This document shows positions 1 to 64,000 of a stretch of 64,000 nucleotides of DNA, in pieces. A program made the position numbers and the translations under genes. The notes under the pieces are model-generated. The model was not told the origin of the DNA. It worked only from the letters and a program-made list of their open reading frames with translations, and did not search any database. This DNA comes from a virus. The stretch spans positions 32,001 through 96,000 of the IMG/VR virus record IMGVR_UViG_3300018080_000123; one strand, written 5' to 3'. Numbering within the stretch: the stretch's first letter is position 1; every line of letters starts with the position of its first letter.

Positions 1-392
1 TCTAAATCAGATCCCGAAAGCCCAATTATTTTAAAATCGACCGCTCTAACTTTTCCGCTTTCGTCGGGAACGTGCTTACTATTTGGATGTCCGCCGATTT
101 TTTTATTGTGTTTTTTACATCTCTTTCCTGATGTAATGGTTATTTTTGTGTCCTTACCAAACTGACAGCTAATCTTTTTTCTAATAGCTTCTAACCATTT
201 GATAATTTGACCGTCCACCACAGCAGGAGGGCAACTGCCACAGCTACAATTAAACTCTTTGCGTCTAAAATGAGCAGAGAGCTTATCGCCTGGGCCCAAA
301 GGGGCTTCTTTTTTCTTTTTTTCATCTAAAAGAACCACTTTAGGGCCCCTAGAATCAGAGCTCCCAAAGAGACGGCTAAACCAATTGCCCAT
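1..392 (-). CDS. Peptidase M15 family endolysin (3' end outside window)
   Basis: Not in the ORF track. Manual translation from ATG at 392: MGNWFSRLFG...LSAHFRRKEFNCSCG...ITSGKRCKKHNKKIGGHPNSKH...AVDF, matching M15A motifs. Overlaps the next gene by 67 nt. Confidence 0.8.
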   Translation of the reverse strand, partial: MGNWFSRLFGSSDSRGPKVVLLDEKKKKEAPLGPGDKLSAHFRRKEFNCSCGSCPPAVVDGQIIKWLEAIRKKISCQFGKDTKITITSGKRCKKHNKKIGGHPNSKHVPDESGKVRAVDFKIIGLSGSDL

Positions 393-733
393 TTTAGGTA
401 ACCTTTGTAGTCTTTCAATGTTTTAGATTCTACCTTTTCTGCTGTTTGCATCAAGGCAATATCTTTTTCGTTTTGTCCAATTCTCTTATCTTGTTCGTCG
501 TCTTTTTTATTAAATCGTTCAAACTGTTGATTAACAGTTGCGACTAACATTTGAACACTAGACTCAATTCTAGGGATAGCTCCGTTTTGTTTGGCGAGAC
601 TAATACGAATCCCATCGACTTTCTCGCCAAGATCTACTTGAGCTAGTTTTAAGTCTCCAGTTGTTTGCTGAAGGGTTGTAATTTCTTGTTTTAAGAGTTG
701 AAATTCGATGGTCCGCTCTTTATCTTCGGGCAC
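326..733 (-). CDS. Coiled-coil protein with C-terminal TM helix (holin-like/lysis accessory)
   Basis: Heptad-rich body, C-terminal WAIGLAVSLGALILGALKWFF, directly upstream of the endolysin. Confidence 0.5.
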   Translation of the reverse strand: MPEDKERTIEFQLLKQEITTLQQTTGDLKLAQVDLGEKVDGIRISLAKQNGAIPRIESSVQMLVATVNQQFERFNKKDDEQDKRIGQNEKDIALMQTAEKVESKTLKDYKGYLKWAIGLAVSLGALILGALKWFF

Positions 734-778
734 TGGGCTCTCCTCCTAGAAAAAATTAAAGCACAAGGCTTTAAAGTT

Positions 779-1093
779 TTATGCTCTGAAAATCACAAAT
801 GAGAGCACAGCGTCATTATTCGTCACACCCGCTGGCGTAATTTTCAAATTTCCAGCCTCGCACTCGGCAAGAATAAGCCCAACCGGGGCTCCTGTGTCGT
901 CGCTAACGAGAGAAACGATAGCGATATCGCCGGCTGCAATGCCTTCAATCGCTACGTTTGTCGGGGAAGCCGCAAGAACAACCCGACCGACGGCGAGAGG
1001 GGCAAGCTTCTCTTCAATTTTATCTTCTTTCTTCAGGGGAACCGCCGCGCGAACGTACTTCACCTGTTTATCGCTAAGTCTTTTGTTTGCCAT
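779..1093 (-). CDS. Small putative virion protein
   Basis: Beta-rich C-terminus, GGAG RBS, preceded by the candidate late promoter. Confidence 0.45.
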   Translation of the reverse strand: MANKRLSDKQVKYVRAAVPLKKEDKIEEKLAPLAVGRVVLAASPTNVAIEGIAAGDIAIVSLVSDDTGAPVGLILAECEAGNLKITPAGVTNNDAVLSFVIFRA

Positions 1094-1145
1094 TGCTAAC
1101 TCCTTTTACATGTAAAATTGATTAATTATGGGTATATACCTTACA

Positions 1146-1178
1146 ATTATAGTATCTTTTTATGTACAATTTAAATTA
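1146..1178 (-). promoter_or_regulatory. Candidate late promoter TAATTTAA-N19-TATAAT
   Basis: One of four copies of the motif upstream of structural genes. Confidence 0.5.
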
Positions 1179-1691
1179 AATTGATTTGACAATTTTGTCA
1201 AAACACTCGCTATTTTTGACCCATTCATGCAACTCTATGGGTGTCATAGATTCTTTGTCTAACCCCTTAAGGACAACATCTGCTGTCTCGCGCAATAATT
1301 CCTGAGCAAGCTCTGTACAAATGAGTTCATTTCTCGACCCCAGTGGGTTTTTAATTGTAATTCCTATCTTCTTAAACACAATCTTAATAGCAAAACCAAG
1401 AACTTCGAGATAGTCATATGGTTTATGTCCATATTTATCTATCAGCTTGTCAAGAGCTGCGTCTCCGCCTTCTGGTTTATATCTGTAGCGATATATCGTG
1501 TCGTATCTTTTGATAAAATATTGCCACCAATCAGGCTCGACTCCAAAACACGACGCTTCTACCATCCACTCATGCTCAGGCTCACTATAACGAATAGCTA
1601 CGTGAGATACTTTTTCACAGCCCCTTTTCGAGCTAAACAACATGATAGCCTTAGATATTAGCGATTTTCCCTCGCAAAAGATAATTTCCAT
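1176..1691 (-). CDS. Permuted papain-like (YiiX/NlpC-P60-like) amidase/peptidase
   Basis: SHVAI His near the N-terminus, KPYDY, and LICTEL Cys later (permuted catalytic order). Confidence 0.7.
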   Translation of the reverse strand: MEIIFCEGKSLISKAIMLFSSKRGCEKVSHVAIRYSEPEHEWMVEASCFGVEPDWWQYFIKRYDTIYRYRYKPEGGDAALDKLIDKYGHKPYDYLEVLGFAIKIVFKKIGITIKNPLGSRNELICTELAQELLRETADVVLKGLDKESMTPIELHEWVKNSECFDKIVKSI

Positions 1692-2479
1692 TATGACACT
1701 ATTTTATTCCTAAATGTTTCGAGAACAACCATAATATCGTGGCTATCTCCAGCTCCATGTTTTATAATAACGCGCATTTTATTTGAGTGATATGTCTCAC
1801 TATATGACAAAAATGTAGATGCTCTTCCGTCAGCTGTAACTTGATCTCCTGGATCAATGTACGACATATTAACCCCGCCAATCATAGGAATGGATCCCCC
1901 ACTAGATGCCGGGATATCAGGAGCGGCAGTCACCCAAACACGGATGTCGCCTGAAGGAGTACTCTTCTGACGACACGAGCCGCCAATAATTTCATAGTCA
2001 TATGGTGGTTCAAAATCTACTATAGTCTTAACAGCATTTCCTTCATTTTCCTCACTTGTGATTTCATCGTCGCTCGAATCATATAATTTTAAAGTAACTC
2101 CGCTACGATCAGTCCCATCGTCTAGCTTACTATACACACTATCAAGATCCGAAGTAGTAAATTCAATAGGAATAAGATTATAAATCCAACCCAAATTTGA
2201 TGCTTTTATTCTACTAATCCGGGCGCCATCAATATCGGTTGGACCCAACAAATAGTTAACTGTTCCCTTTAGCCAATCAACTCCACTATTGACATCTAAA
2301 TCGCTATCTCCATCGTTAACGACTAAATCTTCGCTGCCGATATCTGAAACAACTGTACTATCTGCTCCCCATTGAAGATCTTCTCCTACTTGAAGCTGAT
2401 AGAAATCATTATTTTGAATTGTGACTCCACACCACGTTCCTTCTGCGCCGGACTTATTGTATATCTTAATTACTCTCAT
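1691..2479 (-). CDS. Putative virion protein, LVVNDG-domain paralog
   Basis: Likely start MRVIK at 2479 (ATGA overlap with the upstream stop). N-terminal domain shared with 3153-3869 and 3871-4614. Confidence 0.55.
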   Translation of the reverse strand: MRVIKIYNKSGAEGTWCGVTIQNNDFYQLQVGEDLQWGADSTVVSDIGSEDLVVNDGDSDLDVNSGVDWLKGTVNYLLGPTDIDGARISRIKASNLGWIYNLIPIEFTTSDLDSVYSKLDDGTDRSGVTLKLYDSSDDEITSEENEGNAVKTIVDFEPPYDYEIIGGSCRQKSTPSGDIRVWVTAAPDIPASSGGSIPMIGGVNMSYIDPGDQVTADGRASTFLSYSETYHSNKMRVIIKHGAGDSHDIMVVLETFRNKIVS

Positions 2480-3153
2480 GTTGCAGCCTTTCTCAGCCAA
2501 ACAAGAACCTTCGAATCATTTGGCTTATCGTTCCCTGTTGCTGTAACTTTTGCAGACAATCCATATCCCTGCCCGATTGTAACGGAAAATTGAGGACTAA
2601 CATACGTCTTACTTGAGATTGACGGCGAGGTATAAATCAATGTTTCATTCCCTCCCGTAATTGGATCGTATTTATAGAGCTTAATTACAACATCATCTGG
2701 AACAATCTTGTTTGAGAATGTAATTTTTCGAATCTCCATATTATAACCCATAACTTCTGGCGATTGATTTGATGGAAGATTATCAAATGTATTCATAAAA
2801 GCGTCTGTTGTGGTTCCAGATCGTCCAAACCCAAGAGTATCAAGATCGGCCTCATAGGCCTCCTCAAAAACAACATCTACATTTATTGATCCGTCTTCGT
2901 TATCGGTTACAATTACTCCATTATTAAAATTAATTGTCTCCGTACTAACATTAACAGATTCTCCGCTTTTTTTGGTTTCAACAGTCCCTAGAACAATCCA
3001 ACGGCTCTTAGTCTGAGACCACACTTTGAATTTATTGTCGGCAGAATCAATACAAAAATATCCATGTGCCGGACTCTCTGGCAAAGGTTGAGGGACAACA
3101 ATATTGTTTCTCCCTTCTATAACTACCCTATCGCCTTTGAATCTAAATCCCAT
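2476..3153 (-). CDS. Putative virion/fiber protein with shared C-terminal beta domain
   Basis: C-terminal domain (...KPNDSKVLVWLR) resembles those of 3871-4614 and 4614-5483. Confidence 0.5.
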   Translation of the reverse strand: MGFRFKGDRVVIEGRNNIVVPQPLPESPAHGYFCIDSADNKFKVWSQTKSRWIVLGTVETKKSGESVNVSTETINFNNGVIVTDNEDGSINVDVVFEEAYEADLDTLGFGRSGTTTDAFMNTFDNLPSNQSPEVMGYNMEIRKITFSNKIVPDDVVIKLYKYDPITGGNETLIYTSPSISSKTYVSPQFSVTIGQGYGLSAKVTATGNDKPNDSKVLVWLRKAAT

Positions 3154-3869
3154 TAGTCAATAACTCTCTGCCAATATTTATTGTAAATAGATACAATGAT
3201 AGGATCATTGGTTGGATTATCATAGCCTTCTTCATTTGCAATTCTTTCTAGTCCCATGAAAATATATTTTTCATCATTGGCGAATAGAGATACAGGGAGA
3301 GTAATTTCGTAAGAAAATATTCTAAATGGATCTGTCGTAACCGGCACAGGTCCGACATCAAAATTTAGATCAGATGTATTCAAATATTTATCTTCATTTC
3401 CATTAGATGTAAGAAGATGGATTCTATAAGATGCATACTTATTTGGTTGATCATTGTCTATACAAAAATGTGCTACAATTACATAATAGTCTCCAATTAT
3501 ATTTTCCGCTTTTGATCTAAGATAGCCCTTATCCCCAATTTGTACTTTATAGCCCATTGTGGCGCCATTTAATTCCACTACTTCCGGGCTCTTCGTTCCA
3601 ACACCAGGTACTATATCCATCCGGGTATGCATCTTTACAATTTTACGTTGTAGATAGCCACTTCCAACGTTTGGACTTAAGTCTTCTATCCCATCGTTAA
3701 CTATTAATTTTGGAGGATCGCTGGTAATGTCACTTAAGGTTTTCTGGTAAGTGGAAAATCCAACTCTCTCTTGGTCTGATTGAATGGTATAATACTCTCC
3801 CGGCTCAATTACGATACCAAACCAAACATCAGTTACTTCTTGATTATTTTTTAGCTTGATTATTTCCAT
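3153..3869 (-). CDS. Putative virion protein, LIVNDG-domain paralog
   Basis: N-terminal similarity to neighbouring genes; translationally coupled. Confidence 0.5.
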   Translation of the reverse strand: MEIIKLKNNQEVTDVWFGIVIEPGEYYTIQSDQERVGFSTYQKTLSDITSDPPKLIVNDGIEDLSPNVGSGYLQRKIVKMHTRMDIVPGVGTKSPEVVELNGATMGYKVQIGDKGYLRSKAENIIGDYYVIVAHFCIDNDQPNKYASYRIHLLTSNGNEDKYLNTSDLNFDVGPVPVTTDPFRIFSYEITLPVSLFANDEKYIFMGLERIANEEGYDNPTNDPIIVSIYNKYWQRVID

Positions 3870-3870
3870 A

Positions 3871-4614
3871 CTATCTTTGTCTTGTCCAAACTAAAACATT
3901 TAAATCACTAGGTTTTGGATTTCCAACATTGATTGCCTTTACATAAAGTCCCCAACCCTTATCGACGGAGACTGCTAAATCCGTCGTAGTATATCCTGAG
4001 TAACCTGTAAAGTTTCCATTAGCTATGCTAAAAGTCTCAGAATAAATCATCGTCCGGACTGAGTGATTAGAATCTGCCTTCCATAGCTCTAAAGTAAAAG
4101 GAGCGGCAAGAGCTGAAACTGAAACAGAAAACCCACGAAAAATAATATTGTACTTTAACGTGTCAGGAGAATCATAACTAACAATATTATTTAAAGTTAA
4201 GAGATAAGTATTATTCGAAGTGCTTCCTTGCCTAGCATATTGAAATTTATCTAAATCATTATCAAATGCTCCCGACTTCGCATATTCAATTGCCTCTTGA
4301 ACAGTGTCTTTGTCGTTAGGAAACCCATTTGCTCTCCTATCGTCGGTCCAAAATCTGACGTTCCACGCCTCATCTGGATGTTTCAAAAACTTAATCGCTT
4401 CGTAAACATTAAGATTTTCGTGCCCGTCATTAACTACGAGGCTCCCGGCTGTAATCAAAGTATCAATTTGAGAGGCTGGAGTTTTATCAACTCCCGAGGC
4501 CCACAACGAGTAATTTTCTGGATCAATAGTGATCGTTTCTCCGGCCTGGATTAATATCCCCGTATGAACGATACTAATGTTTCCCCCAGTAGTGTTTGTA
4601 ATAATCTTAGGCAT
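3871..4614 (-). CDS. Putative virion/fiber protein (LVVNDG N-domain plus shared C-domain)
   Basis: Carries both shared modules and the fiber-like motif TVQEAIE. Confidence 0.55.
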   Translation of the reverse strand: MPKIITNTTGGNISIVHTGILIQAGETITIDPENYSLWASGVDKTPASQIDTLITAGSLVVNDGHENLNVYEAIKFLKHPDEAWNVRFWTDDRRANGFPNDKDTVQEAIEYAKSGAFDNDLDKFQYARQGSTSNNTYLLTLNNIVSYDSPDTLKYNIIFRGFSVSVSALAAPFTLELWKADSNHSVRTMIYSETFSIANGNFTGYSGYTTTDLAVSVDKGWGLYVKAINVGNPKPSDLNVLVWTRQR

Positions 4615-5483
4615 TATGGTCCAATCGATCCGCCCAGAATTAGCGACACAACCGGATTAGTTGCCTTATCGGACCCGGTTGCTGACGCTATATAAACTGC
4701 TAGCTCTTTCCCGCGCGTGACATTTATACCGGTAACAATAAAATTTCCACTTCTTTGAGTAACCATATTTACAGTAGTAAGAAGAGTATAAGTAGTCCCA
4801 TCGTGTTCATAAACTAAAACATCAAATGTGTTTGGTACTTCATTTGAAACTGAAATTTGTTCAAGCGTACCATTATAAAAAGGAAAAGTACGGCCGGTTC
4901 GATTAGACGGAACAGTGTCATTTAAAATCCACTGATTTCTAACCGTACCGCTCATACCCCATGTAAAGCCCGGACTAGCACTTAGTTTTAGTTCTGTTGC
5001 TAATTCTTCAATTGCATCCCGAACATTGGTTGATTCTAAATCGCTTATCGATTTTGTGAAAGAAAGACTCCTAGCATCTAAAACTTCCCAATTATTGTTA
5101 TCCTTGTGTTCTACTAAAATAAGAACGCCAGGATAAATTGTAACAATACTGCTTCCTAAATTATCTTGAATAATGATTTGCTCGGTGCCAGAATTTTTAA
5201 TCCAAATCTGTCTCCCACTCAAAGCATCGTCTGTAGCTATAAGACCACACGGCAACCTAACCGTAGCGGCTGTTGTTTGGTGAGTTTCAACTATACCGGG
5301 GATATTCTTAAGAAATTGAATAACTCTACTAACGTTAATTCGGCGATAAGTTCCTAGTTCAGGGGGTGTGTAGGCAGCGCCGGCGACGGCAGCAAAATCA
5401 GACTCTAAAATGTCTACGTAATTAAATGCCGCTCCGCCGAAGGCTTTGATAGTCTGTACAATCTCTTTTTCGCCTGCGGACAC
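4614..5483 (-). CDS. Putative virion fiber protein
   Basis: GTG start, NVRDAIEEL fiber-type motif, shared C-terminal domain. Confidence 0.5.
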   Translation of the reverse strand: MSAGEKEIVQTIKAFGGAAFNYVDILESDFAAVAGAAYTPPELGTYRRINVSRVIQFLKNIPGIVETHQTTAATVRLPCGLIATDDALSGRQIWIKNSGTEQIIIQDNLGSSIVTIYPGVLILVEHKDNNNWEVLDARSLSFTKSISDLESTNVRDAIEELATELKLSASPGFTWGMSGTVRNQWILNDTVPSNRTGRTFPFYNGTLEQISVSNEVPNTFDVLVYEHDGTTYTLLTTVNMVTQRSGNFIVTGINVTRGKELAVYIASATGSDKATNPVVSLILGGSIGP

Positions 5484-5501
5484 TGCCTACCCCTACCTTG
5501 T

Positions 5502-5690
5502 TTATTCTAATCCAAGTTCCTTCAATAAAGCAGATTCCTCTTGTTCAAGATTTTTCAAAGACTCTTCTCTTTTCTTTTTCTCTTCAACAAGTCTCTTCAG
5601 CTCAACGATATCGGAACGTTTAGCTCTCTCTCTGCTACTAAGGTCTTGGATTTCGTTTTTTAGCTCTTTGAGCTTATCTCTAACGCCCAT
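5502..5690 (-). CDS. Small coiled-coil protein
   Basis: Heptad pattern, GGAG RBS. Confidence 0.5.
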   Translation of the reverse strand: MGVRDKLKELKNEIQDLSSRERAKRSDIVELKRLVEEKKKREESLKNLEQEESALLKELGLE

Positions 5691-5715
5691 TTTTATCTCC
5701 TAGACTTTAATAGTA

Positions 5716-6675
5716 TTAGTCGAGAGTACCAACAATCAGCATCACACCATTAAAAGCAGTTCCAAGGCCTGCCTTCAAGATAGTAATATTGCCGCTTGAA
5801 TCAAACTGAACTTCAGCGTCCACGATTTCGTCCGGAGTTTGATCGGTATTAACAATCTGAACAACGTACGAACCGGCGACAGTCAATCCGTGAGGACCAA
5901 TCTGCCCAGCTCCTGGAGCTCCAGTCTGTAAACAAGTAATTTCATTGTTTGTTCCAGCAGCCCAATCAGCCGCAGCAAACGGAATGCGCTTCATTGTAGC
6001 AGTAACTTCACCTGGAGTCGGAAGAACGTTAATCCTCCAAACACCGCCACTCACATGATGAAGTAAATAGTCACTAGTCGTCTCAATATCAAACGAAGCA
6101 GCTCCATTAATAGTCGAACTACTACTCAACGTAATTTTATTAGTTGAGCTAATATCCGAATTCTGAATAGAAAGATAGCAAAATCTACCATCGAGAGGAG
6201 CGCTACCTTGTGCAACATTTTCTGCTTCCATGTTATCGAGAGCTAAGGTTCTAGCTGCGCCCAATACTCCTGTTGAAACGAGAACGTGAGGAGCGTCAGT
6301 TTCCATAGCGCCATTTCCAGCTTTAAGAAGGATATCCTGAATATCAGTGTCGGGAGATCCATCAAACACAACGTCCACGCCTGCTTCATCAACAGGAGCC
6401 GGACTCACCACGATATCCGAAGTACTATTAACTACAGTAATAGTAAATGGACCCGGGTTTAGAATAGAATCCGTACTGAATTCTGCTCCCACAACTTGCA
6501 TCCAAGCAGGGAAAGTTCCGGCAGATAATGTAATTTTACCAGTCGCGTTAGTAAAAGTAACATCATTGGCTTGGCCCGAACTATCAAAGCTTTGGTTGTG
6601 GCCTTGAGTAATGTCCCAGTTTTCGCCGGAGAAACCAGCGCTTGCAAAGACATGTTCGTAATTAAGTTTAGCCAT
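5716..6675 (-). CDS. Putative virion structural protein
   Basis: Acidic, Gly/Thr/Ala-rich beta protein. C-terminal GAPGAGQIGPH domain is paralogous to 6856-7347. Confidence 0.55.
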   Translation of the reverse strand: MAKLNYEHVFASAGFSGENWDITQGHNQSFDSSGQANDVTFTNATGKITLSAGTFPAWMQVVGAEFSTDSILNPGPFTITVVNSTSDIVVSPAPVDEAGVDVVFDGSPDTDIQDILLKAGNGAMETDAPHVLVSTGVLGAARTLALDNMEAENVAQGSAPLDGRFCYLSIQNSDISSTNKITLSSSSTINGAASFDIETTSDYLLHHVSGGVWRINVLPTPGEVTATMKRIPFAAADWAAGTNNEITCLQTGAPGAGQIGPHGLTVAGSYVVQIVNTDQTPDEIVDAEVQFDSSGNITILKAGLGTAFNGVMLIVGTLD

Positions 6676-6869
6676 TATTTATTCTCCTTTGTCGACAAAA
6701 TGTTTTCGACTTGCCTTAAGAACCCCTCCGGAACGTCCGTCTGTCTTAATGCATTGACAATTAAAAATAGTACTACTTCCAATTTTTCTATTCGCCTAAG
6801 CAACCTCTCCTTGTCGCCTAGATTAGTTTTGATCTCTGTTTTTTGTATTTTTTCATTATTCTGCATCAA
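6675..6869 (-). CDS. Hypothetical protein
   Basis: ORF coupled to both neighbours. Confidence 0.45.
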   Translation of the reverse strand: MMQNNEKIQKTEIKTNLGDKERLLRRIEKLEVVLFLIVNALRQTDVPEGFLRQVENILSTKENK

Positions 6870-7347
6870 TGATTACCTTTCCATTAAATGCAGGAGGTAG
6901 CGAAGTTTTCCTCAGGTATATACTCTTTGTATTCCCATTAATTACGATAGAAGTAAAAACCTCTTTTCCTATATTTACCGCGATTTTCTTATAAACTTGG
7001 ACCTGAAAACAATTTGCTGCATCATATGTATGAGGTCCAATTTGCCCAGGACCAGGGATTCCTGTAGCAATAATCTCAATCTGATTATTCACCCAATCGC
7101 TTATAGCAAAATCGAGACAAACCTTCTCATTATGAAGAAACGGGTCATGATAATGACCACCCTGACATTCGTTCTGAGGATGATTGACGTTAAAGATAGT
7201 ATTGCCATCGTGTGCTTTGGCAATTAAATTATTTCCGATAGAGGCGGCTTTAGCTCCACCGTCTCTAACCCCGTGAAATATCTTTGAACGTCGACCCCAG
7301 AAAACGTCAAATGTAATAAGTTTTTTGACGAACTCTGTAAGTGTCAC
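6856..7347 (-). CDS. Putative virion protein (GIPGPGQIGPH domain)
   Basis: Paralog of the C-terminus of 5716-6675. Confidence 0.5.
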   Translation of the reverse strand: MTLTEFVKKLITFDVFWGRRSKIFHGVRDGGAKAASIGNNLIAKAHDGNTIFNVNHPQNECQGGHYHDPFLHNEKVCLDFAISDWVNNQIEIIATGIPGPGQIGPHTYDAANCFQVQVYKKIAVNIGKEVFTSIVINGNTKSIYLRKTSLPPAFNGKVIIDAE

Positions 7348-7424
7348 TTAAACCTACCTTACTATACCCATTCTTCCGCATCCGATATTCCGCTTTACTC
7401 GCCCAATTCCGATGAACAGGTGGT

Positions 7425-7934
7425 TTAAATTAAATTGTAAATTAGAGGATCAGACTCTTCCGATTCTCCTTCCAAGTTTTGTACTTTCACTGTTAAACTA
7501 ACACTAGCCGGAGTCGAATATCCGGCTCCAGCTAAATCAATTGAAAACGAAAAAGCATTAACAGCAAGGGTCCCGGTTTCTTTCAATCTAGTTCCATCTG
7601 CATAAATGTAAACAACATCTCCATCGTCGTCTGTACAAGTTCCATTAACCGTAATTGTAGTAGCCGCATTTGGAGACGCGGGAACGGTTCCAGTAATAAC
7701 AGGCTTTGGCGGGACCCCTAAATCCTCATAAGTAACGGCGTCTGTTGTAGTGCGAGGAATAATACGCGTTAAAGTACAACAGTTTTCATCATACTTAAAT
7801 CTAGTGACATGAACACGGCGCTGCCCTAACTTTGCTAGATAGGAAAACTCGCGAATCTCAATCACGTTTAAGCAACTATCATAAATAAGCCGGGTTTTAG
7901 TTTTATCCGGCGCATCCTTTACTTTTTGGGGCAT
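7425..7934 (-). CDS. Putative virion protein with C-terminal Ig-like domain
   Basis: PPKPVIT...TVNGT...VYIY...LTVKVQN.EG.SE.S pattern typical of Ig/FN3-like folds. Confidence 0.5.
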   Translation of the reverse strand: MPQKVKDAPDKTKTRLIYDSCLNVIEIREFSYLAKLGQRRVHVTRFKYDENCCTLTRIIPRTTTDAVTYEDLGVPPKPVITGTVPASPNAATTITVNGTCTDDDGDVVYIYADGTRLKETGTLAVNAFSFSIDLAGAGYSTPASVSLTVKVQNLEGESEESDPLIYNLI

Positions 7935-8404
7935 TAGGCTTCAGCTACTTTCTTAGACTTTTCCTTCTTGGCTACGTTCTTTTTTTCTTTCTTCTCTTTT
8001 TTGAATTCTTCAAAAACTTCGTCAAGAAGAATCAATGTCTTTGTTGCAACCTTAACATCGCCAAGATCGTCAAGTTTAATTGTGTCATCAATCACAAACT
8101 CAATATTGAGAAGATCGTCAAGATCCTTTGCCAGAGCTTTTGTGGAGTCTGGCGTAAAGGTATACTGGCTATTCTCAATCTTTGGCTTCCCTTTTACTGC
8201 GCCCTTTTCTTCATCATCCTCTTCCCACTTAATGCAATGCTTCTCTAGAACCTGAGTTCGCGTACTGTGGAAAAGTTCCATTGATTTTCCCACCTGATCG
8301 AGGATCTTCTTCAATCGATAGGCGGTGCGAACTGGAACGTCCTTCTCGGACAGATCCTTGAGAGCAACCATAAAGTCGTCGGACGCAAATACTGCATTCT
8401 TCAT
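7934..8404 (-). CDS. Hypothetical phage protein (possibly DUF1617-like)
   Basis: AYRLKKI...R...LEKHC pattern, strong RBS. Confidence 0.4.
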   Translation of the reverse strand: MKNAVFASDDFMVALKDLSEKDVPVRTAYRLKKILDQVGKSMELFHSTRTQVLEKHCIKWEEDDEEKGAVKGKPKIENSQYTFTPDSTKALAKDLDDLLNIEFVIDDTIKLDDLGDVKVATKTLILLDEVFEEFKKEKKEKKNVAKKEKSKKVAEA

Positions 8405-8452
8405 AATCTTACCTCCTTGGTAATTTTATTATAGTATTATTTTATTATACAA

Positions 8453-8821
8453 TTATGATTCGCCATCTGTGTCTGAATCATAAATTATGTATTGAGCCGC
8501 TGCCTGAGCTCCATCAAAACGAATAAACCTATGATCGGGTCCCGTATTAATCACAAGGCTTTCTTTATCAAGGATCGCAATTCCATTTGTCATCCCCGTA
8601 GGAGCAGCCATTCCAATATCTCCAATTGCGACATAAATTGTCCCGCCAGATCCATTAGTAATACGAACAGGCATTCTTTTGCCTACTTCAATCTCAGTAG
8701 CTGGAACCGCACCAAGTGATCTAACCGCAAACCCTGCATCCATATTTCGCTGGTTAAAAGTACTATCTTCGAACTGTAGATTGGTAACAGTCCTTTCATT
8801 TCTAGCTCTTTTACTTCCCAT
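8453..8821 (-). CDS. Putative virion protein
   Basis: ITN.SGGTIYVAIG...GIAI beta motif. Confidence 0.4.
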   Translation of the reverse strand: MGSKRARNERTVTNLQFEDSTFNQRNMDAGFAVRSLGAVPATEIEVGKRMPVRITNGSGGTIYVAIGDIGMAAPTGMTNGIAILDKESLVINTGPDHRFIRFDGAQAAAQYIIYDSDTDGES

Positions 8822-9102
8822 TATTTGTTCCCTTTATTTTTCTTCAAGTCTTCTTCTTTGTTCTCTCTGCGAAGCTTCTCAATCTCCGCTCGATAAAAGA
8901 ACCCCAGATCTCTATACTTCTTAAAGTCAGAGAATCTGAAGCTAATCTCTAGATCCCGACCGGTACCTTTTTCGTCATCAAAAACAAAATAAACTTTCGA
9001 TTTGTTGTTTTTCCCCATTCCCCATTCAGCGCATAGATACTTAAGCCCCTCCATTTCCAAGTAGGGACATAGAGCAAGATTGTCGGTCTTAAATTGCTTC
9101 AT
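8821..9102 (-). CDS. DUF5659-like phage protein
   Basis: FKTDNLALCPYL...VYFVF pattern. Confidence 0.45.
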   Translation of the reverse strand: MKQFKTDNLALCPYLEMEGLKYLCAEWGMGKNNKSKVYFVFDDEKGTGRDLEISFRFSDFKKYRDLGFFYRAEIEKLRRENKEEDLKKNKGNK

Positions 9103-9236
9103 AAACTTTTTCCTTTTTTTTATTGTTGTATCAATTCGTCAACGCCAACTTTAACTGCGTTGCTGTTTTGGCTCAAGGAAGATTACAATCTCAATGTTGT
9201 AAGATCCTGACGAGTTGAACACCGTACACGATTAAT

Positions 9237-9268
9237 ATTATACCGGATTCTGCAAAATAATTAAATTA
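9237..9268 (-). promoter_or_regulatory. Candidate late promoter TAATTTAA-N18-TATAAT
   Basis: Motif copy upstream of the virion-protein block. Confidence 0.5.
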
Positions 9269-9457
9269 TTTGGTGAAGGTTACGTCTTTTAACTTTGATT
9301 GTTTGGATTCTTTTTTCTCCTTCTTTTTCTGACGAGCTTCCCACTCCCACTTACAATATTTCTTGTCAACATATTCCGACGCTTCTTCATAGGTGTCAAA
9401 CTGAGTATCAACCCACTTACCTTCTTTGTCCTTCTCTCGGACATAACATTTTGACAT
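9266..9457 (-). CDS. Hypothetical protein
   Basis: ORF in the co-oriented gene array. Confidence 0.45.
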   Translation of the reverse strand: MSKCYVREKDKEGKWVDTQFDTYEEASEYVDKKYCKWEWEARQKKKEKKESKQSKLKDVTFTK

Positions 9458-9775
9458 TTAGTACTCCCAGATAAGAAACGGGATAGATAACCCGATGCCT
9501 CCTGAGTTAGCTAAGATATCATAGGGATCTGCTTGAGGATCTTTAATGTATTCCTTTGCCAATCCCAATCCCATAGTGACCATACTACTTCCTATTATAC
9601 ACTCATTCTTGCTTAATTTCAATTGGTTTTTGCAGACTACATAAAGAACATGATTAATGGCGAAAGACCCGCCGATATGATAAAGCTTATCTTCATTGTC
9701 AAAAGAATAAACATTTGACCCTAGTATCAAAAACAACAAAACAACGATAACTTGTCTAATCACTAGTCCCACCAT
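9458..9775 (-). CDS. YfiM-like exported/membrane protein
   Basis: Signal peptide; DKLYH, GLAKE and DILAN motifs. Confidence 0.55.
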   Translation of the reverse strand: MVGLVIRQVIVVLLFLILGSNVYSFDNEDKLYHIGGSFAINHVLYVVCKNQLKLSKNECIIGSSMVTMGLGLAKEYIKDPQADPYDILANSGGIGLSIPFLIWEY

Positions 9776-10344
9776 GATCTGGAATATTTAGCAAACAATT
9801 TGCCAAAAATCTCTAAATCTCTTGACATAATCTTTTCTTCCATGTCTGCGCACTCAAACATCTCTTTTCTTTCTTGCTCTTCGTCTTCTGGAGTTTTGAC
9901 ATTTTCTCTTTCCATAGTCATTCGTCTGCAATTATTTTTCAAGACTGGGCCAAATGTTGTCTTAAAGCTTCCCCATTTTCTATCATGTCGGTCCCAAATT
10001 CTATCATGATATTCCCACCTGTGACTCATTCGATGCATAATCTTAATACAAATTCTAAGAGCTTGAAGGACGTCTTTTTCATGTTCTGCGCTTCCATTTT
10101 CGAGAGCATAAAACATTCGCTTCATTTTGAATTCCATTAACTCAAACAAGAAATCGGCATCCCAATCCTCGCCCTTCCAGATTACTGAGAAATAAGAGAG
10201 CATCTTTTTAATTGTGTAGCAGAAATGCCATACCCGGCTGTAGGGGTTATGAATAACATCAAACCAATCTGATAGGTAGATTCGATTCCATATCGATGGT
10301 TTCGTTTCATCTTGATCTTTAAGTGCTTTCATTAGTGTTCTCAC
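9763..10344 (-). CDS. Hypothetical phage protein
   Basis: IWKGEDWD motif and C-terminal SWWD, common in large phages. Confidence 0.55.
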   Translation of the reverse strand: MRTLMKALKDQDETKPSIWNRIYLSDWFDVIHNPYSRVWHFCYTIKKMLSYFSVIWKGEDWDADFLFELMEFKMKRMFYALENGSAEHEKDVLQALRICIKIMHRMSHRWEYHDRIWDRHDRKWGSFKTTFGPVLKNNCRRMTMERENVKTPEDEEQERKEMFECADMEEKIMSRDLEIFGKLFAKYSRSWWD

Positions 10345-10347
10345 ATC

Positions 10348-11115
10348 TTACTCCAGTATCATTTTAATCGCATTGGGAGTTCGATTAGGCTTCCCATCTT
10401 CATAGTAAATGGTTTCGCCTAATCCAAGTTCGCTCTTTGCTCTTTCAATATCAAAAATACTTAACTCGTATTCTCCGCTAGGATTATAGATTCCTTTTCC
10501 GTACATTATGTCAAACTTATTCTCAGTGTGTTGGAGATTCATGCAATGACCAAGTTCATGCATCATCAAAGCTCTAAGATAATCGTTTCCTTTGTCAACG
10601 TAATACGTTCTCGAGCCATCTTCGTTAGTCAGCGGAACGCCAAACTCATATTTCTTAACTCTGATATCGCACCTAATCTTTGCTCCACACCCCTTCCACC
10701 AACACGCATCCCCTGCAGCCTTCTCATCTAGCTCATCTCCTAGCCAGTGAATTGTATTGATATAGTCATCGGTATCGTAGGGAGTATCAGATCGGCCATC
10801 GTATTTAAACACTTCTACGCCAAGAGCTCTATTCCACTCCTCCATTGCTTCTTTAATGTATTGGATTCTTTCTTGCGGGAAATCGCTGTGGACATAAAAC
10901 TTGGCCGGAAATTCATCCTTTCCGCAACCACTAACCTCTTCTCCGCAACCAACCATAATCACAATCAAATAAATAACAACTAACAATAAGATGAATCTCA
11001 CAAGAATCTTCAGCCAAATATTTTGAGTCACTCGCTCTCTAAACGAAAGATGAGGTTTCCTCAAATCTGGGAACTTAATTATCTTTGTTGGCGTCCTTCT
11101 TTTTTGCTTTTTCAC
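10348..11115 (-). CDS. Matrixin (M10)-like zinc metalloprotease, probable lipoprotein
   Basis: HELGHCMNLQH zinc motif, Met-turn DIMY, hydrophobic stretch ending MVGC. Confidence 0.8.
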   Translation of the reverse strand: MKKQKRRTPTKIIKFPDLRKPHLSFRERVTQNIWLKILVRFILLLVVIYLIVIMVGCGEEVSGCGKDEFPAKFYVHSDFPQERIQYIKEAMEEWNRALGVEVFKYDGRSDTPYDTDDYINTIHWLGDELDEKAAGDACWWKGCGAKIRCDIRVKKYEFGVPLTNEDGSRTYYVDKGNDYLRALMMHELGHCMNLQHTENKFDIMYGKGIYNPSGEYELSIFDIERAKSELGLGETIYYEDGKPNRTPNAIKMILE

Positions 11116-11329
11116 AAACGCACCTTTTAGTCCCGGTCATCAGATTAATGTTTACTTCTCCCGTAAACACAAACCCTGTCCGCTCCATTCCTTTGAAGCG
11201 ACAGAGTTGGTTACACGCTGACATCATCTCTTCATAATTAAGACAAATATCGCCAACATCTGCCTTTACTACATTCATTATACAGAGAAACAATAGAGCT
11301 CCCAGCGCTATTAAAACATATCTAATCAT
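11075..11329 (-). CDS. Small exported Cys-containing protein
   Basis: Signal peptide ending VKA; several Cys. Confidence 0.45.
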   Translation of the reverse strand: MIRYVLIALGALLFLCIMNVVKADVGDICLNYEEMMSACNQLCRFKGMERTGFVFTGEVNINLMTGTKRCVCEKAKKKDANKDN

Positions 11330-11553
11330 TTTTCCCTCACAGTATGTTCAAAAATTGAGACGCAGCATAGGTCTCCTTCAATATCAGAAGCCCCTTTTTT
11401 TGTGAAATCAAGAACTACGGTTTCTTTACGAGGATGCTCTTTGCTCATTTTCCGACGTATTCGTTCGGCCGCCTCGCGGGCCGCTTTAAGTGTTTTATAA
11501 AAAAGCTCATGGCAATCCCAATCATTTAAAACACCATAGATTTTCATTTCCAA
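11326..11553 (-). CDS. Hypothetical protein
   Basis: Coupled ORF. Confidence 0.45.
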   Translation of the reverse strand: MEMKIYGVLNDWDCHELFYKTLKAAREAAERIRRKMSKEHPRKETVVLDFTKKGASDIEGDLCCVSIFEHTVREK

Positions 11554-11726
11554 TACTCCACGTCGCCCTTATTTTTAGGCATTCTGTGATCGCACTTCTC
11601 GAACCACCAAAGAGACTTCCAATTCTTAGCCTCTTTGACTATAACCATATCCCCATCGCATTTAGGACACTTCTTGCGAGGGCGTCCTTTCTCTTGCTTT
11701 TGTTGTGTTGGTTTCCAAGCTGCCAT
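11544..11726 (-). CDS. Small zinc-ribbon-like protein
   Basis: CPKC...C. Confidence 0.4.
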   Translation of the reverse strand: MAAWKPTQQKQEKGRPRKKCPKCDGDMVIVKEAKNWKSLWWFEKCDHRMPKNKGDVEYWK

Positions 11727-12268
11727 TATTCCTCCAGCATATCGCGATTAATGACACGTGTTATCACGCCATTGTTCGTTTGAAACACTTGTAGGTTAAT
11801 CGCTAACAATTCATCGTCGTTAAACGAAATTACGACCTCATATCGATAAGTCCGGGTTGCTGTAGTCGATAGGCTCGATCCTGTATCACTATCACAATTT
11901 CCACTTGCAAGAGCAACAGTGGTTCCGTAAAGCAGAACATCATTATGAATATTAATCGAACTCCCATTCAGCAAAAGAGAACAAATTGAGCCATCAGGAT
12001 TTAATGTCTCATAGCGCGCGGTAACGCTATACATTTCTTCATGATTGACGTTGACGATAACATAGCCAGAAAATGGCAAATAATACTCACCAACAAATTC
12101 AGGAAGAGTTGGAACTTCGGCAACAACTGTTTCTCCTGACTCGCCCTTATCGCCTTGCTCTCCCTGCGGCCCATTATTGGTAACCGTCTCGACTACCTTC
12201 TCGCTTCCGCAGCTAATCAAAAATAAACCAATCAAAACTAACGCAATTCCAAGTAATGTCTTCCTCAT
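11726..12268 (-). CDS. Lipoprotein with short collagen-like repeat
   Basis: Lipobox LISC, GPQGEQGDKGESGE, strong RBS. Confidence 0.7.
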   Translation of the reverse strand: MRKTLLGIALVLIGLFLISCGSEKVVETVTNNGPQGEQGDKGESGETVVAEVPTLPEFVGEYYLPFSGYVIVNVNHEEMYSVTARYETLNPDGSICSLLLNGSSINIHNDVLLYGTTVALASGNCDSDTGSSLSTTATRTYRYEVVISFNDDELLAINLQVFQTNNGVITRVINRDMLEE

Positions 12269-12290
12269 TGTCCTCTCCTCCTTAAAAAGG

Positions 12291-12391
12291 GCGCTGGGGG
12301 TCTGGTTAGCTGCTAGCTACTCTGAGCTTTATACCCTGTGCACTTACCGGGTCTAGAACCCGGGTTGGGCGAGCCAGCCTCGCCCCAGCGC
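12291..12391 (-). ncRNA. Candidate structured RNA with a T-loop-like arm
   Basis: GC-rich intergenic island. Closing stem GCGCUGGGG/CCCCAGCGC followed by a U-tract. Internal hairpins include CCGGG-UUCUAGA-CCCGG. Confidence 0.45.
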
Positions 12392-12449
12392 TATGTCTTG
12401 TACATTACTCCCGACGGAGCGGCTTTTATAATACCCACTTGGGGCGAAT

Positions 12450-12947
12450 TTACCCCTCTATTATACATTTCAATGTTTCATACTCCACGGGTTCATAATC
12501 CCAAACTTCTACTGAAACGTTGATCAGCTTCTTATCTTTTTCTATTTTCCAAAGACCATGAACATGGCCGTGGATCAACCAATCGTCTTTTAGCAAAGTG
12601 ACTTTAATAGCTGGATCATGAGCAAGATAAATATTGTCAACTTTTAAACTAGTATGTACACTCACAAACCCGGCCTCAACATAGGCAAAAGGTTTCAGTT
12701 TATCGTGATTGCCGAGAACTAAATGCTTATCTCCATTTAGTCTTCTAATAAAAGATCCGATATGTTCGGCATTTGTTCCCCAGGCAAAATCTCCCAAATG
12801 ATAAACTGTATCGTCTATTCCCACAATTGTATTCCAAACAGCTACCATTTTCTCATTCATTTGAGAGGAATTCTTAAAGGGACGGTTGGTGTGTCTAATA
12901 ATATTGGTATGCGAGAAGTGATGATCGGATGTAAAGAAAACAGACAC
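12450..12947 (-). CDS. Calcineurin-like metallophosphoesterase
   Basis: DxH, GD, GNHD and HGHVH motifs. Confidence 0.9.
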   Translation of the reverse strand: MSVFFTSDHHFSHTNIIRHTNRPFKNSSQMNEKMVAVWNTIVGIDDTVYHLGDFAWGTNAEHIGSFIRRLNGDKHLVLGNHDKLKPFAYVEAGFVSVHTSLKVDNIYLAHDPAIKVTLLKDDWLIHGHVHGLWKIEKDKKLINVSVEVWDYEPVEYETLKCIIEG

Positions 12948-13237
12948 TACTTAACCTCCTTTACCTCAAACTTACGACAATACTCATTCTGACCGCTCGC
13001 CTTGTAGTACTCTTTCAGCATTGTATAGATATAGTACGCCTTGCAGTAGTCCCACCTGTACTCTGCTCCATCGGTTTTGATTGAAAGGCCATTTCCATTG
13101 TCGTGAAGCTTCCCGCAAGCACCGCCAGGCTTAGTCCAGCTCTTATCAAATTCAGAGTATTTCATATTTGCGTTATGATCATCGCACTCTACCTCATAAA
13201 GGCCACCCTCCTGAGGAACAAGTAGAAACTTTTTCAT
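12947..13237 (-). CDS. Hypothetical protein
   Basis: Coupled ORF. Confidence 0.5.
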   Translation of the reverse strand: MKKFLLVPQEGGLYEVECDDHNANMKYSEFDKSWTKPGGACGKLHDNGNGLSIKTDGAEYRWDYCKAYYIYTMLKEYYKASGQNEYCRKFEVKEVK

Positions 13238-13238
13238 A

Positions 13239-13526
13239 TCACTCCTCCCAATTCATCGGGGCATTGCTTTCGCACTCAAAAGCATAATCCATAGATTTCG
13301 GACAATCATCATCAAAACAGCAAACGACTTCCCGATAGGTCCCGAAATCATGAGAAAAGCTTTTCACCACAAGCTTGGCATTTTCAGGTTCTGGACCAAG
13401 CTTCTTACGAATTAGATCGATAAACCGACGACATTCCTGGCGAGATTTCATCTCGTAATCTTCATCTCCAAGCTGAGCACACAGCTCGTCCCCTGGAGCA
13501 GGTCCTATCTCAACAAAATCTTTCAT
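13239..13526 (-). CDS. Hypothetical phage protein
   Basis: IGPAP..E.CAQLG and HDFGTY.EV motifs, strong RBS. Confidence 0.55.
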   Translation of the reverse strand: MKDFVEIGPAPGDELCAQLGDEDYEMKSRQECRRFIDLIRKKLGPEPENAKLVVKSFSHDFGTYREVVCCFDDDCPKSMDYAFECESNAPMNWEE

Positions 13527-13560
13527 ATATCCTCCTCCTCTATCTTAATTATATCCTATC

Positions 13561-13863
13561 TCAAGAGAAAGATCCAGCTAAAAGTACATAGATTACAAAG
13601 CTGTTCCACAGTATAATCGCCCCATGCAAAACCCCAAGGATTCCAAGAGCGTAGACAGCTTTAGGGTAGTATTTGGCCGTTAGTCCTAAAATTGCTACTA
13701 CCCAGCAAAATAATAGTAACAAAGCCCAATCAACCCCTATTAGCCTCATCAGATAATTCGCTATTGGATTGGCCTCGCTCCCACCCATGCCTAGCGCAAT
13801 TCGCGTTAAATACACATCAAGAAACTTAAGCATTATGTTGAGAGCTAATAGTTGTTTGATCAT
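13561..13863 (-). CDS. DUF5658-like membrane protein
   Basis: LD..LT...L..G..EANP motif, multiple TM helices. Confidence 0.6.
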   Translation of the reverse strand: MIKQLLALNIMLKFLDVYLTRIALGMGGSEANPIANYLMRLIGVDWALLLLFCWVVAILGLTAKYYPKAVYALGILGVLHGAIILWNSFVIYVLLAGSFS

Positions 13864-13881
13864 TCCCTTTCCTTTTTCTGT

Positions 13882-14009
13882 GTACTCGGCCCGATGGACG
13901 TGTTAGGACGGCCATCGGGTGGACGTATTCGCAGAGGCCATAGAGAGTGGCGGTTTTCTATGGCTTACCCTAACACCTAACCGTCCGATCCGCCTACAGA
14001 CCCGAGCAC
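13882..14009 (-). ncRNA. Candidate double-pseudoknot structured RNA
   Basis: Four nested helices plus two pseudoknot pairings (5 bp and 8 bp) in a 128-nt intergenic region. Strand inferred from context. Confidence 0.6.
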
Positions 14010-14032
14010 TATATTTGAGCACACGCCTCCGC

Positions 14033-15001
14033 TTATTTATAGTCATACAAATCACCTATTGATGTATCGGTATGGACACACGAAATCGCCTGAGCAAGAA
14101 GTCTAGCTACCGATATAATCTGAATCTTATCAGAGTTTTCGATTCGTTCTTCAAGCTTAATTGTATCGGTTATAATTAATTCTGTTAATGATTCGGACCG
14201 TTCTATTCTATCCATTGTCCATCCGGAAAGTACCGGATGGGTAACTGCTGCCCTTACATCTTCCGCTCCTTTTTCTTTCAACACGTCGGCCGCTAAAAGC
14301 AGCGTTCCGGCCGTATCACACATATCATCAAGAATAAAAATATCTCTTCCCTTCACATCTCCAATAATCTCCATCGTCTCAATTTTATTATGCTCATTCC
14401 GCCTCTTACTCATCACCGCCAAAGGGACACCTAAATGTTTAGCAAATATGTGAGCCCTCCCCGCGCCTCCAGCATCTGGCGAAACAATTGTAAGCTTATC
14501 GTCCCATGAATAGCGCTCTTCAATGTATTGAACAAATAATGGGCCGGCTAAAAGATGATCAACTGGAATGTTGAAGAAACCTTGGATTTGCGGTGAATGA
14601 AGATCAATAGTAATCACTCGATCTGCTCCTGAAACCGTGATCAGATCTGCTACTAATTTAGCTGTGATAGCTGTTCGAGGGGAAGTCTTGCGATCTTGTC
14701 TTGCATACCCGAAGTAAGGAATTACAGCCGTCACTCTACCAGCTGAAGCTCTCTTTAGGGCATCGATTATGATTAGAAGCTCCATTAAGGTTTCATTGGC
14801 AGGCGAGCTAGTGGATTGAACAACGAACACATCCTCTCCTCTCACGCTTTCCTCTACCTTTACAAATAACTCTTTGTCGTCGAAGCGCCTTCCCGACATC
14901 TGGCCCAGAGTAACGCAACGACTAAGCAAAACGCTCAAATCCACAACTACACCGCTAGCAAGACTCATGGAAGCAGTTCCACAGAAAACTTTGATACCCA
15001 T
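14033..15001 (-). CDS. prs: Ribose-phosphate pyrophosphokinase (PRPP synthetase)
   Basis: PYFGYARQDRK, DLHSPQIQGFF, VSPDAGG, DDMCDTAGT. Confidence 0.95.
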   Translation of the reverse strand: MGIKVFCGTASMSLASGVVVDLSVLLSRCVTLGQMSGRRFDDKELFVKVEESVRGEDVFVVQSTSSPANETLMELLIIIDALKRASAGRVTAVIPYFGYARQDRKTSPRTAITAKLVADLITVSGADRVITIDLHSPQIQGFFNIPVDHLLAGPLFVQYIEERYSWDDKLTIVSPDAGGAGRAHIFAKHLGVPLAVMSKRRNEHNKIETMEIIGDVKGRDIFILDDMCDTAGTLLLAADVLKEKGAEDVRAAVTHPVLSGWTMDRIERSESLTELIITDTIKLEERIENSDKIQIISVARLLAQAISCVHTDTSIGDLYDYK

Positions 15002-15010
15002 TTCTTCTCC

Positions 15011-15835
15011 TCAAAAAATAATACTTGCCGGAGTATCCCAGCTTGTATACATATGTCCATCTTCAGCAAAAATCAAGCTTCGGATATCATTTGTTCTATT
15101 ACAGCTTTGCATACACGTGTCAATATGCATCACCGAAATTCCTTCGTAATCATAGACGCGCCCGCCATGGACCATCTCGCGCACCAAATCAAGACCTGCC
15201 TCATTCATTTGCTCTACATATTTATAATACAAGCTTTGTGGGGCAAATTTTTCAATCCACCCTCTAGTCCCCCAACCTCCCGACATACGTTGAGGACACA
15301 TAATTCGTCGCAACGAGAATTGTCTAACCTTTGTTCGCTTACACTCCTCAATCATTCTTTGAAAAGTATCCTGAGCATTAAGAATGCTCGTTACATTCAT
15401 CGCCACTCTAACTGTTATTCCTTCCTTATCGAGATAGTCAAACAACTTCTCGAACTTCTGAAAGTCATTCATACAATCAAACGAGAAAGCAACAACATTG
15501 AACTTGAGGTCGCTAAACTGCGTAAGAAATTTAACATCATTCTCCTCGAATCGATTCAAGAGACGAAGTCCGTTTGTTTGGACTTCGAGAGGAAAATCGT
15601 TGAACTGAGTGGTAAAATAGAACAAATCATCCCAGTTCATAAAAGGCTCGCCCTTGCCAGTAATCAAAACACACGCCACACCGGCAAGCTTAGCCATCAT
15701 ACGAACCTTACGAATATTTACGCCCATACGATAGATGTTAGGCGTAACTTCTGGAGTCATATTACTTACGCAATATGCACACTTCTTATCACATCCCTTA
15801 TTCGGCAGACAAATCGTCAGACTTTGCGCCTTCAT
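15011..15835 (-). CDS. Radical SAM protein
   Basis: CDKKCAYC (CxxxCxxC), TGKGEP, TNG. Confidence 0.85.
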   Translation of the reverse strand: MKAQSLTICLPNKGCDKKCAYCVSNMTPEVTPNIYRMGVNIRKVRMMAKLAGVACVLITGKGEPFMNWDDLFYFTTQFNDFPLEVQTNGLRLLNRFEENDVKFLTQFSDLKFNVVAFSFDCMNDFQKFEKLFDYLDKEGITVRVAMNVTSILNAQDTFQRMIEECKRTKVRQFSLRRIMCPQRMSGGWGTRGWIEKFAPQSLYYKYVEQMNEAGLDLVREMVHGGRVYDYEGISVMHIDTCMQSCNRTNDIRSLIFAEDGHMYTSWDTPASIIF

Positions 15836-16313
15836 TTTTCTCCTCCTCGATAACAGTATCAGTCAATAGATCAAGCTTAACGATCCGAATCTTATTCATA
15901 TCTTTGGCCCCATATCGCGTATAATCTCTTCCTCCGTCAATCATTGCTTCGTTTGGGCACCCACAAGTGTGATAATGGTGTCGGCAGACGCTATATAATA
16001 CCACATCACACTCCAAACAATGAATAGCATTCTGATAGCGATATTTTTCCATTTCATCTTTATCCATTCCGCCTACAACTAGATGTCCAGGAGCATCCTC
16101 ATCTAGTCCAATAAAAGTGTACGGATACTCCATGAACAAGAGCATGTAATCTTTATGATTCTTCTCACGATTAGGATTCGCATTATGATAAACAGCAACA
16201 GGTCTATCCCAATTACGAACGCTGAATTCATTGATGAAGGTCAAGTCCCCTTCAAACTTCTCATAGACCTTTTTGTGATTAAAACCATACCAGTCTATCT
16301 TCTTAACTTTCAC
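15798..16313 (-). CDS. Phage protein with C-terminal Cys/His (DGG) zinc domain
   Basis: CLEC...HHYHTCGC...IDGG. Confidence 0.55.
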   Translation of the reverse strand: MKVKKIDWYGFNHKKVYEKFEGDLTFINEFSVRNWDRPVAVYHNANPNREKNHKDYMLLFMEYPYTFIGLDEDAPGHLVVGGMDKDEMEKYRYQNAIHCLECDVVLYSVCRHHYHTCGCPNEAMIDGGRDYTRYGAKDMNKIRIVKLDLLTDTVIEEEKNEGAKSDDLSAE

Positions 16314-16621
16314 CAGCGTTCCTCCTCATATTTGTTAATTTCCTCAAGCTTATATTTCTCCTTCAACCACTCTTCAACCAGCTCTTTGAGAGTAAACAGC
16401 TCGCTAAAGGCCTGGACAATCTTGCGGGCCTTTTCAACAACATCTCTTTGATTATTTTTCAGCTCATTGATCTGTAGCTCAAGGCGTCCAATTTTGGCAT
16501 CTTTATTCTTAACCTGACGCTCGAGTGTGATAAGCTGCTTCTTTACATCTTTTTTAAGCTGGGCTTCAATCTCGGCATATGTTTCGGCCGGAACCGATAC
16601 CTTGACTGTCTTAGCCTTCAT
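16310..16621 (-). CDS. Coiled-coil hypothetical protein
   Basis: Likely start MKAKTV after the GGGGAG RBS. Confidence 0.45.
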   Translation of the reverse strand: MKAKTVKVSVPAETYAEIEAQLKKDVKKQLITLERQVKNKDAKIGRLELQINELKNNQRDVVEKARKIVQAFSELFTLKELVEEWLKEKYKLEEINKYEEERW

Positions 16622-16832
16622 TATTCTCCCCCTCCAAGTATCTACCATTTAAGGTTTCCTCCTGCTGTAAATCTTGTTCTGCTAATTGAAGAGCAGTTTC
16701 AAGCGCTTCCTCAGCTCGTGCCAAATATTCATCAACAACATCAAGAGGGCGTGCATAATCAACCTCAGCAATAACTTTCAGGTTTTCCTTAATCTTGGCT
16801 ACCCTTTTTTGATACCACTTGAGTTTTTTCAT
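16611..16832 (-). CDS. Hypothetical protein
   Basis: GAGG RBS, helical ORF. Confidence 0.45.
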   Translation of the reverse strand: MKKLKWYQKRVAKIKENLKVIAEVDYARPLDVVDEYLARAEEALETALQLAEQDLQQEETLNGRYLEGENNEG

Positions 16833-16914
16833 TTTTAAGCCCTCCTCGCCGGCCTAATATCTCGAATGGAAAATCTAAATCTATCATACCGACTCTGTGT
16901 TATTGACTTCTCAA

Positions 16915-16987
16915 CTCCGGGGATAGGATTCGAACCTATATATTTCTGATTAACAGTCAGACTCATTGCCAGTTATGATACCCCGGA
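16915..16987 (-). tRNA. tRNA-Asn(GUU), CCA not encoded
   Basis: Cloverleaf TCCGGGG TA TCAT-AACTGGCA-ATGA G TCTGA-CTGTTAA-TCAGA AATAT ATAGG-TTCGAAT-CCTAT CCCCGGA G. Confidence 0.9.
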
Positions 16988-17399
16988 ATTCAGAAGTCAA
17001 TTCATATTTTTCAGCCCAATTAATCCCCTTTTTTTGATTATTTTTAGGCTTGTTTATTCTCAAAAAAGCTCCATTAGCACTACAAGTTTTAACCGGAATA
17101 ACATAAATATTATCATTCTCTGGACAATATACTGCAAACAAATTGCAGCTATTTTTATAATCCATTTTCTTAGCTCTTTTTCCAGATCCAGAGAAATTAT
17201 AAGTATAAAAATGAATTACTCCTCTTTTTAATCGACCAGTCTTAATCTGAATCTTTAGTAATTTCCCCTCCATATCTGCGATTAGATCATACCTTTGATT
17301 ATCTCCGAATGGAATAGATACAGTTATTCCCAACTCAATAAATCTTGATATAACTTTGGCTTCAGAAATATCGCCAATCTGTTTTGTATTGTTCCTCAT
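16950..17399 (-). mobile_element. Free-standing PD-(D/E)XK homing endonuclease (I-Ssp6803I/PDDEXK_5-like)
   Basis: TKQIGDISE, PFGDNQRYDLI, IQIKT and FAVYCP motifs. AT-rich. Stop codon lies in the tRNA anticodon loop. Confidence 0.8.
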
Positions 17400-17754
17400 A
17401 ATATTAACCACTCGCCAGCACTCTCCTCCTTCTCTTCGTCCACCTCAATGCACTCAATTATACAAATTCCCCCTATGAACATATAACTGAGATCAACATC
17501 CCACGAGTTATCAACGGTCGTCCAATAATCATCTTCGCCGAAACGATATCGATATTTCTTCACACAACCCCATGTCGTTGGTACATCGCTCTCGCATCGA
17601 ATCTTTTTTCCTCACTAACGCCTACGGCGCCTATCTGGAATAAGCTGAATCAAGAATAAAAGACACGCTGCGATTCCTACGCCCATTTTGTCTCCAAAAC
17701 AATACCCGATAATCAAACCGAGAACGATAATTGCGACTCCAGTTGGATTCCAAT

Positions 17755-18033
17755 TCATTTGTTTTCCTCCTCGTATTCAATTCTTGTACACCCAGCATTT
17801 GGCATACCGAAATCCTCCAACGGGCCAAACTCATTTTCCCCGAGCATATATCCTTCATAATACAGTTCTCCGTCATCGTCGAACATCTTGAACTTCCTAC
17901 CGCGGGCAGTTATATGATCGTCATCAAAAGGGCATCCATACGGTCCCGAAATTCCAACTGCGTTACAGTTAGTCTTCAGCGGAGCTTTTGAGTCCGCAAT
18001 ATGATCCTTTGTAATAACCCAACCGTATTCCAT
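17755..18033 (-). CDS. Hypothetical phage protein
   Basis: Start MEYGW; FKMFDDDGELYYEG and PNAGCTRIEY motifs. Confidence 0.55.
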   Translation of the reverse strand: MEYGWVITKDHIADSKAPLKTNCNAVGISGPYGCPFDDDHITARGRKFKMFDDDGELYYEGYMLGENEFGPLEDFGMPNAGCTRIEYEEENK

Positions 18034-18046
18034 CTTTATCTCCTCT

Positions 18047-18235
18047 TTACGCTGCAATTTGCTTTTCTGCAAACCGAGCTGCGTCCGCATAATTGGTAAA
18101 TGTTTTATACTCGCTCTCGATATGTCGATCAACTCTCACATAAAATGTGTGCTCGTTGAGCTTAAGAATCTGGACAAAATGACCGCGGGTGTTCTCGCCT
18201 CTCCAAACCTCTGACTGGTGATAGTTGTTTTTCAT
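18047..18235 (-). CDS. Hypothetical protein
   Basis: GAGGAGG RBS. Confidence 0.5.
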   Translation of the reverse strand: MKNNYHQSEVWRGENTRGHFVQILKLNEHTFYVRVDRHIESEYKTFTNYADAARFAEKQIAA

Positions 18236-18247
18236 AAATCCTCCTCA

Positions 18248-18604
18248 CTAATCAAGCGTGATCTCATCACGCGTTTTAAGCTGAAAATCCCAACCGCTCA
18301 ACACATACGTGTCCTCTTTCTCAACATCTTCGTTCACCTTGCTCCCGACTCGGTTACCACAAAACAGCGAGGTGAAATCCGATCCAACAATCACACCAGG
18401 CATCTCAACAAAAAAATCAGCCCCTGGTTTTTCCTGATAAACTGGATACCAGCCGGGCTGTACTTCAATGTTCGTGTACCACGCCGCTACCTCATAGTAG
18501 CGTGTAAAGACTGTTTCCTCATTCACGTGAAACCAGCCGATGCGCTTAAACTCAACCTCGACCGAATGACCGTCCCGAATAAGCTTGCGAGTGATTTTTT
18601 CCAT
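18248..18604 (-). CDS. Hypothetical early protein
   Basis: Directly downstream of a sigma70-like promoter with strong RBS. Confidence 0.55.
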   Translation of the reverse strand: MEKITRKLIRDGHSVEVEFKRIGWFHVNEETVFTRYYEVAAWYTNIEVQPGWYPVYQEKPGADFFVEMPGVIVGSDFTSLFCGNRVGSKVNEDVEKEDTYVLSGWDFQLKTRDEITLD

Positions 18605-18628
18605 TTGATGTCCTCCCCTCTTTCTTAT

Positions 18629-18657
18629 ATTATAGCTGATTTCGCAGAAAAAGGCAA
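18629..18657 (-). promoter_or_regulatory. Sigma70-type early promoter TTGCCT-N17-TATAAT
   Basis: Near-consensus boxes, 17 bp spacer; same architecture at 34093 and 58360. Confidence 0.7.
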
Positions 18658-18668
18658 GGACTTTTTTG

Positions 18669-18872
18669 TCAAGAATGAATATTTTTTGTGCGATCCTCTA
18701 ACACTGTGATTTCATTAGCTAATTCATCTCTACGTTCTTTGAGCTTAGCTTTGAATTGATCTGAGCTCTTATCTAGCTTAGCACAGCGTCTCGGTATATG
18801 ATTGGGATCATTGAAGAATTTACGAGCTCGCTCCAAAGCACTAACTCTACGTTTTTCTTGGTTTTTCTTCAT
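18669..18872 (-). CDS. Hypothetical protein
   Basis: ORF with RBS. Confidence 0.4.
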   Translation of the reverse strand: MKKNQEKRRVSALERARKFFNDPNHIPRRCAKLDKSSDQFKAKLKERRDELANEITVLEDRTKNIHS

Positions 18873-19026
18873 TTCTCATCTCCCTCCTCATAGGTAATAA
18901 GAACCTTAACTTTACCTTGAAACTCGCCAGGGATATCGGGATTATCATCCCACATCTCGCTAATATCTCTTTCCATATCATAGATATCTTCAAAACCGTA
19001 ATATATTTTCTCAAAGAGAATCTTCT

Positions 19027-19530
19027 TCATGCTGCTTCTCTCCTCATTATCTTAAACCTGAGAAACCATGCTGACGGCGATTCCAATCGACGCTCTACTA
19101 CATAATGATGTTTGAGGATTTCCGCCATATCGCCCCAGCTTATCTTACTCTCAGCTCTTTTCTCTCCTCCATCTTTATTAACTACAGTATATTCCTTTTT
19201 AGCCGGATCATAATCAACGATCAGAAGATAGTGACTATTATCAAGAGGATCGAGTCTATATGACAAAACAATAATCCCGCCTTCTCTAAGATGATTGTTA
19301 ATATCGAGAATCCCAGGCCAATTTTTACGGGTAGTAGTCATGAGCTTAGACATGCTTCTAATGGCGCTAGTAAAATCATTCCAAGAACAACCGTTAGGAT
19401 AGGTGCATTTACAAAGTCTTTGAAAGCGTTTTAGATCTTTATAGGTATACTTAAATCCGGCCCACTTGAGCGCATTAATCAAAGCAACCGGCCCGCAACT
19501 GTAGGTGTCTTTTTGCTTAATATACCTCAT
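19027..19530 (-). CDS. Peptidase C39-like cysteine protease
   Basis: QKDTYSCGPVAL (Q...C), HYLLI, VVN. Confidence 0.75.
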   Translation of the reverse strand: MRYIKQKDTYSCGPVALINALKWAGFKYTYKDLKRFQRLCKCTYPNGCSWNDFTSAIRSMSKLMTTTRKNWPGILDINNHLREGGIIVLSYRLDPLDNSHYLLIVDYDPAKKEYTVVNKDGGEKRAESKISWGDMAEILKHHYVVERRLESPSAWFLRFKIMRREAA

Positions 19531-19743
19531 TATCTTTCCTCAGTTTTTCTAGTATTTTTTGTTTGGCCTTTTCATCAAATTTGGGCTTTGTACATTGATC
19601 TCTCATGAAGAGGCGATAGCACTCCGGACTGCAAAGGTGTAATATTCCCACCTGAGTTTTAAGATGCACAAATCCTTTAGGCAATGGCTTAAAAGATGTC
19701 ACCATTTTTTTACACCAATCGCATTCATACCCCTCGCCTTTAA

Positions 19744-19996
19744 TCATTTCTTTTCCCAATCTTCCCAGTTTTGGCCTAACATCTTCATTGCCTTCTTGCA
19801 AATATCTTGACCAGCCATTTGAGTATCTCTCCAGTTACCATTCCACATGGCATCGCACATTTCAGCTATCGCACGCCAAGAATAGTTATGCTCCATATAC
19901 ATCCTGCGAATCCAGTTAGCTTGCCGCCTTGTCATGTCTTCGAAGTTATCGTCCCACCTAGGCATTTTATTCAGGAACCTCGACCTTTTCATTCTC
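19744..19996 (-). CDS. Hypothetical phage protein
   Basis: YSWRAIA..C...W and Q.AG..IC motif; start uncertain. Confidence 0.45.
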
Positions 19997-20299
19997 ATTA
20001 CCACCCCTCGGTCCTCCGTTCCTCGTCCTCTCTCTCCTCTGAATGCTCTTGACAGCATTTCATTGAACAATAGTGGTATTGGCGCTTCTTGCCTCGGATT
20101 ACGATAGGCTTCATAATTTGTTCATAATCCAGAACTTTTCTACATTGATCGCAAATATTGCAGTATAGCTTTTCTACCATGTCCCCTACTTTCTTTATAC
20201 AGCAACTGTCTCGTCCACGCCGTCTGTTTTTATATTTTTTACGGCTCAAGGATGGTCCGCTAAATTATTTTATATGCGGAAGACCCTGACAGACGATTG

Positions 20300-20527
20300 C
20301 TATTTTTTAATTTGATTCCAATTGAGACCTTTCTTAATAACACTAACCCCGCCAGTCCTTAGACAAATCCAAGTCGTTCGTCCACATTTGTTACAGTGGT
20401 AGACTGTATTGAATTTGTCACAAACGTAATTCCAATCCGACTCCCCACAGCCGCAAACCGTCCTATAATTATCCTGTTGTTCGGCTCTCCAGCTTTTGAT
20501 ATGCTGTTTAATTGTTGTGTTCTTCAT
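20300..20527 (-). CDS. Small zinc-finger protein
   Basis: CGCG...CNKC. Confidence 0.45.
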   Translation of the reverse strand: MKNTTIKQHIKSWRAEQQDNYRTVCGCGESDWNYVCDKFNTVYHCNKCGRTTWICLRTGGVSVIKKGLNWNQIKK

Positions 20528-20735
20528 CCCATCCGCCTTCTGCTATTTGGTTGTCAATAAATTTGAACAGCTTTTCGTGCCTACCTATCTTGATCATATC
20601 GAGTGGGCTAATTCCTCCGAGAAGCGGGTTTGGCGTTTCGAACCAAAGTATGCCTTTTGCGTAACCGAGCACGCGCTCCACCTTCTTGTGGTATTTATTA
20701 ACGCGCCTTTGTAGCTCGTATGGATCTTCTTTCAT
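20508..20735 (-). CDS. Xre/MbcA/ParS-family antitoxin C-terminal domain (orphan)
   Basis: WFETPNPLLGGISPLDMI matches the W...PN..LGG..PL motif. Confidence 0.7.
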   Translation of the reverse strand: MKEDPYELQRRVNKYHKKVERVLGYAKGILWFETPNPLLGGISPLDMIKIGRHEKLFKFIDNQIAEGGWDEEHNN

Positions 20736-20759
20736 GATATTATCTATAGGTGTAAACGC

Positions 20760-21341
20760 CTATTCCTCCTCATTCTCTTCTAGGTCTTCTCGAGCCTTAA
20801 TATCCTCATCGCTATCCCCTTCTCTCGCATGTTCATTACAACTCACATAGAGCCATCCTTGGCCACGCAGGCTCCCATATTTACCGCATTCTTCGCACGT
20901 GTGATATGATACTCTCTCAGCGAGACTGATAAGACTATGAATTCTACTATTACAAGCCTGAGTATAGAAGCGCAAACCCCCAAATTTCTCTTTTACCTGA
21001 GTAACTTCAAATACTCCCGAATCTGACCACATAATCCAGCGAGCAATAGGCCCAAAGTCCGTTTTCCGATAAAGCCACTTTGGCTGATGTCTAAACATCA
21101 ACCTATTCCACTTCCGAGCAAACCAACTTTTCAAAAGAGCCCGCCTGATTTTAAGCCAGGTGTGCCCACAATTTCTCTTGAGCTCGTCCTCGATAGCCAA
21201 ACTGAGCATCCATAAGAGGTCAAACCAACCATCCCCACAACTGAAACCCCAACACATACAAGTCTGGCGCATGTCTTTGTAGTAGCCTCGATACAGGAGC
21301 GGAAAACGTTTAAGTAATTTTTTCGTATTCTCCTTATTCAT
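20760..21341 (-). CDS. Conserved hypothetical phage protein
   Basis: CGDGW, QVKEKFGGLRFY, CEECG. Confidence 0.65.
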   Translation of the reverse strand: MNKENTKKLLKRFPLLYRGYYKDMRQTCMCWGFSCGDGWFDLLWMLSLAIEDELKRNCGHTWLKIRRALLKSWFARKWNRLMFRHQPKWLYRKTDFGPIARWIMWSDSGVFEVTQVKEKFGGLRFYTQACNSRIHSLISLAERVSYHTCEECGKYGSLRGQGWLYVSCNEHAREGDSDEDIKAREDLEENEEE

Positions 21342-21543
21342 ATTTAACCACCTCTCTACTATTGTTCCTTTTTAATAAATCATTTACATTAAGTTCAATT
21401 CTTATTTCAGGTTTAATCTCTTGACTGGGCTCTAAGTCGATATTTCTTATCGAATGATTGGTATTCTTCTTAGTGCTCAATATTCTGTCTTGTCCATAAA
21501 CCGGGCCAAACACAATCATAAATATTATAATCATCCAAATCAA
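21334..21543 (-). CDS. Small exported protein
   Basis: Signal peptide. Confidence 0.4.
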   Translation of the reverse strand: MIWMIIIFMIVFGPVYGQDRILSTKKNTNHSIRNIDLEPSQEIKPEIRIELNVNDLLKRNNSREVVKYE

Positions 21544-21824
21544 TCTAAATCCTCCAGAAAACGATCTAAATTCTCCTGTTCTTGTTCAGATGTAAGATCT
21601 TTGAATCCGTGCTTTTTCCTAATCTTCTTGGCAGAAATCTTCTTAACCTTTCCTCTCTTAGGCTGCCAAGGCTCGGAGACCCTTGTTCCAGTACTATCAA
21701 CAAAAACCGGACCACATCCTTCACATAAAGCAGCCACTTTCTCTCCATCTTTGCACAGGCCGGTCAGATCCCCAAAATCTTGACCAAAAAGCTTGATTGA
21801 GCACTGTTTACAAAAATCTGCCAT
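21540..21824 (-). CDS. Hypothetical phage protein (MADFCxxC type)
   Basis: MADFCKQC...LCEGCG. Confidence 0.55.
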   Translation of the reverse strand: MADFCKQCSIKLFGQDFGDLTGLCKDGEKVAALCEGCGPVFVDSTGTRVSEPWQPKRGKVKKISAKKIRKKHGFKDLTSEQEQENLDRFLEDLD

Positions 21825-21825
21825 T

Positions 21826-22053
21826 TTACCTTTCAATTGGAACAATATCTTGTCTCTCTGCTATAACAATCTCTTCTAGTGCATCCATTGCCTCATTTGC
21901 CTCATCTATCTTCCCGCGCACTCTCAGCGACTGAATAGTTGTTAAATATCGCTTTCTGAGTCGATCGTGGTGTTGCATAGCCTCTGTTCTAGTGTTGAAC
22001 TCCTTCTCGTCTACTCTTTCCTCGTTTGACTGCCTGACTAAAAAGTATTTCAT
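21826..22053 (-). CDS. Hypothetical protein
   Basis: ORF with RBS. Confidence 0.45.
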   Translation of the reverse strand: MKYFLVRQSNEERVDEKEFNTRTEAMQHHDRLRKRYLTTIQSLRVRGKIDEANEAMDALEEIVIAERQDIVPIER

Positions 22054-22152
22054 TTAACCCTCTTTGGCCATTTGCCTACCATACCTCCAAAAATGTATGG
22101 AGCAAATCGCCCTAAACTAATTTCCCAATATTCACAAAAATCCCAAATTTGC

Positions 22153-22725
22153 TTAAATACCCAACGAATCATAATACTTCTTACCTGTAAAATATTCTAC
22201 AATTATGTGCACATCTCCAAGCTGAAGACCATGCAAGGGATTTGTTTTATGCAAATGATCCATGTACGGCTCCATATCGGAGTAGTCGTCTAAAATTACA
22301 AACTTTGATGGATGCCCATTCTTCTTAATCCATTCATCAATCTCTGCCCCTCTCTCATGACGAGGTTCTGATATCCTAGATGGACACAACGTAGGAGTTA
22401 CCCCTTTGATTCTCTTATAATAGTCTCCTTTGAGCCAATCTTTGAACATAGTTTGAAGCTCTTTTAAGTTCTTCCAATTGCGCCAGGCACTTGAAATAAC
22501 AATCACAACATCTGGACATTTTTTAAGAATTTGAATAAGGTTGCCGAGAGCAATTGGACAGGGACGTTGGTCCCAACTAGGAGGGATCGGATAATAAAGA
22601 TTTCGATACATTACCTCACTCTGATATGAGTTCAGCACCCCATCAATATCAAGAAAAAGAACCTGGCGGTACTTTGGAATACTTGAGGTAAATTTTGTAG
22701 ACTTGTTTGTATTTCTTTTTACCAT
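22153..22725 (-). CDS. HAD-superfamily protein (Swiss Army Knife RNA-repair-like)
   Basis: FLDIDGVL, ISSAWR, RGAEI, FVILDD. Confidence 0.85.
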   Translation of the reverse strand: MVKRNTNKSTKFTSSIPKYRQVLFLDIDGVLNSYQSEVMYRNLYYPIPPSWDQRPCPIALGNLIQILKKCPDVVIVISSAWRNWKNLKELQTMFKDWLKGDYYKRIKGVTPTLCPSRISEPRHERGAEIDEWIKKNGHPSKFVILDDYSDMEPYMDHLHKTNPLHGLQLGDVHIIVEYFTGKKYYDSLGI

Positions 22726-22918
22726 CGTAATCTAAATCCCAATAAAATGGGTCTCCATTTTTACTCATTTCAAACTCTAAACCCCAACATGTATACATAC
22801 ACTCTTTTGGACCAATCATTTGAGCCGCTTTCTCATGCTCCTCAAGGGAGTCATCTAAAATATAGCAACCTCTATAATTATACTTCTTGTATAGTTTTTC
22901 CCAAAACTCCCTACTCAC
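22649..22918 (-). CDS. Hypothetical protein
   Basis: ORF in gene array. Confidence 0.4.
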   Translation of the reverse strand: MSREFWEKLYKKYNYRGCYILDDSLEEHEKAAQMIGPKECMYTCWGLEFEMSKNGDPFYWDLDYDGKKKYKQVYKIYLKYSKVPPGSFS

Positions 22919-23219
22919 TCCTTATCTCCTCTGCCTCTGCAACTAGCTTTTGTCTTCTTTCTTCAAGTTTTTTGACGAGTTCATTGGCCTGTCTAACATA
23001 ATCTTTTGCGTCTTTGATATCAATATCGCATTGCAAAATTTGACGCATTTTTATGGCATGCTCCTTATTAACTGCTCCTGGGGTATCTTTCACCAGACAT
23101 TCCTCGCATACCCAACACCTATAAACTTCCTCGCCCGTCATAAACTTATATGTTCGAAACCCACTTCTTCCTATCGTTATCTCTTCGTTACATGAGCTAC
23201 AAATAAAACCCACTTCCAT
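22911..23219 (-). CDS. Hypothetical zinc-binding protein
   Basis: CSSC...CEEC, GGAGG RBS. Confidence 0.45.
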   Translation of the reverse strand: MEVGFICSSCNEEITIGRSGFRTYKFMTGEEVYRCWVCEECLVKDTPGAVNKEHAIKMRQILQCDIDIKDAKDYVRQANELVKKLEERRQKLVAEAEEIRSE

Positions 23220-23244
23220 TTCTATCCTCCGTACTTATTATACA

Positions 23245-23282
23245 GGGAAAGGGATTAGTCTTTTTACAACTAACCCCTTCCC
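23245..23282 (-). terminator. Stem-loop downstream of the major capsid gene
   Basis: GGGAAGGGGTTAG...CTAATCCCTTTCCC inverted repeat; no U-tract. Confidence 0.45.
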
Positions 23283-23314
23283 GTCTATATGAATCTGTAA
23301 TTAGATTCTAGATC

Positions 23315-24781
23315 TTATGAACGCCCAATGTTCTTCACGATACAATTCTTGCGAGGTGTATACATATGAAGAGCACCGTACATCAGCTGCATCCATCGAT
23401 AGTTCGTACCAAGCAATGCAAGGTCGATCTTCATCATGGTAAGAAGCTGTTTGAACGCAAAGTTGTCCTCGTTTACCTGCATGAGGTAAGCTTTGGACAA
23501 ACCAGGCATACTAGCGTTGAAGTCAATATCCAAATCACGGAAGTCACCGTCACCAGCGTGGAAGTTTGCAGGCTTCACGCGGCCGATAAACTCATGATTG
23601 CTCGACCCAGCCTTGGGTGAGCGGAAGATATTGAAATACTGAACACCACTCGGATTCGAACCCGGGAGAATATCCAGCACGACTTTGTCGCCAGCGGCCA
23701 CGGTAACTGCCTTAGCAGCGCTTGCCAACGTTTCACCGTCGGAATACACTGCTGAACACTTATACTCGTAAGCGCCAACGTCAACAGCCGCAAACTGAGA
23801 ACTACCAGAAGCCGGGCTGTTGTCGCCTGAGTTCGCATCCTGAAGGGTAGGGGCCGATTCAGCTGAAACGGCCGCAGCCAACGGAATACGACGAGGACGC
23901 TGGAACACGCCAGACTTAAGGTTGAAAGTACCAGAACCGGAAACGAACTGCTTCACAACGTAACCAGCTTTTCCTTCCATACCGAGCGTATTGATGCGCT
24001 CCTTGGCATAGAAAGCACGACTGAAGTCACTGTGGGCTTTCGTATCCATATACATATCCGTGCACATACCGAAATTGTTGGCCTGAACGAGGGCTGCCTC
24101 TTCGAGGATTTCCTCATCCAAAACCTCTCCACTCTGGAGATCATTTCGTTTGTCGAGGATGATGGTATCTGCGCCACTCAGCACATTGTAACCATCAAAG
24201 GCCTGAGCTTTAAACTCAGCCTGGCTCTCTTTGTCGCCAATCTGCTTATCAATACCGTCGAATTCGAGGCCATTGATTGAACTGTCGGCTGAAAAGAGGG
24301 CTCGCTCAAGCTGGGCCAGAATCCAAAGAGCACCATTCTTGATCTCTCTCTGAACGATCGGACCATGAGCTTGCCTAACCAGCATAACGTCGTGGTTAAT
24401 CTGTTTCTGAACGCCCATGTACTTGATCTGCACCACGTTTCGGTCATAACCGGAATCCGCAGTTGCTGGAGCCGAGGCCATTGTGAAAAATGGAGGAATC
24501 TGGGCGCCATAACTGTTGTTCGTATTCGCTTGTTCAACCGTGTTGTATGCAGGAGTCTTCGGAATATCATTCCAAAGAAGCAGGTGCTTTTGTTCGTGGG
24601 TCACCACTCGGAGGGTCTTATCCAAAGATTCGACCTGGAGAGCGGGAGCACCTGTAAAATCACCCGGAAGAGTATCCGAATAATTTTGGCTTGCAAAGCT
24701 GAGGGCTTTGCTGATTTCTTCAAGAAGCTGGGGAGCATCAGCTCCAAAACCAGTCAATGAAGAAGGATTGCTATTTTGCAT
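23315..24781 (-). CDS. Major capsid protein (SPO1/phage K-like type)
   Basis: 488 aa, downstream of protease and scaffold. N-terminal ISK|AL...ALQVESLD and C-terminal LMYGAL..YTPRK...VKNI. Codon bias of a highly expressed gene. Confidence 0.85.
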   Translation of the reverse strand: MQNSNPSSLTGFGADAPQLLEEISKALSFASQNYSDTLPGDFTGAPALQVESLDKTLRVVTHEQKHLLLWNDIPKTPAYNTVEQANTNNSYGAQIPPFFTMASAPATADSGYDRNVVQIKYMGVQKQINHDVMLVRQAHGPIVQREIKNGALWILAQLERALFSADSSINGLEFDGIDKQIGDKESQAEFKAQAFDGYNVLSGADTIILDKRNDLQSGEVLDEEILEEAALVQANNFGMCTDMYMDTKAHSDFSRAFYAKERINTLGMEGKAGYVVKQFVSGSGTFNLKSGVFQRPRRIPLAAAVSAESAPTLQDANSGDNSPASGSSQFAAVDVGAYEYKCSAVYSDGETLASAAKAVTVAAGDKVVLDILPGSNPSGVQYFNIFRSPKAGSSNHEFIGRVKPANFHAGDGDFRDLDIDFNASMPGLSKAYLMQVNEDNFAFKQLLTMMKIDLALLGTNYRWMQLMYGALHMYTPRKNCIVKNIGRS

Positions 24782-24796
24782 TGATTAATACTCCCT

Positions 24797-25426
24797 TTAC
24801 TTTAACTCTTTAATTGCCTGTTCAACAACTTCTCGATCCTTGGCATCAAGAATCTGAGACGTTGCCTCATAACCACTCAGTGAGGCGCCGGAAATCTTTC
24901 CAGCTTTCCAAAGCTCTTCCATTGTATCAAGAACCTGGGACTTAGAAATTTTCTTTGGTCCCTCATTCTCAGAAGCCGTATGAAATGACTTTTTAACTTC
25001 GTTCACCTTGTCAACCGACTGACGACCGGTCTTAGGAGCGCGAAGGGCTTTAGTCAACTCATTAACAGCTTCTCGGAGATCTTTGATTTCCTCTTGGACG
25101 ACGCTCTGAATCGACTTCTTGAATTCCTCTTCTTTCTTAGCCGACTCTTCTTTTGCCTTCTGCTCTTTTGCAGCTTTCAGCAACTGAAGATCTTCAGCTG
25201 TAATCTCGATGGATTCAGGAGTCTCTTCATCTTCTGAGCCTTCTTCTGACTTCTCAACCTGCTCATCGCCAGTCTCGTCATCAGTAGAATCGGCTTCAGC
25301 CACCTCTTCGTCCTTGAGGTACTCATCGATAAGATCATCGATGGACTTCTCAAGCTCTTCGTCAGTAACAGTTTCGCTGTCCTGCTCTTCAAGCTTGGTC
25401 TTCTCAAGATCAGACATTTTCACCAT
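24797..25426 (-). CDS. Capsid scaffolding protein
   Basis: Acidic coiled-coil directly upstream of MCP, many hydrophobic-x-K-S/A sites. Confidence 0.65.
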   Translation of the reverse strand: MVKMSDLEKTKLEEQDSETVTDEELEKSIDDLIDEYLKDEEVAEADSTDDETGDEQVEKSEEGSEDEETPESIEITAEDLQLLKAAKEQKAKEESAKKEEEFKKSIQSVVQEEIKDLREAVNELTKALRAPKTGRQSVDKVNEVKKSFHTASENEGPKKISKSQVLDTMEELWKAGKISGASLSGYEATSQILDAKDREVVEQAIKELK

Positions 25427-25433
25427 TCTCCTT

Positions 25434-26267
25434 TTATTGTTTGTTATCGGACTCAGATGTTGTATCTGAATCCCCCTGTAGAAGTTTCTTTTGCCACTTT
25501 TCCGTTGTAATCTCGATTATCGTTTGATAATCGGTTTCTGGAAACCTTTCTTTAACCTCCTTTAATATTGCTTTAAAGATTTGCTTACGTTTCTGTCTAG
25601 ATATGTCATCATTTGCACTAAGTAAATCACAGCCTTTAATTTTGTTTTTGCCTTTACCGGGCCCCATCCCACGCCCACTAGAGCCCTGAACTGAACCTTT
25701 TCCATCTCTCTGGAATACTAACTTCTTCTTCCCTTCTTTAGTTGTCTCTACCTCGAACTGTCTATTCTTATCTTTCGGATCTTTGACAACAATAGCACCC
25801 TTCTTAATCCCTTCCTTTTTAGCCTTATCTTCCATTGTCTTGAGACGAGTATAATAATCCGAAATTTCTGCTAAGTGATCTTTTGCAATTTCTTTAGCCT
25901 TGGTTTTATCCTTTGTATGCTCCATCTCAACTTTAATACCCATAGCTAACTGCTTTGGGTCAAAATCACTATCGGGCCTTCCAGCTGCCTTTCCTCCAGG
26001 GATTTTCTCAGCCTTGGCTAGATTTGATAAAAGCTTTTCGTCTTCTTTAATTACCTGCTCAACGTCCGACTTCTCTACATTTTCGCCCTTATGTTTCTGT
26101 TTGCGCTTTTTCTTCTTCTTTCTAGCAAGGCTCTCTGTTGTTGTTACCACAGCCCCACTCATGTCTCCTGGCAACGTATTGGCATAACTAGGACCGCCCG
26201 CACCAATAGTGAGCGCTTTTTTAAATACTCTAAGGAGCTGTTCTAGTTTTGTCTTTTCAATTTTCAT
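25434..26267 (-). CDS. Putative head-associated protein with MCP-like N-terminal motif and DUF5661-like domain
   Basis: KALTIG...TLPGDMSGA...ESL; GIKVEMEH...EIAKDHLAE..DYYTRL. Confidence 0.6.
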   Translation of the reverse strand: MKIEKTKLEQLLRVFKKALTIGAGGPSYANTLPGDMSGAVVTTTESLARKKKKKRKQKHKGENVEKSDVEQVIKEDEKLLSNLAKAEKIPGGKAAGRPDSDFDPKQLAMGIKVEMEHTKDKTKAKEIAKDHLAEISDYYTRLKTMEDKAKKEGIKKGAIVVKDPKDKNRQFEVETTKEGKKKLVFQRDGKGSVQGSSGRGMGPGKGKNKIKGCDLLSANDDISRQKRKQIFKAILKEVKERFPETDYQTIIEITTEKWQKKLLQGDSDTTSESDNKQ

Positions 26268-27484
26268 TAGTATTTAGATTTCATTTGCTCTTTTTCTGTT
26301 TTTTTTCCAATCTTAGCTACAAAAGCCTGATTGCGTTTCTCTTTTCGCTCTTTCATACGTTCCCCGAACTTCTTATCGGCCTCTTCTCCTTCTTTCCTTT
26401 TCGCTGTGACCTTACCTACGGCTGCTTGATTGCGTTTTTCTTTACGGGCTTTCATACGTTCGGCGAACTTCTTATCCCAATCTTCGCTCTCTTTTCGCTT
26501 TGAAGTAATCTTACCTAAAGCAGCCTGATTGCGAGACTCTTTTCCCGACTCATAAATTGGCTTACCGCTCTTTGTGCGACCAACAATTCTGCCACCTTTT
26601 GAGCCCTCTCCGCCAGCCTTCTTCAGTTTTGACTGTTTACGGGCTCTAAGCTCAGTCAACACCGCCCGCTTCGTGGTATCATCGAGCCCTCGAAGCACTT
26701 CATTTACTTTTGCTCCCGGGCTTATGATCTTATCAACAAGTTTACTAACGTCGCCATCTGTCTTCTTCATGCTCTTGCGATTTGTTGTTCCTCCAATCGA
26801 TGCCCGACATACTGCATAAGGATTAACGCCTGGGCTCTCCTTTTTAACCTCTTTTACACAACGCTTTTCTTTTGGCGTACAACCCTTATTGAGATACTTT
26901 CTTGCCACATTAAGGATCTTCTCAAGCTTATCTTTATCAATCTCAACATATTCATCTTCGCCATCGTCAGTTGATTTACGCATACATTTCTTTGCGTCTT
27001 TTTGACCTTCTTTCAAGAGTTTTTCTTTTCCATCTTTTCCTTCGCCCATAAAGCTCTTTTTATCTTTTGAAAGCTTTTTGTGCTCTTTCTCAATAGCCGA
27101 AACTCTATCACTTAATGAACGCATTTCCTTATGCTCTTTTTTCTCCTCGCCCTTCGACTCTCCTCCGTCTTTTTTCAATGGCATAAGCTTTGTCTCGCTT
27201 TCTTTTGTCGATGGCTTCTTAGGCTTCTGTTTCTTCGGCTCTAGCTCATCTGATCCGGCTTCTTCGGCAGCTTTCTTATGCCCAACCTGATCAGTAGCTC
27301 GGGAGTCGTGGGGGTGGTGTTCATAGCGAGGCTTTGAATTAATCTCATCAATGTTCTTCGGACGATCTCCTGGAATCATCGCTTTCTTCTCGTCCTCGTG
27401 CCAATAAACATAATTACCGGGTGTACCGGTTCGCTTGGCATATTTCAACTTAGACTGTGATTTATCTTTTTCTTTATCTGTCAT
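26267..27484 (-). CDS. Putative head-internal basic polyprotein
   Basis: Lys-rich, GEGSKGGRIVGRTKSGKPIY module, 33-aa repeats. Confidence 0.55.
   Translation of the reverse strand: MTDKEKDKSQSKLKYAKRTGTPGNYVYWHEDEKKAMIPGDRPKNIDEINSKPRYEHHPHDSRATDQVGHKKAAEEAGSDELEPKKQKPKKPSTKESETKLMPLKKDGGESKGEEKKEHKEMRSLSDRVSAIEKEHKKLSKDKKSFMGEGKDGKEKLLKEGQKDAKKCMRKSTDDGEDEYVEIDKDKLEKILNVARKYLNKGCTPKEKRCVKEVKKESPGVNPYAVCRASIGGTTNRKSMKKTDGDVSKLVDKIISPGAKVNEVLRGLDDTTKRAVLTELRARKQSKLKKAGGEGSKGGRIVGRTKSGKPIYESGKESRNQAALGKITSKRKESEDWDKKFAERMKARKEKRNQAAVGKVTAKRKEGEEADKKFGERMKERKEKRNQAFVAKIGKKTEKEQMKSKY
26300..26533. repeat. About 2.4 copies of a 99-bp in-frame tandem repeat
   Basis: gcYtgattgcg at 26325, 26424 and 26523; protein unit RNQAAxGKxTxKRKExExxDKKFxERMKxRKEK. 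Confidence 0.85.
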
Positions 27485-27501
27485 TGTTTAATCCTCTACG
27501 G

Positions 27502-29457
27502 CTATTTCTTTCTGGCTTTTTCAATTTCCGCCTTTTTTAAGCTATGCTTAGCGTCCCAACGCCTAAGAAATTCCTTCTCACTGATGTTATACTTTGTTGG
27601 GTTCTTTTTCTTTGCCTCTTGAAACATCTTAAGAGCAACGCCACGATTACTAGCTATTCTCCCAGGCCCGCGATCGGCAAATGCCTGTCTTTGGATAGCT
27701 CTTGCTGACGTCCCTGGACCGGGCTTACGGCCGCTTCCAGGGCCGCCCTTTTCAAAAAGCTTGGCTCGCTGTTTCTTTTTCTCCTGTTCTTTCTTCCAGC
27801 TTTCTCCGGCTCTATATTCAGAAATCTTTTGTTTAGATTCTATTGCTCTATCAACCTTCTTTCCTTGATCTCGCGCTTGATTAAAATGACTGGTAGCTTT
27901 AACATTTTTTCCTTCTGCGACTGCACTGTGGAAATCGGCTAGATGCTCGTGATATTTTGCTTTCTCTTTAGCAATCCCGCTACCAGAAACAGGAGCTCCT
28001 CCCTCAGTGCGACTTGGCTTAGATCTCTTCTCAGCTGCTTCTGCTTCCTTTCTGTGAGCGGCAGCAGCGTCTTTATGATCCTCTTTCGACCAATCATGAT
28101 GATAGCCTACTGTATACCCGCTGTGACCTTTACCGTGTGAGGAATAAATAGGTTTGCCCGACTTCGTTCTTCCTATTACTTTTCCGCCTCTGGAGCCTTC
28201 TCCTGCTGCTTTATCGAGAGCTTCCGAAATCGCTTCAACGATTACGCTTTTAATGAAATGCTTCCTATCTTCTTTACGCGTAACAATTTTGGGCTTGAAA
28301 TCTTCGCCAGGCTGGGCTTGATGATATTCAACGCGAGAAACATGTTCTTGATATGGAATGTGTAAGCTATTAACTGCTTCTTTAAAACGATTTAAGTGCC
28401 CGGGAGTATGAAATGAGTCTCCATGCTCACTAATTATCTTTCCATGCTCATCTAAAAGTTTTTGAATTTTCTTGTACGTCTCGTTAGCATGGCTTTCGAC
28501 AGCATCTCTACCTGGAGCATTATGTTCGCCCGCTCCTCGCTTTTTTCTTGGAGCCTTATCTTTTGCTCCCATGCGACGGGCCTTTTCGAGGACACTTAAA
28601 AGGGTCATTAAATTACTTTTTTTGACTCTTACTGCGCCCGGTGAAGGGGCGGAGGAGGCGACATCCCCTATCACCGGTTGACTAGCCACTGAAGGACTAG
28701 CCAGGGAAGAATCTTCATCTGTATATCCTAAAAGCTCGCCATCCTCCGACTTAGCAAGGGTTGGATTATCGTCGTAAGTAGAAAGCTCTACTGCTTCACT
28801 GTCCTTTTTCTTTTTCTTCTTTTCGCCATCCTGAATTTTATCTGCCTGACTTGCGCCTTCGGCCTGAATCTTTTCTACCTCACCCTCTCCCACACTTTCA
28901 AGAATACAGGCCTTATCAATTTCTTCAATAGTATCTGAGCACTCATTAACTTCAAACCTCTCAACAGATAAAGATTTGGCAATCTCTGCATAAGTGCTTG
29001 TATTGACTGGATCAAGTGTTAAGGCGACTTTCTCCACTCTCGCCCTTGCAATAACGCTCTTATCAATATCGTCTCGTTTAACAATCTTTCCCTCAATTGA
29101 CATTTGCACTCTGTTCTTATCTGCTTTCTTCAACGAGCGCATAATGTTATAGAAGGCCTGAGCGCGGGGTTGGTGCTTAAAAAGATAGCCCTCAACATAC
29201 AACCCGTTCATTGTGTTTTGGGCATAATCGATCTTACCGAGAACATTTTCTGGGCCCTTTTGATGGTCGTTATTAAAAAGTCCTTTTCCGTTTTTCAACG
29301 GACCAATATCGAGCCCCGACTGCTGAACCACTTCACCTTGTAAATCCTTATCACCTGTGGAAGCAATTCCTTTAATGCGCCATTCGTCTTCGTTCTCGCC
29401 TTTGGCGAGCTCGACGGGCACAAAAAATTTGAAGGTGTCTTGGTCGCTTTTCCCCAT
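27502..29457 (-). CDS. Prohead protease with long C-terminal extension
   Basis: IKGIAST...DLQGE, NNDH, MSIEG, VALT..PVN..T in the first ~165 aa; the remainder is modular and basic. Confidence 0.85.
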   Translation of the reverse strand: MGKSDQDTFKFFVPVELAKGENEDEWRIKGIASTGDKDLQGEVVQQSGLDIGPLKNGKGLFNNDHQKGPENVLGKIDYAQNTMNGLYVEGYLFKHQPRAQAFYNIMRSLKKADKNRVQMSIEGKIVKRDDIDKSVIARARVEKVALTLDPVNTSTYAEIAKSLSVERFEVNECSDTIEEIDKACILESVGEGEVEKIQAEGASQADKIQDGEKKKKKKDSEAVELSTYDDNPTLAKSEDGELLGYTDEDSSLASPSVASQPVIGDVASSAPSPGAVRVKKSNLMTLLSVLEKARRMGAKDKAPRKKRGAGEHNAPGRDAVESHANETYKKIQKLLDEHGKIISEHGDSFHTPGHLNRFKEAVNSLHIPYQEHVSRVEYHQAQPGEDFKPKIVTRKEDRKHFIKSVIVEAISEALDKAAGEGSRGGKVIGRTKSGKPIYSSHGKGHSGYTVGYHHDWSKEDHKDAAAAHRKEAEAAEKRSKPSRTEGGAPVSGSGIAKEKAKYHEHLADFHSAVAEGKNVKATSHFNQARDQGKKVDRAIESKQKISEYRAGESWKKEQEKKKQRAKLFEKGGPGSGRKPGPGTSARAIQRQAFADRGPGRIASNRGVALKMFQEAKKKNPTKYNISEKEFLRRWDAKHSLKKAEIEKARKK

Positions 29458-29503
29458 CGTTTCTCCAGATTTATGAACGGATTTGTAGAGTGGTCAATAT
29501 TTA

Positions 29504-29536
29504 ATTATAGTATAACATGGGGTATTTTTTAAATTA
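29504..29536 (-). promoter_or_regulatory. Candidate late promoter TAATTTAA-N19-TATAAT
   Basis: Upstream of the prohead protease operon. Confidence 0.55.
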
Positions 29537-29547
29537 AATTGTGCAAA

Positions 29548-29880
29548 TTAGTTATCACCAAACTCGCCTAGCTCTTTCATAATCTTGACAATCTGTGTCC
29601 GGAAGTTCTTCTTTGCCTCTTCCTCACGCAAAGCAATATTGTTGATCGATGTTGCCGTCAACTTGGCCACCTCTTCCAATGTATGTTCTCTTCCATTGTC
29701 CAACATATATTTGAAGAAGCAATAGTTGGCCTTTCGATCATCCACATACCAAACACACTCATTCTTGGCACAAGGTAGGACATTAAACCGGCCTGATTTC
29801 ATCTTCTCAGCCTTCCGCCTTCCCATGCTACAAACCCGAGTAGGATACTTATCCAGTTTTCGAGGACATCTCTGATCCAT
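29548..29880 (-). CDS. Sigma-70 region 4-like HTH protein with Cys-rich N-terminus
   Basis: EHTLEEVAKL..TS..NI...E..A..NFR. Confidence 0.6.
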   Translation of the reverse strand: MDQRCPRKLDKYPTRVCSMGRRKAEKMKSGRFNVLPCAKNECVWYVDDRKANYCFFKYMLDNGREHTLEEVAKLTATSINNIALREEEAKKNFRTQIVKIMKELGEFGDN

Positions 29881-29965
29881 TTGACAAAACCTATAATTTG
29901 TCGGGAATTTATCTGGCCTATTTATGACACATTAATAGACCACTAATGGCCACTAATATCAAGTA

Positions 29966-30238
29966 TTAATGACGGAGCCACCAAAATCTTTGCCCAGCTT
30001 CTTCATTTTGCATAACCCAGCGATCAAGAACATTTTCTCCATCACACTTCTCGCATACGAGAAAATTAATACAGCTTCTAGATACCGCATAAACCCAGCG
30101 CCAAACATCTCCTACCTCAAACCTATGACCACACATATAACATCGAAAACCATCTCCACTCTCTCTCGGTCCCCATTTTGCTTGAACATCTTTTTCTGTT
30201 GCAACTCTAGGCTTCTGATCTACAAAGCTAGTAGTCAT
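29966..30238 (-). CDS. Hypothetical zinc-finger phage protein
   Basis: CYMCG...CEKCD. Confidence 0.5.
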   Translation of the reverse strand: MTTSFVDQKPRVATEKDVQAKWGPRESGDGFRCYMCGHRFEVGDVWRWVYAVSRSCINFLVCEKCDGENVLDRWVMQNEEAGQRFWWLRH

Positions 30239-30255
30239 TTTTATCTCCTGTATAG

Positions 30256-30522
30256 CTACTCTGCAGCTGACTCTTCTTTTTTCTTCTTCTGTATAACGGG
30301 GTTTTCTTCGTTATAAATAGGCAAACAAGTTCTACACATCCAATATCGTTTATCTCTCGTTTTCCTCGTCTTTCTAGGTTTCCCACATCCATCACATTTG
30401 ATATTGGCTATTGCACGTCTGCGATAGAATCTAATAAGCTCAAATGCTCCTTCTGCAGCTATTCCTGCAAAGAAGATTATCATAAACCATATGGTGTACT
30501 CTATCATAGATTCGGCCGGCAT
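30256..30522 (-). CDS. Membrane-anchored zinc-finger protein
   Basis: N-terminal TM, CDGC...CRTC. Confidence 0.45.
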   Translation of the reverse strand: MPAESMIEYTIWFMIIFFAGIAAEGAFELIRFYRRRAIANIKCDGCGKPRKTRKTRDKRYWMCRTCLPIYNEENPVIQKKKKEESAAE

Positions 30523-30524
30523 TT

Positions 30525-30797
30525 TTATTTCTTGTAATCCTCTAAGATATGGCCTTTCGTTGCCAGGTAATCTGCAAAACCTGGATCTATTTGTCCAAGC
30601 ACGTATACACTCCCTGACTCAGTTCGGGCTGTCAACCGCTCGGGGTCAAACTCTGTCACATTCGATGTAATGATTCGCTTTCCATTCTCAAAATTTGGAT
30701 TCCCATGAACCTCCCCTGCAAGAGCCCTTCGCCACTGCTCGGGGGCCTTGTACGGATCACCAATTGACACTACAAATGACCAATTCTCTAACTTCAT
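30525..30797 (-). CDS. Conserved hypothetical phage protein
   Basis: LENW...PY.APE...G.V...F.NG..I.TS...T.SGS.Y.LG. Confidence 0.6.
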   Translation of the reverse strand: MKLENWSFVVSIGDPYKAPEQWRRALAGEVHGNPNFENGKRIITSNVTEFDPERLTARTESGSVYVLGQIDPGFADYLATKGHILEDYKK

Positions 30798-31026
30798 CCT
30801 TTTCCCCTCCTAATACTTCTCCGGTAACGTGTCAAGCTCTGGGCTACAGCCACAGCACTGCGTATCCCCACTTAAGGCAAGATCTGTCTTTTCTGACAAA
30901 TTCCTGAGAAATTCAATCAACCCTTTCTTATTAAATTCCAGATCAGCGAGCTCTCCATTATTATAATGAGCTTTAACTAGCCCCTGTTCAATGGCCCAGT
31001 CCCAAATGTTCTGCCCTTCATCTTTT

Positions 31027-31239
31027 TTATACTTGTTTGTCATCGTCTTTCTCCTTATCATCAAAAGACTCTTGATACGAAATATGAGCAACATGAACGC
31101 CTTCACTATAGAACGTTTTAACGCTTCCTATCACAGCTCCTTTTATCTCAAGAATTTCTACAATTGCCCGCTCCAGCCTATCTTCAAATCCAATATCGTG
31201 CTCATCTCTTACAACTTTAATTCTAAAAACGCGTGTCAT
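31027..31239 (-). CDS. Hypothetical protein
   Basis: Coupled ORF. Confidence 0.4.
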   Translation of the reverse strand: MTRVFRIKVVRDEHDIGFEDRLERAIVEILEIKGAVIGSVKTFYSEGVHVAHISYQESFDDKEKDDDKQV

Positions 31240-31907
31240 TTTTCCACTCTCCTCTTATCGATCTTCTCTAAAATCTTACTTTTATCCTCGCAATATTTGT
31301 CCCAGTGTTTGTCACATAGACCTATCTTTCCAAGCTCCGGTACCATTACCCAACATTCCAGCTGCATCTTACAATACTTAACACTACACCTCAGATCTTT
31401 ATCTTCATAATCTTGAAAAAAGCCTTTTTGAGCAGTGCCAGCAAATTCTGCTTCAATGTTTTGCCTATACAATTCTGCCGCTCCCTCCAGCGCATATCCT
31501 CTTTCATATTTGTACTTTCCCTCGTATGCTCTCTCCATCAACTGTTCCCCAACCTTGTCAACATATCTCTCCGCTCTTAATCCAATTTGTTTTGCTACAT
31601 CATATGTCAAAGATCTGTTATGATACCGAGCAAACTTTCTATCTAACTTACACTGCCAGTGTCCAAGCTCATGGAACAGGTGATTTAAAAATCGCTCTAC
31701 ATTCGTAAAACGACCCTTAGAGTCTCTCATGCTAATTTTGATTTCTTTTGTCTCCAGATTGATCATAGCACCGCCGCATGTCGTCCAATCAAAGATCAAT
31801 CCCAGCCCGCTTCTCAAAGCGATATCGATTCCTTTAGCTACATCTGGATGTTTCAAAAATCTATTCACAATCCACCTTTGTGAATCCGCCCGTAAAACTA
31901 ATCGCAT
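31236..31907 (-). CDS. Zincin-like (ImmA/IrrE-like) metallopeptidase
   Basis: FHELGH with downstream AERYVD; C-terminal Cys cluster. Confidence 0.6.
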   Translation of the reverse strand: MRLVLRADSQRWIVNRFLKHPDVAKGIDIALRSGLGLIFDWTTCGGAMINLETKEIKISMRDSKGRFTNVERFLNHLFHELGHWQCKLDRKFARYHNRSLTYDVAKQIGLRAERYVDKVGEQLMERAYEGKYKYERGYALEGAAELYRQNIEAEFAGTAQKGFFQDYEDKDLRCSVKYCKMQLECWVMVPELGKIGLCDKHWDKYCEDKSKILEKIDKRRVEK

Positions 31908-32223
31908 ATCCGAGGCGGCGATCTCTTTCTTTCCTTTTCCAGTTAACTCTCCTCACCTCTCCATATACTCTAAACGTGCTAGGTCCATACCAATTAGGAT
32001 GCTTCAGTTTGACAAAAAGAACAACCTCCGCTCGAGGCCTAATCTTAATCTGATCCTCTTCTTTCACAATGATAAAGCAACCGCCAACGTTAAAATCATA
32101 TACCGACCCCTTAGCAACTATCGTTCTAGTTTCCATATCCATCATTGCTGCATTACTGCCAAGGAAGGTGAGAAGTCTGGGTTTCTTTCTTTTCTCTTCT
32201 TTATTTTCCATCCTCTGTTCCAC
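31861..32223 (-). CDS. Stand-alone PilZ-domain protein
   Basis: EKRKKPR (RxxxR), YDFNVGGCFI (variant of D/NxSxxG), GEVRRV and LGYAISF strands. Confidence 0.75.
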   Translation of the reverse strand: MEQRMENKEEKRKKPRLLTFLGSNAAMMDMETRTIVAKGSVYDFNVGGCFIIVKEEDQIKIRPRAEVVLFVKLKHPNWYGPSTFRVYGEVRRVNWKRKERDRRLGYAISFTGGFTKVDCE

Positions 32224-32243
32224 TTTAAACCTTTACCTCTCTA

Positions 32244-32606
32244 TTATACATCATCATCATATCTTTGTCTGGTTATCCAACTAGCTACTTTTGAGATTAT
32301 CTTTTCCATGGCGCCCGATTCGTGACAAACCAACTCTAAGTAATAATCATGGTGATATTCTTTCAAGTCACTAATGATCATAAAAAGACTAAAATAAGGA
32401 TCAGGCTCTTCTGCTTCTAACTCATAATAGTACAAAATATCAAGAGCATCAATGATCGGAAGAGACATCAGATCGGCGATATAAGACTGTCTGTCTTTTT
32501 GCAAGATCTCTTGAACCTCTCCAATCATCCGCTCAAGTTTCCTCTCTTTATAAGTCCTGAGATCAGTTACTGGTTTTTTCGGATCCATGCCTGTAATTCC
32601 ATTCAC
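32244..32606 (-). CDS. Hypothetical protein
   Basis: Overlapping ORF in the DGC operon. Confidence 0.45.
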   Translation of the reverse strand: MNGITGMDPKKPVTDLRTYKERKLERMIGEVQEILQKDRQSYIADLMSLPIIDALDILYYYELEAEEPDPYFSLFMIISDLKEYHHDYYLELVCHESGAMEKIISKVASWITRQRYDDDV

Positions 32607-33258
32607 GCTTAACCGCAGCCAAAAACTCTTTCACCGTTTGCCAGCGGGTCATTTCTCTGCCGGATGTTTTCACAAAATAAACGGGATAATGAATATAAAT
32701 CTGATATAGATTATCAAAATAAGCATAAATTTTGTAGGGACCTTCATAAAACCAAGTATTATACCACTTCCACTCGGTTTTTCCTGGTGTTAGAATTCCA
32801 CAATAAGCAAGGTAATCCAAAACTCTTTCTTCTCGAACTTTTTGCATCTCCTCTCTCACTTCCTCATACGGCCTATCACCAAACAATTCAGGAGTAGCTG
32901 TGCTCCAAACCGGTTTTCGATTTTTCATCTTCTCTTTGTGCTTTTTAGACATTTCTTTTTCATCCGCAACTTCAAAAGGAAAAACTCTTAAATCGTGCTC
33001 ATAATAGATCTCGATGTCTGAGCCAACGAGCTCAGCAATTTTTCCTAACCAATTACGATCTTTATCCAGATCGACATCTCCATACCAAACGACCTCGCCA
33101 TCGACTACTACATTTGAATTATAAACTGCCATTGCCGGCCCTCGACTTTTCGATGCGCTCACAAGACGCCCCGGACGACCGAGAAGAATACTCAAAATTG
33201 CTCCAGGGTCTTTATCTGAACACAGAGCTTGAATCTTTTTTTTAATTTTTGTTCCCAT
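32563..33258 (-). CDS. Hypothetical phage protein
   Basis: GRLVSASKS...VYNSNV...VWYGDVDL. Confidence 0.55.
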   Translation of the reverse strand: MGTKIKKKIQALCSDKDPGAILSILLGRPGRLVSASKSRGPAMAVYNSNVVVDGEVVWYGDVDLDKDRNWLGKIAELVGSDIEIYYEHDLRVFPFEVADEKEMSKKHKEKMKNRKPVWSTATPELFGDRPYEEVREEMQKVREERVLDYLAYCGILTPGKTEWKWYNTWFYEGPYKIYAYFDNLYQIYIHYPVYFVKTSGREMTRWQTVKEFLAAVKREWNYRHGSEKTSN

Positions 33259-33451
33259 TTTTTCTCTCCTCTATTTCGTTAAGCCGACATAACCAAGTAA
33301 ACAGCTTAGCAATTCGACATTCATAAAGAGCTATCCGCTCTAAATTTCCTGGTCTAGCTCTTTCAAGCGGATCCCAGAAAAGCTTATTTATTTTTTCTTG
33401 AAGCTGGTCTCGTTTTCTTATTACCATTGCTTTCATTGGATGAATGTACAT
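33242..33451 (-). CDS. Hypothetical protein
   Basis: Overlaps the DGC 3' end. Confidence 0.4.
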   Translation of the reverse strand: MYIHPMKAMVIRKRDQLQEKINKLFWDPLERARPGNLERIALYECRIAKLFTWLCRLNEIEERKNGNKN

Positions 33452-34079
33452 GTCTAATCACCCCATGGCCATAGCCTTCATGGCTAAAATCCATAATTGT
33501 AGTAAATACTAATGAATCTTTTTTTTCTTTAGCGATATACATGCCCCGATCAGCCGCTGTAATTAGCTCTTCTGCTTTGTCTCCTTTACTATATGATACA
33601 ACCCCCATACTGGCCGTAACCTTAATTGAATCATACTTAAACCTCATTTTCCTGTGGAGACGTTCGTAAAAATCAGCTGCTTTGTTAGGAGATTTGTTTA
33701 AGCTAATCACAACAAATTCTTCTCCTCCCCAGCGAAATGCCTTATCATAGGATCGAGTTTGCTGACGTAAAGTTTCTCCTACTTTTTTAAGAATTTTATC
33801 TCCTACTGCATGCCCATGAGTGTCGTTGATCTGTTTAAAGTTGTCCAAATCAATAAAACCAAGAGATAAAACTCCACCAATCCGATCGCATTGGTTGGTC
33901 AACTCTTCAAAATACCTATAGAAAGACTTGCGATGATGCAAACCTGTAAGCTCATCGCAAAAACTAATGCCAAATTTTTCTAGAAAATCAATGAGTTTTG
34001 TAGCGAGAATGAGCGAACAATCGTTTTTGTGCTCATCGATAAATAGAGTCAGTTCGCCTGTGAAATTGTCCTTTTTCAT
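33384..34079 (-). CDS. Diguanylate cyclase (GGDEF domain)
   Basis: DELTGL, DLDNFKQINDTHGHAVGD, I-site RSYD, RWGGEEF, ADRGMY.AK. Confidence 0.92.
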   Translation of the reverse strand: MKKDNFTGELTLFIDEHKNDCSLILATKLIDFLEKFGISFCDELTGLHHRKSFYRYFEELTNQCDRIGGVLSLGFIDLDNFKQINDTHGHAVGDKILKKVGETLRQQTRSYDKAFRWGGEEFVVISLNKSPNKAADFYERLHRKMRFKYDSIKVTASMGVVSYSKGDKAEELITAADRGMYIAKEKKDSLVFTTIMDFSHEGYGHGVIRHVHSSNESNGNKKTRPASRKNK

Positions 34080-34092
34080 AGCTCCTACTTAT

Positions 34093-34121
34093 ATTATAGT
34101 AGACCTCTATCAAAAAGGCAA
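34093..34121 (-). promoter_or_regulatory. Sigma70-type early promoter TTGCCT-N17-TATAAT of the DGC operon
   Basis: Consensus boxes followed by AGGAG RBS and the DGC ATG. Confidence 0.7.
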
Positions 34122-34150
34122 GCTAAATTTTTATGAGAGATTCCAACAGG

Positions 34151-34345
34151 TTACACTAAACTTAGAAAATCCCCCTCAGAAATCTTCTTTCCTGCTGCTA
34201 ATCTCTCTAAATACTGGGCAGCTAACGTTCCGATTTTTACGTTATTTTCTACCCAATGATAATCATCAACCTTGCGAAAAACGCGTTTTCGAGTCCCATT
34301 GCTTGTAACTTGCTTAATGACTATCACCAAGCCTCCTTCCATCAA
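34151..34345 (-). CDS. Hypothetical protein
   Basis: Coupled ORF. Confidence 0.4.
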   Translation of the reverse strand: MMEGGLVIVIKQVTSNGTRKRVFRKVDDYHWVENNVKIGTLAAQYLERLAAGKKISEGDFLSLV

Positions 34346-34635
34346 CAGTCCTTCTTATTTCTTGTATCAAAATAGTTTAAAATTCTATCATAAACAATCT
34401 CTTTCTCTTTCTCTAGTAGGCTTTGTCGTCTTATAAATTCATCGCTTGTTCGTCTATAATATTCGATCAAACTCTTAGTCAATCTATCACTAAGATCTGC
34501 TAACTGAATCATCTTAATGGAAGGGCTTTGGCCTTCGGCTGTAAGAAGCCCGTTCCTCTGAGCGGACAGTTTCTCAATTCGTCTAATTATATCTGAGATC
34601 TCTCTTAAGTAATTCTCATACAGAGGAATCATCAT
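34342..34635 (-). CDS. Hypothetical helical protein
   Basis: Coupled ORF. Confidence 0.45.
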   Translation of the reverse strand: MMIPLYENYLREISDIIRRIEKLSAQRNGLLTAEGQSPSIKMIQLADLSDRLTKSLIEYYRRTSDEFIRRQSLLEKEKEIVYDRILNYFDTRNKKDC

Positions 34636-34816
34636 CCGGGTCCTCTAATCTCACAACAGGTTTCAACTCATGAAGGCCCTTCTCGCTAAACAACGTTACG
34701 AGATAAATATCGTCGTATTTGACAACCGCTTCTTCAGCTTCTTCTTTAGTTGTAAACAATAAATAATGCGGATCTTTCTTAAAAATCACACAATAATGAA
34801 ATTTTTCTTGCTTCAT
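34616..34816 (-). CDS. Hypothetical protein
   Basis: Coupled ORF. Confidence 0.4.
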   Translation of the reverse strand: MKQEKFHYCVIFKKDPHYLLFTTKEEAEEAVVKYDDIYLVTLFSEKGLHELKPVVRLEDPDDDSSV

Positions 34817-35643
34817 TTGTTTTCTTCCAAAAATTTAACAATCTCCTTGTGGACAATCATCCACCCAATACTCGTAGGAGATTGATAGTTTCCAAAAAGA
34901 CCGGCAAAAACCAAACCGGACAGCTCTCCCTTATCATTAAAGACTCCCGACCCGCTATTGCCTGGATAAATGGGAGCCGAAATTAGTCGCGCTTCCGAAC
35001 CAAGAACTTCAGCATAGCTTCCGACCCTTCCTTCGGCGACAGAGCCAAAAATTCCAAGAGGATTTCCGACAACAAAGATCTGATCTCCAAACTTAACTGG
35101 CTCTTTAGCAATCTTAACAGGGGTAAGTTTTTTTCCCTGCGAAACCACTTTTAACAAACACAAATCTGCTAATGACGATTTTCTATGAACTTTTGCATAT
35201 AGATAGCTTGTATGTTCGGGGCTCTTAAGAGCCAAACGAAAGAACGTGCCAGGGGCTCTTTTATTAGCCGCCATATCGCAGACATGATTATTTGTTAACA
35301 CTAGATCGGGACTAATTGCAACCCCCGTACCAAAACCAACATTTGTCATCTCTACTCTCACAAACCCTGCCGATGGTTTATCAAGATATCCTTTTGTCGT
35401 ACTTTCGGGCCCTTTAGTAGGAAACTTAATAGTATTCCTTTGAGGAATCATATTTCTGCCAACAGGATGTTGTAATGTTATTCCTTTTACAGTATGATTA
35501 ACAGGAGTAGAGAGGGTCGAACGATCAATAAATTCGTCCAATTTAACAATTGTAGCGACATTTAATAGAAACATCGCCACCCCCGCAGCCAAATAAAAAA
35601 CCACCAGTCCGATATTAAGAATTCGCGCAATTTTACTCAACAT
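34813..35643 (-). CDS. Membrane-anchored trypsin-like (HtrA-type, no PDZ) serine protease
   Basis: LTNNHV, DLCLL, PGNSGSG triad; N-terminal TM. Confidence 0.9.
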   Translation of the reverse strand: MLSKIARILNIGLVVFYLAAGVAMFLLNVATIVKLDEFIDRSTLSTPVNHTVKGITLQHPVGRNMIPQRNTIKFPTKGPESTTKGYLDKPSAGFVRVEMTNVGFGTGVAISPDLVLTNNHVCDMAANKRAPGTFFRLALKSPEHTSYLYAKVHRKSSLADLCLLKVVSQGKKLTPVKIAKEPVKFGDQIFVVGNPLGIFGSVAEGRVGSYAEVLGSEARLISAPIYPGNSGSGVFNDKGELSGLVFAGLFGNYQSPTSIGWMIVHKEIVKFLEENK

Positions 35644-36502
35644 TTGTATCTCCTTCTTGATTTTCTTTTTTCTCATTACTTTCTTCCCCAGCAATCTGAC
35701 TCAATACTTCTTCAGTGTTATCAAACTCTTTTTGTAAAGGCTCATACTCTTCTTTTTTAATCTCAACTGTGATCTCTCCTCCTGCAGGAATGCTAATCCT
35801 GTCACATAGAGCCTTGTATAGCTTTTTCAGCTCGCTTGGTTTGGGAAGATTATCAAAGGTCCTTTTTCTCGGTCCTTTTCGGTAATTCCCTCTTTTTCGA
35901 TATTCAACAATCTCATCTATTAGCCCTAACTCGAGCGCTTCCTCTGCCGAAATAAAAATATCTTTTCCGGTACTAGTCAACCTATCATAAAATTTCTTAT
36001 CGGGATATGAATTATCGGCATAAACTTGATTCAATTTTGACTGAATCCTTTGCTCTTCCTCTTGATATATTTTTTGATCCGCTAGCGTTCTGCAACCTGG
36101 GTCATTAGCTCCCTCATGTAACAGGACCCTTGTAAGCTTAGACAAATATCTTTCATCGCAACAGCACATAATCCATGTAGCAGAGCTTCCTACGTGGCCT
36201 TTCCCATAAAATACAAACTTACAGCGAGTTTCTTGAATAGTGTCATGAAGAGCCATCATTGACTCTGCGCATCCGCCATAAGAATTCATATAAATAGTGA
36301 TTGGTTTGCTACTCATCTCCTCCATGAGATGAATTCCCATAATAGCTACTTTAACTGAATCCTGATCAAAAGCGTTATAGCTGACTTCTTCGTCGTCAGG
36401 CTCTTTATCCGTTGGTTTACCAAAATAGATTTTTCTATGAATAACATCCACACCCCATTTCATTAGATTGTCAAGCCAGTCAGCGTCTTTTCTTGTAGAC
36501 AT
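35633..36502 (-). CDS. ClpP-like protease
   Basis: IYMNSYGG, GSSA (Ser), LLHE (His), DIFISAEEALELGLIDEI. Confidence 0.85.
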   Translation of the reverse strand: MSTRKDADWLDNLMKWGVDVIHRKIYFGKPTDKEPDDEEVSYNAFDQDSVKVAIMGIHLMEEMSSKPITIYMNSYGGCAESMMALHDTIQETRCKFVFYGKGHVGSSATWIMCCCDERYLSKLTRVLLHEGANDPGCRTLADQKIYQEEEQRIQSKLNQVYADNSYPDKKFYDRLTSTGKDIFISAEEALELGLIDEIVEYRKRGNYRKGPRKRTFDNLPKPSELKKLYKALCDRISIPAGGEITVEIKKEEYEPLQKEFDNTEEVLSQIAGEESNEKKENQEGDTNVE

Positions 36503-36510
36503 AACGCCTC

Positions 36511-37833
36511 CTATTTCTTGTGTTCTAGCTCTAAATCATAAATTGGAATGATTTTATCTAACTCCTTGTTATTATCTACTTCTTTACTAAACTGAACTCG
36601 CCTAATATCTCCGCATGGATGTTTTTTTGTAGACTCCACGATTGTCTGAGATGAAATAGCGTAGTTGATACTTAGTGAGCTTGCAAACGGATCTTTTCCG
36701 GATAATGTCGAATTAACAACAACATCGATTCCATTTTGTGTTTTAGCTTTTAGCTCCTGGTGAACGTGCCCTGCAAGAACGCCAGCAATAGGAGGATTCC
36801 CCTTTTTAATTTCTCCAGTATTAAATGACTCTATTTGATGTGTAAGGGCTTTAAAATTAATTGACTTCCCGGGAGCAGAAATAGCTGAAAATACCGTATC
36901 TCCGTGAACACCTATCAGACGACCACCAATCGTATCAATCATCACATACTGTGTTTTAGGAATAACGAATTTAACCCGACCAGCAAAAATCAACGATAGG
37001 GCATAATAAACGGGATTAATTACGCTATCATATTTTTGTTGGTTAACTCTATTTCCGCCCTCTCTACGAAATGGCCAGTCTTCATGATTGCCAGGAATAC
37101 CATAGAATACAATCTCATCAAAAAAATTCAAAAGATACGAAATCATATGAAACAAAACATGTAGGGCCCCGTTCATTTGATGAACAATAAGATCAGTATC
37201 AATTCCCGTCTTGTTATGAATCTTACCATGATTAATATCGCCTAAAGAGGCTAAGTGAAGTTTTTTGGTGGCTGCCCTATGGGCAAGTTTATAGTTAGCA
37301 ATTTCCTGGGCAAAGAATGCGCATCTCCTGCAGCCCTCTGTCCATCCAAAACTATTTGAATTCCCGACTTCATTACTATCGACCTTGAGACCAAGATGCC
37401 AGTCTGAAAACGGAGCAACCAACTCTCTTTTTTCTACAGTAGGGGCTTGAATCTTTTTAAGAAATCCTTTTATTTCTTTCTTATTAAGAACAACCGGACT
37501 TAACTTAAGATTTTTGATTGACTTGGCAAACTCTTCGGTCAAATAGGCCATTTCATAATCTTCAAGAATATTTTTTCTTTGAATTGAGCGTGCAAGACTC
37601 CTATATTTATTTGCAACAATTGTTTCTGATGTTTTAAGAGTCTCTCCCAAATCAACCGCTTCTTCAAAAGCGACGTTCCATCCTCCGAAGAATTTTCTGA
37701 TTAAATGGTCTGATAAACCGGCTGAAACAAACTCTGTCTTCGTTGGCCGAGATCCTTTCAACTTATGTAAAGCAACTATCTTCTCTAGAATTTCTTTTTT
37801 GAGCTCTTTATTGCTTTTTTTCTTCATCCTCAT
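36511..37833 (-). CDS. Metallophosphoesterase with N-terminal HTH-like domain
   Basis: SDWH, LGD, GNHE, HGD, GHVH. Confidence 0.75.
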   Translation of the reverse strand: MRMKKKSNKELKKEILEKIVALHKLKGSRPTKTEFVSAGLSDHLIRKFFGGWNVAFEEAVDLGETLKTSETIVANKYRSLARSIQRKNILEDYEMAYLTEEFAKSIKNLKLSPVVLNKKEIKGFLKKIQAPTVEKRELVAPFSDWHLGLKVDSNEVGNSNSFGWTEGCRRCAFFAQEIANYKLAHRAATKKLHLASLGDINHGKIHNKTGIDTDLIVHQMNGALHVLFHMISYLLNFFDEIVFYGIPGNHEDWPFRREGGNRVNQQKYDSVINPVYYALSLIFAGRVKFVIPKTQYVMIDTIGGRLIGVHGDTVFSAISAPGKSINFKALTHQIESFNTGEIKKGNPPIAGVLAGHVHQELKAKTQNGIDVVVNSTLSGKDPFASSLSINYAISSQTIVESTKKHPCGDIRRVQFSKEVDNNKELDKIIPIYDLELEHKK

Positions 37834-38113
37834 CTCCGCAATAATTAAAAATGATATTATCTGGCCTCATAGCCAGATAATCCTTGCCTTCTATATTAAT
37901 TGTGTAAATTTTAAATTCATCGAGCTCAGCAAAGCAGACTCTTTTTCCCATAAGCTTAGAAATAGCTTCTTTAGGTTGTATGAATCCCGACACCTTTACA
38001 ATCGTCCCTTCGTTGTTGTTTTGCTCTTTAGGCATAATAAGCCCTTTTTGCTCAGGGGCTTTATCTTTCTCAATAATAAGCCATCCATTCCAGACATCAA
38101 TATTATTTAGCAT
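37808..38113 (-). CDS. Co-chaperonin GroES-like
   Basis: GLIMP...EGTIVKV...IEGKDYLAMR..NI. Confidence 0.65.
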   Translation of the reverse strand: MLNNIDVWNGWLIIEKDKAPEQKGLIMPKEQNNNEGTIVKVSGFIQPKEAISKLMGKRVCFAELDEFKIYTINIEGKDYLAMRPDNIIFNYCGDEDEEKKQ

Positions 38114-38927
38114 CTTCCTTCTCCTGCTTTACGCGAATATTAAGAACTTCAACATCAAAATCAACTTCTTTTCCCGCCAACTGTTCGTCTGCGTAATCTT
38201 CAGGAAAAACAACATGAATTACTCCAGGCTTATTCTTTTCTGCACCAATAAGGGCCTGTTCAAACCCTTCAAAAACCTGCCCGGCTCCGACCTGAATCAG
38301 CTCATTATCGTTAGATCCTCCCTCAAACTCAACGCCGTCAAGTTTGCCCACATATTTTAGATTAACAATGTCCCCCTCTTCAACGGGACGATCGACTTCA
38401 ACCAAATTAAGCTTTTCATTGACCTGCTTTTCAATTTCTCTCATCTTATCTTTTTGAAGATCGTTGATTTTATCAACCAAAGCCTTCTTTTCTTTTTTCT
38501 CGCTTTCTTCAAGATCTTCAACAGACATACACTTTTCTGGATTAAGACTAAGCAAGATTTCTTTCACCCAAGCCATCTCTCGGACCAGATATTCTTGAGT
38601 CCCTGCAATTTGCAAAGTAAGATCCGCAACAGCTCTGTTCAGCTTAGTTGTGTTTTCCGATACATAGCTGGTAGTATTAGCAATAATCTTCCTAAAATTC
38701 ATATCCATTTGAAGAACATCATTACCTAAAGCCTGAACGATAGCTTGAAGTCGTGCAACGGGGATAACAACAGCTTTATCTCTATATCCTTTAGCAAGAG
38801 GCTCGTTTTTTGCTCCAGCTTTTTGAAACCCGCTCTGCTTCACATTCTGTTCGGCTTCATCGGCGGCCTTATCGTGACTCTCTTTCATTTGCTCAGCTTC
38901 CTTTTTGAGCGCTTCTTCATTTGTCAT
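38103..38927 (-). CDS. Coiled-coil protein with trigger-factor-type FKBP PPIase domain
   Basis: VDRPVEEGD.V...Y.GK.DG.EFEGG...GFEQALIG...FPEDY....LAGK...F.V. Confidence 0.85.
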   Translation of the reverse strand: MTNEEALKKEAEQMKESHDKAADEAEQNVKQSGFQKAGAKNEPLAKGYRDKAVVIPVARLQAIVQALGNDVLQMDMNFRKIIANTTSYVSENTTKLNRAVADLTLQIAGTQEYLVREMAWVKEILLSLNPEKCMSVEDLEESEKKEKKALVDKINDLQKDKMREIEKQVNEKLNLVEVDRPVEEGDIVNLKYVGKLDGVEFEGGSNDNELIQVGAGQVFEGFEQALIGAEKNKPGVIHVVFPEDYADEQLAGKEVDFDVEVLNIRVKQEKEDAK

Positions 38928-38938
38928 GGAGATTCCTC

Positions 38939-39355
38939 CTACTTAATATTTTTGTTATCTTCTTCTGTTTTATTTTCAACTGAATAATTGTTCTTTTGTC
39001 TGTCCATATTAACGCGCCATTTCTGCATATAAAGATCGTAAAGCTTATCTGCATCAATTCCATTTGATGTGCAAATGTCGAGCATAAAAAATAGCAAATC
39101 TGCAATTTCAACATTGATATTCTGTTTTTGAGATTCCAGCAGAGCAAAACGATTTTCTCTTCCTTCCTTACTCCACCACTTCCAAGCATAGCAATCTTGA
39201 AGCTCAGATAACTCTTGTCGAAGAGCTTGAATCAAATCAATAGTCCACTTACCGACTTCATTAGGAGATAGGTCTTTTAGCATGTCGGTTCCGCGACCAA
39301 TTGCTAATCTGAGCTGTTTCTGTTTATCAAAAATATCTTTCAATTTGTCACTCAT
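38939..39355 (-). CDS. Dimeric dUTPase / MazG-like NTP pyrophosphatase
   Basis: ELSEL...WKWW, EIADLLFF, K..VNMDRQ..NY. Confidence 0.8.
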   Translation of the reverse strand: MSDKLKDIFDKQKQLRLAIGRGTDMLKDLSPNEVGKWTIDLIQALRQELSELQDCYAWKWWSKEGRENRFALLESQKQNINVEIADLLFFMLDICTSNGIDADKLYDLYMQKWRVNMDRQKNNYSVENKTEEDNKNIK

Positions 39356-39840
39356 TTAACTTCGCTCTCCTCAACGACTGTTTTTTGACCGTTAGGAAAT
39401 TTAACAACTATCTTCCCATTTCGCCTGGCCATAATTTTGACTTTTTGATTATTGTAGATTCCCTCTCCAATTCCGTCTCTCAAAGTCTGTCCTAGAACAC
39501 CAGCAAAACCATCCTTGGGAGACTCAGGGAGAGAGGTTTCTTTCTCGGAAGATCCAATATTACTCAACACTCTGCTGGCCAAATGTTTTAAAGCAGAAAC
39601 CTCTTGCTCAGTAAACAAAATTTCAATTTGTTGAGCGCTAGAAGTGGTTCTATCAGTATCAATTTCTTCAATGCGCCTATTGGCATAATCTTGAATTTCA
39701 TTTGACACTTGCTCTTTAATCTCTTTTGGAAATTGCTTACCATTAAACTTAATAGAAAGAGACTTAAAAGCTTGAATTAATTGAAGTTTTGTGCGTAACT
39801 TATTAAGAGTAATCTCTGACTTGAGTTGTTCTTGCGACAT
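39352..39840 (-). CDS. Hypothetical protein
   Basis: GGAGG RBS; SH3-like C-terminus. Confidence 0.5.
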   Translation of the reverse strand: MSQEQLKSEITLNKLRTKLQLIQAFKSLSIKFNGKQFPKEIKEQVSNEIQDYANRRIEEIDTDRTTSSAQQIEILFTEQEVSALKHLASRVLSNIGSSEKETSLPESPKDGFAGVLGQTLRDGIGEGIYNNQKVKIMARRNGKIVVKFPNGQKTVVEESEVK

Positions 39841-39865
39841 GTTTGCCTCCTGTCTTCATTATACA

Positions 39866-40765
39866 TTATCGCTTACGTTGATGATGATAATGTATATAAT
39901 CGGGGCCAACATATTCCATTTTGTCTTTTTCGGTGAAGCCCCAACCTTTTGGTAGTTCAACCAATCTATCTCTACAATTTGGATGAGTTGATCCAACCAC
40001 TGGCTTCCACTCCGAAGCCTTCCTCCCATAATTTGTCCCATTTCTCATGAGATCGGTGAGCCGATATATTTTCGGAGTCCCGTCGGGATTAACATAAAAC
40101 TTTCTACAATAAGCGCAAAGAGCGGCGTCTCTAACAACCAACTTATAGACGTATGTTTCTTCGAGTTCTTGTTTCCCTTTATTTCTTTTTACAATAGCGT
40201 CCGCTGCCCCATAAGATTGAGCGTTATTCATTTCAGTAACTGCTACTCTACTCCAATCTCGCGCGAAGTCCCCAGTAGCTTCCCTCAGGTCTTTAACAAT
40301 CTCTTGAATCTTCTTATCTTCCTCTATCGCGGTAACAAAAGCCGGCCTAATCCCTTCAGTCTGAATTATATTTCTGTATTCAAAATTTCCATCTCGAATT
40401 AGCCCTTCAACTTTTTGCTGAAACTGAGAGGACAGCTTTTGAACTGTCTGAGCCACGTTCTCTTTCACATGATCAACGGCATGTTTTTCAATATCACTAA
40501 GAGAAGGCTTTGGTTCTCTAATCTTCCAATCCTCGTGATCTACTGGGCCATACTCATACCCTTGAACGTTTCCTCGGGTCATCCCAGTTTTATAAGAATC
40601 AGCGATATAATCTTCATTTTTAGCAGTATCAAATCCTAGATCCTTTAACTCCTTAATTTCTTCATCAGATAGTTGATCGGGCCCTAGAGTACTTAGAATA
40701 AAATAATTATGTCTTATCCTAATTCTCTCTTTAATGGCTTCAATTTTTGATTTATCAACAATCAT
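39866..40765 (-). CDS. MuF-like minor head protein
   Basis: RVAVTE, C..C, HPNCR; downstream of portal. Confidence 0.75.
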   Translation of the reverse strand: MIVDKSKIEAIKERIRIRHNYFILSTLGPDQLSDEEIKELKDLGFDTAKNEDYIADSYKTGMTRGNVQGYEYGPVDHEDWKIREPKPSLSDIEKHAVDHVKENVAQTVQKLSSQFQQKVEGLIRDGNFEYRNIIQTEGIRPAFVTAIEEDKKIQEIVKDLREATGDFARDWSRVAVTEMNNAQSYGAADAIVKRNKGKQELEETYVYKLVVRDAALCAYCRKFYVNPDGTPKIYRLTDLMRNGTNYGRKASEWKPVVGSTHPNCRDRLVELPKGWGFTEKDKMEYVGPDYIHYHHQRKR

Positions 40766-40983
40766 TAATAATTTCTCAACTCATCAATAATATCTTGAAT
40801 TGATCTTTCAATCACGTCTTTTGCATATTGAGCGGACCACTTAAGTTCAATATCTCTCAACACCGGATCGTCGAACCTACTCGGATGAGCGTTTTCTGCT
40901 TTTTCAGAAAGAGCTTTAACAAGCTCCTCTTCAACAGACTCAGGAGTCTCTCCGGGTTCCAAAATGATTTTAATCTTAGCCAT
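40765..40983 (-). CDS. Small protein between portal and MuF
   Basis: Coupled ORF with LVKA site. Confidence 0.5.
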   Translation of the reverse strand: MAKIKIILEPGETPESVEEELVKALSEKAENAHPSRFDDPVLRDIELKWSAQYAKDVIERSIQDIIDELRNY

Positions 40984-42707
40984 TATTTTTTATACCACTC
41001 TACTTTGATCAATTTAGGACTTTTACTTTTCTTGAGAGATCTTTGCATCTCTCCTTCAGGCTCTCCGGATTCTTCTTCATTCAGAGCTCCGAACCCCTGA
41101 TCTTCTTCAGGGCCAAACTCTCCACCCTCTGGGATTGCTTCTTGTTTCTTCTCTGCTTCGAATTCGCCAAATTGAGAAATCCACTGAACGTATTGAGGGT
41201 CTAAAATCAAATGCCCGCCTCTCTCTGGCCCCAAAGGCTCCATTCCATCCTCAGCTCGAATTTCATCAATAGTTTTTGAATACCTGACTTCTTTATTTTC
41301 TCTTTCGACTTCTTGAACTCTAGATTCTGCATCTAACCCAACAAACTCTAAACAAAATTCATTATTGACCTTATCAATAATTTCCTCATTAATCAGATCC
41401 TCAAAAAACCGAAGAAGCGGCCTCAGTCCTTTGTCTTTTGAATGCTTCATCCGGGTTTCGTTTTGAGACTGGAAAACTCCTCCAGGAGATCCGGCATCTT
41501 TAGCAATATCGAACCCAATTTCCTCAGGGCTGATACAATAAATAGCACAAGCAATCTTAATAAGATAGTTCATCCAATTTGAATACTCGATATCTCTGTT
41601 AGATTGAGTTAGCGGAATCCACGAAATCTTATCAGAGCCTGCAAAAATCGGAGTTCTCCAACTATTAACATTCCCGCTCGTTTGGGCATCCCACTGCTGT
41701 CTTAAAGCTTTCAGTTTCCTCTGTGGAACGTCAGCTTGAAAATGAAGAATTCCTTTGGTAACATGCCCTTGAGTAAAGAAAAGCTTGTTATAGGTTTCTG
41801 CCTGTAGATGAGAAGTGATTGTTGATACCAATAGTTCTAGTTCTCCAACGGAGTACCCGTTTGCATAAATATCGTTAACGGGGTTCCCCATACGAAAAAT
41901 AAGATCATCCGCTGTAAATCCCCTGACTACTCTGTTATCAATAACTTGAGCATAAAGATTGTTGTTTTCCTGGGCCTCTTTTCTTTCTTCCTCGTTATCG
42001 GGTCTTGTAATGTTATTGTAAGATTGAGCCCCAGTAGCGGAGGCGGTAGAAGTGTCTTGCCCTTTGTTAGATGCAAATCTTATTGTTCCAGCGTCGACAG
42101 GTAAAAAATGATGAAGTTTATCTGCATTATCATGAATTTTTTCTATTGCGACCTGGTCATATGTGAGCCTGTCCCTAGCGGCTTTTCTCAAAAATACGTC
42201 AAGAGATAAAAGCTCGGTCTGTGGGCGATCGTTCATATGTCCACAATTTGAAATAAACTCGGTTAGCTCATCAATAATTGCTTTATCTTGCTGTTCGAGT
42301 TCTTTGATTTTATTTTCATCATCATCGAGACTTTGATCACGATCCCTCTTGCGCCTAATAATAAATCCTTCACTATATTTATTTTTCTGAGGTCGACTAA
42401 ACAAGCAAAGCTGGTTGGTCCGAGTTTGAATAATTGAAGCTATGATAGTATCTCGATAGGACATTAACTTTAGAACATTGAAATCAATTCGAGTTGGTTT
42501 TTCTTTATACCCAGCAGACTCATAGTAGGCATCATGAAGAGGAGCATAAAAAGATCGACGATAGAATCCGTCGTTGAAATCCATAAGCTCGTTATCTCGA
42601 GATTTCCGGACCATATCGGCTCTTGAATCAGAAATGTATTTTTCAAGACGAACGTCAGTTGCTTCTAGTATCTTTCCAATAAGTCCTTTTTTCTTCTCAT
42701 CTGACAT
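40983..42707 (-). CDS. Portal protein
   Basis: PVDAGTIR, GYS..E, FFTQG...KGIL, SPEEIGF, GLRPLL..ED.IN. Confidence 0.9.
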   Translation of the reverse strand: MSDEKKKGLIGKILEATDVRLEKYISDSRADMVRKSRDNELMDFNDGFYRRSFYAPLHDAYYESAGYKEKPTRIDFNVLKLMSYRDTIIASIIQTRTNQLCLFSRPQKNKYSEGFIIRRKRDRDQSLDDDENKIKELEQQDKAIIDELTEFISNCGHMNDRPQTELLSLDVFLRKAARDRLTYDQVAIEKIHDNADKLHHFLPVDAGTIRFASNKGQDTSTASATGAQSYNNITRPDNEEERKEAQENNNLYAQVIDNRVVRGFTADDLIFRMGNPVNDIYANGYSVGELELLVSTITSHLQAETYNKLFFTQGHVTKGILHFQADVPQRKLKALRQQWDAQTSGNVNSWRTPIFAGSDKISWIPLTQSNRDIEYSNWMNYLIKIACAIYCISPEEIGFDIAKDAGSPGGVFQSQNETRMKHSKDKGLRPLLRFFEDLINEEIIDKVNNEFCLEFVGLDAESRVQEVERENKEVRYSKTIDEIRAEDGMEPLGPERGGHLILDPQYVQWISQFGEFEAEKKQEAIPEGGEFGPEEDQGFGALNEEESGEPEGEMQRSLKKSKSPKLIKVEWYKK

Positions 42708-42739
42708 ATCTAATCTCCAATCCTTGTGTATAATCTATC

Positions 42740-42771
42740 ATTATAGCGGAATTCCATACAACTTTAAATTA
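42740..42771 (-). promoter_or_regulatory. Candidate late promoter TAATTTAA-N18-TATAAT
   Basis: Upstream of the portal gene. Confidence 0.55.
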
Positions 42772-42781
42772 TTCAACCATG

Positions 42782-44677
42782 TCAAAACGCGAAATTAAAG
42801 CCTCCATCGTCGTCGTCGTCGTTGTTGTCTTCAAAATCCGCTCTGTTATCATAAATTGGCTTTCCAGTTAGCTGTCCAATTTCTTCCGGAGTTGGCGCTT
42901 TGTCAAATTTTCTGGTTTGGGCGTTCCCGTGGCTCTCAGCAAAATTAAATTCTGGCGTTCCAATTCCTAAAGTAGAATGTAATGGATATCTAATTGCGTC
43001 TGGCGCGTGAGAGTATTCATGGGCATATTCCCCATCAATTACATTTCCCGCGCTGTCCAGTTTATGATGGAACTTATGAATGCATAGCTTTAAATACTCA
43101 CAAGATTCGTGAACAAACAGTCGAGTATTCTCGGTTCCAGGAATTCTGATTAAATTTCTGACAGTAGAGATCCCAGGGCGAACATCTTTGACAACATTCT
43201 CTTTCATTCCGTCCTTTGCGCCTCTTTGGATGTTTCCCCCGTACCTTTTTGGTCCTGCACAATGAAAGCCTGCTTTTCGGAGAGATTTTATTCCGCTAGG
43301 ATTCTCTGTGTCGGCATAAATTGTCTCAATTTTGTATCTTCCCCACTGTTGTTTAAAGTATAGGGCAAATTCCTCGTCTGTCATTTCTGGACTCATCAAA
43401 GCGATTTCTTTAACAATATAGACTCTTTGTCTTCCATCGACATAGATCAAATATGCAACCATAGGGTCAGTAAAACCAAAATCAATTCCTACAATTGGGA
43501 AAACACTATGATCTTCAAACGTTTTTACAAGCTCTTCTTCGGTAATCTCATGATCTGGAGATTCTCCAGTGAAAATCTCATACATTTGAGTGTATGTTTT
43601 GATATTTTTATAGTCTCTCCAATCACTATATACTAAACCTGTAGAAGGAGGTTGCTTGCATAAGAACTGAGCAATGGCCATTTGCTCGTCATTTGACTCA
43701 AAAAGCTTCATCTGGACATAATCACATGTCTTAAGCCACTTACTCTTCGATTTTTGCTTCTTTGAATGAGTTCTACATGCAGCAAAAATTTTACAATTTT
43801 TTAAACATCCTTCATACCCATCAAACCTCTCATATCTTTTTTGATCATCGGGAGGAAGACTTTTGAAATCCTCTTCCGACTGAGAGATAAGAGTATCCCT
43901 TTTTACATAAATAGGAATCTTTTTAGTCCCCGACCTGCTCTCAGGACACCTCTCCATAATATCAATAATATTCCAATGAAATACTTTGACACCTTTTTGA
44001 GGCGCTTCATCGATTTCTTTTTGAACCAATCCAAACGCCGACTTCCGAACAGAGATGCCAAAAGTAATAGGGGGGCGGCCATCGGGCATATTAATAGGAA
44101 TGCTATCAATATCACTGTACGCGGAAACGTCTTGCACGACATCAATTTCATCCTTACAAACTAACGATTGGTGAGGCCCTTGCACTCTTTTTTTAGTACA
44201 GGGCATTGTTTCTAAAATAGCTCCTTTTTTTGTCACAGTCTTTTCTAATATAGAACTTTCAACCAACTCCCATATAAGAGAATTTCGCTTTATATATGGT
44301 TGAAAATAATCATTGTAACAATGCTTTACATGAGACTCTCCTGCAGCAATATGACAAGATCCTCTACTGTCATGAGTAAGAGATAACAGCTCTACAATTG
44401 CAGCATTCAAAGTTTTAAAGCCCGAACGGCAGGCATACCATAAAGATTTGGTGAAACGCTCTTCTGGAGAAATTGTGTTCCAATAAAGCATACTCCTATA
44501 CAATTCCCATACCATATGCATTGGATTACTATTAGAGTCGGGATCAACGGTACAATCGGGGAGATCGGCCTTAAGAAAAAACTTAATCCAATTCCGCAAT
44601 TCCCTTTTAGTCTTGCACGGGCGATCCCTTAGGGTCCTTAGGGTCGCTAGTGTTTTGTCGCTTTTCTGATCGCTCAT
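42782..44677 (-). CDS. Terminase large subunit
   Basis: RSGFKT Walker A-like, DEID Walker B, GIDFG and HAPDAIRY nuclease motifs. Confidence 0.88.
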   Translation of the reverse strand: MSDQKSDKTLATLRTLRDRPCKTKRELRNWIKFFLKADLPDCTVDPDSNSNPMHMVWELYRSMLYWNTISPEERFTKSLWYACRSGFKTLNAAIVELLSLTHDSRGSCHIAAGESHVKHCYNDYFQPYIKRNSLIWELVESSILEKTVTKKGAILETMPCTKKRVQGPHQSLVCKDEIDVVQDVSAYSDIDSIPINMPDGRPPITFGISVRKSAFGLVQKEIDEAPQKGVKVFHWNIIDIMERCPESRSGTKKIPIYVKRDTLISQSEEDFKSLPPDDQKRYERFDGYEGCLKNCKIFAACRTHSKKQKSKSKWLKTCDYVQMKLFESNDEQMAIAQFLCKQPPSTGLVYSDWRDYKNIKTYTQMYEIFTGESPDHEITEEELVKTFEDHSVFPIVGIDFGFTDPMVAYLIYVDGRQRVYIVKEIALMSPEMTDEEFALYFKQQWGRYKIETIYADTENPSGIKSLRKAGFHCAGPKRYGGNIQRGAKDGMKENVVKDVRPGISTVRNLIRIPGTENTRLFVHESCEYLKLCIHKFHHKLDSAGNVIDGEYAHEYSHAPDAIRYPLHSTLGIGTPEFNFAESHGNAQTRKFDKAPTPEEIGQLTGKPIYDNRADFEDNNDDDDDGGFNFAF

Positions 44678-45260
44678 TATTATCCAATAGTTTGGTTTCT
44701 TTTACTTCTTTAAATTCTGCATCTACGATGTCATCCGCCAGTACCTCGAGCAAACGATCTGCTTTTTCATCGCTAATCTCTATTTTTTCATATATATCAA
44801 CATTAACTTGTTTTCTTTCCACTCCATCGTTTTCAATCAAGTATAGGGTCTTAACGAGCTTTTCAAAATCGCCAATGTCAGAAACAAAATTAATAAGTTG
44901 AAGATAGCCAAAATCTTTGTCTTCTTTATTTTGACCTTCTCTAATACGTTTTTCAATATCAGAGATGCGCGAAGCCGTTAAATCGATCAGCTTTCCTGTT
45001 GCTTCGAAAACTTGTTGTTTGAGTTCAAGAATCTTTTTATCGTTCTGAGCTCGAACTTTCTCAAGAATTTTACCTTTGCGATCCATCCATTTTTCCTCGT
45101 CCCTCATATTATAAATTGTCTGAACATCACAATCGTATTGAAGAGCCAATTGCGTATACGTTTTATTATTTTCCATCCAGTCCTTAAAAATAAGCTCACG
45201 CGTTTCAGGCGAATGCTTATGTTTAGGGCCGACAGCTTTCTTTTTTGATTTCCTGCCCAT
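44607..45260 (-). CDS. Putative terminase small subunit
   Basis: N-terminal HTH plus coiled-coil, immediately upstream of TerL. Confidence 0.6.
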   Translation of the reverse strand: MGRKSKKKAVGPKHKHSPETRELIFKDWMENNKTYTQLALQYDCDVQTIYNMRDEEKWMDRKGKILEKVRAQNDKKILELKQQVFEATGKLIDLTASRISDIEKRIREGQNKEDKDFGYLQLINFVSDIGDFEKLVKTLYLIENDGVERKQVNVDIYEKIEISDEKADRLLEVLADDIVDAEFKEVKETKLLDNNERSEKRQNTSDPKDPKGSPVQD

Positions 45261-45777
45261 CAATTTTCTTCTTAATCTCTTTTATATGATCAAAATACTC
45301 AGTTGCCTCTTTAATGATTTCAGGGTTTGAGACATTTGACCCCGTTTTATAAAACCCAAGCCAAGAATTTGGATGCCGAATCTTGTACGTAAGTTTAAGA
45401 TGTCGTAAGATCTTGCAGGCAACATCCAAATTATAATCAAAATCACTCAATAGGCGATCCGGATTAAGTTTCATTCTCCAAATATTAGTAACGTTGATTT
45501 GATAACAACCATAATCAATTATATGCCCGTTCTCGTTTTTTCCTTTTTTATATTTGCATAGGGTGCTTTCCTTGAATGCGATGGCAGTTAAGTTTTTCCA
45601 GTCTAATCTATATTTTTTAGCATATAGATAAATTGACTTTGCCATATCGTAAGCCTCGTCACAAGAAATATTAGGCCTTAGTTTCATAATAGAAGAAGTA
45701 ATCGGTAATTCGCACTTAGATCCTGCAAATCCCGGTGAGCTAAGCAAGGCAAATAATAGAATCAAAGAGTACTTCAT
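45223..45777 (-). CDS. SLT-family lytic transglycosylase with signal peptide
   Basis: AIAFKES, DYGCYQIN, YNL..AC.IL. Confidence 0.8.
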   Translation of the reverse strand: MKYSLILLFALLSSPGFAGSKCELPITSSIMKLRPNISCDEAYDMAKSIYLYAKKYRLDWKNLTAIAFKESTLCKYKKGKNENGHIIDYGCYQINVTNIWRMKLNPDRLLSDFDYNLDVACKILRHLKLTYKIRHPNSWLGFYKTGSNVSNPEIIKEATEYFDHIKEIKKKIDGQEIKKESCRP

Positions 45778-46076
45778 TACTTTTTATACACCTTAAATTC
45801 GCATTTCAGATCATATGCAGCCGTAAGTGGAGCTAAAGCAGTAAACAATCTATCTCGAATCCGGCTTTTACTCCGAAAAATCATGCTCCATCGAGACAAA
45901 AAAAGCCTAACAACAATACTTCTCTCTTTTTTATCCAGCGAGAAATGAGCCGATTTTACAGCTCCATCGCACATCAAAGCTAATCCTAGAATACAGTCTA
46001 CAACGGGACCGGAATCAATCTGATCGTGATCAATAAGCCACTTAATACTCTCATTTATAAATCGTTCATCTTGCAT
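45777..46076 (-). CDS. Hypothetical protein
   Basis: Coupled ORF. Confidence 0.5.
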   Translation of the reverse strand: MQDERFINESIKWLIDHDQIDSGPVVDCILGLALMCDGAVKSAHFSLDKKERSIVVRLFLSRWSMIFRSKSRIRDRLFTALAPLTAAYDLKCEFKVYKK

Positions 46077-46663
46077 CTTTGGCTCCTAAGATATGCTAAT
46101 CCAACAAGAATAGCGTCACACACGTCGTTATCTTTCATTTTCATATTAAGATTATACAATTTATTGACCATTCTCACGGACAGGTGTTTTTTTGTAATTT
46201 TGCCCCTGGCCTTCTTGCCTTCCTTTTTAGCTTTTCTAATATCAGCATTATTCTGCTTATCTTCTTTTGACATATACAAGCCCATAGTTTGGCGCCACTT
46301 TGATGTATCTAAATAAATAACTCGGATTTCTTCATCCCTACAAACATCAACAACCAAACAATGTATGAATTCAAGCATTTTTTGAGCAAATCTATTTTTC
46401 CCTTTGTTAGTTTCTTCTATCACAACCACATCGGGAATAAACTTATGATATACGTCAAAAATATTGAGCATCATCCTTTTAGCAGCATCAACATAATTAA
46501 ACGGATACCCTTCTTCTTCGGTATTATAAGGAGCATTTTTTCCCCATACCTTCTGAACAATGGTTCCGTGGTCAACAAGTTTCTCTTCCTCGTCTATGAT
46601 AGCCCACCCCGTTTGAGTAGAGATATCCAGAGCTAAAATTCTATGCAATTTTTGATATTCCAT
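46055..46663 (-). CDS. RuvC-like Holliday junction resolvase
   Basis: LALDIS..TGWA, VVIEE, DVCDAI; start uncertain. Confidence 0.8.
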   Translation of the reverse strand: MEYQKLHRILALDISTQTGWAIIDEEEKLVDHGTIVQKVWGKNAPYNTEEEGYPFNYVDAAKRMMLNIFDVYHKFIPDVVVIEETNKGKNRFAQKMLEFIHCLVVDVCRDEEIRVIYLDTSKWRQTMGLYMSKEDKQNNADIRKAKKEGKKARGKITKKHLSVRMVNKLYNLNMKMKDNDVCDAILVGLAYLRSQRCKMNDL

Positions 46664-48488
46664 CTCGTTTTTCCACGGATAGCGTGTTATCGACCAAATC
46701 CTTTGTGGCGTTAAAATGATCAATAATGAAAATATTTTCTCTTTCTTGTTTCAGGCGATTCAATAAATCAACGATTAGCTCTCGTCCGTTCTCATCGAGC
46801 CCCTCAAACACCTCATCCAGAAACATGAAATTAAATGTCTTATGGCTTCGGTTGGCCACAATATTTGATAATGCAAAACTTACTGCTAGTTCGATCCTCT
46901 TTTTCTCGCCGCCAGATAGGGATTCAAAATCTCTCTGAACATTATCCATCACAATAGATGTACTAAACTTTTGCTTAATTTCTCCCTTTGAATCGGTCGT
47001 TTCGGTCTCAAACGATACGCGAACATCTGCATTAAACAAAGTCTGAACATAATCATTAACGTTATCATTTAGCTCGTTGACAACAGTATCAAATACATGA
47101 TACTTAATATTTTTGTAAAGATCTTTTAAGGTAATGTAATACTGTTGGCTTTCGTTTTTCTCTTTCACTTCATCATTTAACTTTTGCAACTCGCTTTCGA
47201 CTTTTTTAATACTTTCTTGACAGCTTTTCAACAAATCCCAAAAACGATTGGTTTCGTGACCGATTTTTTCTAAATCGCCGATAAGCCTGCTCCAAATTCC
47301 GCGAGCGGATTCGAGATTGGACAAATACATTTCTTTATGGCGAATCTTTTCTTGAACATCTCTTTTTGCCCGTTCGGCTTTCTCAATTTTTTCTTTAACG
47401 AGAGGTTCAAATGTTAACAACTCTTTACACTCTGTCATTTTTTCAAGAATTTGCTGTAGCTCTTGATCAAGAACTCTAAGCTCTCCCCGAGCCTTTTCAA
47501 TTTCTTTTCGTTGATGCTCTTCATTGATCGGCTGTTTACAGCGAGGACAATCTCCTTCTAAAGAAGAAAGCTGTTCTATCTCTCGCTTTTTATTGTTTGA
47601 CAACTCCAGTAGCACACTTTTTCTGTTAGCGTAGCTACTATTTAGATTATGAACCTCCGCGAGAATGTTAATTTTATTTTTGTATTTTTGTATTTTTTGA
47701 TCAAAGTCAACACTTTGCTCCTTAATAGAATTTTCAAGAATTGCAACATCTTCTTCTATCTTCTTAATAGCTTGGGACTGTTTTTCAATTTCTACTTCTT
47801 TTTCATCCAGTTTGCGCTTTTTATCGGTCTCAAATCCCTCATATGCAATTTCAAAGCTTTTATACTCTCTCTCCAGCTTTTGTTTACTTTCCGTCATAAA
47901 GGAAATCTTCTGACTCAACATCTCTAATCCCACAGAAGAAGTTCCCAGAGCCTCATGTGCTATTTTATAAGCTTTATCAAAATCATCTAAGCTAATCAAC
48001 TCGGTTAAAATCTTAACTTTTTCCCCGTCGCTGGCAGAAACAAAACGAGACTTAGCATTTTGACAGAAATAAACCGAATTAACAAAAATATCATATGACA
48101 ATCCTAGAGTATTCTCAATGACCTTTTGAAGTTCGTCTTTATCTTTTCCTAGCTCTTGCTGCCCATTAATTGTAAGATTTAATATGGTAGGCTTCCTTCC
48201 TCTTTCAATTTTATATATATTGCCGTGATCTTCGACTTCCATACTCACAAAAAGATCTTTCTTTTTCTTTTTGTTAATTAGTTCATCTACCTTAACAGAT
48301 CGAGGAATTTTTCCTGTAAATGCATAGCATATTGCGTCGGGGATAGCTGTCTTTCCGGCTCCGTTAGCGGAGTCCTCGTCATAGTTCCATCCTTTAATCA
48401 AATGAAGGCCTTGATCAAAAATTGCATGATCTAAATTAAGCTCTTCAAAGCTCCAAAAATTTTTAGCGCTGAGACTTAAAACTCTCAT
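46641..48488 (-). CDS. SbcC/Rad50-like (gp46) recombination ATPase
   Basis: NGAGKT, Q-loop, CPRC zinc hook, LSGGE, LDEVF. Confidence 0.92.
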   Translation of the reverse strand: MRVLSLSAKNFWSFEELNLDHAIFDQGLHLIKGWNYDEDSANGAGKTAIPDAICYAFTGKIPRSVKVDELINKKKKKDLFVSMEVEDHGNIYKIERGRKPTILNLTINGQQELGKDKDELQKVIENTLGLSYDIFVNSVYFCQNAKSRFVSASDGEKVKILTELISLDDFDKAYKIAHEALGTSSVGLEMLSQKISFMTESKQKLEREYKSFEIAYEGFETDKKRKLDEKEVEIEKQSQAIKKIEEDVAILENSIKEQSVDFDQKIQKYKNKINILAEVHNLNSSYANRKSVLLELSNNKKREIEQLSSLEGDCPRCKQPINEEHQRKEIEKARGELRVLDQELQQILEKMTECKELLTFEPLVKEKIEKAERAKRDVQEKIRHKEMYLSNLESARGIWSRLIGDLEKIGHETNRFWDLLKSCQESIKKVESELQKLNDEVKEKNESQQYYITLKDLYKNIKYHVFDTVVNELNDNVNDYVQTLFNADVRVSFETETTDSKGEIKQKFSTSIVMDNVQRDFESLSGGEKKRIELAVSFALSNIVANRSHKTFNFMFLDEVFEGLDENGRELIVDLLNRLKQERENIFIIDHFNATKDLVDNTLSVEKRDGISKIA

Positions 48489-48835
48489 TCGTAGTCCTCC
48501 ATCTTTTTTGGAGTTCCGTCTTCCCTCAACCAACCCTGCTCTTTTGCATATTTGGTCCCATATTTGGCAACCAGATCGGGCAGCTCATATTTAACGTGAT
48601 GTTCTTTGGTTCGTCTTTTCATAATCGAATTCAGGTCTTTTTTAATCTGTTTATTTCTATAGGAATCGGCCTGCTCTTTAACGATAGCATTAGAAACAAT
48701 AGCAGCTTTTTTCTTCATCGAAGTTCCACACTTACTACATACAGGACAAACATAGCTGTTTTCTTCTTCACGGGTCTTGAAGAGTTTTCTTTTTTCTTCT
48801 GCGCACTTATCGCATACATATATTCTAATTGGCAT
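48485..48835 (-). CDS. FmdB-like zinc ribbon protein
   Basis: MPIRIYVCDKC...CSKCG. Confidence 0.6.
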   Translation of the reverse strand: MPIRIYVCDKCAEEKRKLFKTREEENSYVCPVCSKCGTSMKKKAAIVSNAIVKEQADSYRNKQIKKDLNSIMKRRTKEHHVKYELPDLVAKYGTKYAKEQGWLREDGTPKKMEDYE

Positions 48836-49820
48836 CTCTTACCTGCTTAAGTATTTTTTGACTAAGTTGATTTAATTTTTCTTTGTCAAGTTTCGTTTGA
48901 AGAGTACTGATGTAGACTTCAACCATTTTATTCTTATCTAGATTTTCCTCGATCTTGATAAGTTTGGCGCTTTTAATTTCTATTTTTTGAAGAGAGAGGT
49001 TAGGAAAATTGAACATTGATTTGGTAATTTTGTTGAGGACATCTTTTGGTCCTTTTAGCTTAAGCCTAATATAATCGCCAGGAGAAGCTTCAATTTTGAT
49101 GCTCTTAATATCTTTTTTCTTCATTACCGTGCAGCTTAATTGAATATGACGCGGTAAATCTAATCTAATTTTGTTTATACTATCATCTCTGGTGTCATAA
49201 ATAATAACACTCTTTTCTTGATTAGCTTCTGAAAATGAATGAGAGAAGGGTGTCCCTACACAAATAATATTCTTTTGCTCTTGAGGAGTATGAATATGTC
49301 CTAAAAAAACTCTCTTATAGGGGTCAAAACGAGAAACTTTAATTCCGCTAGTTATTTCTTTCCCGCTCTCATACTTAAAACCACTGACGTCTTGATGAGC
49401 ATATATAACATCCACATTCCCAACCTTTTGCAACGCGGAGACAAAGGATTCCTCGTTCTTACAATAAGGAATCACCCCAGCCCGAACCGATTCAGAAGAA
49501 AACCCGAAGGCAATAGGCTCAGAATGAATATCTACGTTCTCTAATTGATTGAATGGAGTTAGAGCGTGATTTTGACACTCAAGATTCTCATAATCGTGAT
49601 TTCCAACAAGCATAGAAACACGCGTTGGCCAATCGCGAAGCTGATGAAGAAGAAATCTCTGACATTCAGATCTGATATCAGCTTTTCCGTGATATTGATC
49701 TCCCAAGAATATAGTATGATCGACAGTTTTTGCAATCTCGCGCAGCTGTTCAAAACATTTTTCAGCTGTCTTCAGTCGGCTCTTCTTCAGATGAAGATCC
49801 CCAACTATCAGTTTCCTCAT
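48825..49820 (-). CDS. SbcD/Mre11-like (gp47) nuclease
   Basis: GDLH, LGD, GNHD, GHIH. Confidence 0.9.
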   Translation of the reverse strand: MRKLIVGDLHLKKSRLKTAEKCFEQLREIAKTVDHTIFLGDQYHGKADIRSECQRFLLHQLRDWPTRVSMLVGNHDYENLECQNHALTPFNQLENVDIHSEPIAFGFSSESVRAGVIPYCKNEESFVSALQKVGNVDVIYAHQDVSGFKYESGKEITSGIKVSRFDPYKRVFLGHIHTPQEQKNIICVGTPFSHSFSEANQEKSVIIYDTRDDSINKIRLDLPRHIQLSCTVMKKKDIKSIKIEASPGDYIRLKLKGPKDVLNKITKSMFNFPNLSLQKIEIKSAKLIKIEENLDKNKMVEVYISTLQTKLDKEKLNQLSQKILKQVRDAN

Positions 49821-50691
49821 CTTCTCCCCCTCTCTTTGATCCTTTAGTTAGATCTTCAATAAAATAAGATCTCACTCTGAATTGGACCGATTCAGGCTCA
49901 AGTCCCGAACGAAGATGATTTTTAGTCATTCTTGCTTTAACAACAATTCCGTCTTTAATTCTCTCTCCTTTGACCATTCTAATATAATCACTTACTCGCG
50001 CCAATTGAATAATTACTGAGCTAAAATATTCGGCTGCGTCTCCGCCCTTATTTCCATACCCATGGCCACCAATCTTAGCATACGTTTGGTTAATAAACAA
50101 TAGAGTAATATTACTATTATATAGTTTCTGGACAAATACTCTGAGCCAACGTGCGATAACCTTCGCTGCAGAAGCTAACTGAGTTTTTTCATCCATATCG
50201 GCTTCGGTTTCTACTTGAGATGGGGTCCCCCCTAAACTATCAAAAGCAATAAAAATCTTTGCATTGGGATCATGAGCAAAAATTATATTGATGTACTCGT
50301 CAATCCCCACAAAAGCTTGCTCTAGATTTGGTGGAAAAATTGCGTTAATATCCCCCGGCTTTCCGCCCATTTTTTCATAACGCTCCATACTAAATTTCTT
50401 TTCTGTATCCACCAAAACAACATAAAGCCCATCTTTTTGAGCTTGAATCATAGCAAGCATTGCAAGAGTTGTTTTCCCGGAATTTGGACGGCCTGCTATT
50501 TGATAAATTCTTGATGCTCCGTATCCTGGGCGAGTTAAAAGACGATCAATTGGAGCGGCGGCATTAATCCAATAAGCAGGGAGAGGGACATCTTCTCCTG
50601 TCCCAACGATAACATCGTTACGTTTCTTTGCTTTATAGCTTTCTTTCAACTTCTTGGCTAAAATATCAGCGCTAAGCTTTTGATCAGTCAT
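49762..50691 (-). CDS. recA: RecA/UvsX-like recombinase
   Basis: GRPNSGKTT, DTE, FDSL, FINQ, GG. Confidence 0.85.
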   Translation of the reverse strand: MTDQKLSADILAKKLKESYKAKKRNDVIVGTGEDVPLPAYWINAAAPIDRLLTRPGYGASRIYQIAGRPNSGKTTLAMLAMIQAQKDGLYVVLVDTEKKFSMERYEKMGGKPGDINAIFPPNLEQAFVGIDEYINIIFAHDPNAKIFIAFDSLGGTPSQVETEADMDEKTQLASAAKVIARWLRVFVQKLYNSNITLLFINQTYAKIGGHGYGNKGGDAAEYFSSVIIQLARVSDYIRMVKGERIKDGIVVKARMTKNHLRSGLEPESVQFRVRSYFIEDLTKGSKRGGEDEETDSWGSSSEEEPTEDS

Positions 50692-51068
50692 TATTTATCC
50701 CTTGCCTTTCCACGATAATATATGTGAGCATTCATAAACAGCTCTTGCATGCTTTTAAAATACTCTACTTCATTTTTCTTTTGTTGATATTCTCTTTCCG
50801 CTTTAGCATACTCTTGATTTAAAGGAATATCAATTTTTTTCGATGTCGCCGAAGATTCCGGAGATTTCTTAAAAGCATTCGACTCGGCAATATTTCTTAG
50901 GCTTCTAAAGCCAACTAATTCATTTTGAACAGTCTTAACTATTCTACAAAGAGTATAATATGCTTTGATAAACTGAGTAGCGTAATATTCTGCATCAGAG
51001 AATGAACAGTCTCTGTCCGGTAAATTTTCAATTAGTTTTCCAAATTCCTTTAATTGCTCTTCAAACAT
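50691..51068 (-). CDS. Helical protein, possibly a UvsY-like recombination mediator
   Basis: Position between SSB and RecA; helical. Confidence 0.35.
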   Translation of the reverse strand: MFEEQLKEFGKLIENLPDRDCSFSDAEYYATQFIKAYYTLCRIVKTVQNELVGFRSLRNIAESNAFKKSPESSATSKKIDIPLNQEYAKAEREYQQKKNEVEYFKSMQELFMNAHIYYRGKARDK

Positions 51069-51085
51069 TTAACCTCCAAAAGAGG

Positions 51086-51122
51086 AGGCCGAAAGGGCCG
51101 CTCTCGCGGCCCTATCCGGCCT
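51086..51122 (-). terminator. Intrinsic terminator-like hairpin after ssb
   Basis: AGGCCGGATAGGGCCGC-GAGA-GCGGCCCTTTCGGCCT followed by CCTCTTTT. Confidence 0.65.
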
Positions 51123-51143
51123 ATTTTACGAGGAGGGGACATC

Positions 51144-51965
51144 TTAATCTTCCTGCAACATTGCTTTCAGCTTATTCAAATTGGTATCGCCAACAGCTGA
51201 CGTCTCTGCTGTTTTTACAGGCTCAGGTTGAGAAGCTGAAGCTGAGTTCGTGATCTGCATTCCAGCTAACAAGGGAGATGAATTTGTTGGCTGGGTCGCA
51301 TTTTGATTGGAAAGTTTTGCCGCATTAACATCCTCTCCATTCAAAACTTTTTCCAATTCTTCAGGGGTATTCTCAATATAAACTGAAGTCAGATCTTCAA
51401 GCTCAAGTCCATTCACAATTGAATCGGGGAGGGCCCCTTTAGCTTTAACCCAAACCCGACAGTAAGGGTCAGTCTTTACCCTCTCAACTTCAAGAATGGC
51501 TCCGGTTTTGAGATCTGTAATATCGCCATCTTCGCGAAGCATGGTAGCGCGAATTTCTCTGTGCTGCGACTTTTTAGCACGCAAAACTTTGACTTTCCCT
51601 TCTCCGTCAACTATGTTGTAAAGAAAGAAAGTCTGAGGGCCAATATTCTGAGCCTCTTTCTGCTTTTGATTAGCTGTAAGCCAATCAGCTCGATCACAAA
51701 TTGGACAAGCTCCGTGCTTTTCTTTTGAACAAACATAAACTCGATTCTTACCATCTCCTCCAATAAATCCATAATGAAGTGTAATTTCATGAAAAGGAAT
51801 TCCGTCGGTCTCTGGGCGAGCCGGAAGAACACGGAGAAGAGTATTGTTCCCATTCGTTGAATAGGGAATAGTAACAATTCTTCCGCCGCCGCCAGAAAGA
51901 GCTGCCTGTTTGCGCTCTTCGTCATGCTTAGCTTGTTCTCTTAAAAAATTCTTATTAAGTGCCAT
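51144..51965 (-). CDS. Single-stranded DNA-binding protein (T4 gp32-like)
   Basis: LRVLP...PF....H, C....CPIC, DITD...G. Confidence 0.75.
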   Translation of the reverse strand: MALNKNFLREQAKHDEERKQAALSGGGGRIVTIPYSTNGNNTLLRVLPARPETDGIPFHEITLHYGFIGGDGKNRVYVCSKEKHGACPICDRADWLTANQKQKEAQNIGPQTFFLYNIVDGEGKVKVLRAKKSQHREIRATMLREDGDITDLKTGAILEVERVKTDPYCRVWVKAKGALPDSIVNGLELEDLTSVYIENTPEELEKVLNGEDVNAAKLSNQNATQPTNSSPLLAGMQITNSASASQPEPVKTAETSAVGDTNLNKLKAMLQED

Positions 51966-51994
51966 TTTCGACCCTCCTTTATTTTTATTATACA

Positions 51995-52984
51995 TTAAAA
52001 ATTTACTTCTAAACTCAGAAACAAACTTTTATTGTCGTTGATATCATATCCAATTCCTGGACCCAGATAGGTATTTGGAAAGATATCCAAAGGCCTATAC
52101 ATTATCGGTTTAAAATTAACTCCAAGATTTTTGATAGATTTGTCAAAGTCTACTCCGATATTGACAAATTTAAACTTCAAATCGTTTTTACTTTTTCCAT
52201 ATCCCGAAGTCGAGAAAGTTAGGTTTGGCTTTGCTATGAATCCATTTAGATTAGCACCAATATTAGCTCCTAAACCAAAACGAGGAGCCCACCAAATAAA
52301 TGTATTCTTTTTAGAATCGTCCTGCTCTGTCGGATCAGTAATTATGATTCCGCCTTTAATGGGTAGCGGATAGGGAATGTCTTTCCAATCTTTAATTTCT
52401 CTCTTCTCTGCAAGCCCGCTTTCCTTGACAACATAAAATGCTTTGGTAAAAACTTTTATCTTTCCAGTCTGCTCGTCTTTAACTTCAAAACTCTTGACCA
52501 CTATTTCAAACAAATAATTTCCACTTTCAACACTATGATCTTTTTTAATTAAAACCCAGCCAATTGGCGGGCTATCTTCACCTTGAATTCTAACTTCATT
52601 CAAGAAATAGCCTCCATCAAGATTAAAAAAACTCCAATCGTCACTTTGCTCGGCTTGCCGAATTTTCTTTTTTAGCTCAAAGGTGGTTTCAGTAATTGAC
52701 TTAATTCGACCATTTGCTTCATCAAGAGCTTCTTCAAACTCCTTCTTGACTTCCTCAAAAAGCTCTTTTTGAGTGCGATATCGGCTTTCCAACTTTCCAG
52801 TATAGTCATTAAGCTTTTTGAACTTCTCATCTTTACCGATCAGCTCTTTGTATAGTCTATCTTTCTCTTGTCTGTCTTGAATATAGTTATACGTAAAAAT
52901 AGCAACTAAAATTAACAAAACTCCAATTACTAGGCCTTTAAAATTTCTAACAAGGAGTCTTAACAAAAATTTTAAAAAGTTCAT
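51995..52984 (-). CDS. Membrane-anchored coiled-coil protein
   Basis: N-terminal TM, coiled-coil, beta-rich C-terminus ending in F. Confidence 0.5.
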   Translation of the reverse strand: MNFLKFLLRLLVRNFKGLVIGVLLILVAIFTYNYIQDRQEKDRLYKELIGKDEKFKKLNDYTGKLESRYRTQKELFEEVKKEFEEALDEANGRIKSITETTFELKKKIRQAEQSDDWSFFNLDGGYFLNEVRIQGEDSPPIGWVLIKKDHSVESGNYLFEIVVKSFEVKDEQTGKIKVFTKAFYVVKESGLAEKREIKDWKDIPYPLPIKGGIIITDPTEQDDSKKNTFIWWAPRFGLGANIGANLNGFIAKPNLTFSTSGYGKSKNDLKFKFVNIGVDFDKSIKNLGVNFKPIMYRPLDIFPNTYLGPGIGYDINDNKSLFLSLEVNF

Positions 52985-53301
52985 AAAATGAAACCCCATA
53001 GAAGACGTCCAATATTTAGACCAACAATCCAAAAAAGAACATCGAATATTGTTTTAGTTATTGATTGCCCATTCCGAACATCTTCACACTCTTTAAATCC
53101 AAGAAAAAATGTAAACACATTACCAAACAAAACCCATATAATCCAATTCCATCCTAAACTAAATCCAAGCGACACCCCACCTATCAAATGAAAACACTGT
53201 TTATACCAAAATTGCCAATGCAAAGGGTTATGCTGAAGAACTCGGCCGACTCCAAAAGAGTAAGGCAATCGACAAAGAAACAAATAAACCTTATCAAACA
53301 C
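52981..53301 (-). CDS. Membrane protein
   Basis: Multiple hydrophobic segments. Confidence 0.5.
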   Translation of the reverse strand: MFDKVYLFLCRLPYSFGVGRVLQHNPLHWQFWYKQCFHLIGGVSLGFSLGWNWIIWVLFGNVFTFFLGFKECEDVRNGQSITKTIFDVLFWIVGLNIGRLLWGFIL

Positions 53302-53530
53302 TTTCCTCTTCCTCTCCGCTCAAATCGGTATGTTTTCTAAAACCATAGAGGGCCCCGATTGATCCTACAACCGTTGCAAAATCGGTTCCAGAAAACTCGC
53401 CAAGAGAAATTCCCTGAATTGTCATTCCCGATAGTAAAAGTTTGATAATTGACACAAAAAAAGCAATAACAAGTAAAGTAAGAGTGACGGACGATTTACT
53501 CGTTTTGGGGTCTCGGATCCACACTTTCAT
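53294..53530 (-). CDS. Small two-TM holin-like protein
   Basis: DPKT.K.SVTLT, two TMs, charged tail. Confidence 0.5.
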   Translation of the reverse strand: MKVWIRDPKTSKSSVTLTLLVIAFFVSIIKLLLSGMTIQGISLGEFSGTDFATVVGSIGALYGFRKHTDLSGEEEESV

Positions 53531-54128
53531 AGTCTCCCTCCTGATCCCATTCGTTGACAAAATAATCCATTATCGTTTTAGCCATCGGATATTTCTCAAG
53601 CAATGGGCCATAATATTTGTCATTTAATTGACTAATAGTATTCTTATATACCTTGTTAAATTTAGTATTTCCACTACGGCGTTCTTCTGTTAAATAAATT
53701 AGCCGCTCAAGTAAATCTGCAAGATCAATAATTTCTCCCTCTATTCCATCTTTGCAGTTGAGAGTGGCTCGGCGAATATTCTTTTTAGCTTCTCTAGGTA
53801 AATGTAAGAGAGCCTCATCAAATAATTTTGTCTCAATTTGTTTAGTTTTGGCTCGCATTTCATCATCAAAATTTTTTGTAGGAGCAGGGATATCCCCCAG
53901 CATAGATTCGGGGACATCGTGCCATGCAGCTTTAGAATAGATCGCTAACATATCTAATTTTTCTTCATTCTCTCCTCTTCGCGCATTTTCGCACTCGGCA
54001 ATAATAGCAGCCAAACAAATGACAACATGACTATGAGCCGCAACAGACTGAGAACAATTGACTCTATGAGTTGAGTACCTTTTGATATACTGAAGATTAA
54101 GCAAAATATTAAGTAGTTGATTCTTCAT
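53496..54128 (-). CDS. HD-domain 5'-deoxynucleotidase (YfbR/DatZ-like)
   Basis: KRY, SVAAHS, HDVPE...GDIP.P.K, ADLLE. Confidence 0.85.
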   Translation of the reverse strand: MKNQLLNILLNLQYIKRYSTHRVNCSQSVAAHSHVVICLAAIIAECENARRGENEEKLDMLAIYSKAAWHDVPESMLGDIPAPTKNFDDEMRAKTKQIETKLFDEALLHLPREAKKNIRRATLNCKDGIEGEIIDLADLLERLIYLTEERRSGNTKFNKVYKNTISQLNDKYYGPLLEKYPMAKTIMDYFVNEWDQEGDYESVDPRPQNE

Positions 54129-54837
54129 CGCCCTTTTTTAAAACCTTTCTTTGAATCTTTTTAAATACTTTTGCCGAATCCTTTTCCAACTGTTCTAATT
54201 CTCCATACACACTATCAACAACCGCATCGGCCTTATCCCGAAGAACTAGATATCCCTGCTCCGACGGATGGTTATCTTTTCCCTTTTCCTCGGCAACCTC
54301 ATTTTTGACATATACCAAATAGAATTCATCTCCAAATGTTTTCTTACAGTGTTCATATTCATTTTCAAATCTCATATCAGTAACAAGATATACCCCCTGA
54401 GGTTGAACATTTTTGAATGCCATCTCGATATGCCACGTAGGACAAATATGCCTAATAATTTCAGTAGCAACAAATTTAATCACATCTCTATAGGTATTTT
54501 TTCCTCCAACAAAAACGTGCCTATCCCACGAACTCACTGAAATTGAGTATGGATTAATCACATTTTTATTTTTCAAGCGATTGTAAAGGTCTGCTACTTT
54601 ATGAATAATCTGTCTTACGGTTTTAGTGCTTAAAGGAACATTTTTGCTTAAAAAACTATCTTTCTCGTCTCCGTCTATTTGTTCTGCGGTAAACTTAAAA
54701 ATCTCTTTCATAATTTCATCTTTAAAGCACCTTGCAAAACAAATTGTTCCAGATGCTCCAAATCGCTCGAGAGCAATCTGTCCTACTGTGTCTTTTCCTG
54801 CTCTTTTCGCCCCTATAAGTCCAATAATTAGTCTCAT
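54109..54837 (-). CDS. Deoxynucleoside monophosphate kinase (T4 gp1-like)
   Basis: GAKRAGKDT, TDMRFENE, HPSE. Confidence 0.85.
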   Translation of the reverse strand: MRLIIGLIGAKRAGKDTVGQIALERFGASGTICFARCFKDEIMKEIFKFTAEQIDGDEKDSFLSKNVPLSTKTVRQIIHKVADLYNRLKNKNVINPYSISVSSWDRHVFVGGKNTYRDVIKFVATEIIRHICPTWHIEMAFKNVQPQGVYLVTDMRFENEYEHCKKTFGDEFYLVYVKNEVAEEKGKDNHPSEQGYLVLRDKADAVVDSVYGELEQLEKDSAKVFKKIQRKVLKKGDEESTT

Positions 54838-54854
54838 ATTGTCTCCTACCTCCA

Positions 54855-57800
54855 TTATACAACAATACACTTAATTGAATTGAGAGCTAGTCCAAATTTG
54901 CTAGTTGATCCTACTATTTCAACCATTATACCGGGAACTAACTTATCTTTCACCGCCGGTAGAATATCGCTCCAAACGTAAACTGTTATGACATTATCTC
55001 CGTTTTTGACCTTCACTCGATAAAAATCTTTATCGGTTTTTGTCTTTGCTTTCTGAACAAGGTCGATTAAACCTCCTATGCGAACAGTCTGGTTATCAAT
55101 AGGAGGAATTTTAGTATAATCCCCAATTGTTCCCTTTGTAAAAAGAGTATCAAATCTTCTTACCCAATCGGTCCTATAAATTGAAAGAGCATTTTTCTTA
55201 AGTTCTTCAAAAGCGAAGGTATTATCAATATTGTCAAACTTCTTTGGAACGTCTTCTTTTCTCAAAAAATAGAAATGCATGATGAGATCTCTAATGCTTT
55301 TCTCTGGCTCTATATTTCTAAATGTATTCGATAAAATTAAATTTTCAATCACATTCTTCTTTACGGTTCTTTTTTCTATTCGAGTCCAAAAATCCTTGAA
55401 ACTATTAAAAGGTCTTTTAGAAATAATCTCTTCAATTGCTTCATCGGCAACTTGGGTAACATAAGCGAGGGGCATAACCAGTTTCTCATTTTCGTTAAGT
55501 CTGAACTCTTTTTCGCTTTCGTTGATTTCTGGTTCAATTAGAATATCGCGTAAAAAACTGTTCTTATCGTCTTCAACAAACCCCTTAAAGTCATCCGTCG
55601 AGCAATTCTGGAATACGGATGCCCACCACTCTAACGGATAATAGGTTTTTAGATATTGACATATATATCCTATATACGAATAACAAACAGAATGAGATCT
55701 ATTGAAGCAATAGCTCGCGTAGTTTTCCATTTCTTTAAGCAAAGTATGAGCTCCATCCTCGCTCATTGGAGGATTAAGCTGTGTCGTTGCGTAATTAATG
55801 AATTGATCTTTTGCCTCTTGTTTTAGTCCCCCAGGCTTTGAAATAGCTTTTCTAATATGATTCGATTCTACGGCGGTAAAACCCCCTAAAGACTGAAAAA
55901 TTCTCATGATTTGCTCTTGATAGACCATCAGCCCATATGTATCTTTCAAAATTGGCTCTAAAGCAGGATGAACATAAGTTATTGCCTTTTCTCCTAATTT
56001 TCGATCAACATACTTCTCGTCCATTTTTCCAAGCCTGTATGGTCCCGGTCGACCTATTGCTGTAATAATTGCTAGGTCATTAAACGTATCTGCTTTTGAT
56101 CTTTCTAAAAGAGGAGTCGACAAAGCCGTATTAAACTGAAATACTGACTCAGTATCTCCTTTTCTAAACTTGTCTAGAACCTTTTTATCGGTCGGCTCTA
56201 AACTATAAATATCTAGATCTATATTTCTTCTCAATTTGAGTAATCTAAGACACCCTTGAATATCTCTCAGAGTATTCAGAGATAGAATATCAAACTTGAC
56301 TAATCCCGCTTTTTCTAGATATCTTCCATCATATCCAGTCATTGGGGTTGCATCAAGTGCGTTTGGCTTATTTATTACAACCGGAATATAGTCTGTTGGA
56401 TTTCCAGGAACAATTACAATCGCGCAAGGATGAACTTTATTAGTCTTGATTTTGCCTGCCATCTTTAACGCTGCTTTGAACACATCTTGATTGGCAACAA
56501 AAAATCCCTGAAGCTCTTCATTCCCCTCGCTAAACAAAAACTCTTCAAACCATTCACGCTCATTAACTCCAGGGCCAGAGGACGGAATGTCTTTAGTAAT
56601 TGTATTTATGTATGCATAGTCATAAGCTTCTTTTCGAAGAACCCTGTAAGCATCTTTAATAGCTGTTTTTGTTTTGATGCCCTGCAGAATCCCAACTCTA
56701 ATTACTTTATCATGTCCATATTTTTGTCTCAAATAACCAAACACTGATTCCTGATCAGAAAAGTCTAGATCAATATCGGGATAATCAGTTCTACTAATAT
56801 CAAGAAACCTTTCAAACGGCATATCATATTTGATAGGATCTAGTTTAGTAATATCTAATGCATAAGAAAGCAAAGATCCTCCAACAGATCCACGACCTGG
56901 CCCAACAAGGATATCATTAGCCCTACACCATCGAACAATATCTTCAATAATAAGGAAGTAGTCAGCAAAACCTTTCTCTTTTATTACCGTCAGCTCGAAG
57001 TTCAATCTTTGAATATATTCATCTCGGATAGGAATTTTCTTATTCTTTTTAACAATAGTAAGTAAGAGGTCCTCAGAGGTCATTTTTTCTTTTGATAAAG
57101 GATGGTCTTCAATAGGAAATCTAACAACCTCAGGCCTTCTTCCTAACTCATATATCTCTACCTTATCTGCTATTTCATTGGAATTCTGAACCGATTGGTT
57201 GAATTCTTCTTTAGTAAAAATCTTATCGTGCCCGTGCTTCTTGAACTCTTCCCAAGATTCTTCAGCGGTCATCAAATAATGATTATCAGTAGCAAAATGC
57301 CATCCATCTTTTCCTGCAAACGAATTAAGAATAAAGATATCTTGAATCTGCTTATCTTGTTTACTCGGATAATGAACATCCAAAGTATGAATTAGTTTCA
57401 CATTGTGTTTGCGGGCCCATTCAATCATCTGTCTATTGTGATCGATTTGAGAATTCTTTTCAGTCTTTTCAAAATTTTTATACTCCCTATTCCACTGCGT
57501 ACTAAGATCAAGCGGCTGAATCTCAGCATAAAAATCATCGCCAAGCTCTTTTTTAAACTCAATGAAGAGCTCTTCGCTTGTGACAGAAGATGCAATGCAT
57601 GCAGTAGTAACGATTAGGCCTTCTTTATGATCAAACAGATCTTGAATACTAATCAAAGGCCGGTAGTTGAACGTCTTAAATCCTAACGAAGCAAGCTTCA
57701 ATAAATTAAGATACCCGGCATGGTTCTTAGCAAGAGCAACAATATGTCGTCTTTCAATTTTTTTCTTTGTCTTTTTTTCAGGAAGAAAAAACTTTTCGCA

Positions 57801-58007
57801 CGTATAAAACTCAACGCCTAAAACAAGCTTAATATCTTCTGTTTTGCAAGCTTCATGAAAATGGAAAAGGCCACAGGCAGTACCGTGATCGGTAATACCT
57901 ATGGCCTTCATCCCGAGTTTCTTAGCTCTTTTTACGTACTCTTCAGGTGTCCCAACTCCGTCGAGGAAAGAATACATAGTGTGAAGGTGTAGCTCAACTC
58001 TTTCCAT
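54855..58007 (-). CDS. dnaE: DNA polymerase III alpha subunit
   Basis: PHP HLHT..S.LDG, GRGS, PDIDLD, KFDIL, YQEQ, FNRSH; no intein seen. Confidence 0.96.
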   Translation of the reverse strand: MERVELHLHTMYSFLDGVGTPEEYVKRAKKLGMKAIGITDHGTACGLFHFHEACKTEDIKLVLGVEFYTCEKFFLPEKKTKKKIERRHIVALAKNHAGYLNLLKLASLGFKTFNYRPLISIQDLFDHKEGLIVTTACIASSVTSEELFIEFKKELGDDFYAEIQPLDLSTQWNREYKNFEKTEKNSQIDHNRQMIEWARKHNVKLIHTLDVHYPSKQDKQIQDIFILNSFAGKDGWHFATDNHYLMTAEESWEEFKKHGHDKIFTKEEFNQSVQNSNEIADKVEIYELGRRPEVVRFPIEDHPLSKEKMTSEDLLLTIVKKNKKIPIRDEYIQRLNFELTVIKEKGFADYFLIIEDIVRWCRANDILVGPGRGSVGGSLLSYALDITKLDPIKYDMPFERFLDISRTDYPDIDLDFSDQESVFGYLRQKYGHDKVIRVGILQGIKTKTAIKDAYRVLRKEAYDYAYINTITKDIPSSGPGVNEREWFEEFLFSEGNEELQGFFVANQDVFKAALKMAGKIKTNKVHPCAIVIVPGNPTDYIPVVINKPNALDATPMTGYDGRYLEKAGLVKFDILSLNTLRDIQGCLRLLKLRRNIDLDIYSLEPTDKKVLDKFRKGDTESVFQFNTALSTPLLERSKADTFNDLAIITAIGRPGPYRLGKMDEKYVDRKLGEKAITYVHPALEPILKDTYGLMVYQEQIMRIFQSLGGFTAVESNHIRKAISKPGGLKQEAKDQFINYATTQLNPPMSEDGAHTLLKEMENYASYCFNRSHSVCYSYIGYICQYLKTYYPLEWWASVFQNCSTDDFKGFVEDDKNSFLRDILIEPEINESEKEFRLNENEKLVMPLAYVTQVADEAIEEIISKRPFNSFKDFWTRIEKRTVKKNVIENLILSNTFRNIEPEKSIRDLIMHFYFLRKEDVPKKFDNIDNTFAFEELKKNALSIYRTDWVRRFDTLFTKGTIGDYTKIPPIDNQTVRIGGLIDLVQKAKTKTDKDFYRVKVKNGDNVITVYVWSDILPAVKDKLVPGIMVEIVGSTSKFGLALNSIKCIVV

Positions 58008-58018
58008 TAAAGCTAACC

Positions 58019-58297
58019 TTATTTGTTCAACAATCCAAGTTTCCTCGCCTGGTAGTTGACGATAGTAACGGTGGATTTGTTGAAACCCTGTCCGATGATA
58101 TCTGCAGCAGCTTCACCGGCCAAAAGGCGACGGAGAATGTCAGCTCGCTTTTTCGTAAAACGAACTTTGGTAACATTCCCATTCTTTCGCTCCAACTCGA
58201 AAGTCTTACCAAACCACTCCTCGGCACTCGCCGTGGCGTCGGTATTGGGAGTTTCGACAGTTGCAGCATTCTCAGTCATGTCTAAGGTAGTAGTCAT
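58019..58297 (-). CDS. Small putative DNA-binding early protein
   Basis: Own sigma70 promoter, AGGAGG RBS, HTH-like C-terminus. Confidence 0.5.
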   Translation of the reverse strand: MTTTLDMTENAATVETPNTDATASAEEWFGKTFELERKNGNVTKVRFTKKRADILRRLLAGEAAADIIGQGFNKSTVTIVNYQARKLGLLNK

Positions 58298-58359
58298 AAT
58301 TTGACCTCCTCTAGGTGTTTATGTTAGAACCACTTGTATTATACATCCTATCTAATTAT

Positions 58360-58388
58360 ATTATAACATATTTTGCAAAAAAGTGCAA
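58360..58388 (-). promoter_or_regulatory. Sigma70-type promoter TTGCAC-N17-TATAAT
   Basis: Same architecture as 18629 and 34093 (T-tract after -35, TATAATATAA). Confidence 0.7.
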
Positions 58389-58409
58389 GAACTTTGTTTC
58401 TCAATAATT

Positions 58410-58958
58410 TCAACGAGTTAGCCCTAAGATAAACTCATACCAAGATCTTTTGGCTAGCTGTCCTAAGGTGTGATAGAGCTGAGAAACTCCTTTCTGATAG
58501 TTGATTTTGCACTCGCGTCGATACATAATTTCCCCACAATCTACGTCTTTTGTAGCTTTATGGATTACAACCCCAGTCGATGGAAGCTCTAAACGATATG
58601 CCTTCTCTTGAGGATCTTTTCCTTTAAGCTCGGGGAATTTTACTATGTCTCCAGGATGAAGATTATAGATTTTGTACTCGGCACAAATTTCTTCAGGAAT
58701 AACCCTCATATATCCCATAAGAAAAATATAGTCGATAGGCATAAACTCTTCAATTCGAACTAAGACTTCTTTATAGTCCTCAAGAGTTGGATTTTTTGGA
58801 AGAACATAGATTAGATTTGAATTCCAACCGCCTTTCAACAGAGGAGATTTTGCGTTATTTGTAACAAAAACAACTGCGCTAATCCCCAATTCCCATTGGC
58901 GATCGGCTATGTGTTGAGCATCCGAACCTGTGCGCGAGCTAAAAATAACAACATTCAT
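58410..58958 (-). CDS. PurN-like formyltransferase (candidate DpdN, preQ1 formyltransferase)
   Basis: FSSRTGS, GYMRVI, NLHP, GVVIH...VDCG; lies in the 7-deazaguanine cluster. Confidence 0.8.
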   Translation of the reverse strand: MNVVIFSSRTGSDAQHIADRQWELGISAVVFVTNNAKSPLLKGGWNSNLIYVLPKNPTLEDYKEVLVRIEEFMPIDYIFLMGYMRVIPEEICAEYKIYNLHPGDIVKFPELKGKDPQEKAYRLELPSTGVVIHKATKDVDCGEIMYRRECKINYQKGVSQLYHTLGQLAKRSWYEFILGLTR

Positions 58959-58959
58959 C

Positions 58960-59496
58960 TCAATCCTCTTTTGATGAAGCAAGCCTCATTAATGAAACCT
59001 TACTTAAAATAAAATCAATTCTCTCATCAATTGTTCCAGCCACTACAAAATGTGGAACATCATATTCATAAAGTAACTTTCGAATTTCATCATCCACCCT
59101 TTGTTGATACAGCGGGTTCCCCGATCTCTCGGAATCTCCCTCTAATTCAAACGTAATTGGAAAATAGAAGAAAATTGAATCGTCTTTGATTTTGTGATAA
59201 AAGTCAATCATTTTTTTTTCGTTGCTAAAGTCCCGAATATTTACCTTTGCATAAGCAATACAGTCAAAAACATTGCGCGTAAAATATACCAGCTTATCGT
59301 AGTCAATAAAATGTTTTTGAATATGAATAGTTAAGTCGTCAATTAAGCTTTGATATTCGGGTTTTCCAATAGGTAGATTTGCTCTAATAACAGGCCGGCT
59401 AATCCCATCTAAGTATAAATCTCCGGTTCGGTTTGAGATTTCTCTCAACACCGTGGTTTTTCCTGTTCCATGACTTCCTACTGCAAAAATAAACAT
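58960..59496 (-). CDS. P-loop nucleotide kinase-like (AAA_28/NadR-type)
   Basis: GSHGTGKTT, R..FD..AY, D.ER, GTIDER. Confidence 0.75.
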   Translation of the reverse strand: MFIFAVGSHGTGKTTVLREISNRTGDLYLDGISRPVIRANLPIGKPEYQSLIDDLTIHIQKHFIDYDKLVYFTRNVFDCIAYAKVNIRDFSNEKKMIDFYHKIKDDSIFFYFPITFELEGDSERSGNPLYQQRVDDEIRKLLYEYDVPHFVVAGTIDERIDFILSKVSLMRLASSKED

Positions 59497-59990
59497 TATC
59501 GGTTGTCTACCTTTTTACAATTGATATTTCTCTGTATTAGTCGATGCTGTCTAAAATTTTCCCACTCGGGACTCCCATTGCAAGAGCTCGAGAAAGGATC
59601 AATGCTAATTCCGCCCCGAGGGAGAAACTCTCCCACCACTTCGATATATCTAGGGTTCATCAGCTTCTTCAAATCTTTCATAATGATATTTACGCAATCC
59701 TCATGAAAATCTCCCTGATTGCGAAACGAAAACAAATACAGCTTTAATGACTTTGATTCGACCATCAATTCATCCGGGACATAGCTGATATAAATCGTAG
59801 CAAAATCCGGCTGCCCAGTTTTTGGACAAAGAGACGTAAACTCGGGACAATTAAAAGTTACCATATACTCGGTATCTAAATGCTTATTCCGAAACGTCTC
59901 TAGAACTTCAGGATTATACTTATCAGAATATTTTACATTCTGATTCCCTAGTAAGTTCACACCCTCCAATTCTTTGTCATTCCTCGACAT
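59496..59990 (-). CDS. queF: NADPH-dependent preQ0 reductase, unimodular
   Basis: [15 protein letters not shown], QueF motif [18 protein letters not shown]. Confidence 0.93.
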
Positions 59991-60834
59991 TTCTTTTCTC
60001 CTGTGCAACGAGGTACTTAAATACCTCTATATTATACAAGATGCATTGCATTTGCCTAATCGTAAGCTTAACGTCAAGGTTATTGGCTAAAAGATCTTTT
60101 TTCTTCTTTCCCCTCAATCCAAAAAGATAGCTAATTTTCATGTCAAAATATCCATGAATGATAGGACAGCTTGTATCCACAGATACAATAAAGTCGTATC
60201 TATTTCCATCCCTATATTTGATAAACTCGATAGGATCGCTACATCCAAGAAGATGATGGTGTTTCTCTCTGTTAATAAGCCCTTTTTCAATAAGTCGATT
60301 GATTAGTTTATGCCGCGCTTCAACAAAGCGAAGAACTTCTTTGCCATATTTTGGAATAAGTTCATCATCATAAAACAAAACATCATATGGAATAGCAATA
60401 ACGCTAACACCGGGATTATTAACTAATGTAGAATAACAATCAAAGTATTCTTGTTCGGTTTTTCCCTGAGCAACTGCGATGATTTTATACTCTAATCTCT
60501 CTTCCTTCATTCGAGCAATAAAATTTTCAACGCTTGCAACTGTAGCAGGTCCATTATGTAAAACATCTGGAGGAACGATATGAGTAGGATTAATCATTCT
60601 TGCGTACTTTAAAAGAAAATCAGCAGTAACAGACTCTCCCAACTCAAAAACACTATTATCAAGGAAAATTATTCGTCCTTTTTTTGCTCTGTCAATATAA
60701 AACTGCAAATACTCCGGATCCCGCTCGCACATATGAACTAAGCAATAATCAAAATCATTGAATGTCAAAGAAGGTCCAAAGAGCATTTTCGGGCACTCAT
60801 GAGAAACTAGCAACCTGTCATTTGTCTTTTTCAC
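59977..60834 (-). CDS. TGT/DpdA-like TIM-barrel (candidate DpdA3-type)
   Basis: LDNS.FE, PPDV, AVAQG, HLLG and SVDTS follow the TGT-fold motif order; lies between folE2 and queF. Confidence 0.6.
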
Positions 60835-61654
60835 GAAAATTCCTTTCTAATGTTGCAATAGCATTACACTGATGAATGCTCTCATCGTGGTCGGCTGTTA
60901 CTTGGTAGTAGTCGATCTTATCCCCCATCTCATCTAAAACAACAGCAATCTTACGAACCATATCCTCGACAAATCCAGGATTATCATAGGCCCTCTCTGT
61001 GACATATTTTTCGTCAGGCCTTTTGAGAGTATTCCAAATTGGACAGCTTCCAGCTTGTTCAATTATCTGAGCAAGATCTTCAATCCAAATAAAATTTTTC
61101 ATATCTTTAAAGCGAATCTTAATGGTTCCGGTCGACCTTTGATTATGAGCCCCGTGCCCCGCTCCGTTTCCATTAGAACTCATTTCTTTGCTACAAGGAC
61201 AAAGAGACGTGTACATAACACTGACGCTCAAAAAAAGATCCTTTTCTCCGTTTTCTAATACGCCTTCGAAATGACAATCGTAGTAAAAATGAGACTCTTC
61301 TCCGCTAACTGGAGCTTTCTTTTTAACAAAATATGGAAAATCAATTCGAATCTTTGAATCAGTCTGCTGAAGCTGATCTCGACATGCGTCAACCATATCA
61401 TTAACAAGATCGCTATCAAGCAACTTCTTCTCAAGCGCTCTTTCAATGACTTGAGAAAACCGACTCATATTGACCCCGCGACTTTCTGTACTAAGATCAA
61501 CAGCAAGAGAAACAGTTCCCACAGTCGTCGTAACTCCCTCCCCTTTTGTTTTTACGCTAAACGGAATTTTATAATTACGAATTCCCACCCAGTTAATCTT
61601 TTTGTCATATTTGTCTTTTGAATTTTGAATATCTGGTAAATTTTGACTATTCAT
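60818..61654 (-). CDS. folE2: GTP cyclohydrolase IB
   Basis: LPDIQ, RGVNMSRF, TSLCPCSK, AHNQRS, KRPDE, FVED, ESIH. Confidence 0.95.
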   Translation of the reverse strand: MNSQNLPDIQNSKDKYDKKINWVGIRNYKIPFSVKTKGEGVTTTVGTVSLAVDLSTESRGVNMSRFSQVIERALEKKLLDSDLVNDMVDACRDQLQQTDSKIRIDFPYFVKKKAPVSGEESHFYYDCHFEGVLENGEKDLFLSVSVMYTSLCPCSKEMSSNGNGAGHGAHNQRSTGTIKIRFKDMKNFIWIEDLAQIIEQAGSCPIWNTLKRPDEKYVTERAYDNPGFVEDMVRKIAVVLDEMGDKIDYYQVTADHDESIHQCNAIATLERNFREKDK

Positions 61655-62075
61655 CTTTTTCCCTCGGGATTAAAATAGTTTCGGTTGGGAAAACAATCCA
61701 GTCGCTCGTCTCTCGAACGAAAAGATACTTGCTTGTTTTAGCGCAATCATCTTGTTTATATAGTGCAGCAAAAAAACAGAAATTTATACAATTAATTTTT
61801 TTTTCAATTGTCCGAAAAGTCTCTCCGGTACAGAAGACATCATCTACTATCAAAGCATTACTTAGCTTAGAAGGCCAACAACTCTTATCAACCATTGATA
61901 GCCCAACAACATTCTCTATTTCAAAAAGCTTTGATAAATATCCAGCGATAGGAAGTCCGCCGCGCGAAACTCCAACAATCTTATCAAACTCAAGATCTTT
62001 GACTTTCCACGCTAACTGAACGCATAAACTGTCAAACTCTCCCCAATCTAATCTATATTCTCTTCTACTCCTCAT
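61647..62075 (-). CDS. Gpt-like purine phosphoribosyltransferase
   Basis: GVSRGGL, LIVDDVFCTGET, WIVFP. Confidence 0.8.
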   Translation of the reverse strand: MRSRREYRLDWGEFDSLCVQLAWKVKDLEFDKIVGVSRGGLPIAGYLSKLFEIENVVGLSMVDKSCWPSKLSNALIVDDVFCTGETFRTIEKKINCINFCFFAALYKQDDCAKTSKYLFVRETSDWIVFPTETILIPREKDE

Positions 62076-62784
62076 TTTTACACTCCCAGTAAAACTTTTG
62101 AGCCGCCATCCATTCATCAAGCGTTAACAGAGGGTCTTGAACTCTATTGTCAATAAAAACTTCAGTTCGCTCCGTACACGTTCCACATTTCAAACAAGGT
62201 CTGTTTTCGCCCCTATAACACGACCACGTTGTCGAATAGTCAACCCCAAGATCAAGCCCAACCTCGCCCACTTGACTTTTTGTCATATTCTGAAACGGCC
62301 TAAGAAACTCTACTCCTCTAAAGGTTCCAGCCTTGGCGGCTTGTTCAAAAGCAATATTGAAATCTGGACGACAATCTGGATAAATAGCATGATCTCCGGC
62401 GTGAGATCCAAGAGCGACATAATCGGCTTCCACGCTGTCAGCAATTCCAACAAGATTTGACAACATAATCCCATTCCTGAACGGAATGACGGTCTGTTTC
62501 ATGCTTTCTTGATCATACAATCCTTCAGGAATCTCTCCCCCGCTCTTTAAAAGATCTGACTTAAACAAACCATTGATATAGCTAATATCGATGGTCTGAT
62601 GAGGGATATTTAGTTTATCGCAATGCCATTTTGCAAGTGGTAACTCCTTCTCATTATGCTTTGAATTCATGAAGAATGAATAAGCCTTAAGATCATACTC
62701 TTGATCATGAAGATAATAAAGCAAAGTTACGGAATCCATTCCTCCTGAAATGCTAATGATAGCACTTTTCTTCTTGTTTGACAT
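62065..62784 (-). CDS. queC: 7-cyano-7-deazaguanine synthase
   Basis: SGGMDS, PFRN, YPDCR, TWSCY...C.KC..C. Confidence 0.95.
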   Translation of the reverse strand: MSNKKKSAIISISGGMDSVTLLYYLHDQEYDLKAYSFFMNSKHNEKELPLAKWHCDKLNIPHQTIDISYINGLFKSDLLKSGGEIPEGLYDQESMKQTVIPFRNGIMLSNLVGIADSVEADYVALGSHAGDHAIYPDCRPDFNIAFEQAAKAGTFRGVEFLRPFQNMTKSQVGEVGLDLGVDYSTTWSCYRGENRPCLKCGTCTERTEVFIDNRVQDPLLTLDEWMAAQKFYWECKNEE

Positions 62785-62785
62785 T

Positions 62786-63520
62786 CTATACTCCTTTTTT
62801 TGATCCGTAGAGCCAAATATGGGCTCTCGTAGCGAAATTCCACCCAGCTCTTTTGCAAAGCTCAATAACCCAACTGGCTCTCTCCTTGAGCTGTTCATCG
62901 GTAATTCCTTGAGGCATCAGCCATATCTTGTCATCAGGAATACCGAAATCTCCCTGAAAGTCAACAATTTCTGATAAATCAGAAAAGTTATGCATGACAA
63001 ATTTTACCTGGTAGTCGACCCCATCGGCTAAAAAACTATTAATTACTTGATCAATCAATCTCCTTGCTTTCCAACAAGCCGAATTGCTTGACTCTAATTT
63101 TGGTGAAAGTGAAATAAATTGAGCCTTAGAAGGCCAATAAATTGTTCCATTAGTCTCAACCGTTATATAGTGCCCGTCTTCAACTAAAACATTAATTAAG
63201 TCAGCAACAGACTTTTGCACGTATGGTTCGCCGCCCGTAACTACAACATGTTTACATTTGAACCTTTTAACTTTTTCAACAATCTCTTCTATTGTAACAA
63301 GATTTTTTTCTGGATTCCAACTACTGTGAGGAGTGTCGCACACAGTAAATGATCCGTCACTATTTTTCCACTTACATCTAAGATTACAGCCGCTTGTACG
63401 AATAAATACAGAAGGGACACCGGTATATTTTCCTTCGCCTTGAATTGAATAGAAAATTCCCCCATCCCCCTCTTTGGTCAAATTAATTTTTTTGTCAAGG
63501 CGACTATCTCTATTTTTCAT
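62786..63520 (-). CDS. queE: 7-carboxy-7-deazaguanine synthase
   Basis: FYSIQGEG, GCNLRC...CDT, TGGEP, ETNGT, SPK. Confidence 0.93.
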   Translation of the reverse strand: MKNRDSRLDKKINLTKEGDGGIFYSIQGEGKYTGVPSVFIRTSGCNLRCKWKNSDGSFTVCDTPHSSWNPEKNLVTIEEIVEKVKRFKCKHVVVTGGEPYVQKSVADLINVLVEDGHYITVETNGTIYWPSKAQFISLSPKLESSNSACWKARRLIDQVINSFLADGVDYQVKFVMHNFSDLSEIVDFQGDFGIPDDKIWLMPQGITDEQLKERASWVIELCKRAGWNFATRAHIWLYGSKKGV

Positions 63521-64000
63521 TGAATGCTATCTCTCTTACTAAAATGAAGTCATTAACAGTTTGATTCCAAGCCCTCTCATTCTGATTATACAGGAGATAT
63601 GCTGGATGAAAGACTGGAACAATTTTGCATTGGATCCCGCTATAATAAGCGTTAAAAACCTTACCTCTTGATTTTGTAATACGTTGAAAATAGCCCCCCA
63701 GCAAACATTGGCTCGCAATTCTCCCAACTGTTACAATGACTTTTGGAGCGACTGCTTTAATTTGTTGCTCTAACCAATCAGCGCACGCTCTCACCTCATC
63801 GAGTTCAGGATCCCTGTTGTTAGGAGGCCTACACTTCACAATATTAGTAACATAAATGTTGTCATTTAAATTAAGTTGTGCTTGTTCCAATATCTTTTCT
63901 AAAACCTGCCCCGCTTTTCCCACAAACGGGAGTCCGGTTCTGTCCTCATCTGCTCCGGGGGCTTCTCCGATCAACATAATTCGAGACTCCAGTTTTCCTC
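63510..64000 (-). CDS. Uracil-DNA glycosylase family 4 (5' end outside window)
   Basis: GEAPG..ED..G.PFVG.AG, KCRPP.NR, FHPAYLL. Confidence 0.92.
   Translation of the reverse strand, partial: GKLESRIMLIGEAPGADEDRTGLPFVGKAGQVLEKILEQAQLNLNDNIYVTNIVKCRPPNNRDPELDEVRACADWLEQQIKAVAPKVIVTVGRIASQCLLGGYFQRITKSRGKVFNAYYSGIQCKIVPVFHPAYLLYNQNERAWNQTVNDFILVREIAFNEK

Follow-up and report, generated by a model that had tools for sequence, protein, structure and literature searches.

A probable pseudoknotted RNA domain conserved in the prs-DUF5658 spacer of an uncultured sediment phage

What occupies a long spacer in a phage genome that leaves almost no room between its genes, and does the phage make use of it? 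The question is raised by an uncultured sediment phage whose source record is a 113,606-bp virus with direct terminal repeats, rated complete; bases 32001-96000 of that record form the window analysed here, a stretch of 64,000 nucleotides to which all positions below refer. The genes around the locus all lie on the minus strand, and adjacent genes overlap or sit a few bases apart. Because neighbouring same-strand genes are so tightly packed, the 169-nt spacer between prs and a DUF5658 gene is exceptional, one of very few long ones. The upstream gene, prs (14033-15001, minus strand; Pfam PF13793, PF14572 and PF00156), encodes a ribose-phosphate pyrophosphokinase, and the downstream gene (13561-13863, minus strand; Pfam PF18902, E 4e-6) encodes a 100-aa membrane protein with four helices. 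A preliminary description, made from the sequence alone, had proposed that the element filling this spacer is a compact RNA of six helices, two of them formed by loop pairings, that might represent a new motif.

All the complementary stretches named in that description are present on the minus strand: P1, P2, P3, P4, the loop pairings and an alternative form of P1. Among them are the GGACG (13986-13982) and CGUCC (13925-13921) strands of P2, which are complementary as sequence, the CCGCC of the P3 loop with an upstream GGCGG, and CCUAACAC in the P4 loop, which is complementary over 8 bp to an upstream GUGUUAGG. Helices of this length are far more numerous than shuffling predicts. The 128-nt core holds three perfect Watson-Crick helices of at least 8 bp against a mean of 0.083 in dinucleotide shuffles, and none of 3000 such shuffles contained three or more. 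P3, P4 and the 8-bp loop-junction pairing are also recovered independently by a repeat search. In composition the element stands out from the window (57.7% against 39.6% G+C) and ranks with the highest 0.2% of all 130-nt windows. The nested minimum free energy (MFE) fold recovers P1-P4, with z-scores mild enough (-1.8 for the minus and -0.9 for the plus strand) that thermodynamics is unconvincing alone. Another GC-rich peak, at 878-1007, was considered as a further RNA and set aside, as it lies inside an ORF and has a z-score of +0.4.

The sole relative found to carry the element, in protein-anchored and pattern searches alike, is the phage contig IMGVR_UViG_3300018080_000170. Identity there reaches 92% for prs and 77% for the DUF5658 protein, and the spacer lies in the same place. 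The two spacers align with 17 differences over 166 columns and 0 gaps, an identity of 90% compared with 74-84% for the flanking DNA. The structure of the preliminary description had been drawn without the homologue's sequence and was then scored on this alignment, where it shows a compensatory pair in each of P3, P4 and GGCGG/CCGCC, three in all, together with three one-sided changes of the G-U type (P1, P4 and GGCGG/CCGCC) and one break, in P2. When the same 17 substitutions were placed at random 200,000 times, the probability of at least three compensatory pairs with at most one break was 5e-5. The pairings are thus kept in the one homologue, with compensatory changes, apart from P2. That helix was given up: GGACG/CGUCC has a G.G mismatch in the only homologue, and the sole break disappears when it is replaced by P2', a hairpin proposed by RNAalifold (alignment columns 36-39 with 49-52) that is also part of the homologue's own MFE fold. 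One of the six helices originally drawn had thus been drawn wrongly.

In the revised structure, read 5' to 3' along the minus strand, the domain is preceded by the prs stop codon (14035-14033) and a 23-nt spacer. This segment (14010-14035) is identical in the homologue at 26/26 positions and contains GGAGG and the first copy of GUGCUC; a role for it as a promoter was rejected, as no minus-strand promoter-like site was seen in the spacer and its motif is unique within the window. P1 pairs GUGCUCGG (14002-14009) over 8 bp with CCGAGUAC (13889-13882), and one G-U pair of the window is G-C in the homologue. The alternative P1, whose 5' strand carries the duplicated GUGCUC, would pair 14023-14016 with 13887-13880; its outermost pair is lost in the homologue through a C-to-A change. 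P2' (13984-14000) consists of a 4-bp stem (14000-13997 with 13987-13984) and a 9-nt loop that holds GGCGG (13994-13990); it accommodates three more of the substitutions, as a compensatory swap of G-C to C-G and a change of U.G to C-G. The junction strand J2/3, GUGUUAGG (13969-13976), leads into P3 (13931-13968), in whose 8-bp stem (13964-13957 with 13944-13937) a C-G pair has become U-A. A possible 3-bp extension of P3, termed P3a, would pair 13968-66 with 13933-31. The 12-nt loop of P3 holds CCGCC (13953-13949), which pairs with the GGCGG of the P2' loop, and here one C-G pair is replaced by U-A and one G-C pair by G-U. One more U-to-C change is compatible either with P3a or with a loop-junction pairing lengthened by 2 bp. 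The next junction strand, J3/4 or CUCUGCGAAUACGUCCA (13920-13936), is invariant at 17/17 positions and includes the 3' half of the discarded P2. P4 (13890-13919) has an 8-bp stem (13919-13912 with 13897-13890), with a compensatory change of G-C to A-U and a change of U-A to U-G, and a 14-nt loop that holds CCUAACAC (13907-13900); the 3' strand of P1 adjoins it with zero linker. The domain ends 18 nt before the DUF5658 start codon, at the same position in both phages, and gives way to the A-rich, unpaired leader of that gene (13861-13881), with the Shine-Dalgarno sequence AGGA (13873-13870) 9 nt after P1 and the AUG at 13863-13861.

All pairs of the revised structure (44/44) form in both sequences, with four compensatory changes, five one-sided changes and no breaks. 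In simulation, at least four compensatory changes have a probability of 3e-6 and the lack of any break one of 8e-4; both values are in part circular, since the alignment itself served to identify P2' and P3a. Of the differences in the core, 13/16 lie at paired positions, where no pair is broken, and when partners were slid by 1-3 columns as a control, pairing dropped from 100% to 33-46%. Because only two sequences are available, there are at most four independent compensatory events and R-scape-type statistics are impossible. From this comparison of two sequences, the base pairs of the approximately 128-nt domain (13882-14009) have evidently been kept by selection, and the element is very probably a real and conserved RNA structure of the minus strand. 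In a tightly packed phage genome, a spacer that stays more constant than the genes and in which double mutations repair pairs is a spacer that does something.

The best-supported fold, judged from the aligned sequences, would be a four-way junction in which P1 closes the three hairpins P2', P3 and P4. Since P2' puts GGCGG into a hairpin loop, its pairing with CCGCC becomes a loop-loop kiss, and the contact between loops 2 and 3 is best described as a putative 5-bp kissing helix. Loop 4 is predicted to pair with the strand between P2' and P3 in a pseudoknot of 8-10 bp (PK2), comprising 8 perfect bp that can be extended to 10, with a duplex energy of about -10 to -14 kcal/mol. As PK2 is invariant in both sequences, the argument for it comes from chance expectation and energy rather than from covariation, and J2/3 has a possible competing nested pairing (alignment columns 59-63 with 110-115). 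The zero linker between P1 and P4 makes their coaxial stacking likely, and PK2, which adjoins P3, would be able to stack on it. The model suggests two parallel helical stacks joined at both ends, by the kiss of loops 2 and 3 and by loop 4, in what would be a closed, globular fold with every loop engaged. Within 128 nt, the fold would unite a four-way junction with both a kissing loop and a loop-junction pseudoknot, a complexity typical of riboswitch aptamers, ribozymes and protein-operator RNAs.

The strand, which the preliminary description had left uncertain, is settled by the G-U pairs. There are five, of which the window has three and the homologue two; on the opposite strand or in DNA, each would turn into an A.C mismatch, so that the pairings belong to the minus (gene) strand and to an RNA rather than a DNA-level site; the minus strand also gives the better fold. 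A plus-strand or DNA-level element was rejected on the same ground. It is accordingly highly improbable that the locus has no RNA function and is a GC-rich neutral spacer, the gene of a small basic protein, or a DNA site, for example an origin or a palindrome bound by protein. Such explanations can draw on the helices, which double as DNA inverted repeats, and on one frame of 40-50 codons that is open in both phages. However, 11/39 residues of that frame differ as a result of 12 base changes within it, which argues against purifying selection on a protein and led to the rejection of a small protein-coding gene, and the differences by codon position (8, 5 and 4 at positions 1, 2 and 3) are not enriched at third positions. 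The compensatory pattern, with its P of about 5e-5, weighs in the same direction as the G-U pairs.

Membership in a known family was examined with the 4227 covariance models of Rfam 15, at the gathering threshold and then at E<=10. This collection includes models of c-di-GMP-I/II, preQ1, ykkC/PRPP, purine and SAM, as well as of twister, hammerhead, HDV, pistol, hatchet, pRNA and Alpha_RBS. The only match in the window at the gathering threshold is a tRNA-Asn (16915-16987). At E<=10, neither the 141-nt core nor its homologue matches any family, and a 501-nt region around the element yields a single chance match to a snoRNA that lies outside it. The proposal of a new motif therefore survives in the sense that the element is uncatalogued in Rfam, but as a family it comprises two known members from thin sampling. 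It is best placed as a new fold within a known kind, that of structured leader or intercistronic RNAs, of which two phage sequences are known.

Its likenesses to described RNAs are partial. The closing stem P1 and the three arms P2', P3 and P4 have the topology of a cloverleaf, a resemblance of topology only. As in tRNA, the first arm has 4 bp and a 9-nt loop containing GG, and the last arm adjoins the closing stem with zero linker; unlike tRNA, the element has arms of 8 bp with 12-14-nt loops and a covarying loop contact of arm 1 with arm 2 rather than arm 3, with no D-loop/T-loop elbow. ARAGORN reports only the tRNA-Asn 3 kb away, and RF00005 has no match at E<=10. With the purine (RF00167) and lysine riboswitches the element shares a multi-helix junction closed by P1, its place in a 5' leader and two adjacent parallel hairpins joined by a Watson-Crick loop-loop kiss. 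It differs from them in having four helices rather than three or five, an extra loop-to-junction pseudoknot, no common conserved junction sequence, no visible expression platform and no Rfam match. SAM-I riboswitches likewise possess a P1-closed four-way junction, likely stacking of P1 on P4 and the pairing of a hairpin loop with a junction strand; in SAM-I this pseudoknot joins loop 2 to J3/4, compared with loop 4 and J2/3 here, and the element has an additional kissing loop and neither a sequence nor a covariance-model match. An aptamer-like fold with covariation support is present, from two sequences only, whereas no expression platform was found: there is no minus-strand terminator-like site in the spacer, the Shine-Dalgarno sequence and AUG are predicted to be unpaired, and the sole alternating element is a second 5' strand for P1.

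Protein-operator leaders, such as the S4 site of the Escherichia coli alpha operon (Alpha_RBS) and the leader of T4 gene 32, resemble the element in being pseudoknotted and close to a ribosome-binding site. The gene 32 leader, like the element, has a fold followed by an unstructured A-rich stretch. In contrast to these operators, the start site here lies outside the fold, no model matches, and the downstream product is a membrane protein rather than a candidate RNA-binding autoregulator. Twister and HDV-like ribozymes and exonuclease-resistant RNAs (xrRNAs) are similarly small RNAs, built around a multi-helix junction and closed by two long-range pairings. By inspection, the element differs from the two ribozymes in strand order and loop usage, and it has no Rfam match. 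HDV-like ribozymes form a nested double pseudoknot with the strand order P1-P2-P3-P3'-P1'-P4-P4'-P2'; membership in that group was rejected on inspection against this topology, as the 3' partners of both long-range helices sit within hairpin loops. Compared with the topology of twister, the two tertiary contacts of the element use two different hairpin loops.

The element appears to be rare. It is single-copy in the phage genome, and blastn with 11-base words finds no match to it among 50,697 phage records and 72,556 plasmids. Searches for related loci with the DUF5658 protein, prs and the capsid protein returned only one close relative, and DNA-pattern scans of IMG/VR, JGI metagenomes and GTDB genomes returned only the same relative together with chance matches. 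The covariance model R1 has no match at E<=0.01 in 79 prs loci, 86 pattern loci and the loci L171, L172 and L173. It also has none across 35 IMG/VR contigs of distant kin, four complete genomes among them, whose capsids are 42-48% identical. In five long records of these distant kin, which include the four complete genomes, neither prs nor DUF5658 is matched. A capsid that is 64% identical (P0152), encoded on a 111.6-kb contig, marks the closest intermediate relative.

The major capsid protein (23315-24781) sets apart a clade of uncultured phages, roughly 110-120 kb in size, within which it is 42-64% identical. A threshold of E<=1e-40 gives 82 relatives of this protein, the majority at 39-64% identity, whereas identity to the capsids of SPO1-like Herelleviridae is only about 31%. 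In the relative that carries the element, the radical-SAM gene beside prs (15011-15835) is missing and the blastn match restarts immediately beyond it. On the other side, the region of a 95-codon ORF (13239-13526; 13191-13515) cannot be aligned with the relative at the DNA level. Because of these two differences, the island around the RNA is variable, and prs, the RNA and the DUF5658 gene have been kept together within it. As the distant kin have no match to the RNA and the five long records none to prs or DUF5658, the prs-RNA-DUF5658 unit is, as far as these sequences go, an accessory island of one sublineage. The element itself may be private to that lineage.

The AlphaFold model of the DUF5658 protein predicts a four-helix membrane protein with a pLDDT of 96, and Foldseek finds no match to it in the PDB at E<=0.001, so that the fold provides no clue to a ligand. 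Among 5.8 billion proteins it has 2 close relatives, a set of 1.8 billion representatives holds 29 remote ones, and tblastn against phage records gives no match; its alignment is highly divergent and unsuitable as a seed for locus searches. For prs, the nearest named cellular homologues, in metagenome-assembled genomes of Nitrospirota/Thermodesulfovibrionales and Desulfobacterota, are 52-59% identical, and these relatives may hint at the host of the phage. A 484-aa ENA protein (P0004) is 51% identical to the phage prs with a bit score well above the cellular matches, and, encoded on a 61.9-kb contig, it looks like a longer relative of the phage type. A GGDEF diguanylate-cyclase domain (Pfam E 1.6e-38) is encoded in a 231-aa protein at 33384-34079 on the minus strand, 19 kb from the RNA element, and three ORFs just downstream of that gene have no Pfam match at E<=0.001.

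What the domain does is approached most readily from its place in the message. The prs-DUF5658 spacer has no minus-strand promoter-like or terminator-like site, and the domain is therefore probably contained in the prs-DUF5658 message. Public runs list no RNA-seq data set that contains the sequence, a result that counts neither for nor against. The reading preferred here, tentatively and as something short of probable, is that the element serves the DUF5658 cistron as a cis-acting leader, a sensor or an operator. Four features suggest it: the position of the domain, its aptamer-grade complexity, the invariant junction strands and the duplicated 5' strand of P1. On this reading, the domain would be transcribed inside the message running from prs to DUF5658, would act in cis as leader of the latter, and would bind either a protein or a small ligand. 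The state into which it folds, possibly the choice between the native and the alternative P1, would then set the use of the A-rich ribosome-binding stretch. In every fold predicted (MFE and centroid, with and without downstream sequence), the Shine-Dalgarno sequence and the AUG stay unpaired, and none of these folds sequesters the ribosome-binding site. The effect would come through ribosome loading or local mRNA decay, not through direct masking of the Shine-Dalgarno sequence. Against a leader function stand the want of a classical expression platform, with P1 stopping before the ribosome-binding sequence is reached, and the lack of any indicated ligand or protein partner. For the ligands named in the preliminary description, c-di-GMP, preQ1 and PRPP, the gene neighbourhood is the only pointer; prs beside the element and the cyclase 19 kb away make PRPP and c-di-GMP testable leads. 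It is doubtful that the domain forms the core, aptamer or catalytic, of a new riboswitch or ribozyme class carried on a phage accessory island. Such an RNA could, for example, sense a nucleotide-type signal, with PRPP synthetase encoded beside it and a GGDEF protein 19 kb away, and gate a small membrane protein during infection.

Some of the same observations fit an RNA that serves the transcript rather than a sensor. A processing, stability or insulation element, in which a knotted fold blocks exonucleases, is a possible but rather unlikely explanation. It might shield the 3' end of prs from 3'-5' decay or the DUF5658 message from an RNase J-like 5'-3' enzyme; in a variant, it would mark an endonuclease cut that gives the two cistrons different lifetimes and uncouples their translation. 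The intercistronic position, the lack of promoter or terminator signals and a ribosome-binding site that is free in every fold are all consistent with this, as is the closed topology with all loops engaged, as in nuclease-resistant RNAs such as the xrRNAs of flaviviruses and plant viruses. Yet stabilisers in bacteria are usually simple hairpins, a four-way junction with two tertiary contacts exceeds the known needs of such a job, and the element occurs once per genome instead of at many gene boundaries. A ribozyme of a new class that cleaves itself and so cuts the prs-DUF5658 transcript would account for the compactness with two tertiary contacts, which is akin to that of twister or HDV-like ribozymes, and for the invariant junction strands (J3/4 at 17/17), and intergenic regions of phages are a known habitat of small ribozymes. 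It is nonetheless very improbable: no Rfam ribozyme model matches at E<=10, the strand order is unlike the nested double pseudoknot of HDV and the loop usage unlike twister, new classes are rare, and nothing hints at a cleavage site.

The domain could also be cut from the operon transcript and act in trans as a stand-alone globular RNA, a decoy or scaffold for proteins or a mimic of tRNA, possibly directed at a host defence or RNA-processing enzyme. This seems unlikely, on evidence that is divided. The cloverleaf secondary structure, with a 4-bp arm and a 9-nt GG-containing loop in the position of the D-arm, points towards a mimic; no loop is left free for antisense pairing, as is the case in protein-binding RNAs; and 1.5 kb downstream there is a second candidate RNA, conserved and GC-rich, that has a T-arm-like hairpin. 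On the other hand, neither ARAGORN nor Rfam at E<=10 recognises a tRNA, the contacts between arm 1 and arm 2 and between arm 3 and the junction are unlike the elbow of tRNA, and the domain comes without a promoter or terminator of its own. If the element proves to be a sensor of a ligand or protein, as the preferred leader reading holds, it would be a rare phage-borne sensor RNA that controls an accessory gene, and it would offer a handle on the DUF5658 family. If it instead proves to be a nuclease block or a decoy, it would join an emerging set of phage RNA folds at gene boundaries.

The second candidate (12284-12430, minus strand) is a non-coding stretch of 60% G+C with a phosphoesterase gene on one side and a lipoprotein-like gene on the other. 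It is nearly invariant in the related phage, where the flanks are about 79% identical, and has no Rfam match at E<=10. A TATAAT-like box lies upstream of it. A 9-bp closing stem followed by a run of U can be drawn for this stretch, with a T-arm-like hairpin inside (CCGGG-UUCUAGA-CCCGG). Between this candidate and the lipoprotein-like gene, the related contig carries about 230 nt (L085:7480-7700) that are absent from the window and look like a small hydrophobic ORF.

Follow-up and report, generated by a model that had tools for sequence, protein, structure and literature searches.

On the minus strand of IMGVR_UViG_3300018080_000123, a complete 113.6-kb sediment virus genome with direct terminal repeats (DTR), positions 31236-34121 of the window (the 64,000-nucleotide stretch analysed here) carry, in the direction of reading, a promoter, a gene for a GGDEF protein, three open reading frames (ORFs), a candidate PilZ gene and a gene with an HExxH motif. 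The cassette measures ~2.9 kb, and a single conserved promoter precedes its six genes, which follow each other closely or overlap; each element listed in the original prediction for this locus was found in its place on that strand. Cyclic di-GMP (c-di-GMP) governs the bacterial choice between swimming and settling and controls flagella, pili and surface sugars, structures that serve many phages as receptors. Indirect disturbance of c-di-GMP by phages is known, and cyclase genes occur in some phage genomes.

The cassette lies in an accessory island of an apparently virulent phage

The window comes from a phage: the record encodes a major capsid protein, a portal protein, a terminase and a prohead protease, and its head module is of Herelleviridae type (matching PHROG families 12, 1028 and 752), with 37-40% identity in the portal, 35-41% in the prohead protease domain and about 31% in the major capsid protein to SPO1-, CP-51- and Bastille-type phages. 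By sequence, the phage is a distant relative of the Herelleviridae, too far removed for any named genus. Neither a tyrosine integrase nor a serine recombinase was found in the phage genome, which fits a virulent phage, and the phage origin and lytic lifestyle that had been proposed are therefore supported by the complete DTR genome, the head genes and this absence, the phage being apparently virulent. In Herelleviridae relatives the protease gene directly follows the portal gene, whereas here the two are separated by an 11.5-kb accessory island (29458..40982, minus strand) that contains the cassette along with genes for a Mu-F-like head protein, an FKBP-type isomerase, an SbcD-like exonuclease, a ClpP-like protease and a trypsin-like protease, and many small ORFs.

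The cassette DNA has no blastn match among 50,697 phage records, and the sequencing runs with matching DNA come down to one sediment metagenome, which may be the source itself, with no RNA run listed. The whole cassette recurs in a second metagenomic phage at 67-82% protein identity, and all six genes stand in the same order in loci L001 and L002. For five of the six genes dN/dS is 0.05-0.13 at dS 0.9-2.1 (GGDEF 0.12, 69-aa ORF 0.07, 231-aa ORF 0.125, PilZ 0.13, zincin-like 0.055); synonymous sites are saturated in the acidic 120-aa ORF, so that no dN/dS can be computed for it (pN 0.13, pS 0.75). The cassette is maintained by purifying selection, and the shared gene order together with these ratios indicates that its elements are more than a chance assembly. 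Locus L005, considered as a further relative, was rejected; its ClpP-like protein is 39% identical, but the locus is not syntenic and lacks PilZ.

Transcription would start from a class-B sigma70-like promoter (34093..34121, minus strand; CTTGCCTTTTT-N12-CTATAATATAAG), in which a -35 element TTGCCT and a -10 element TATAAT are separated by a 17-nt spacer; reading from 34121 to 34093, next come an AGGAG ribosome-binding site and the GGDEF start codon. The promoter sequence is unchanged in the related phage (L002), where its flanks vary, and class B occurs at just one other place in the 113.6-kb genome (window 18657), where it likewise lies between genes and on the coding strand. The claim of a sigma70-type promoter gains from this identity between two phages, but not from a scan of the 10-kb region, in which 28 hits against 23.2 expected from shuffles amount to no overall enrichment. 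The scan found no terminator-like site 3' of the zincin gene, and the sole minus-strand site of this kind within the cassette is weak and lies inside the PilZ gene. This layout suggests a promoter-led accessory unit of the 'moron' type whose genes may be co-transcribed. The name 'early operon' given to it by the original prediction was not retained, since the cassette sits inside the head-morphogenesis region and a difference in promoter class is all that can be stated.

The position between the portal and prohead-protease genes is also what would be expected if the cyclase, perhaps with the PilZ and zincin-like proteins, were cargo of the prohead, cut there by the protease and delivered along with the DNA so as to act ahead of all phage gene expression. 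In support of this, [LIVMF]xK[SAG] motifs abound in the protease extension (14 vs 4.3 expected) and in a scaffold-like ORF (8 vs 1.2), but they are not enriched in the GGDEF (1 vs 1.4), PilZ (1 vs 0.4) or zincin-like (1 vs 1.0) proteins, and the lone site in the GGDEF protein falls within its catalytic domain. Given, in addition, that none of the cassette proteins is fused to a head protein and that the class-B promoter is unlike the class preceding the portal and protease genes, we regard delivery from the capsid as very unlikely.

The GGDEF protein looks catalytically competent

The first gene (33384..34079, minus strand) encodes a predicted sensor-less diguanylate cyclase of 231 aa, made up of an N-terminal segment of ~40 aa, a GGDEF domain (residues 40-187) and a basic C-terminal tail, and 80% identical to its orthologue in L002. 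It matches PF00990 at 132.5 bits (E=1.6e-38; cut-off 23.8) and TIGR00254 at 141.2 bits (cut-off 37.4). When the protein was aligned with 13 homologues, GGEEF118-122, D77, K82, N85, D94, R116 and K184 fell in columns invariant across the 14 sequences, and we take these catalytic residues to match the PleD positions. An I-site, R109-S-Y-D112 (RxxD), lies five residues ahead of GGEEF, such an inhibitory site being an optional feature in the GGDEF family, and the specificity position is held by Asp94, not by the Ser of Hypr enzymes. The description of a sensor-less GGEEF protein with intact residues, an RxxD site and Asp at the specificity position is thus confirmed by profile and alignment alike. 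A GGDEF match labelled 'Escherichia phage' (H41) was discarded, as it lies in flanking E. coli chromosome (DgcM) and is no phage gene.

The only deviation noted in the alignment is KKD in place of the usual GRN, a phosphate-contact motif, and residues 1-40 contain no recognisable dimerisation module. Together with the missing sensor, these features would suit a protein that is inactive as a cyclase in vivo and serves instead as a GTP- or c-di-GMP-binding regulator, or that depends on a partner, so that c-di-GMP would not rise. However, GRN is likewise missing from the closest homologue (P0006) and from two others, all invariant catalytic residues of the 13 homologues (GGEEF, D77, N85, D94, K184) are kept, and the gene is under strong purifying selection. 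We therefore consider inactivity highly improbable; the protein looks catalytically competent.

A diverged PilZ-fold protein is the candidate receptor

The gene at 31861..32223 (minus strand) begins with a GTG codon at 32223, which aligns with the ATG of its orthologue, and encodes a stand-alone protein of 120 aa that its motifs and an AF2 model mark as a diverged PilZ fold. Against the Pfam PilZ profile (PF07238) it scores 14.4 bits (E=0.05) and its orthologue 17.0 bits (E=0.0075), both under the cut-off of 22.5, which is a detection threshold and no structural feature; the matches cover profile positions 2-86 of 102. Profile searches for the two families named in the original prediction therefore place GGDEF far above its cut-off and PilZ below. 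A genome-wide first look overlooked the PilZ candidate.

Both PilZ motifs can nonetheless be recognised. RxxxR is present as R12-K-K-P-R16, and as R-S-K-P-R in the homologue P0002; the gene call of P0003 begins after this position and is therefore uninformative on it. The second motif, canonically (D/N)xSxxG and typically placed about 20-30 residues after RxxxR, is found 26 residues past R16 as D43-F-N-V-G-G48, with D and G kept and Asn in place of Ser, and reads DFSAQG and NISSDG, both with the canonical Ser, in the two homologues. RxxxR is thus kept in both full-length family members, and all three retain D/N and G in the second motif. The family has three known members: HMMER over 1.84 billion representatives returned one further homologue only (P0003), tblastn of the protein against the 50,697 phage records gave no match, and viral and genome contig collections held no relatives beyond one metagenomic phage.

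The AF2 model (pLDDT 75) has six strands, with the RxxxR arm as a low-confidence flexible N-terminus; the arm is likewise flexible in apo PilZ proteins. All of the first 17 PDB entries listed by Foldseek are PilZ (TM 0.47-0.58 by query length; Alg44 at E=2.5e-3, TM 0.53-0.58), as are the first 26 listed by VIA (Z 9.6-7.7; best rmsd 3.7 Å over 95 residues), where other split barrels reach Z 7.4 or less and FMN-binding and tail-tube proteins stand at Z about 7. PilZ clusters also account for 26 of the 30 ESM-Atlas neighbours (score 0.95). A profile of the three-member family searched against PDB sequences hit no PilZ chain and gave chance-level matches only (E about 1). We conclude that the protein very probably has the PilZ fold and is a receptor for c-di-GMP, with binding predicted from motifs and model; what had been claimed as a PilZ protein has the RxxxR motif and a PilZ-type barrel, together with a sub-threshold Pfam score and an Asn that replaces Ser.

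Some PilZ-fold proteins, such as Xanthomonas PilZ, do not bind c-di-GMP, and only the cyclase might act here, through host receptors, with the PilZ-like barrel serving as a ligand-independent adaptor or in an unrelated role. The sub-threshold Pfam scores, the substituted Ser, the absence of a sequence-level match to solved PilZ chains and a split-barrel fold common to FMN-binding and tail-tube proteins are all consistent with this, as is the persistence in phage LIS04 of a PilZ homologue with degenerate motifs. Against it stand the retention of RxxxR and of the D/N and G across the family, with Ser in both homologues, the rank of PilZ domains above other split barrels in every structural list, and the linkage of this gene to a cyclase in two phages, and we hold a role for the cyclase alone to be unlikely. 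EAL and HD-GYP enzymes are absent from the whole phage genome, and Rfam detected no c-di-GMP riboswitch within the window; the PilZ protein is therefore the phage's only recognisable c-di-GMP reader.

The remaining cassette proteins

Sharing 47 nt with the PilZ gene, the last gene (31236..31907, minus strand) encodes a protein of 223 aa with H79-E-L-G-H83 and a C-terminal Cys-rich segment; an 82% identical orthologue retains both HELGH and the cysteines. It scores 17.0 bits (E=0.0067) against WLM (PF08325; orthologue 17.2, E=0.0058; cut-off 26) and 15.0 bits against MPTase-PolyVal (PF18818; orthologue 14.2; cut-off 27.5). Both matches are under the cut-off, and the protein is therefore filed in neither family and called HExxH zincin-like only. 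Its AF2 model (pLDDT 36.5) is too poor for a judgement of fold, and no PDB relative was found by sequence, so that of the HExxH peptidase proposed earlier the motif stands and the family does not. A predicted complex of the PilZ protein, the zincin-like protein and two c-di-GMP molecules (score 0.20, mark 0.32) is uninformative either way.

Between the GGDEF and PilZ genes, and likewise on the minus strand, lie a 69-aa ORF (33242..33451) that overlaps the GGDEF 3' end and is conserved in L002, a 231-aa ORF (32563..33258) with a 67% identical orthologue there, and an ORF for an acidic protein of 120 aa (32244..32606) with a 77% identical one. The three are packed with overlaps of 68, 17 and 44 nt. 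None has a Pfam, PHROG or NCBIfam match, and the ESM Atlas offered no usable match for the protein of the 231-aa ORF.

The cassette might also be read as counter-defence, in which the cyclase product would compete with or mis-trigger the immune signals of the host, and the PilZ-like protein would be a sponge for a host-made signal. A weak resemblance of the zincin-like protein to MPTase-PolyVal peptidases, known from phage conflict proteins, speaks for this. PilZ domains are c-di-GMP receptors, and we know of none that serves as an immune-signal sponge. Furthermore, Asp94 is the residue of c-di-GMP-specific enzymes and not the Ser of cGAMP-making Hypr GGDEFs, and no cassette protein matches a described anti-defence family. 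Phages are known to attack cyclic-nucleotide immunity by sponges and nucleases (PMC12657218), which lends the idea some precedent, but for this cassette we judge it most improbable.

A model for the cassette

We favour a model, to which we assign a probability of roughly 0.55, in which the cassette supplies both halves of a c-di-GMP signal, an active cyclase and a PilZ adaptor acting on a partner. Upon transcription of the cassette, the GGDEF enzyme, which lacks a sensor and so has no input to wait for, would condense GTP to c-di-GMP, with production limited by the RxxD I-site. The single-domain PilZ protein would use RxxxR and (D/N)x(S/N)xxG to capture the c-di-GMP made and, in its ligand-bound form, serve as an adaptor on a partner protein. 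By analogy with MotI, YcgR and MapZ, this partner would most likely be a host motility, pilus or secretion machine; alternatively, it could be a co-transcribed phage protein. The infected cell would be pushed towards a sessile, high-c-di-GMP state whatever the host's own receptors. The outcomes put forward in the original prediction, namely loss of motility or receptors, timing of development and interference with immunity, stay at the level of proposals. If the pair works in this way, the virus installs a complete signalling path independent of the host's sensing, a new kind of host takeover, and this could provide a possible account of superinfection exclusion, of the retention of infected cells in biofilms and of infection timing in sediment communities.

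The circuit could also be directed at the phage itself, with the cyclase as a clock that fills in the course of infection and bound PilZ switching a phage protein (the translationally coupled zincin-like protein or one of the three ORF products, for example), thereby timing development or takeover. We think this rather improbable. Were it true, no earlier case would be known of a virulent phage that both owns and reads a second-messenger circuit, and such circuits may have had more than one origin, with SP-15, a Bacillus phage, as the other instance.

Comparison with known systems

Phage-annotated GGDEF proteins fall in at least 8 PHROG families, and for the genes of Yuavirus and Vojvodinavirus LK3 an influence on the biofilm or motility of the host is assumed (PMC8471281). 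These GGDEF phages are mostly temperate siphoviruses with no phage-encoded reader reported, whereas the phage described here appears virulent and pairs its cyclase gene with a PilZ-type reader in one cassette. Yip peptides of Pseudomonas phages raise host c-di-GMP in infection by binding the host cyclase YfiN (PMC8085984); they act on a host enzyme, in contrast to a phage that carries its own cyclase and its own putative receptor.

Among PilZ receptors, MotI/DgrA (5vx6), the Alg44 PilZ domain (4rt0), MapZ (5xly), YcgR (5y6f) and PA0012 (8u0i) share the same barrel (VIA Z 8.4-9.6) and likewise have an RxxxR arm at the N-terminus, along with a (D/N)xSxxG motif of which the protein here has a variant form. 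The protein here differs from them in its low identity (7-22%), its Asn for Ser, its sub-threshold Pfam score and its phage origin, and its binding is a prediction from the model. As a stand-alone domain, like MapZ and PA0012, it would need to act through binding a partner.

The closest parallel is SP-15 (KT624200.1), also a large phage with a cyclase and a PilZ protein on one strand and no EAL. Its stand-alone, sensor-less GGEEF cyclase (SP15_150, gp150) has an RxxD I-site, and its single-domain PilZ protein of ~117 aa (SP15_170, gp170), for which the GenBank note already gives PF07238, has RxxxR and DxSxxG. In SP-15 the two genes are separated by 15 kb, and terminators are annotated in the stretches read between them, as opposed to one 2.9-kb cassette here; its cyclase, unlike ours, has an N-terminal membrane helix and is located among sugar genes, and its PilZ protein passes the Pfam cut-off (31.3 bits). 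That PilZ protein has no detectable similarity to the one described here, which suggests that the two pairs are of independent origin; an hhalign comparison of the family here with an alignment of the SP-15 and LIS04 PilZ proteins covered the motif region only (E=0.22), and a homologue search seeded with the SP-15 protein returned itself only. LIS04, a relative of SP-15, has no cyclase, and both motifs are lost from its PilZ homologue. The SP-15 parallel and this joint absence lend support to reading cyclase and PilZ as a pair. The SP-15 paper names the cyclase in a figure legend only and never mentions the PilZ protein (PMC5977210), and our literature search found no published study of a phage cyclase and PilZ pair. 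The original prediction that no phage with both parts had been described has to be amended, since SP-15 encodes both; judged from the genes, the pairing is real but not unique to this phage. SP-15 is in culture, and with its separately derived pair it makes Bacillus subtilis an immediate testing ground for the idea.

The cyclase and its neighbours

The original prediction described a phage c-di-GMP module with a GGDEF writer and a PilZ reader in one early operon, and all of the elements it named lie where it had placed them, in a cassette of six minus-strand genes at 31236-34121. The first gene (33384-34079, minus strand) encodes a 231-aa GGDEF protein whose family assignment was confirmed by HMM, with scores far over cut-off (132.5 bits for PF00990 and 141.2 bits for TIGR00254). 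Since only about 40 residues precede the domain and a basic tail follows it, the protein has no sensor. Alignment with 13 homologues bore out the predicted sensor-less GGEEF protein with an RxxD I-site and an Asp specificity residue: all invariant columns are kept, including D77, K82, N85, D94, R116, GGEEF118-122 and K184, the I-site R109-x-x-D112 lies exactly five residues ahead of GGEEF, and position 94 is Asp, the residue of the c-di-GMP type. The sole departure in the 14-sequence alignment is KKD where GRN is usual, a feature shared by the closest homologue. It is against this alignment that an inactive cyclase, one rival to the writer-reader interpretation, has to be weighed.

Behind the GGDEF gene lie three ORFs (69, 231 and 120 aa), the successive overlaps being 68, 17 and 44 nt. 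None of the three matched any family library searched, and the 231-aa protein of this trio had no usable Atlas match. The PilZ candidate comes next and is overlapped by 47 nt by the last gene (31236-31907), which encodes a 223-aa zincin-like protein with a HELGH motif.

A diverged PilZ-fold protein

The PilZ candidate (31861-32223, 120 aa) begins at a GTG that aligns with the ATG of its orthologue, P0002. Its family is tiny; two large searches returned only P0002 (76% identity) and P0003, a more distant metagenomic homologue (95 aa, 42%). The predicted PilZ assignment draws its support from the modelled fold and from RxxxR and not from the HMM score: the Pfam PilZ profile, whose cut-off is 22.5 bits, gave 14.4 bits for the candidate and 17.0 bits for P0002, each match covering almost the whole profile. 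The RxxxR motif reads R-K-K-P-R in the candidate and R-S-K-P-R in P0002, and the second motif, 26 residues on, reads DFNVGG, DFSAQG in P0002 and NISSDG in P0003. Thus, (D/N)xSxxG is canonical in both homologues and the candidate has Asn instead of Ser; the gene call of P0003, the sole distant homologue, begins past the expected RxxxR site. These motifs are where the ligand-dependent reading meets its rival, a PilZ-like protein that acts independently of ligand.

An AF2 model of the candidate (pLDDT 75) has a six-stranded barrel with RxxxR on a disordered N-terminal arm. In a Foldseek comparison with the PDB, the first 17 listed rows were PilZ domains (Alg44, BcsA, PA0012, MotI and YcgR), the best match having E=2.5e-3 and TM 0.53-0.58. 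VIA-align likewise placed PilZ domains in all of its first 26 rows, from Z 9.6 (MotI, rmsd 3.7 A over 95 residues) to Z 7.7, with split barrels other than PilZ beginning at Z 7.4, and PilZ clusters made up 26 of 30 matches by ESM-Atlas features (score 0.95). Judged by its modelled fold and its motifs, the candidate can very probably be counted as a diverged PilZ-fold receptor, with predicted ligand binding. Among viral structures, the model was matched best by BFVD entry S5VYD7 (114 aa; Foldseek E=5e-3, TM 0.52-0.55), which may be a further phage PilZ-fold protein.

Conservation in a second phage

Two metagenome loci, L001 and L002, derive from a second phage and match the gene order found here: exonuclease, ClpP-like, trypsin-like, three small ORFs, GGDEF, three unknowns, PilZ, zincin, small ORFs and prohead protease. 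Protein identity between the two phages is 80% for GGDEF, 67% for the 231-aa ORF, 77% for the 120-aa ORF of the unknown trio, 76% for PilZ and 82% for the zincin. For five of the six cassette genes, pairwise dN/dS is 0.05-0.13 at a dS of 0.9-2.1; in the 120-aa ORF (pS 0.75, pN 0.13) synonymous sites are saturated, and the ratio is therefore not computable. All six are real genes, kept by purifying selection in two lineages that are well separated.

Promoters and genomic setting

A promoter-like TTGCCT-17-TATAAT at 34121-34093 precedes the cassette, and the same sequence is present in L002 with variable flanks. Genome-wide, coding-strand sigma70-like matches are enriched between genes (12 of 30 are intergenic, compared with an intergenic fraction of 12%; p=1e-4), and two classes of intergenic, coding-strand site can be told apart. 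Class B, CTTGCCTTTTT-N12-CTATAATATAAG, has only two sites (window positions 34121 and 18657), which precede the GGDEF gene and a second group of small accessory genes. Class A, (T/A)AATTTAAA-N17/18-CTATAAT, has four (window positions 42768, 29533 and 1175, and genome position 10152), one ahead of the portal gene, one ahead of the gene for the prohead protease and two elsewhere. Both patterns were absent from the plus strand in a genome-wide scan. The promoter type of the cassette therefore differs from that of the surrounding head genes, which is compatible with separate timing of the cassette. Of the predicted "early operon", the cassette's own promoter stands, in a class unlike that of the head genes; earliness does not follow from the class difference. 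Directly upstream of the class A promoter of the prohead protease, a 110-aa protein (29548-29880, minus strand) has weak matches to sigma-70 region 4 (RpoD, E=0.012-0.066) and, judging from these, might steer -35 recognition to class A promoters. At the other end of the cassette, a scan found no terminator-like site after the zincin gene, and the fold of 31150-31260, across the zincin stop, was no more stable than shuffled sequence; the transcript probably continues into the small ORFs downstream.

In Herelleviridae, the protease gene directly follows the portal gene; in this phage, the two are separated by an island of accessory genes 11.5 kb long, to which the cassette belongs. Protein-handling genes run through the island at 34813-38927 on the minus strand: an FKBP-type prolyl isomerase (38103-38927; PF00254, E=1.9e-12), an SbcD-like exonuclease (36511-37833; HNH-repeat N-terminus), a ClpP-like protease (35633-36502) and a trypsin-like serine protease (34813-35694) that carries a membrane helix at its N-terminus. 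Together with the zincin, the ClpP-like and trypsin-like proteins make three proteases besides the prohead protease.

The cassette's position raised the possibility that its proteins are packed into the head as capsid cargo. The putative protease motif [LIVMF]xK[SAG] is strongly enriched both in the long extension at the C-terminus of the prohead protease (14 versus 4.3 expected) and in a 209-aa ORF of scaffold-like type (24797-25426, minus strand; 8 versus 1.2 expected), but not in the cassette proteins, and for this reason we rate the likelihood of capsid cargo as low.

The phage and its host

The window covers bases 32001-96000 of a virus record that spans 113,606 bp, with direct terminal repeats and a completeness rating of 100%, and nearly all genes are on the minus strand. 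PHROG and tblastn searches identified a major capsid protein (23315-24781, about 31% identity to SPO1-type Bacillus phages), the prohead protease (27502-29457, minus strand), a portal (40983-42707, 37-40% identity to Herelleviridae), a large terminase and a family-specific DNA polymerase. The phage is a complete, distant relative of Herelleviridae, and probably virulent because neither a tyrosine integrase nor a serine recombinase was found when looked for in its genome. Its sequence turned up in one sequencing run, from a sediment metagenome. Three hints point weakly to Desulfobacterota as host: the named nearest homologues of the GGDEF protein, the ESM-Atlas neighbours of the PilZ candidate, and a PRPP synthetase (14033-15001, minus strand) whose best matches are in Geobacteraceae and other Deltaproteobacteria (53-55%, about 50% elsewhere). 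Judged by sequence likeness, the synthetase may hint slightly at the host, or else at the donor of this gene.

A proposed mechanism

A writer-reader cassette is the best-supported interpretation. The sensor-less, product-limited cyclase would raise c-di-GMP once made, and the ligand-loaded PilZ adaptor would then work on a partner. If MotI, YcgR and MapZ are taken as models, this partner would be a motility, pilus or secretion machine of the host; a phage protein is equally possible, the product of the overlapping zincin gene being the obvious candidate. A counter-defence role of the cassette is a rival to this proposal.

GGDEF is represented by a single gene in the phage genome, EAL and HD-GYP by none, and no Rfam c-di-GMP riboswitch was found within the window; the PilZ protein is the phage's sole recognisable c-di-GMP reader.

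Comparison with known phage systems

GGDEF genes have already been annotated in phages, among them Yuavirus, Bordetella phage LK3 and several PHROG families. When GGDEF-bearing phage records were tested for PilZ, Bacillus phage SP-15 proved to have both parts. The proposal of a phage c-di-GMP module therefore holds for its parts and positions and, in part, for its interpretation, and fails in its uniqueness: no described lytic-phage system with both was known to its author, yet SP-15 carries the canonical PilZ protein gp170 (locus L011:4762-5115) and the GGEEF cyclase gp150 (locus L007:5926-6477). The cyclase has a membrane helix, GGEEF and a REED I-site. The PilZ protein, 117 aa with RRDAFR and DISATG, scores 31.3 bits against PF07238 and is named as PilZ in a GenBank note; the SP-15 paper has the cyclase in a figure legend only and never mentions PilZ (PMC5977210). 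The two SP-15 genes are on one strand with 15 kb between them, whereas the cassette here is compact. Since the SP-15 and cassette PilZ proteins show no detectable similarity, the two pairs are independent.

Listeria phage LIS04, a relative of SP-15, has a PilZ homologue (locus L012:4980-5294) without a GGDEF gene, and this homologue has lost both ligand motifs (NFAALFH versus RxxxR, SISYNG versus DxSxxG). Compared by sequence, LIS04 and SP-15 amount to a small natural experiment in which the motifs appear to be retained where the phage has a cyclase. Our search of open-access papers and preprints turned up no study of a cyclase-PilZ pair encoded by a phage. The parts of the cassette come from well-known families, and cyclases of phages are known from annotation; the novelty lies in a compact and conserved cassette, led by a promoter, that unites cyclase and receptor in a probably virulent phage, and in recognising the independent pair in SP-15.

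Follow-up and report, generated by a model that had tools for sequence, protein, structure and literature searches.

A phage DpdA3 cassette and its kinase partner: a possible route to 7-deazaguanine replacement through free nucleotides

Complete replacement of a canonical DNA base is rare, and each full replacement known to us (hmC, hmU, dU and Z) goes through the dNTP pool. Published work on 7-deazaguanines states the reverse: the transglycosylase DpdA3 would exchange the base after replication. In the DNA of the Flavobacterium phage immuto all G is replaced by formyl-preQ1, and the three DpdA3 phages tested all show 100% replacement, as against just 0.1-30% of G modified in DpdA1 and DpdA2 phages (PMC10516641). 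Other DpdA subfamilies are established to insert the base at the level of DNA, and that 2023 paper proposed the same for DpdA3; its authors, who defined DpdA3, concluded that it acts after replication. In the same work, DpdA3 gave no activity in an E. coli DNA assay, and the ADG nucleoside was detected in cells infected with CP220 (PMC10516641).

A diverged DpdA3 cassette in a replication module

The window analysed here is a 64,000-nucleotide stretch of the virus record IMGVR_UViG_3300018080_000123 (positions 32,001 to 96,000), whose genes were assigned domains by Pfam, PHROG and NCBIfam searches (Table 1). It carries a DpdA3-type 7-deazaguanine cassette within the replication module of a complete 113.6-kb phage. 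The cassette and the nucleotide-enzyme genes beside it are closely packed on the minus strand, and the set for synthesis of the 7-deazaguanine base (QueD, QueE, QueC, QueF and FolE2) is entirely phage-encoded. By homology, the cassette is a divergent version of the DpdA3/DpdN system already described in the literature, since it encodes a DpdA3 homologue 39% identical to that of immuto. A megablast comparison of this region with phage records gave no match. An initial annotation of this DNA had pointed to a Gpt-like phosphoribosyltransferase (PRTase), a P-loop kinase, the phage DnaE, a dNMP kinase and an HD nucleotidase, and had proposed that modified dG nucleotides are synthesised and phosphorylated ahead of replication. 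All of these genes are indeed present.

Table 1. Genes of the cassette and adjoining nucleotide enzymes, in window coordinates except where L002 is given.
Feature	Coordinates	Strand	Evidence and remarks
QueD	L002:1063-1479		just beyond the window
Family-4 UDG-like gene	63510..64000, continuing past the window; full 186 aa at L002:510-1070	-	between QueD and QueE; Pfam UDG 1.7e-36; TIGR00758 UDG_fam4 195.5 bits (cut-off 125.3)
QueE, radical SAM 7-carboxy-7-deazaguanine synthase	62786..63520	-	phrog_2076 1.2e-51; Radical_SAM 7.4e-12
QueC, preQ0 synthase	62065..62898 (ORF as listed; real start probably later)	-	PF06508 5.3e-50
Gpt-like 6-oxopurine PRTase, 142 aa	61647..62075	-	Pfam type I PRTase, marginal, 26.6 bits; phrog_8995 6.5e-13
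FolE2, GTP cyclohydrolase IB	60818..61654	-	PF02649 2.2e-80
DpdA3-type transglycosylase, 269 aa	59977..60786 as called (ORF 59977-60834)	-	between FolE2 and QueF
QueF, preQ0 to preQ1 reductase	59496..60008	-	TIGR03139 1.4e-50, 170 bits (cut-off 86.9)
K28, small P-loop nucleoside/nucleotide kinase	58960..59496	-	AAA_28 2.6e-9
DpdN-like formyltransferase, predicted preQ1 N-formylation	58410..58982	-	Formyl_trans_N 2.6e-14
92-aa ORF	58019..58297	-	no Pfam, PHROG or NCBIfam match
DnaE-type family C replicative polymerase, 1050 aa	54855..58007	-	PHP, DNA_pol3_alpha, finger and HHH_6 domains
T4-gp1-type dNMP kinase	54109..54870	-	PF21448 1.1e-8, 35.4 bits (cut-off 27.1), full length; P-loop GAKRAGKD
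YfbR-like HD 5'-deoxynucleotidase	53496..54128	-	PF12917 1.1e-30

The initial annotation had overlooked the DpdA3 gene, whose product is regarded in the literature as the inserting enzyme. By tblastn, this protein shares 38.7% identity with immuto DpdA and 39% with CP220 gp056, and the family comprises 2304 cluster representatives. An AF2 model (pLDDT 94.6) found the TGT of Z. mobilis as its best Foldseek match (probability 1.0), indicating a TGT-like barrel. Six residues are invariant (D43, E48, D74, H178, G181 and D204), and both catalytic Asp positions of TGT/DpdA are retained. At ~260 aa, as compared with 350-380 aa for TGT, DpdA3 is a bare barrel without the Zn subdomain. A formyltransferase-DpdA3 fusion exists (protein P0111). 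Looking for longer fused versions of DpdA3 gave none above 516 aa. Net charge and pI did not discriminate DpdA3 from other DpdA subfamilies.

The window formyltransferase clusters by BLAST with immuto gp204, and this cluster was found in 33 of 85 DpdA3 loci. The UDG is not conserved, neighbouring DpdA3 in only 2/85 loci, and the 92-aa ORF has no homologue among the other loci compared. A survey of unclassified DpdA3 neighbours turned up no recurrent dGTPase; MazG, dUTPase and IMPDH/GMP-reductase occurred once each. Observed/expected palindrome ratios gave no clear sign of restriction avoidance in the genome (GTAC and CATG ~0.7; medians 0.92-0.97).

The kinase beside DpdA3

Among the additional nucleotide enzymes flagged in the initial annotation, K28 alone is a regular partner of DpdA3. 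K28 occurs at 72 of 87 viral DpdA3 loci and at none of the 26 that carry another DpdA subfamily (Fisher 2e-15, a value that overstates independence because the contigs are related). Across 85 loci, K28 follows DpdA3 immediately in 40 and lies one gene further on, past the formyltransferase, in 23; in protein P0169 the two are naturally fused. The family keeps G7, G12, K13, T15, R34, Q49, R74, D78, Y82, D121 and R124 invariant, covering the P-loop, a DR motif and the LID Arg. Its profile matched the deoxynucleoside kinase 8puu, NadR RNK and TMPK in the PDB, and Foldseek placed its model closest to deoxyadenosine kinase and TMPK folds (probability 1.0). On fold and motifs, K28 belongs with the nucleoside/NMP kinases of the dNK/TMPK/NadR-RNK type.

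In other lineages, kinases of other families stand in for K28. An AAA_18 kinase sits beside DpdA3 in phiST and MA9V-3, and an HD+AAA_33 fusion in CP220 was counted among the replacements. Contigs from Saccharibacteria carry a true thymidylate-kinase family gene in this position, and actinomycete operons carry guanylate-kinase-like and Tmk-like genes. DpdA3 is almost never found without a nucleotide kinase, and four unrelated kinase families fill the slot across lineages. K28 homologues also occur without DpdA3, in Bacteroides phages. Searching with K28 by tblastn recovered the Bacteroides and Streptomyces phages and missed immuto, so profiles are required to find its relatives. A predicted complex of DpdA3 with K28 scored 0.00 and carries no weight either way.

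The regularity of this partnership hints that guanine is swapped on free nucleotides before the DNA is copied. The main competitor is the published model, in which DpdA3 exchanges guanine in finished duplex DNA, the excised guanine goes to the PRTase for removal or recycling, and the kinase is a helper, either supplying guanine nucleotides or serving as an ATP-using partner. Bacterial DpdA requires such a partner, the ATPase DpdB. The homology of DpdA3 to TGT/DpdA, with its conserved catalytic Asp pair, favours this model, as does the precedent of the other subfamilies (PMC10516641), and the K28-DpdA3 fusion suits a helper as well as it suits channelling. However, the fold and motifs of K28 point to a kinase of small molecules and not to a DNA-acting ATPase, genuine thymidylate-kinase and guanylate-kinase family genes substitute for it elsewhere, and it is absent beside the other DpdA subfamilies. 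The missing Zn subdomain and the inactivity of DpdA3 in the E. coli DNA assay (PMC10516641) also tell against exchange in duplex DNA, which we regard as a serious but doubtful explanation.

A second alternative is that the phage makes only a partial, motif-specific modification, and that the nucleotide enzymes are housekeeping genes with no part in it that happen to share an early operon. This phage is known from metagenomic sequence, and low levels of modification are the rule for DpdA1 and DpdA2 phages; yet all three of the DpdA3 phages tested are fully substituted (PMC10516641), and the kinase is linked with a regularity well beyond what chance would give. We consider this alternative quite unlikely.

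PRTase, HD protein, dNMP kinase and DnaE

The label 'Gpt-like' given to the PRTase was correct. Its family profile matched the P. horikoshii purine PRTase 1vdm (6e-29), S. solfataricus GpT-2 and XGPRT, and the window protein carries a PPi loop (GVSRGGL), a PRPP motif (VDDVFCTGET) and a C-terminal WIVFPTE. The family is not specific to full-replacement clusters, as had been supposed. It accompanies FolE, QueD and QueE beside three different DpdA subfamilies, often adjoins FolE, and is fused to FolE on one contig (L142). Across 80 viral PRTase loci, FolE occurs in 34, QueE in 34 and DpdA3 in just 5; conversely, the PRTase is found in 16-23 of the 87 DpdA3 loci. The window copy and its closest relative have Cys at the position of Gpt Asp92 (HGPRT Asp137), the Asp that faces purine N7, whereas 83 of 97 viral family members retain the Asp. 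A 7-deaza specificity conferred by this Cys was considered and rejected as a family trait, since the family keeps the Asp. With tblastn the window PRTase, which is too divergent, found a single match. A literature search for a PRTase-based or a pre-replicative route to 7-deazaguanine found nothing. The association of the PRTase with FolE/QueD/QueE whatever the DpdA subfamily, the FolE fusion and the usually conserved Asp make guanine salvage the likelier role, and the protein probably serves it.

The HD protein had been cast as a DatZ-like enzyme that depletes dGTP or dGMP. Its PDB matches are YfbR (2paq, 4.5e-8), OxsA (5tk6) and Lin2634, with no DatZ chain at E<=0.01. Its H..HD..D metal motif aligns to YfbR, although the NCBIfam score of 67 bits lies below the cut-off of 122. 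By sequence it is a putative dNMP nucleotidase of the YfbR/OxsA type. Neither this protein nor the dNMP kinase has a homologue in ~165 other deazaguanine loci; both are general nucleotide-salvage genes of the phage, not a dedicated arm for removing dGTP. The complete genome also has no MazG (no match to PF03819), and with an HD protein of apparent dNMP-nucleotidase type the phage shows no obvious enzyme for clearing dGTP. Nor is DnaE special as an incorporating polymerase: DpdA3 clusters adjoin polymerases of family A, B or C, and DnaE homologues occur at just three other DpdA3 loci.

These results make very improbable the route originally envisaged, in which preQ0 or preQ1 is joined to ribose from PRPP by the PRTase, kinases and a reductase carry the product to the dNTP, dGTP/dGMP is cleared by the HD enzyme and DnaE incorporates the analogue. 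The PRTase does lie inside the que operon and has Cys for the N7-contacting Asp of guanine PRTases, and Streptomyces pathways include PRTases able to use 7-deazaguanines (ToyH in toyocamycin and TubE in tubercidin synthesis). But the family distribution and its Asp argue otherwise, the HD and dNMP kinase genes do not recur, the complete genome holds no RNR that could reduce a ribonucleotide made by the PRTase, and DpdA3 is left without a role. On linkage, K28 is the informative member of the original list, and the PRTase, HD protein, dNMP kinase and DnaE are not. DpdA3 and K28 lend indirect support to the general idea that modified dG nucleotides are prepared and phosphorylated ahead of replication; the specific steps are not supported.

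Proposed route and relation to known systems

From the gene identities, the DpdA3 and K28 folds and the linkage statistics observed here, we infer the following substrates and order of steps. FolE2, QueD, QueE, QueC and QueF, judged by homology, would convert GTP to the free base preQ1. The formyltransferase would then formylate this base, and because that enzyme is DpdN-like, the predicted end product is fdPreQ1. DpdA3 would trade guanine for the base, most likely on a free deoxyguanosine nucleotide or nucleoside and not on finished DNA. The adjacent K28 would phosphorylate the product, host NDK, possibly with the phage gp1-like dNMP kinase, would complete the dNTP, and DnaE would incorporate it. 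The Gpt-like PRTase would most likely return the released guanine to GMP and on to GTP for FolE2; against this, the window copy has Cys where the catalytic Asp would be, a poorer fit to guanine salvage. We put the probability of the whole pathway at roughly 45%. A nucleotide-level route has real but indirect support, which comes from DpdA3 and the kinase and not from the PRTase.

All characterised TGT/DpdA relatives that we know of work on a polynucleotide, and we know of no TGT-fold enzyme that acts on a mononucleotide. Tentatively, DpdA3 may be not a DNA transglycosylase but the first TGT-fold enzyme to act on free deoxyguanosine nucleotides or nucleosides, building with its kinase a 7-deaza-dGTP pool while the PRTase closes the loop from guanine to GTP. 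The 100% replacement would then take place before replication, in conflict with the published conclusion. If so, this would be a new enzyme activity yielding 7-deaza-dGTP analogues, and the failure of DpdA3 in E. coli would be explained.

The cassette shares with immuto QueD, QueE, QueC, QueF, a FolE-type enzyme, DpdA3, the formyltransferase, an AAA_28 kinase and a small PRTase. It differs in having FolE2 in place of FolE, the order DpdA3-QueF-kinase-Fmt, DnaE in place of PolA as neighbour, the lack of a MazG-like gene and the presence of a family-4 UDG inside the operon; DNA modification is here predicted from genes. CP220 of Campylobacter (100% dADG) and phiST of Cellulophaga (100% dDG) likewise pair a DpdA3 homologue with a directly adjacent P-loop kinase (CP220 gp057, AAA_28; phiST CGPG_00066, AAA_18). 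Their pathways, however, end at CDG-derived bases and lack QueF and DpdN, and the HD+kinase fusion of CP220 and the MazG beside DpdA3 in phiST are both absent from this phage.

The Z-genome system of cyanophage S-2L comprises PurZ, MazZ, DatZ and DpoZ. It is the concept behind the initial annotation, in which the base is fully replaced by way of the dNTP pool and the canonical nucleotide is removed. No component of it has a homologue in this phage, where the HD protein is YfbR-like and MazG is missing, and the base, made free, must be attached to the sugar by exchange. Relative to E. coli Gpt and the archaeal PRTases, the phage enzymes share the PPi loop, the PRPP motif and a C-terminal aromatic motif (WxxFPWE), but measure only 131-142 aa, and the window copy has its Cys at Asp92. 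Finally, DpdA3 has the TIM barrel and the two catalytic Asp motifs of TGT and of bacterial and phage DpdA1/DpdA2, but is ~100 aa shorter, lacks the Zn subdomain and alone is coupled to a nucleotide kinase.

Gene order and the transglycosylase

The source phage genome is complete (113,606 bp, with direct terminal repeats), and nearly all genes of the window lie on its minus strand. By the mechanical ORF calls, transcription runs from GroEL, DnaB, primase and two small ORFs without assigned function to QueD, a family-4 uracil-DNA glycosylase (UDG), QueE, QueC, a small PRTase and FolE2. It continues through a 269-aa ORF with no Pfam match, QueF, a P-loop kinase and a formyltransferase, then a 92-aa ORF without assigned function, DnaE, a gp1-type dNMP kinase and an HD protein, followed by gp32-like, RecA-like and Mre11-like genes. 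Searches of the complete genome found no class I/II or class III ribonucleotide reductase (RNR), MazG or ThyX. Every gene named in the initial annotation is present and was correctly typed, but its list omitted the 269-aa ORF.

That ORF is 38.7% identical to a protein annotated DpdA in Flavobacterium phage immuto (immuto_2-6A) and 39% identical to gp056 of Campylobacter phage CP220; CGPG_00065 of Cellulophaga phage phiST is a more distant relative. All three relatives are DpdA3 proteins of a 2023 NAR paper (PMC10516641). The DpdA3 family comprises 2304 cluster representatives (E<=1e-3). An AlphaFold model made from 124 relatives is confident (pLDDT 94.6), and every one of its top structural matches is a tRNA-guanine transglycosylase (TGT; probability 1.0, E ~1e-7), compared with which DpdA3 is the barrel alone, ~100 residues shorter. 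The invariant residues D43, D74, H178-L-L-G181 and D204 align with the catalytic motifs of TGT and DpdA.

Coordinates of the features discussed (window positions, or positions in the fetched loci)
Feature	Location	Strand	Remark
DpdA3	window 59977-60786	-	269 aa, between FolE2 and QueF
K28 (AAA_28) kinase	window 58960-59496	-	
PRTase	window 61647-62075		Cys at the catalytic Asp position of Gpt/HGPRT
Family-4 UDG homologue	window 63510-64000; L002:510-1070		within the que operon, QueD/QueE interval
Ntn-type amidotransferase candidate	L082:10435-11052		205 aa, Met-Cys start; no Pfam match
ORF directly upstream of DpdA3	L040:9537-9974		145 aa; no Pfam match
PRTase-FolE fusion	L142:6107-7054		viral contig
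Actinomycete operon	L193:5819-12209		287-kb contig
K28-family kinase of Bacteroides phage DAC16	L169:4986-5540		32% identical to the window kinase

The UDG homologue has a counterpart near DpdA3 in only 2 of 85 loci, and in other settings it occurs as a domain fused to polymerases (phrog_17; L142, L118 and the BSP7 PolA). Among 4-mer and 6-mer palindromes in the whole phage genome, GTAC and CATG show mild depletion (observed/expected ~0.7), and the remainder are close to expectation.

The kinase beside DpdA3

ORFs were clustered across five isolate phages and 80 IMG/VR loci around DpdA3 relatives (the closest 80 among 550 confirmed); the latter are related to one another and are not independent. 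K28, a family of small P-loop kinases, occurred near DpdA3 in 71 of these 85 loci, QueF in 62, the formyltransferase in 33, QueE in 32, FolE in 31, QueC in 23, QueD in 19 and the PRTase in 16. In 40 loci the K28 gene immediately follows DpdA3, and in 23 it comes one gene later, past the formyltransferase. Several loci lacking it end just downstream of DpdA3, and two have another P-loop gene adjoining DpdA3. Set against two other DpdA subfamilies, K28 was present in 72 of 87 DpdA3 loci versus 0 of 26 (Fisher 2e-15, a value that overstates independence because the loci are related). Natural fusions also occur among metagenomic relatives, joining an AAA_28 kinase to DpdA3 (P0169, 473 aa) or DpdA3 to a formyltransferase (P0111, 447 aa). 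Another such relative, P0155, carries an unexplained N-terminal extension of 320 aa ahead of DpdA3.

By profile, K28 matches a deoxynucleoside kinase, the NadR ribosylnicotinamide kinase domain, thymidylate kinases and a deoxyguanosine kinase, and the folds nearest to its model (pLDDT 81.8) are deoxyadenosine kinases, NadR and thymidylate kinases. With its P-loop, DR motif and DDGxRS lid, K28 resembles a small-molecule kinase for nucleosides or NMPs.

Where K28 is missing from a lineage, a different kinase occupies its place beside DpdA3. In phiST and Chryseobacterium phage MA9V-3 this is a small AAA_18 kinase immediately upstream of DpdA3, and CP220 has an additional HD+AAA_33 fusion. Saccharibacteria-associated contigs carry a true thymidylate-kinase family gene immediately after DpdA3 (2e-12 against solved TMPKs), and in actinomycete genomes a Tmk-like gene accompanies a DpdA3-like gene. 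Unrelated (d)NMP kinases have been recruited repeatedly, which argues that the DpdA3 pathway requires a nucleotide phosphorylation step.

One actinomycete example, in Amycolatopsis saalfeldensis DSM 44993, is a chromosomal operon of a Gat-QueC fusion, a guanylate-kinase-like gene, the DpdA3-like gene, a 374-aa protein without assigned function, a HIT protein, the Tmk-like kinase, QueE and QueD. The operon has relatives in Lentzea pudingi, Saccharothrix sp. and a Pseudonocardiales MAG, in which the 374-aa protein is fused to the Tmk-like kinase. It may be part of a prophage, or may serve a deazapurine nucleotide or natural-product pathway. The K28 family is not confined to deazaguanine clusters, since Bacteroides phages carry a member that has neither DpdA3 nor any que gene within 5 kb.

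Two further proteins recur in T4-like DpdA3 loci, each with 10 related loci. The 205-aa protein follows QueC, and its N-terminal Cys suggests an Ntn-type amidotransferase, possibly of a split Gat-QueC. The 145-aa ORF shows, by eye, a PD-(D/E)XK-like D...DVK pattern.

PRTase, polymerase and HD protein

The PRTase was rightly called Gpt-like: its family profile matches archaeal purine PRTases and XGPRT (1vdm, 6e-29) and shows the Gpt motifs GVxRGGL, VDDVxxTG and WIVFPWE. Of 97 viral members, 83 keep the Asp that faces purine N7 in Gpt/HGPRT; the Cys of the window copy is shared by its closest relative, P0015, and a marine subgroup (131 aa) has Glu at this catalytic position. In 80 viral loci around PRTase relatives, the neighbours were FolE (34), QueE (34), QueD (27), QueC (17), DpdA3 (only 5) and K28 (3). 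FolE often directly adjoins the PRTase and is once fused to it, as GTP cyclohydrolase I. Many of these loci hold other DpdA subfamilies, among them a 428-aa form (motif ADSGGLQ) and a 286-aa form (motif LDSGAF), both homologous to DpdA3 (hhalign 95-96%). Tied to FolE and QueE across DpdA subfamilies and seldom to DpdA3, the PRTase is an accessory to base synthesis generally and not to full replacement. The simplest reading of its role would be recycling of guanine to GMP, and hence to GTP for FolE. Whether on DNA or on a nucleotide, every exchange of the base frees one guanine. It may instead act on preQ0 as ToyH/TubE do, which nothing in the data favours.

The remaining enzymes of the initial annotation fared no better as parts of a replacement system. 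DnaE had been proposed as the polymerase that incorporates the analogue; it recurs in only three of ~165 deazaguanine loci. Polymerases of family A (immuto, BSP7), B (T4-like contigs) and C (the window phage) all adjoin DpdA3, so the system implies no special polymerase. The HD protein, put forward as a DatZ-like remover of dGTP or dGMP, matches YfbR, Lin2634 and OxsA, with no DatZ chain among its matches, and no dGTP-clearing enzyme is evident in the complete genome. Neither it nor the dNMP kinase has a homologue in the ~165 loci (phmmer E<0.01). Co-occurrence, one of the checks proposed at the outset, ties the P-loop kinase to DpdA3 but not the PRTase, the HD protein or the dNMP kinase.

Attachment of the base and the published system

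We tentatively favour, with a probability of about 0.45, a route in which the modified base is attached before polymerization. PreQ1 would be synthesized and formylated by the known enzymes, and DpdA3 would put the 7-deazaguanine in place of guanine on a free deoxyguanosine nucleotide or nucleoside. The partner kinase would phosphorylate the exchange product, which a polymerase would then incorporate. A route based on deoxynucleotides needs no reductase. Three published observations fit it: replacement was 100% in all three tested DpdA3 phages, DpdA3 failed in an E. coli DNA assay, and the ADG nucleoside was found in infected cells (PMC10516641). The published model of post-replicative base exchange on DNA is a strong, though somewhat less probable, rival, as polynucleotides are the substrate of all characterised DpdA3 relatives and the kinase may be a helper. 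The PRTase-driven making of modified dG nucleotides in the initial annotation is unlikely, because the PRTase follows the FolE/Que genes and its ribonucleotide product would have to be reduced wholly by the host, the genome being without RNR.

The window and immuto have a parts list in common that includes the PRTase, the AAA_28 kinase and the formyltransferase. On this match of gene content, the window cassette belongs, as a diverged member, to the published DpdA3/DpdN (formyl-preQ1) system. The published scheme contains no phosphorylation step, and the paper mentions no kinase at all (PMC10516641). New here are the negative result for the HD protein, dNMP kinase and DnaE as system parts, the link of PRTase to FolE, fusion included, across DpdA subfamilies, and the substitution of thymidylate-kinase and guanylate-kinase family genes for K28.
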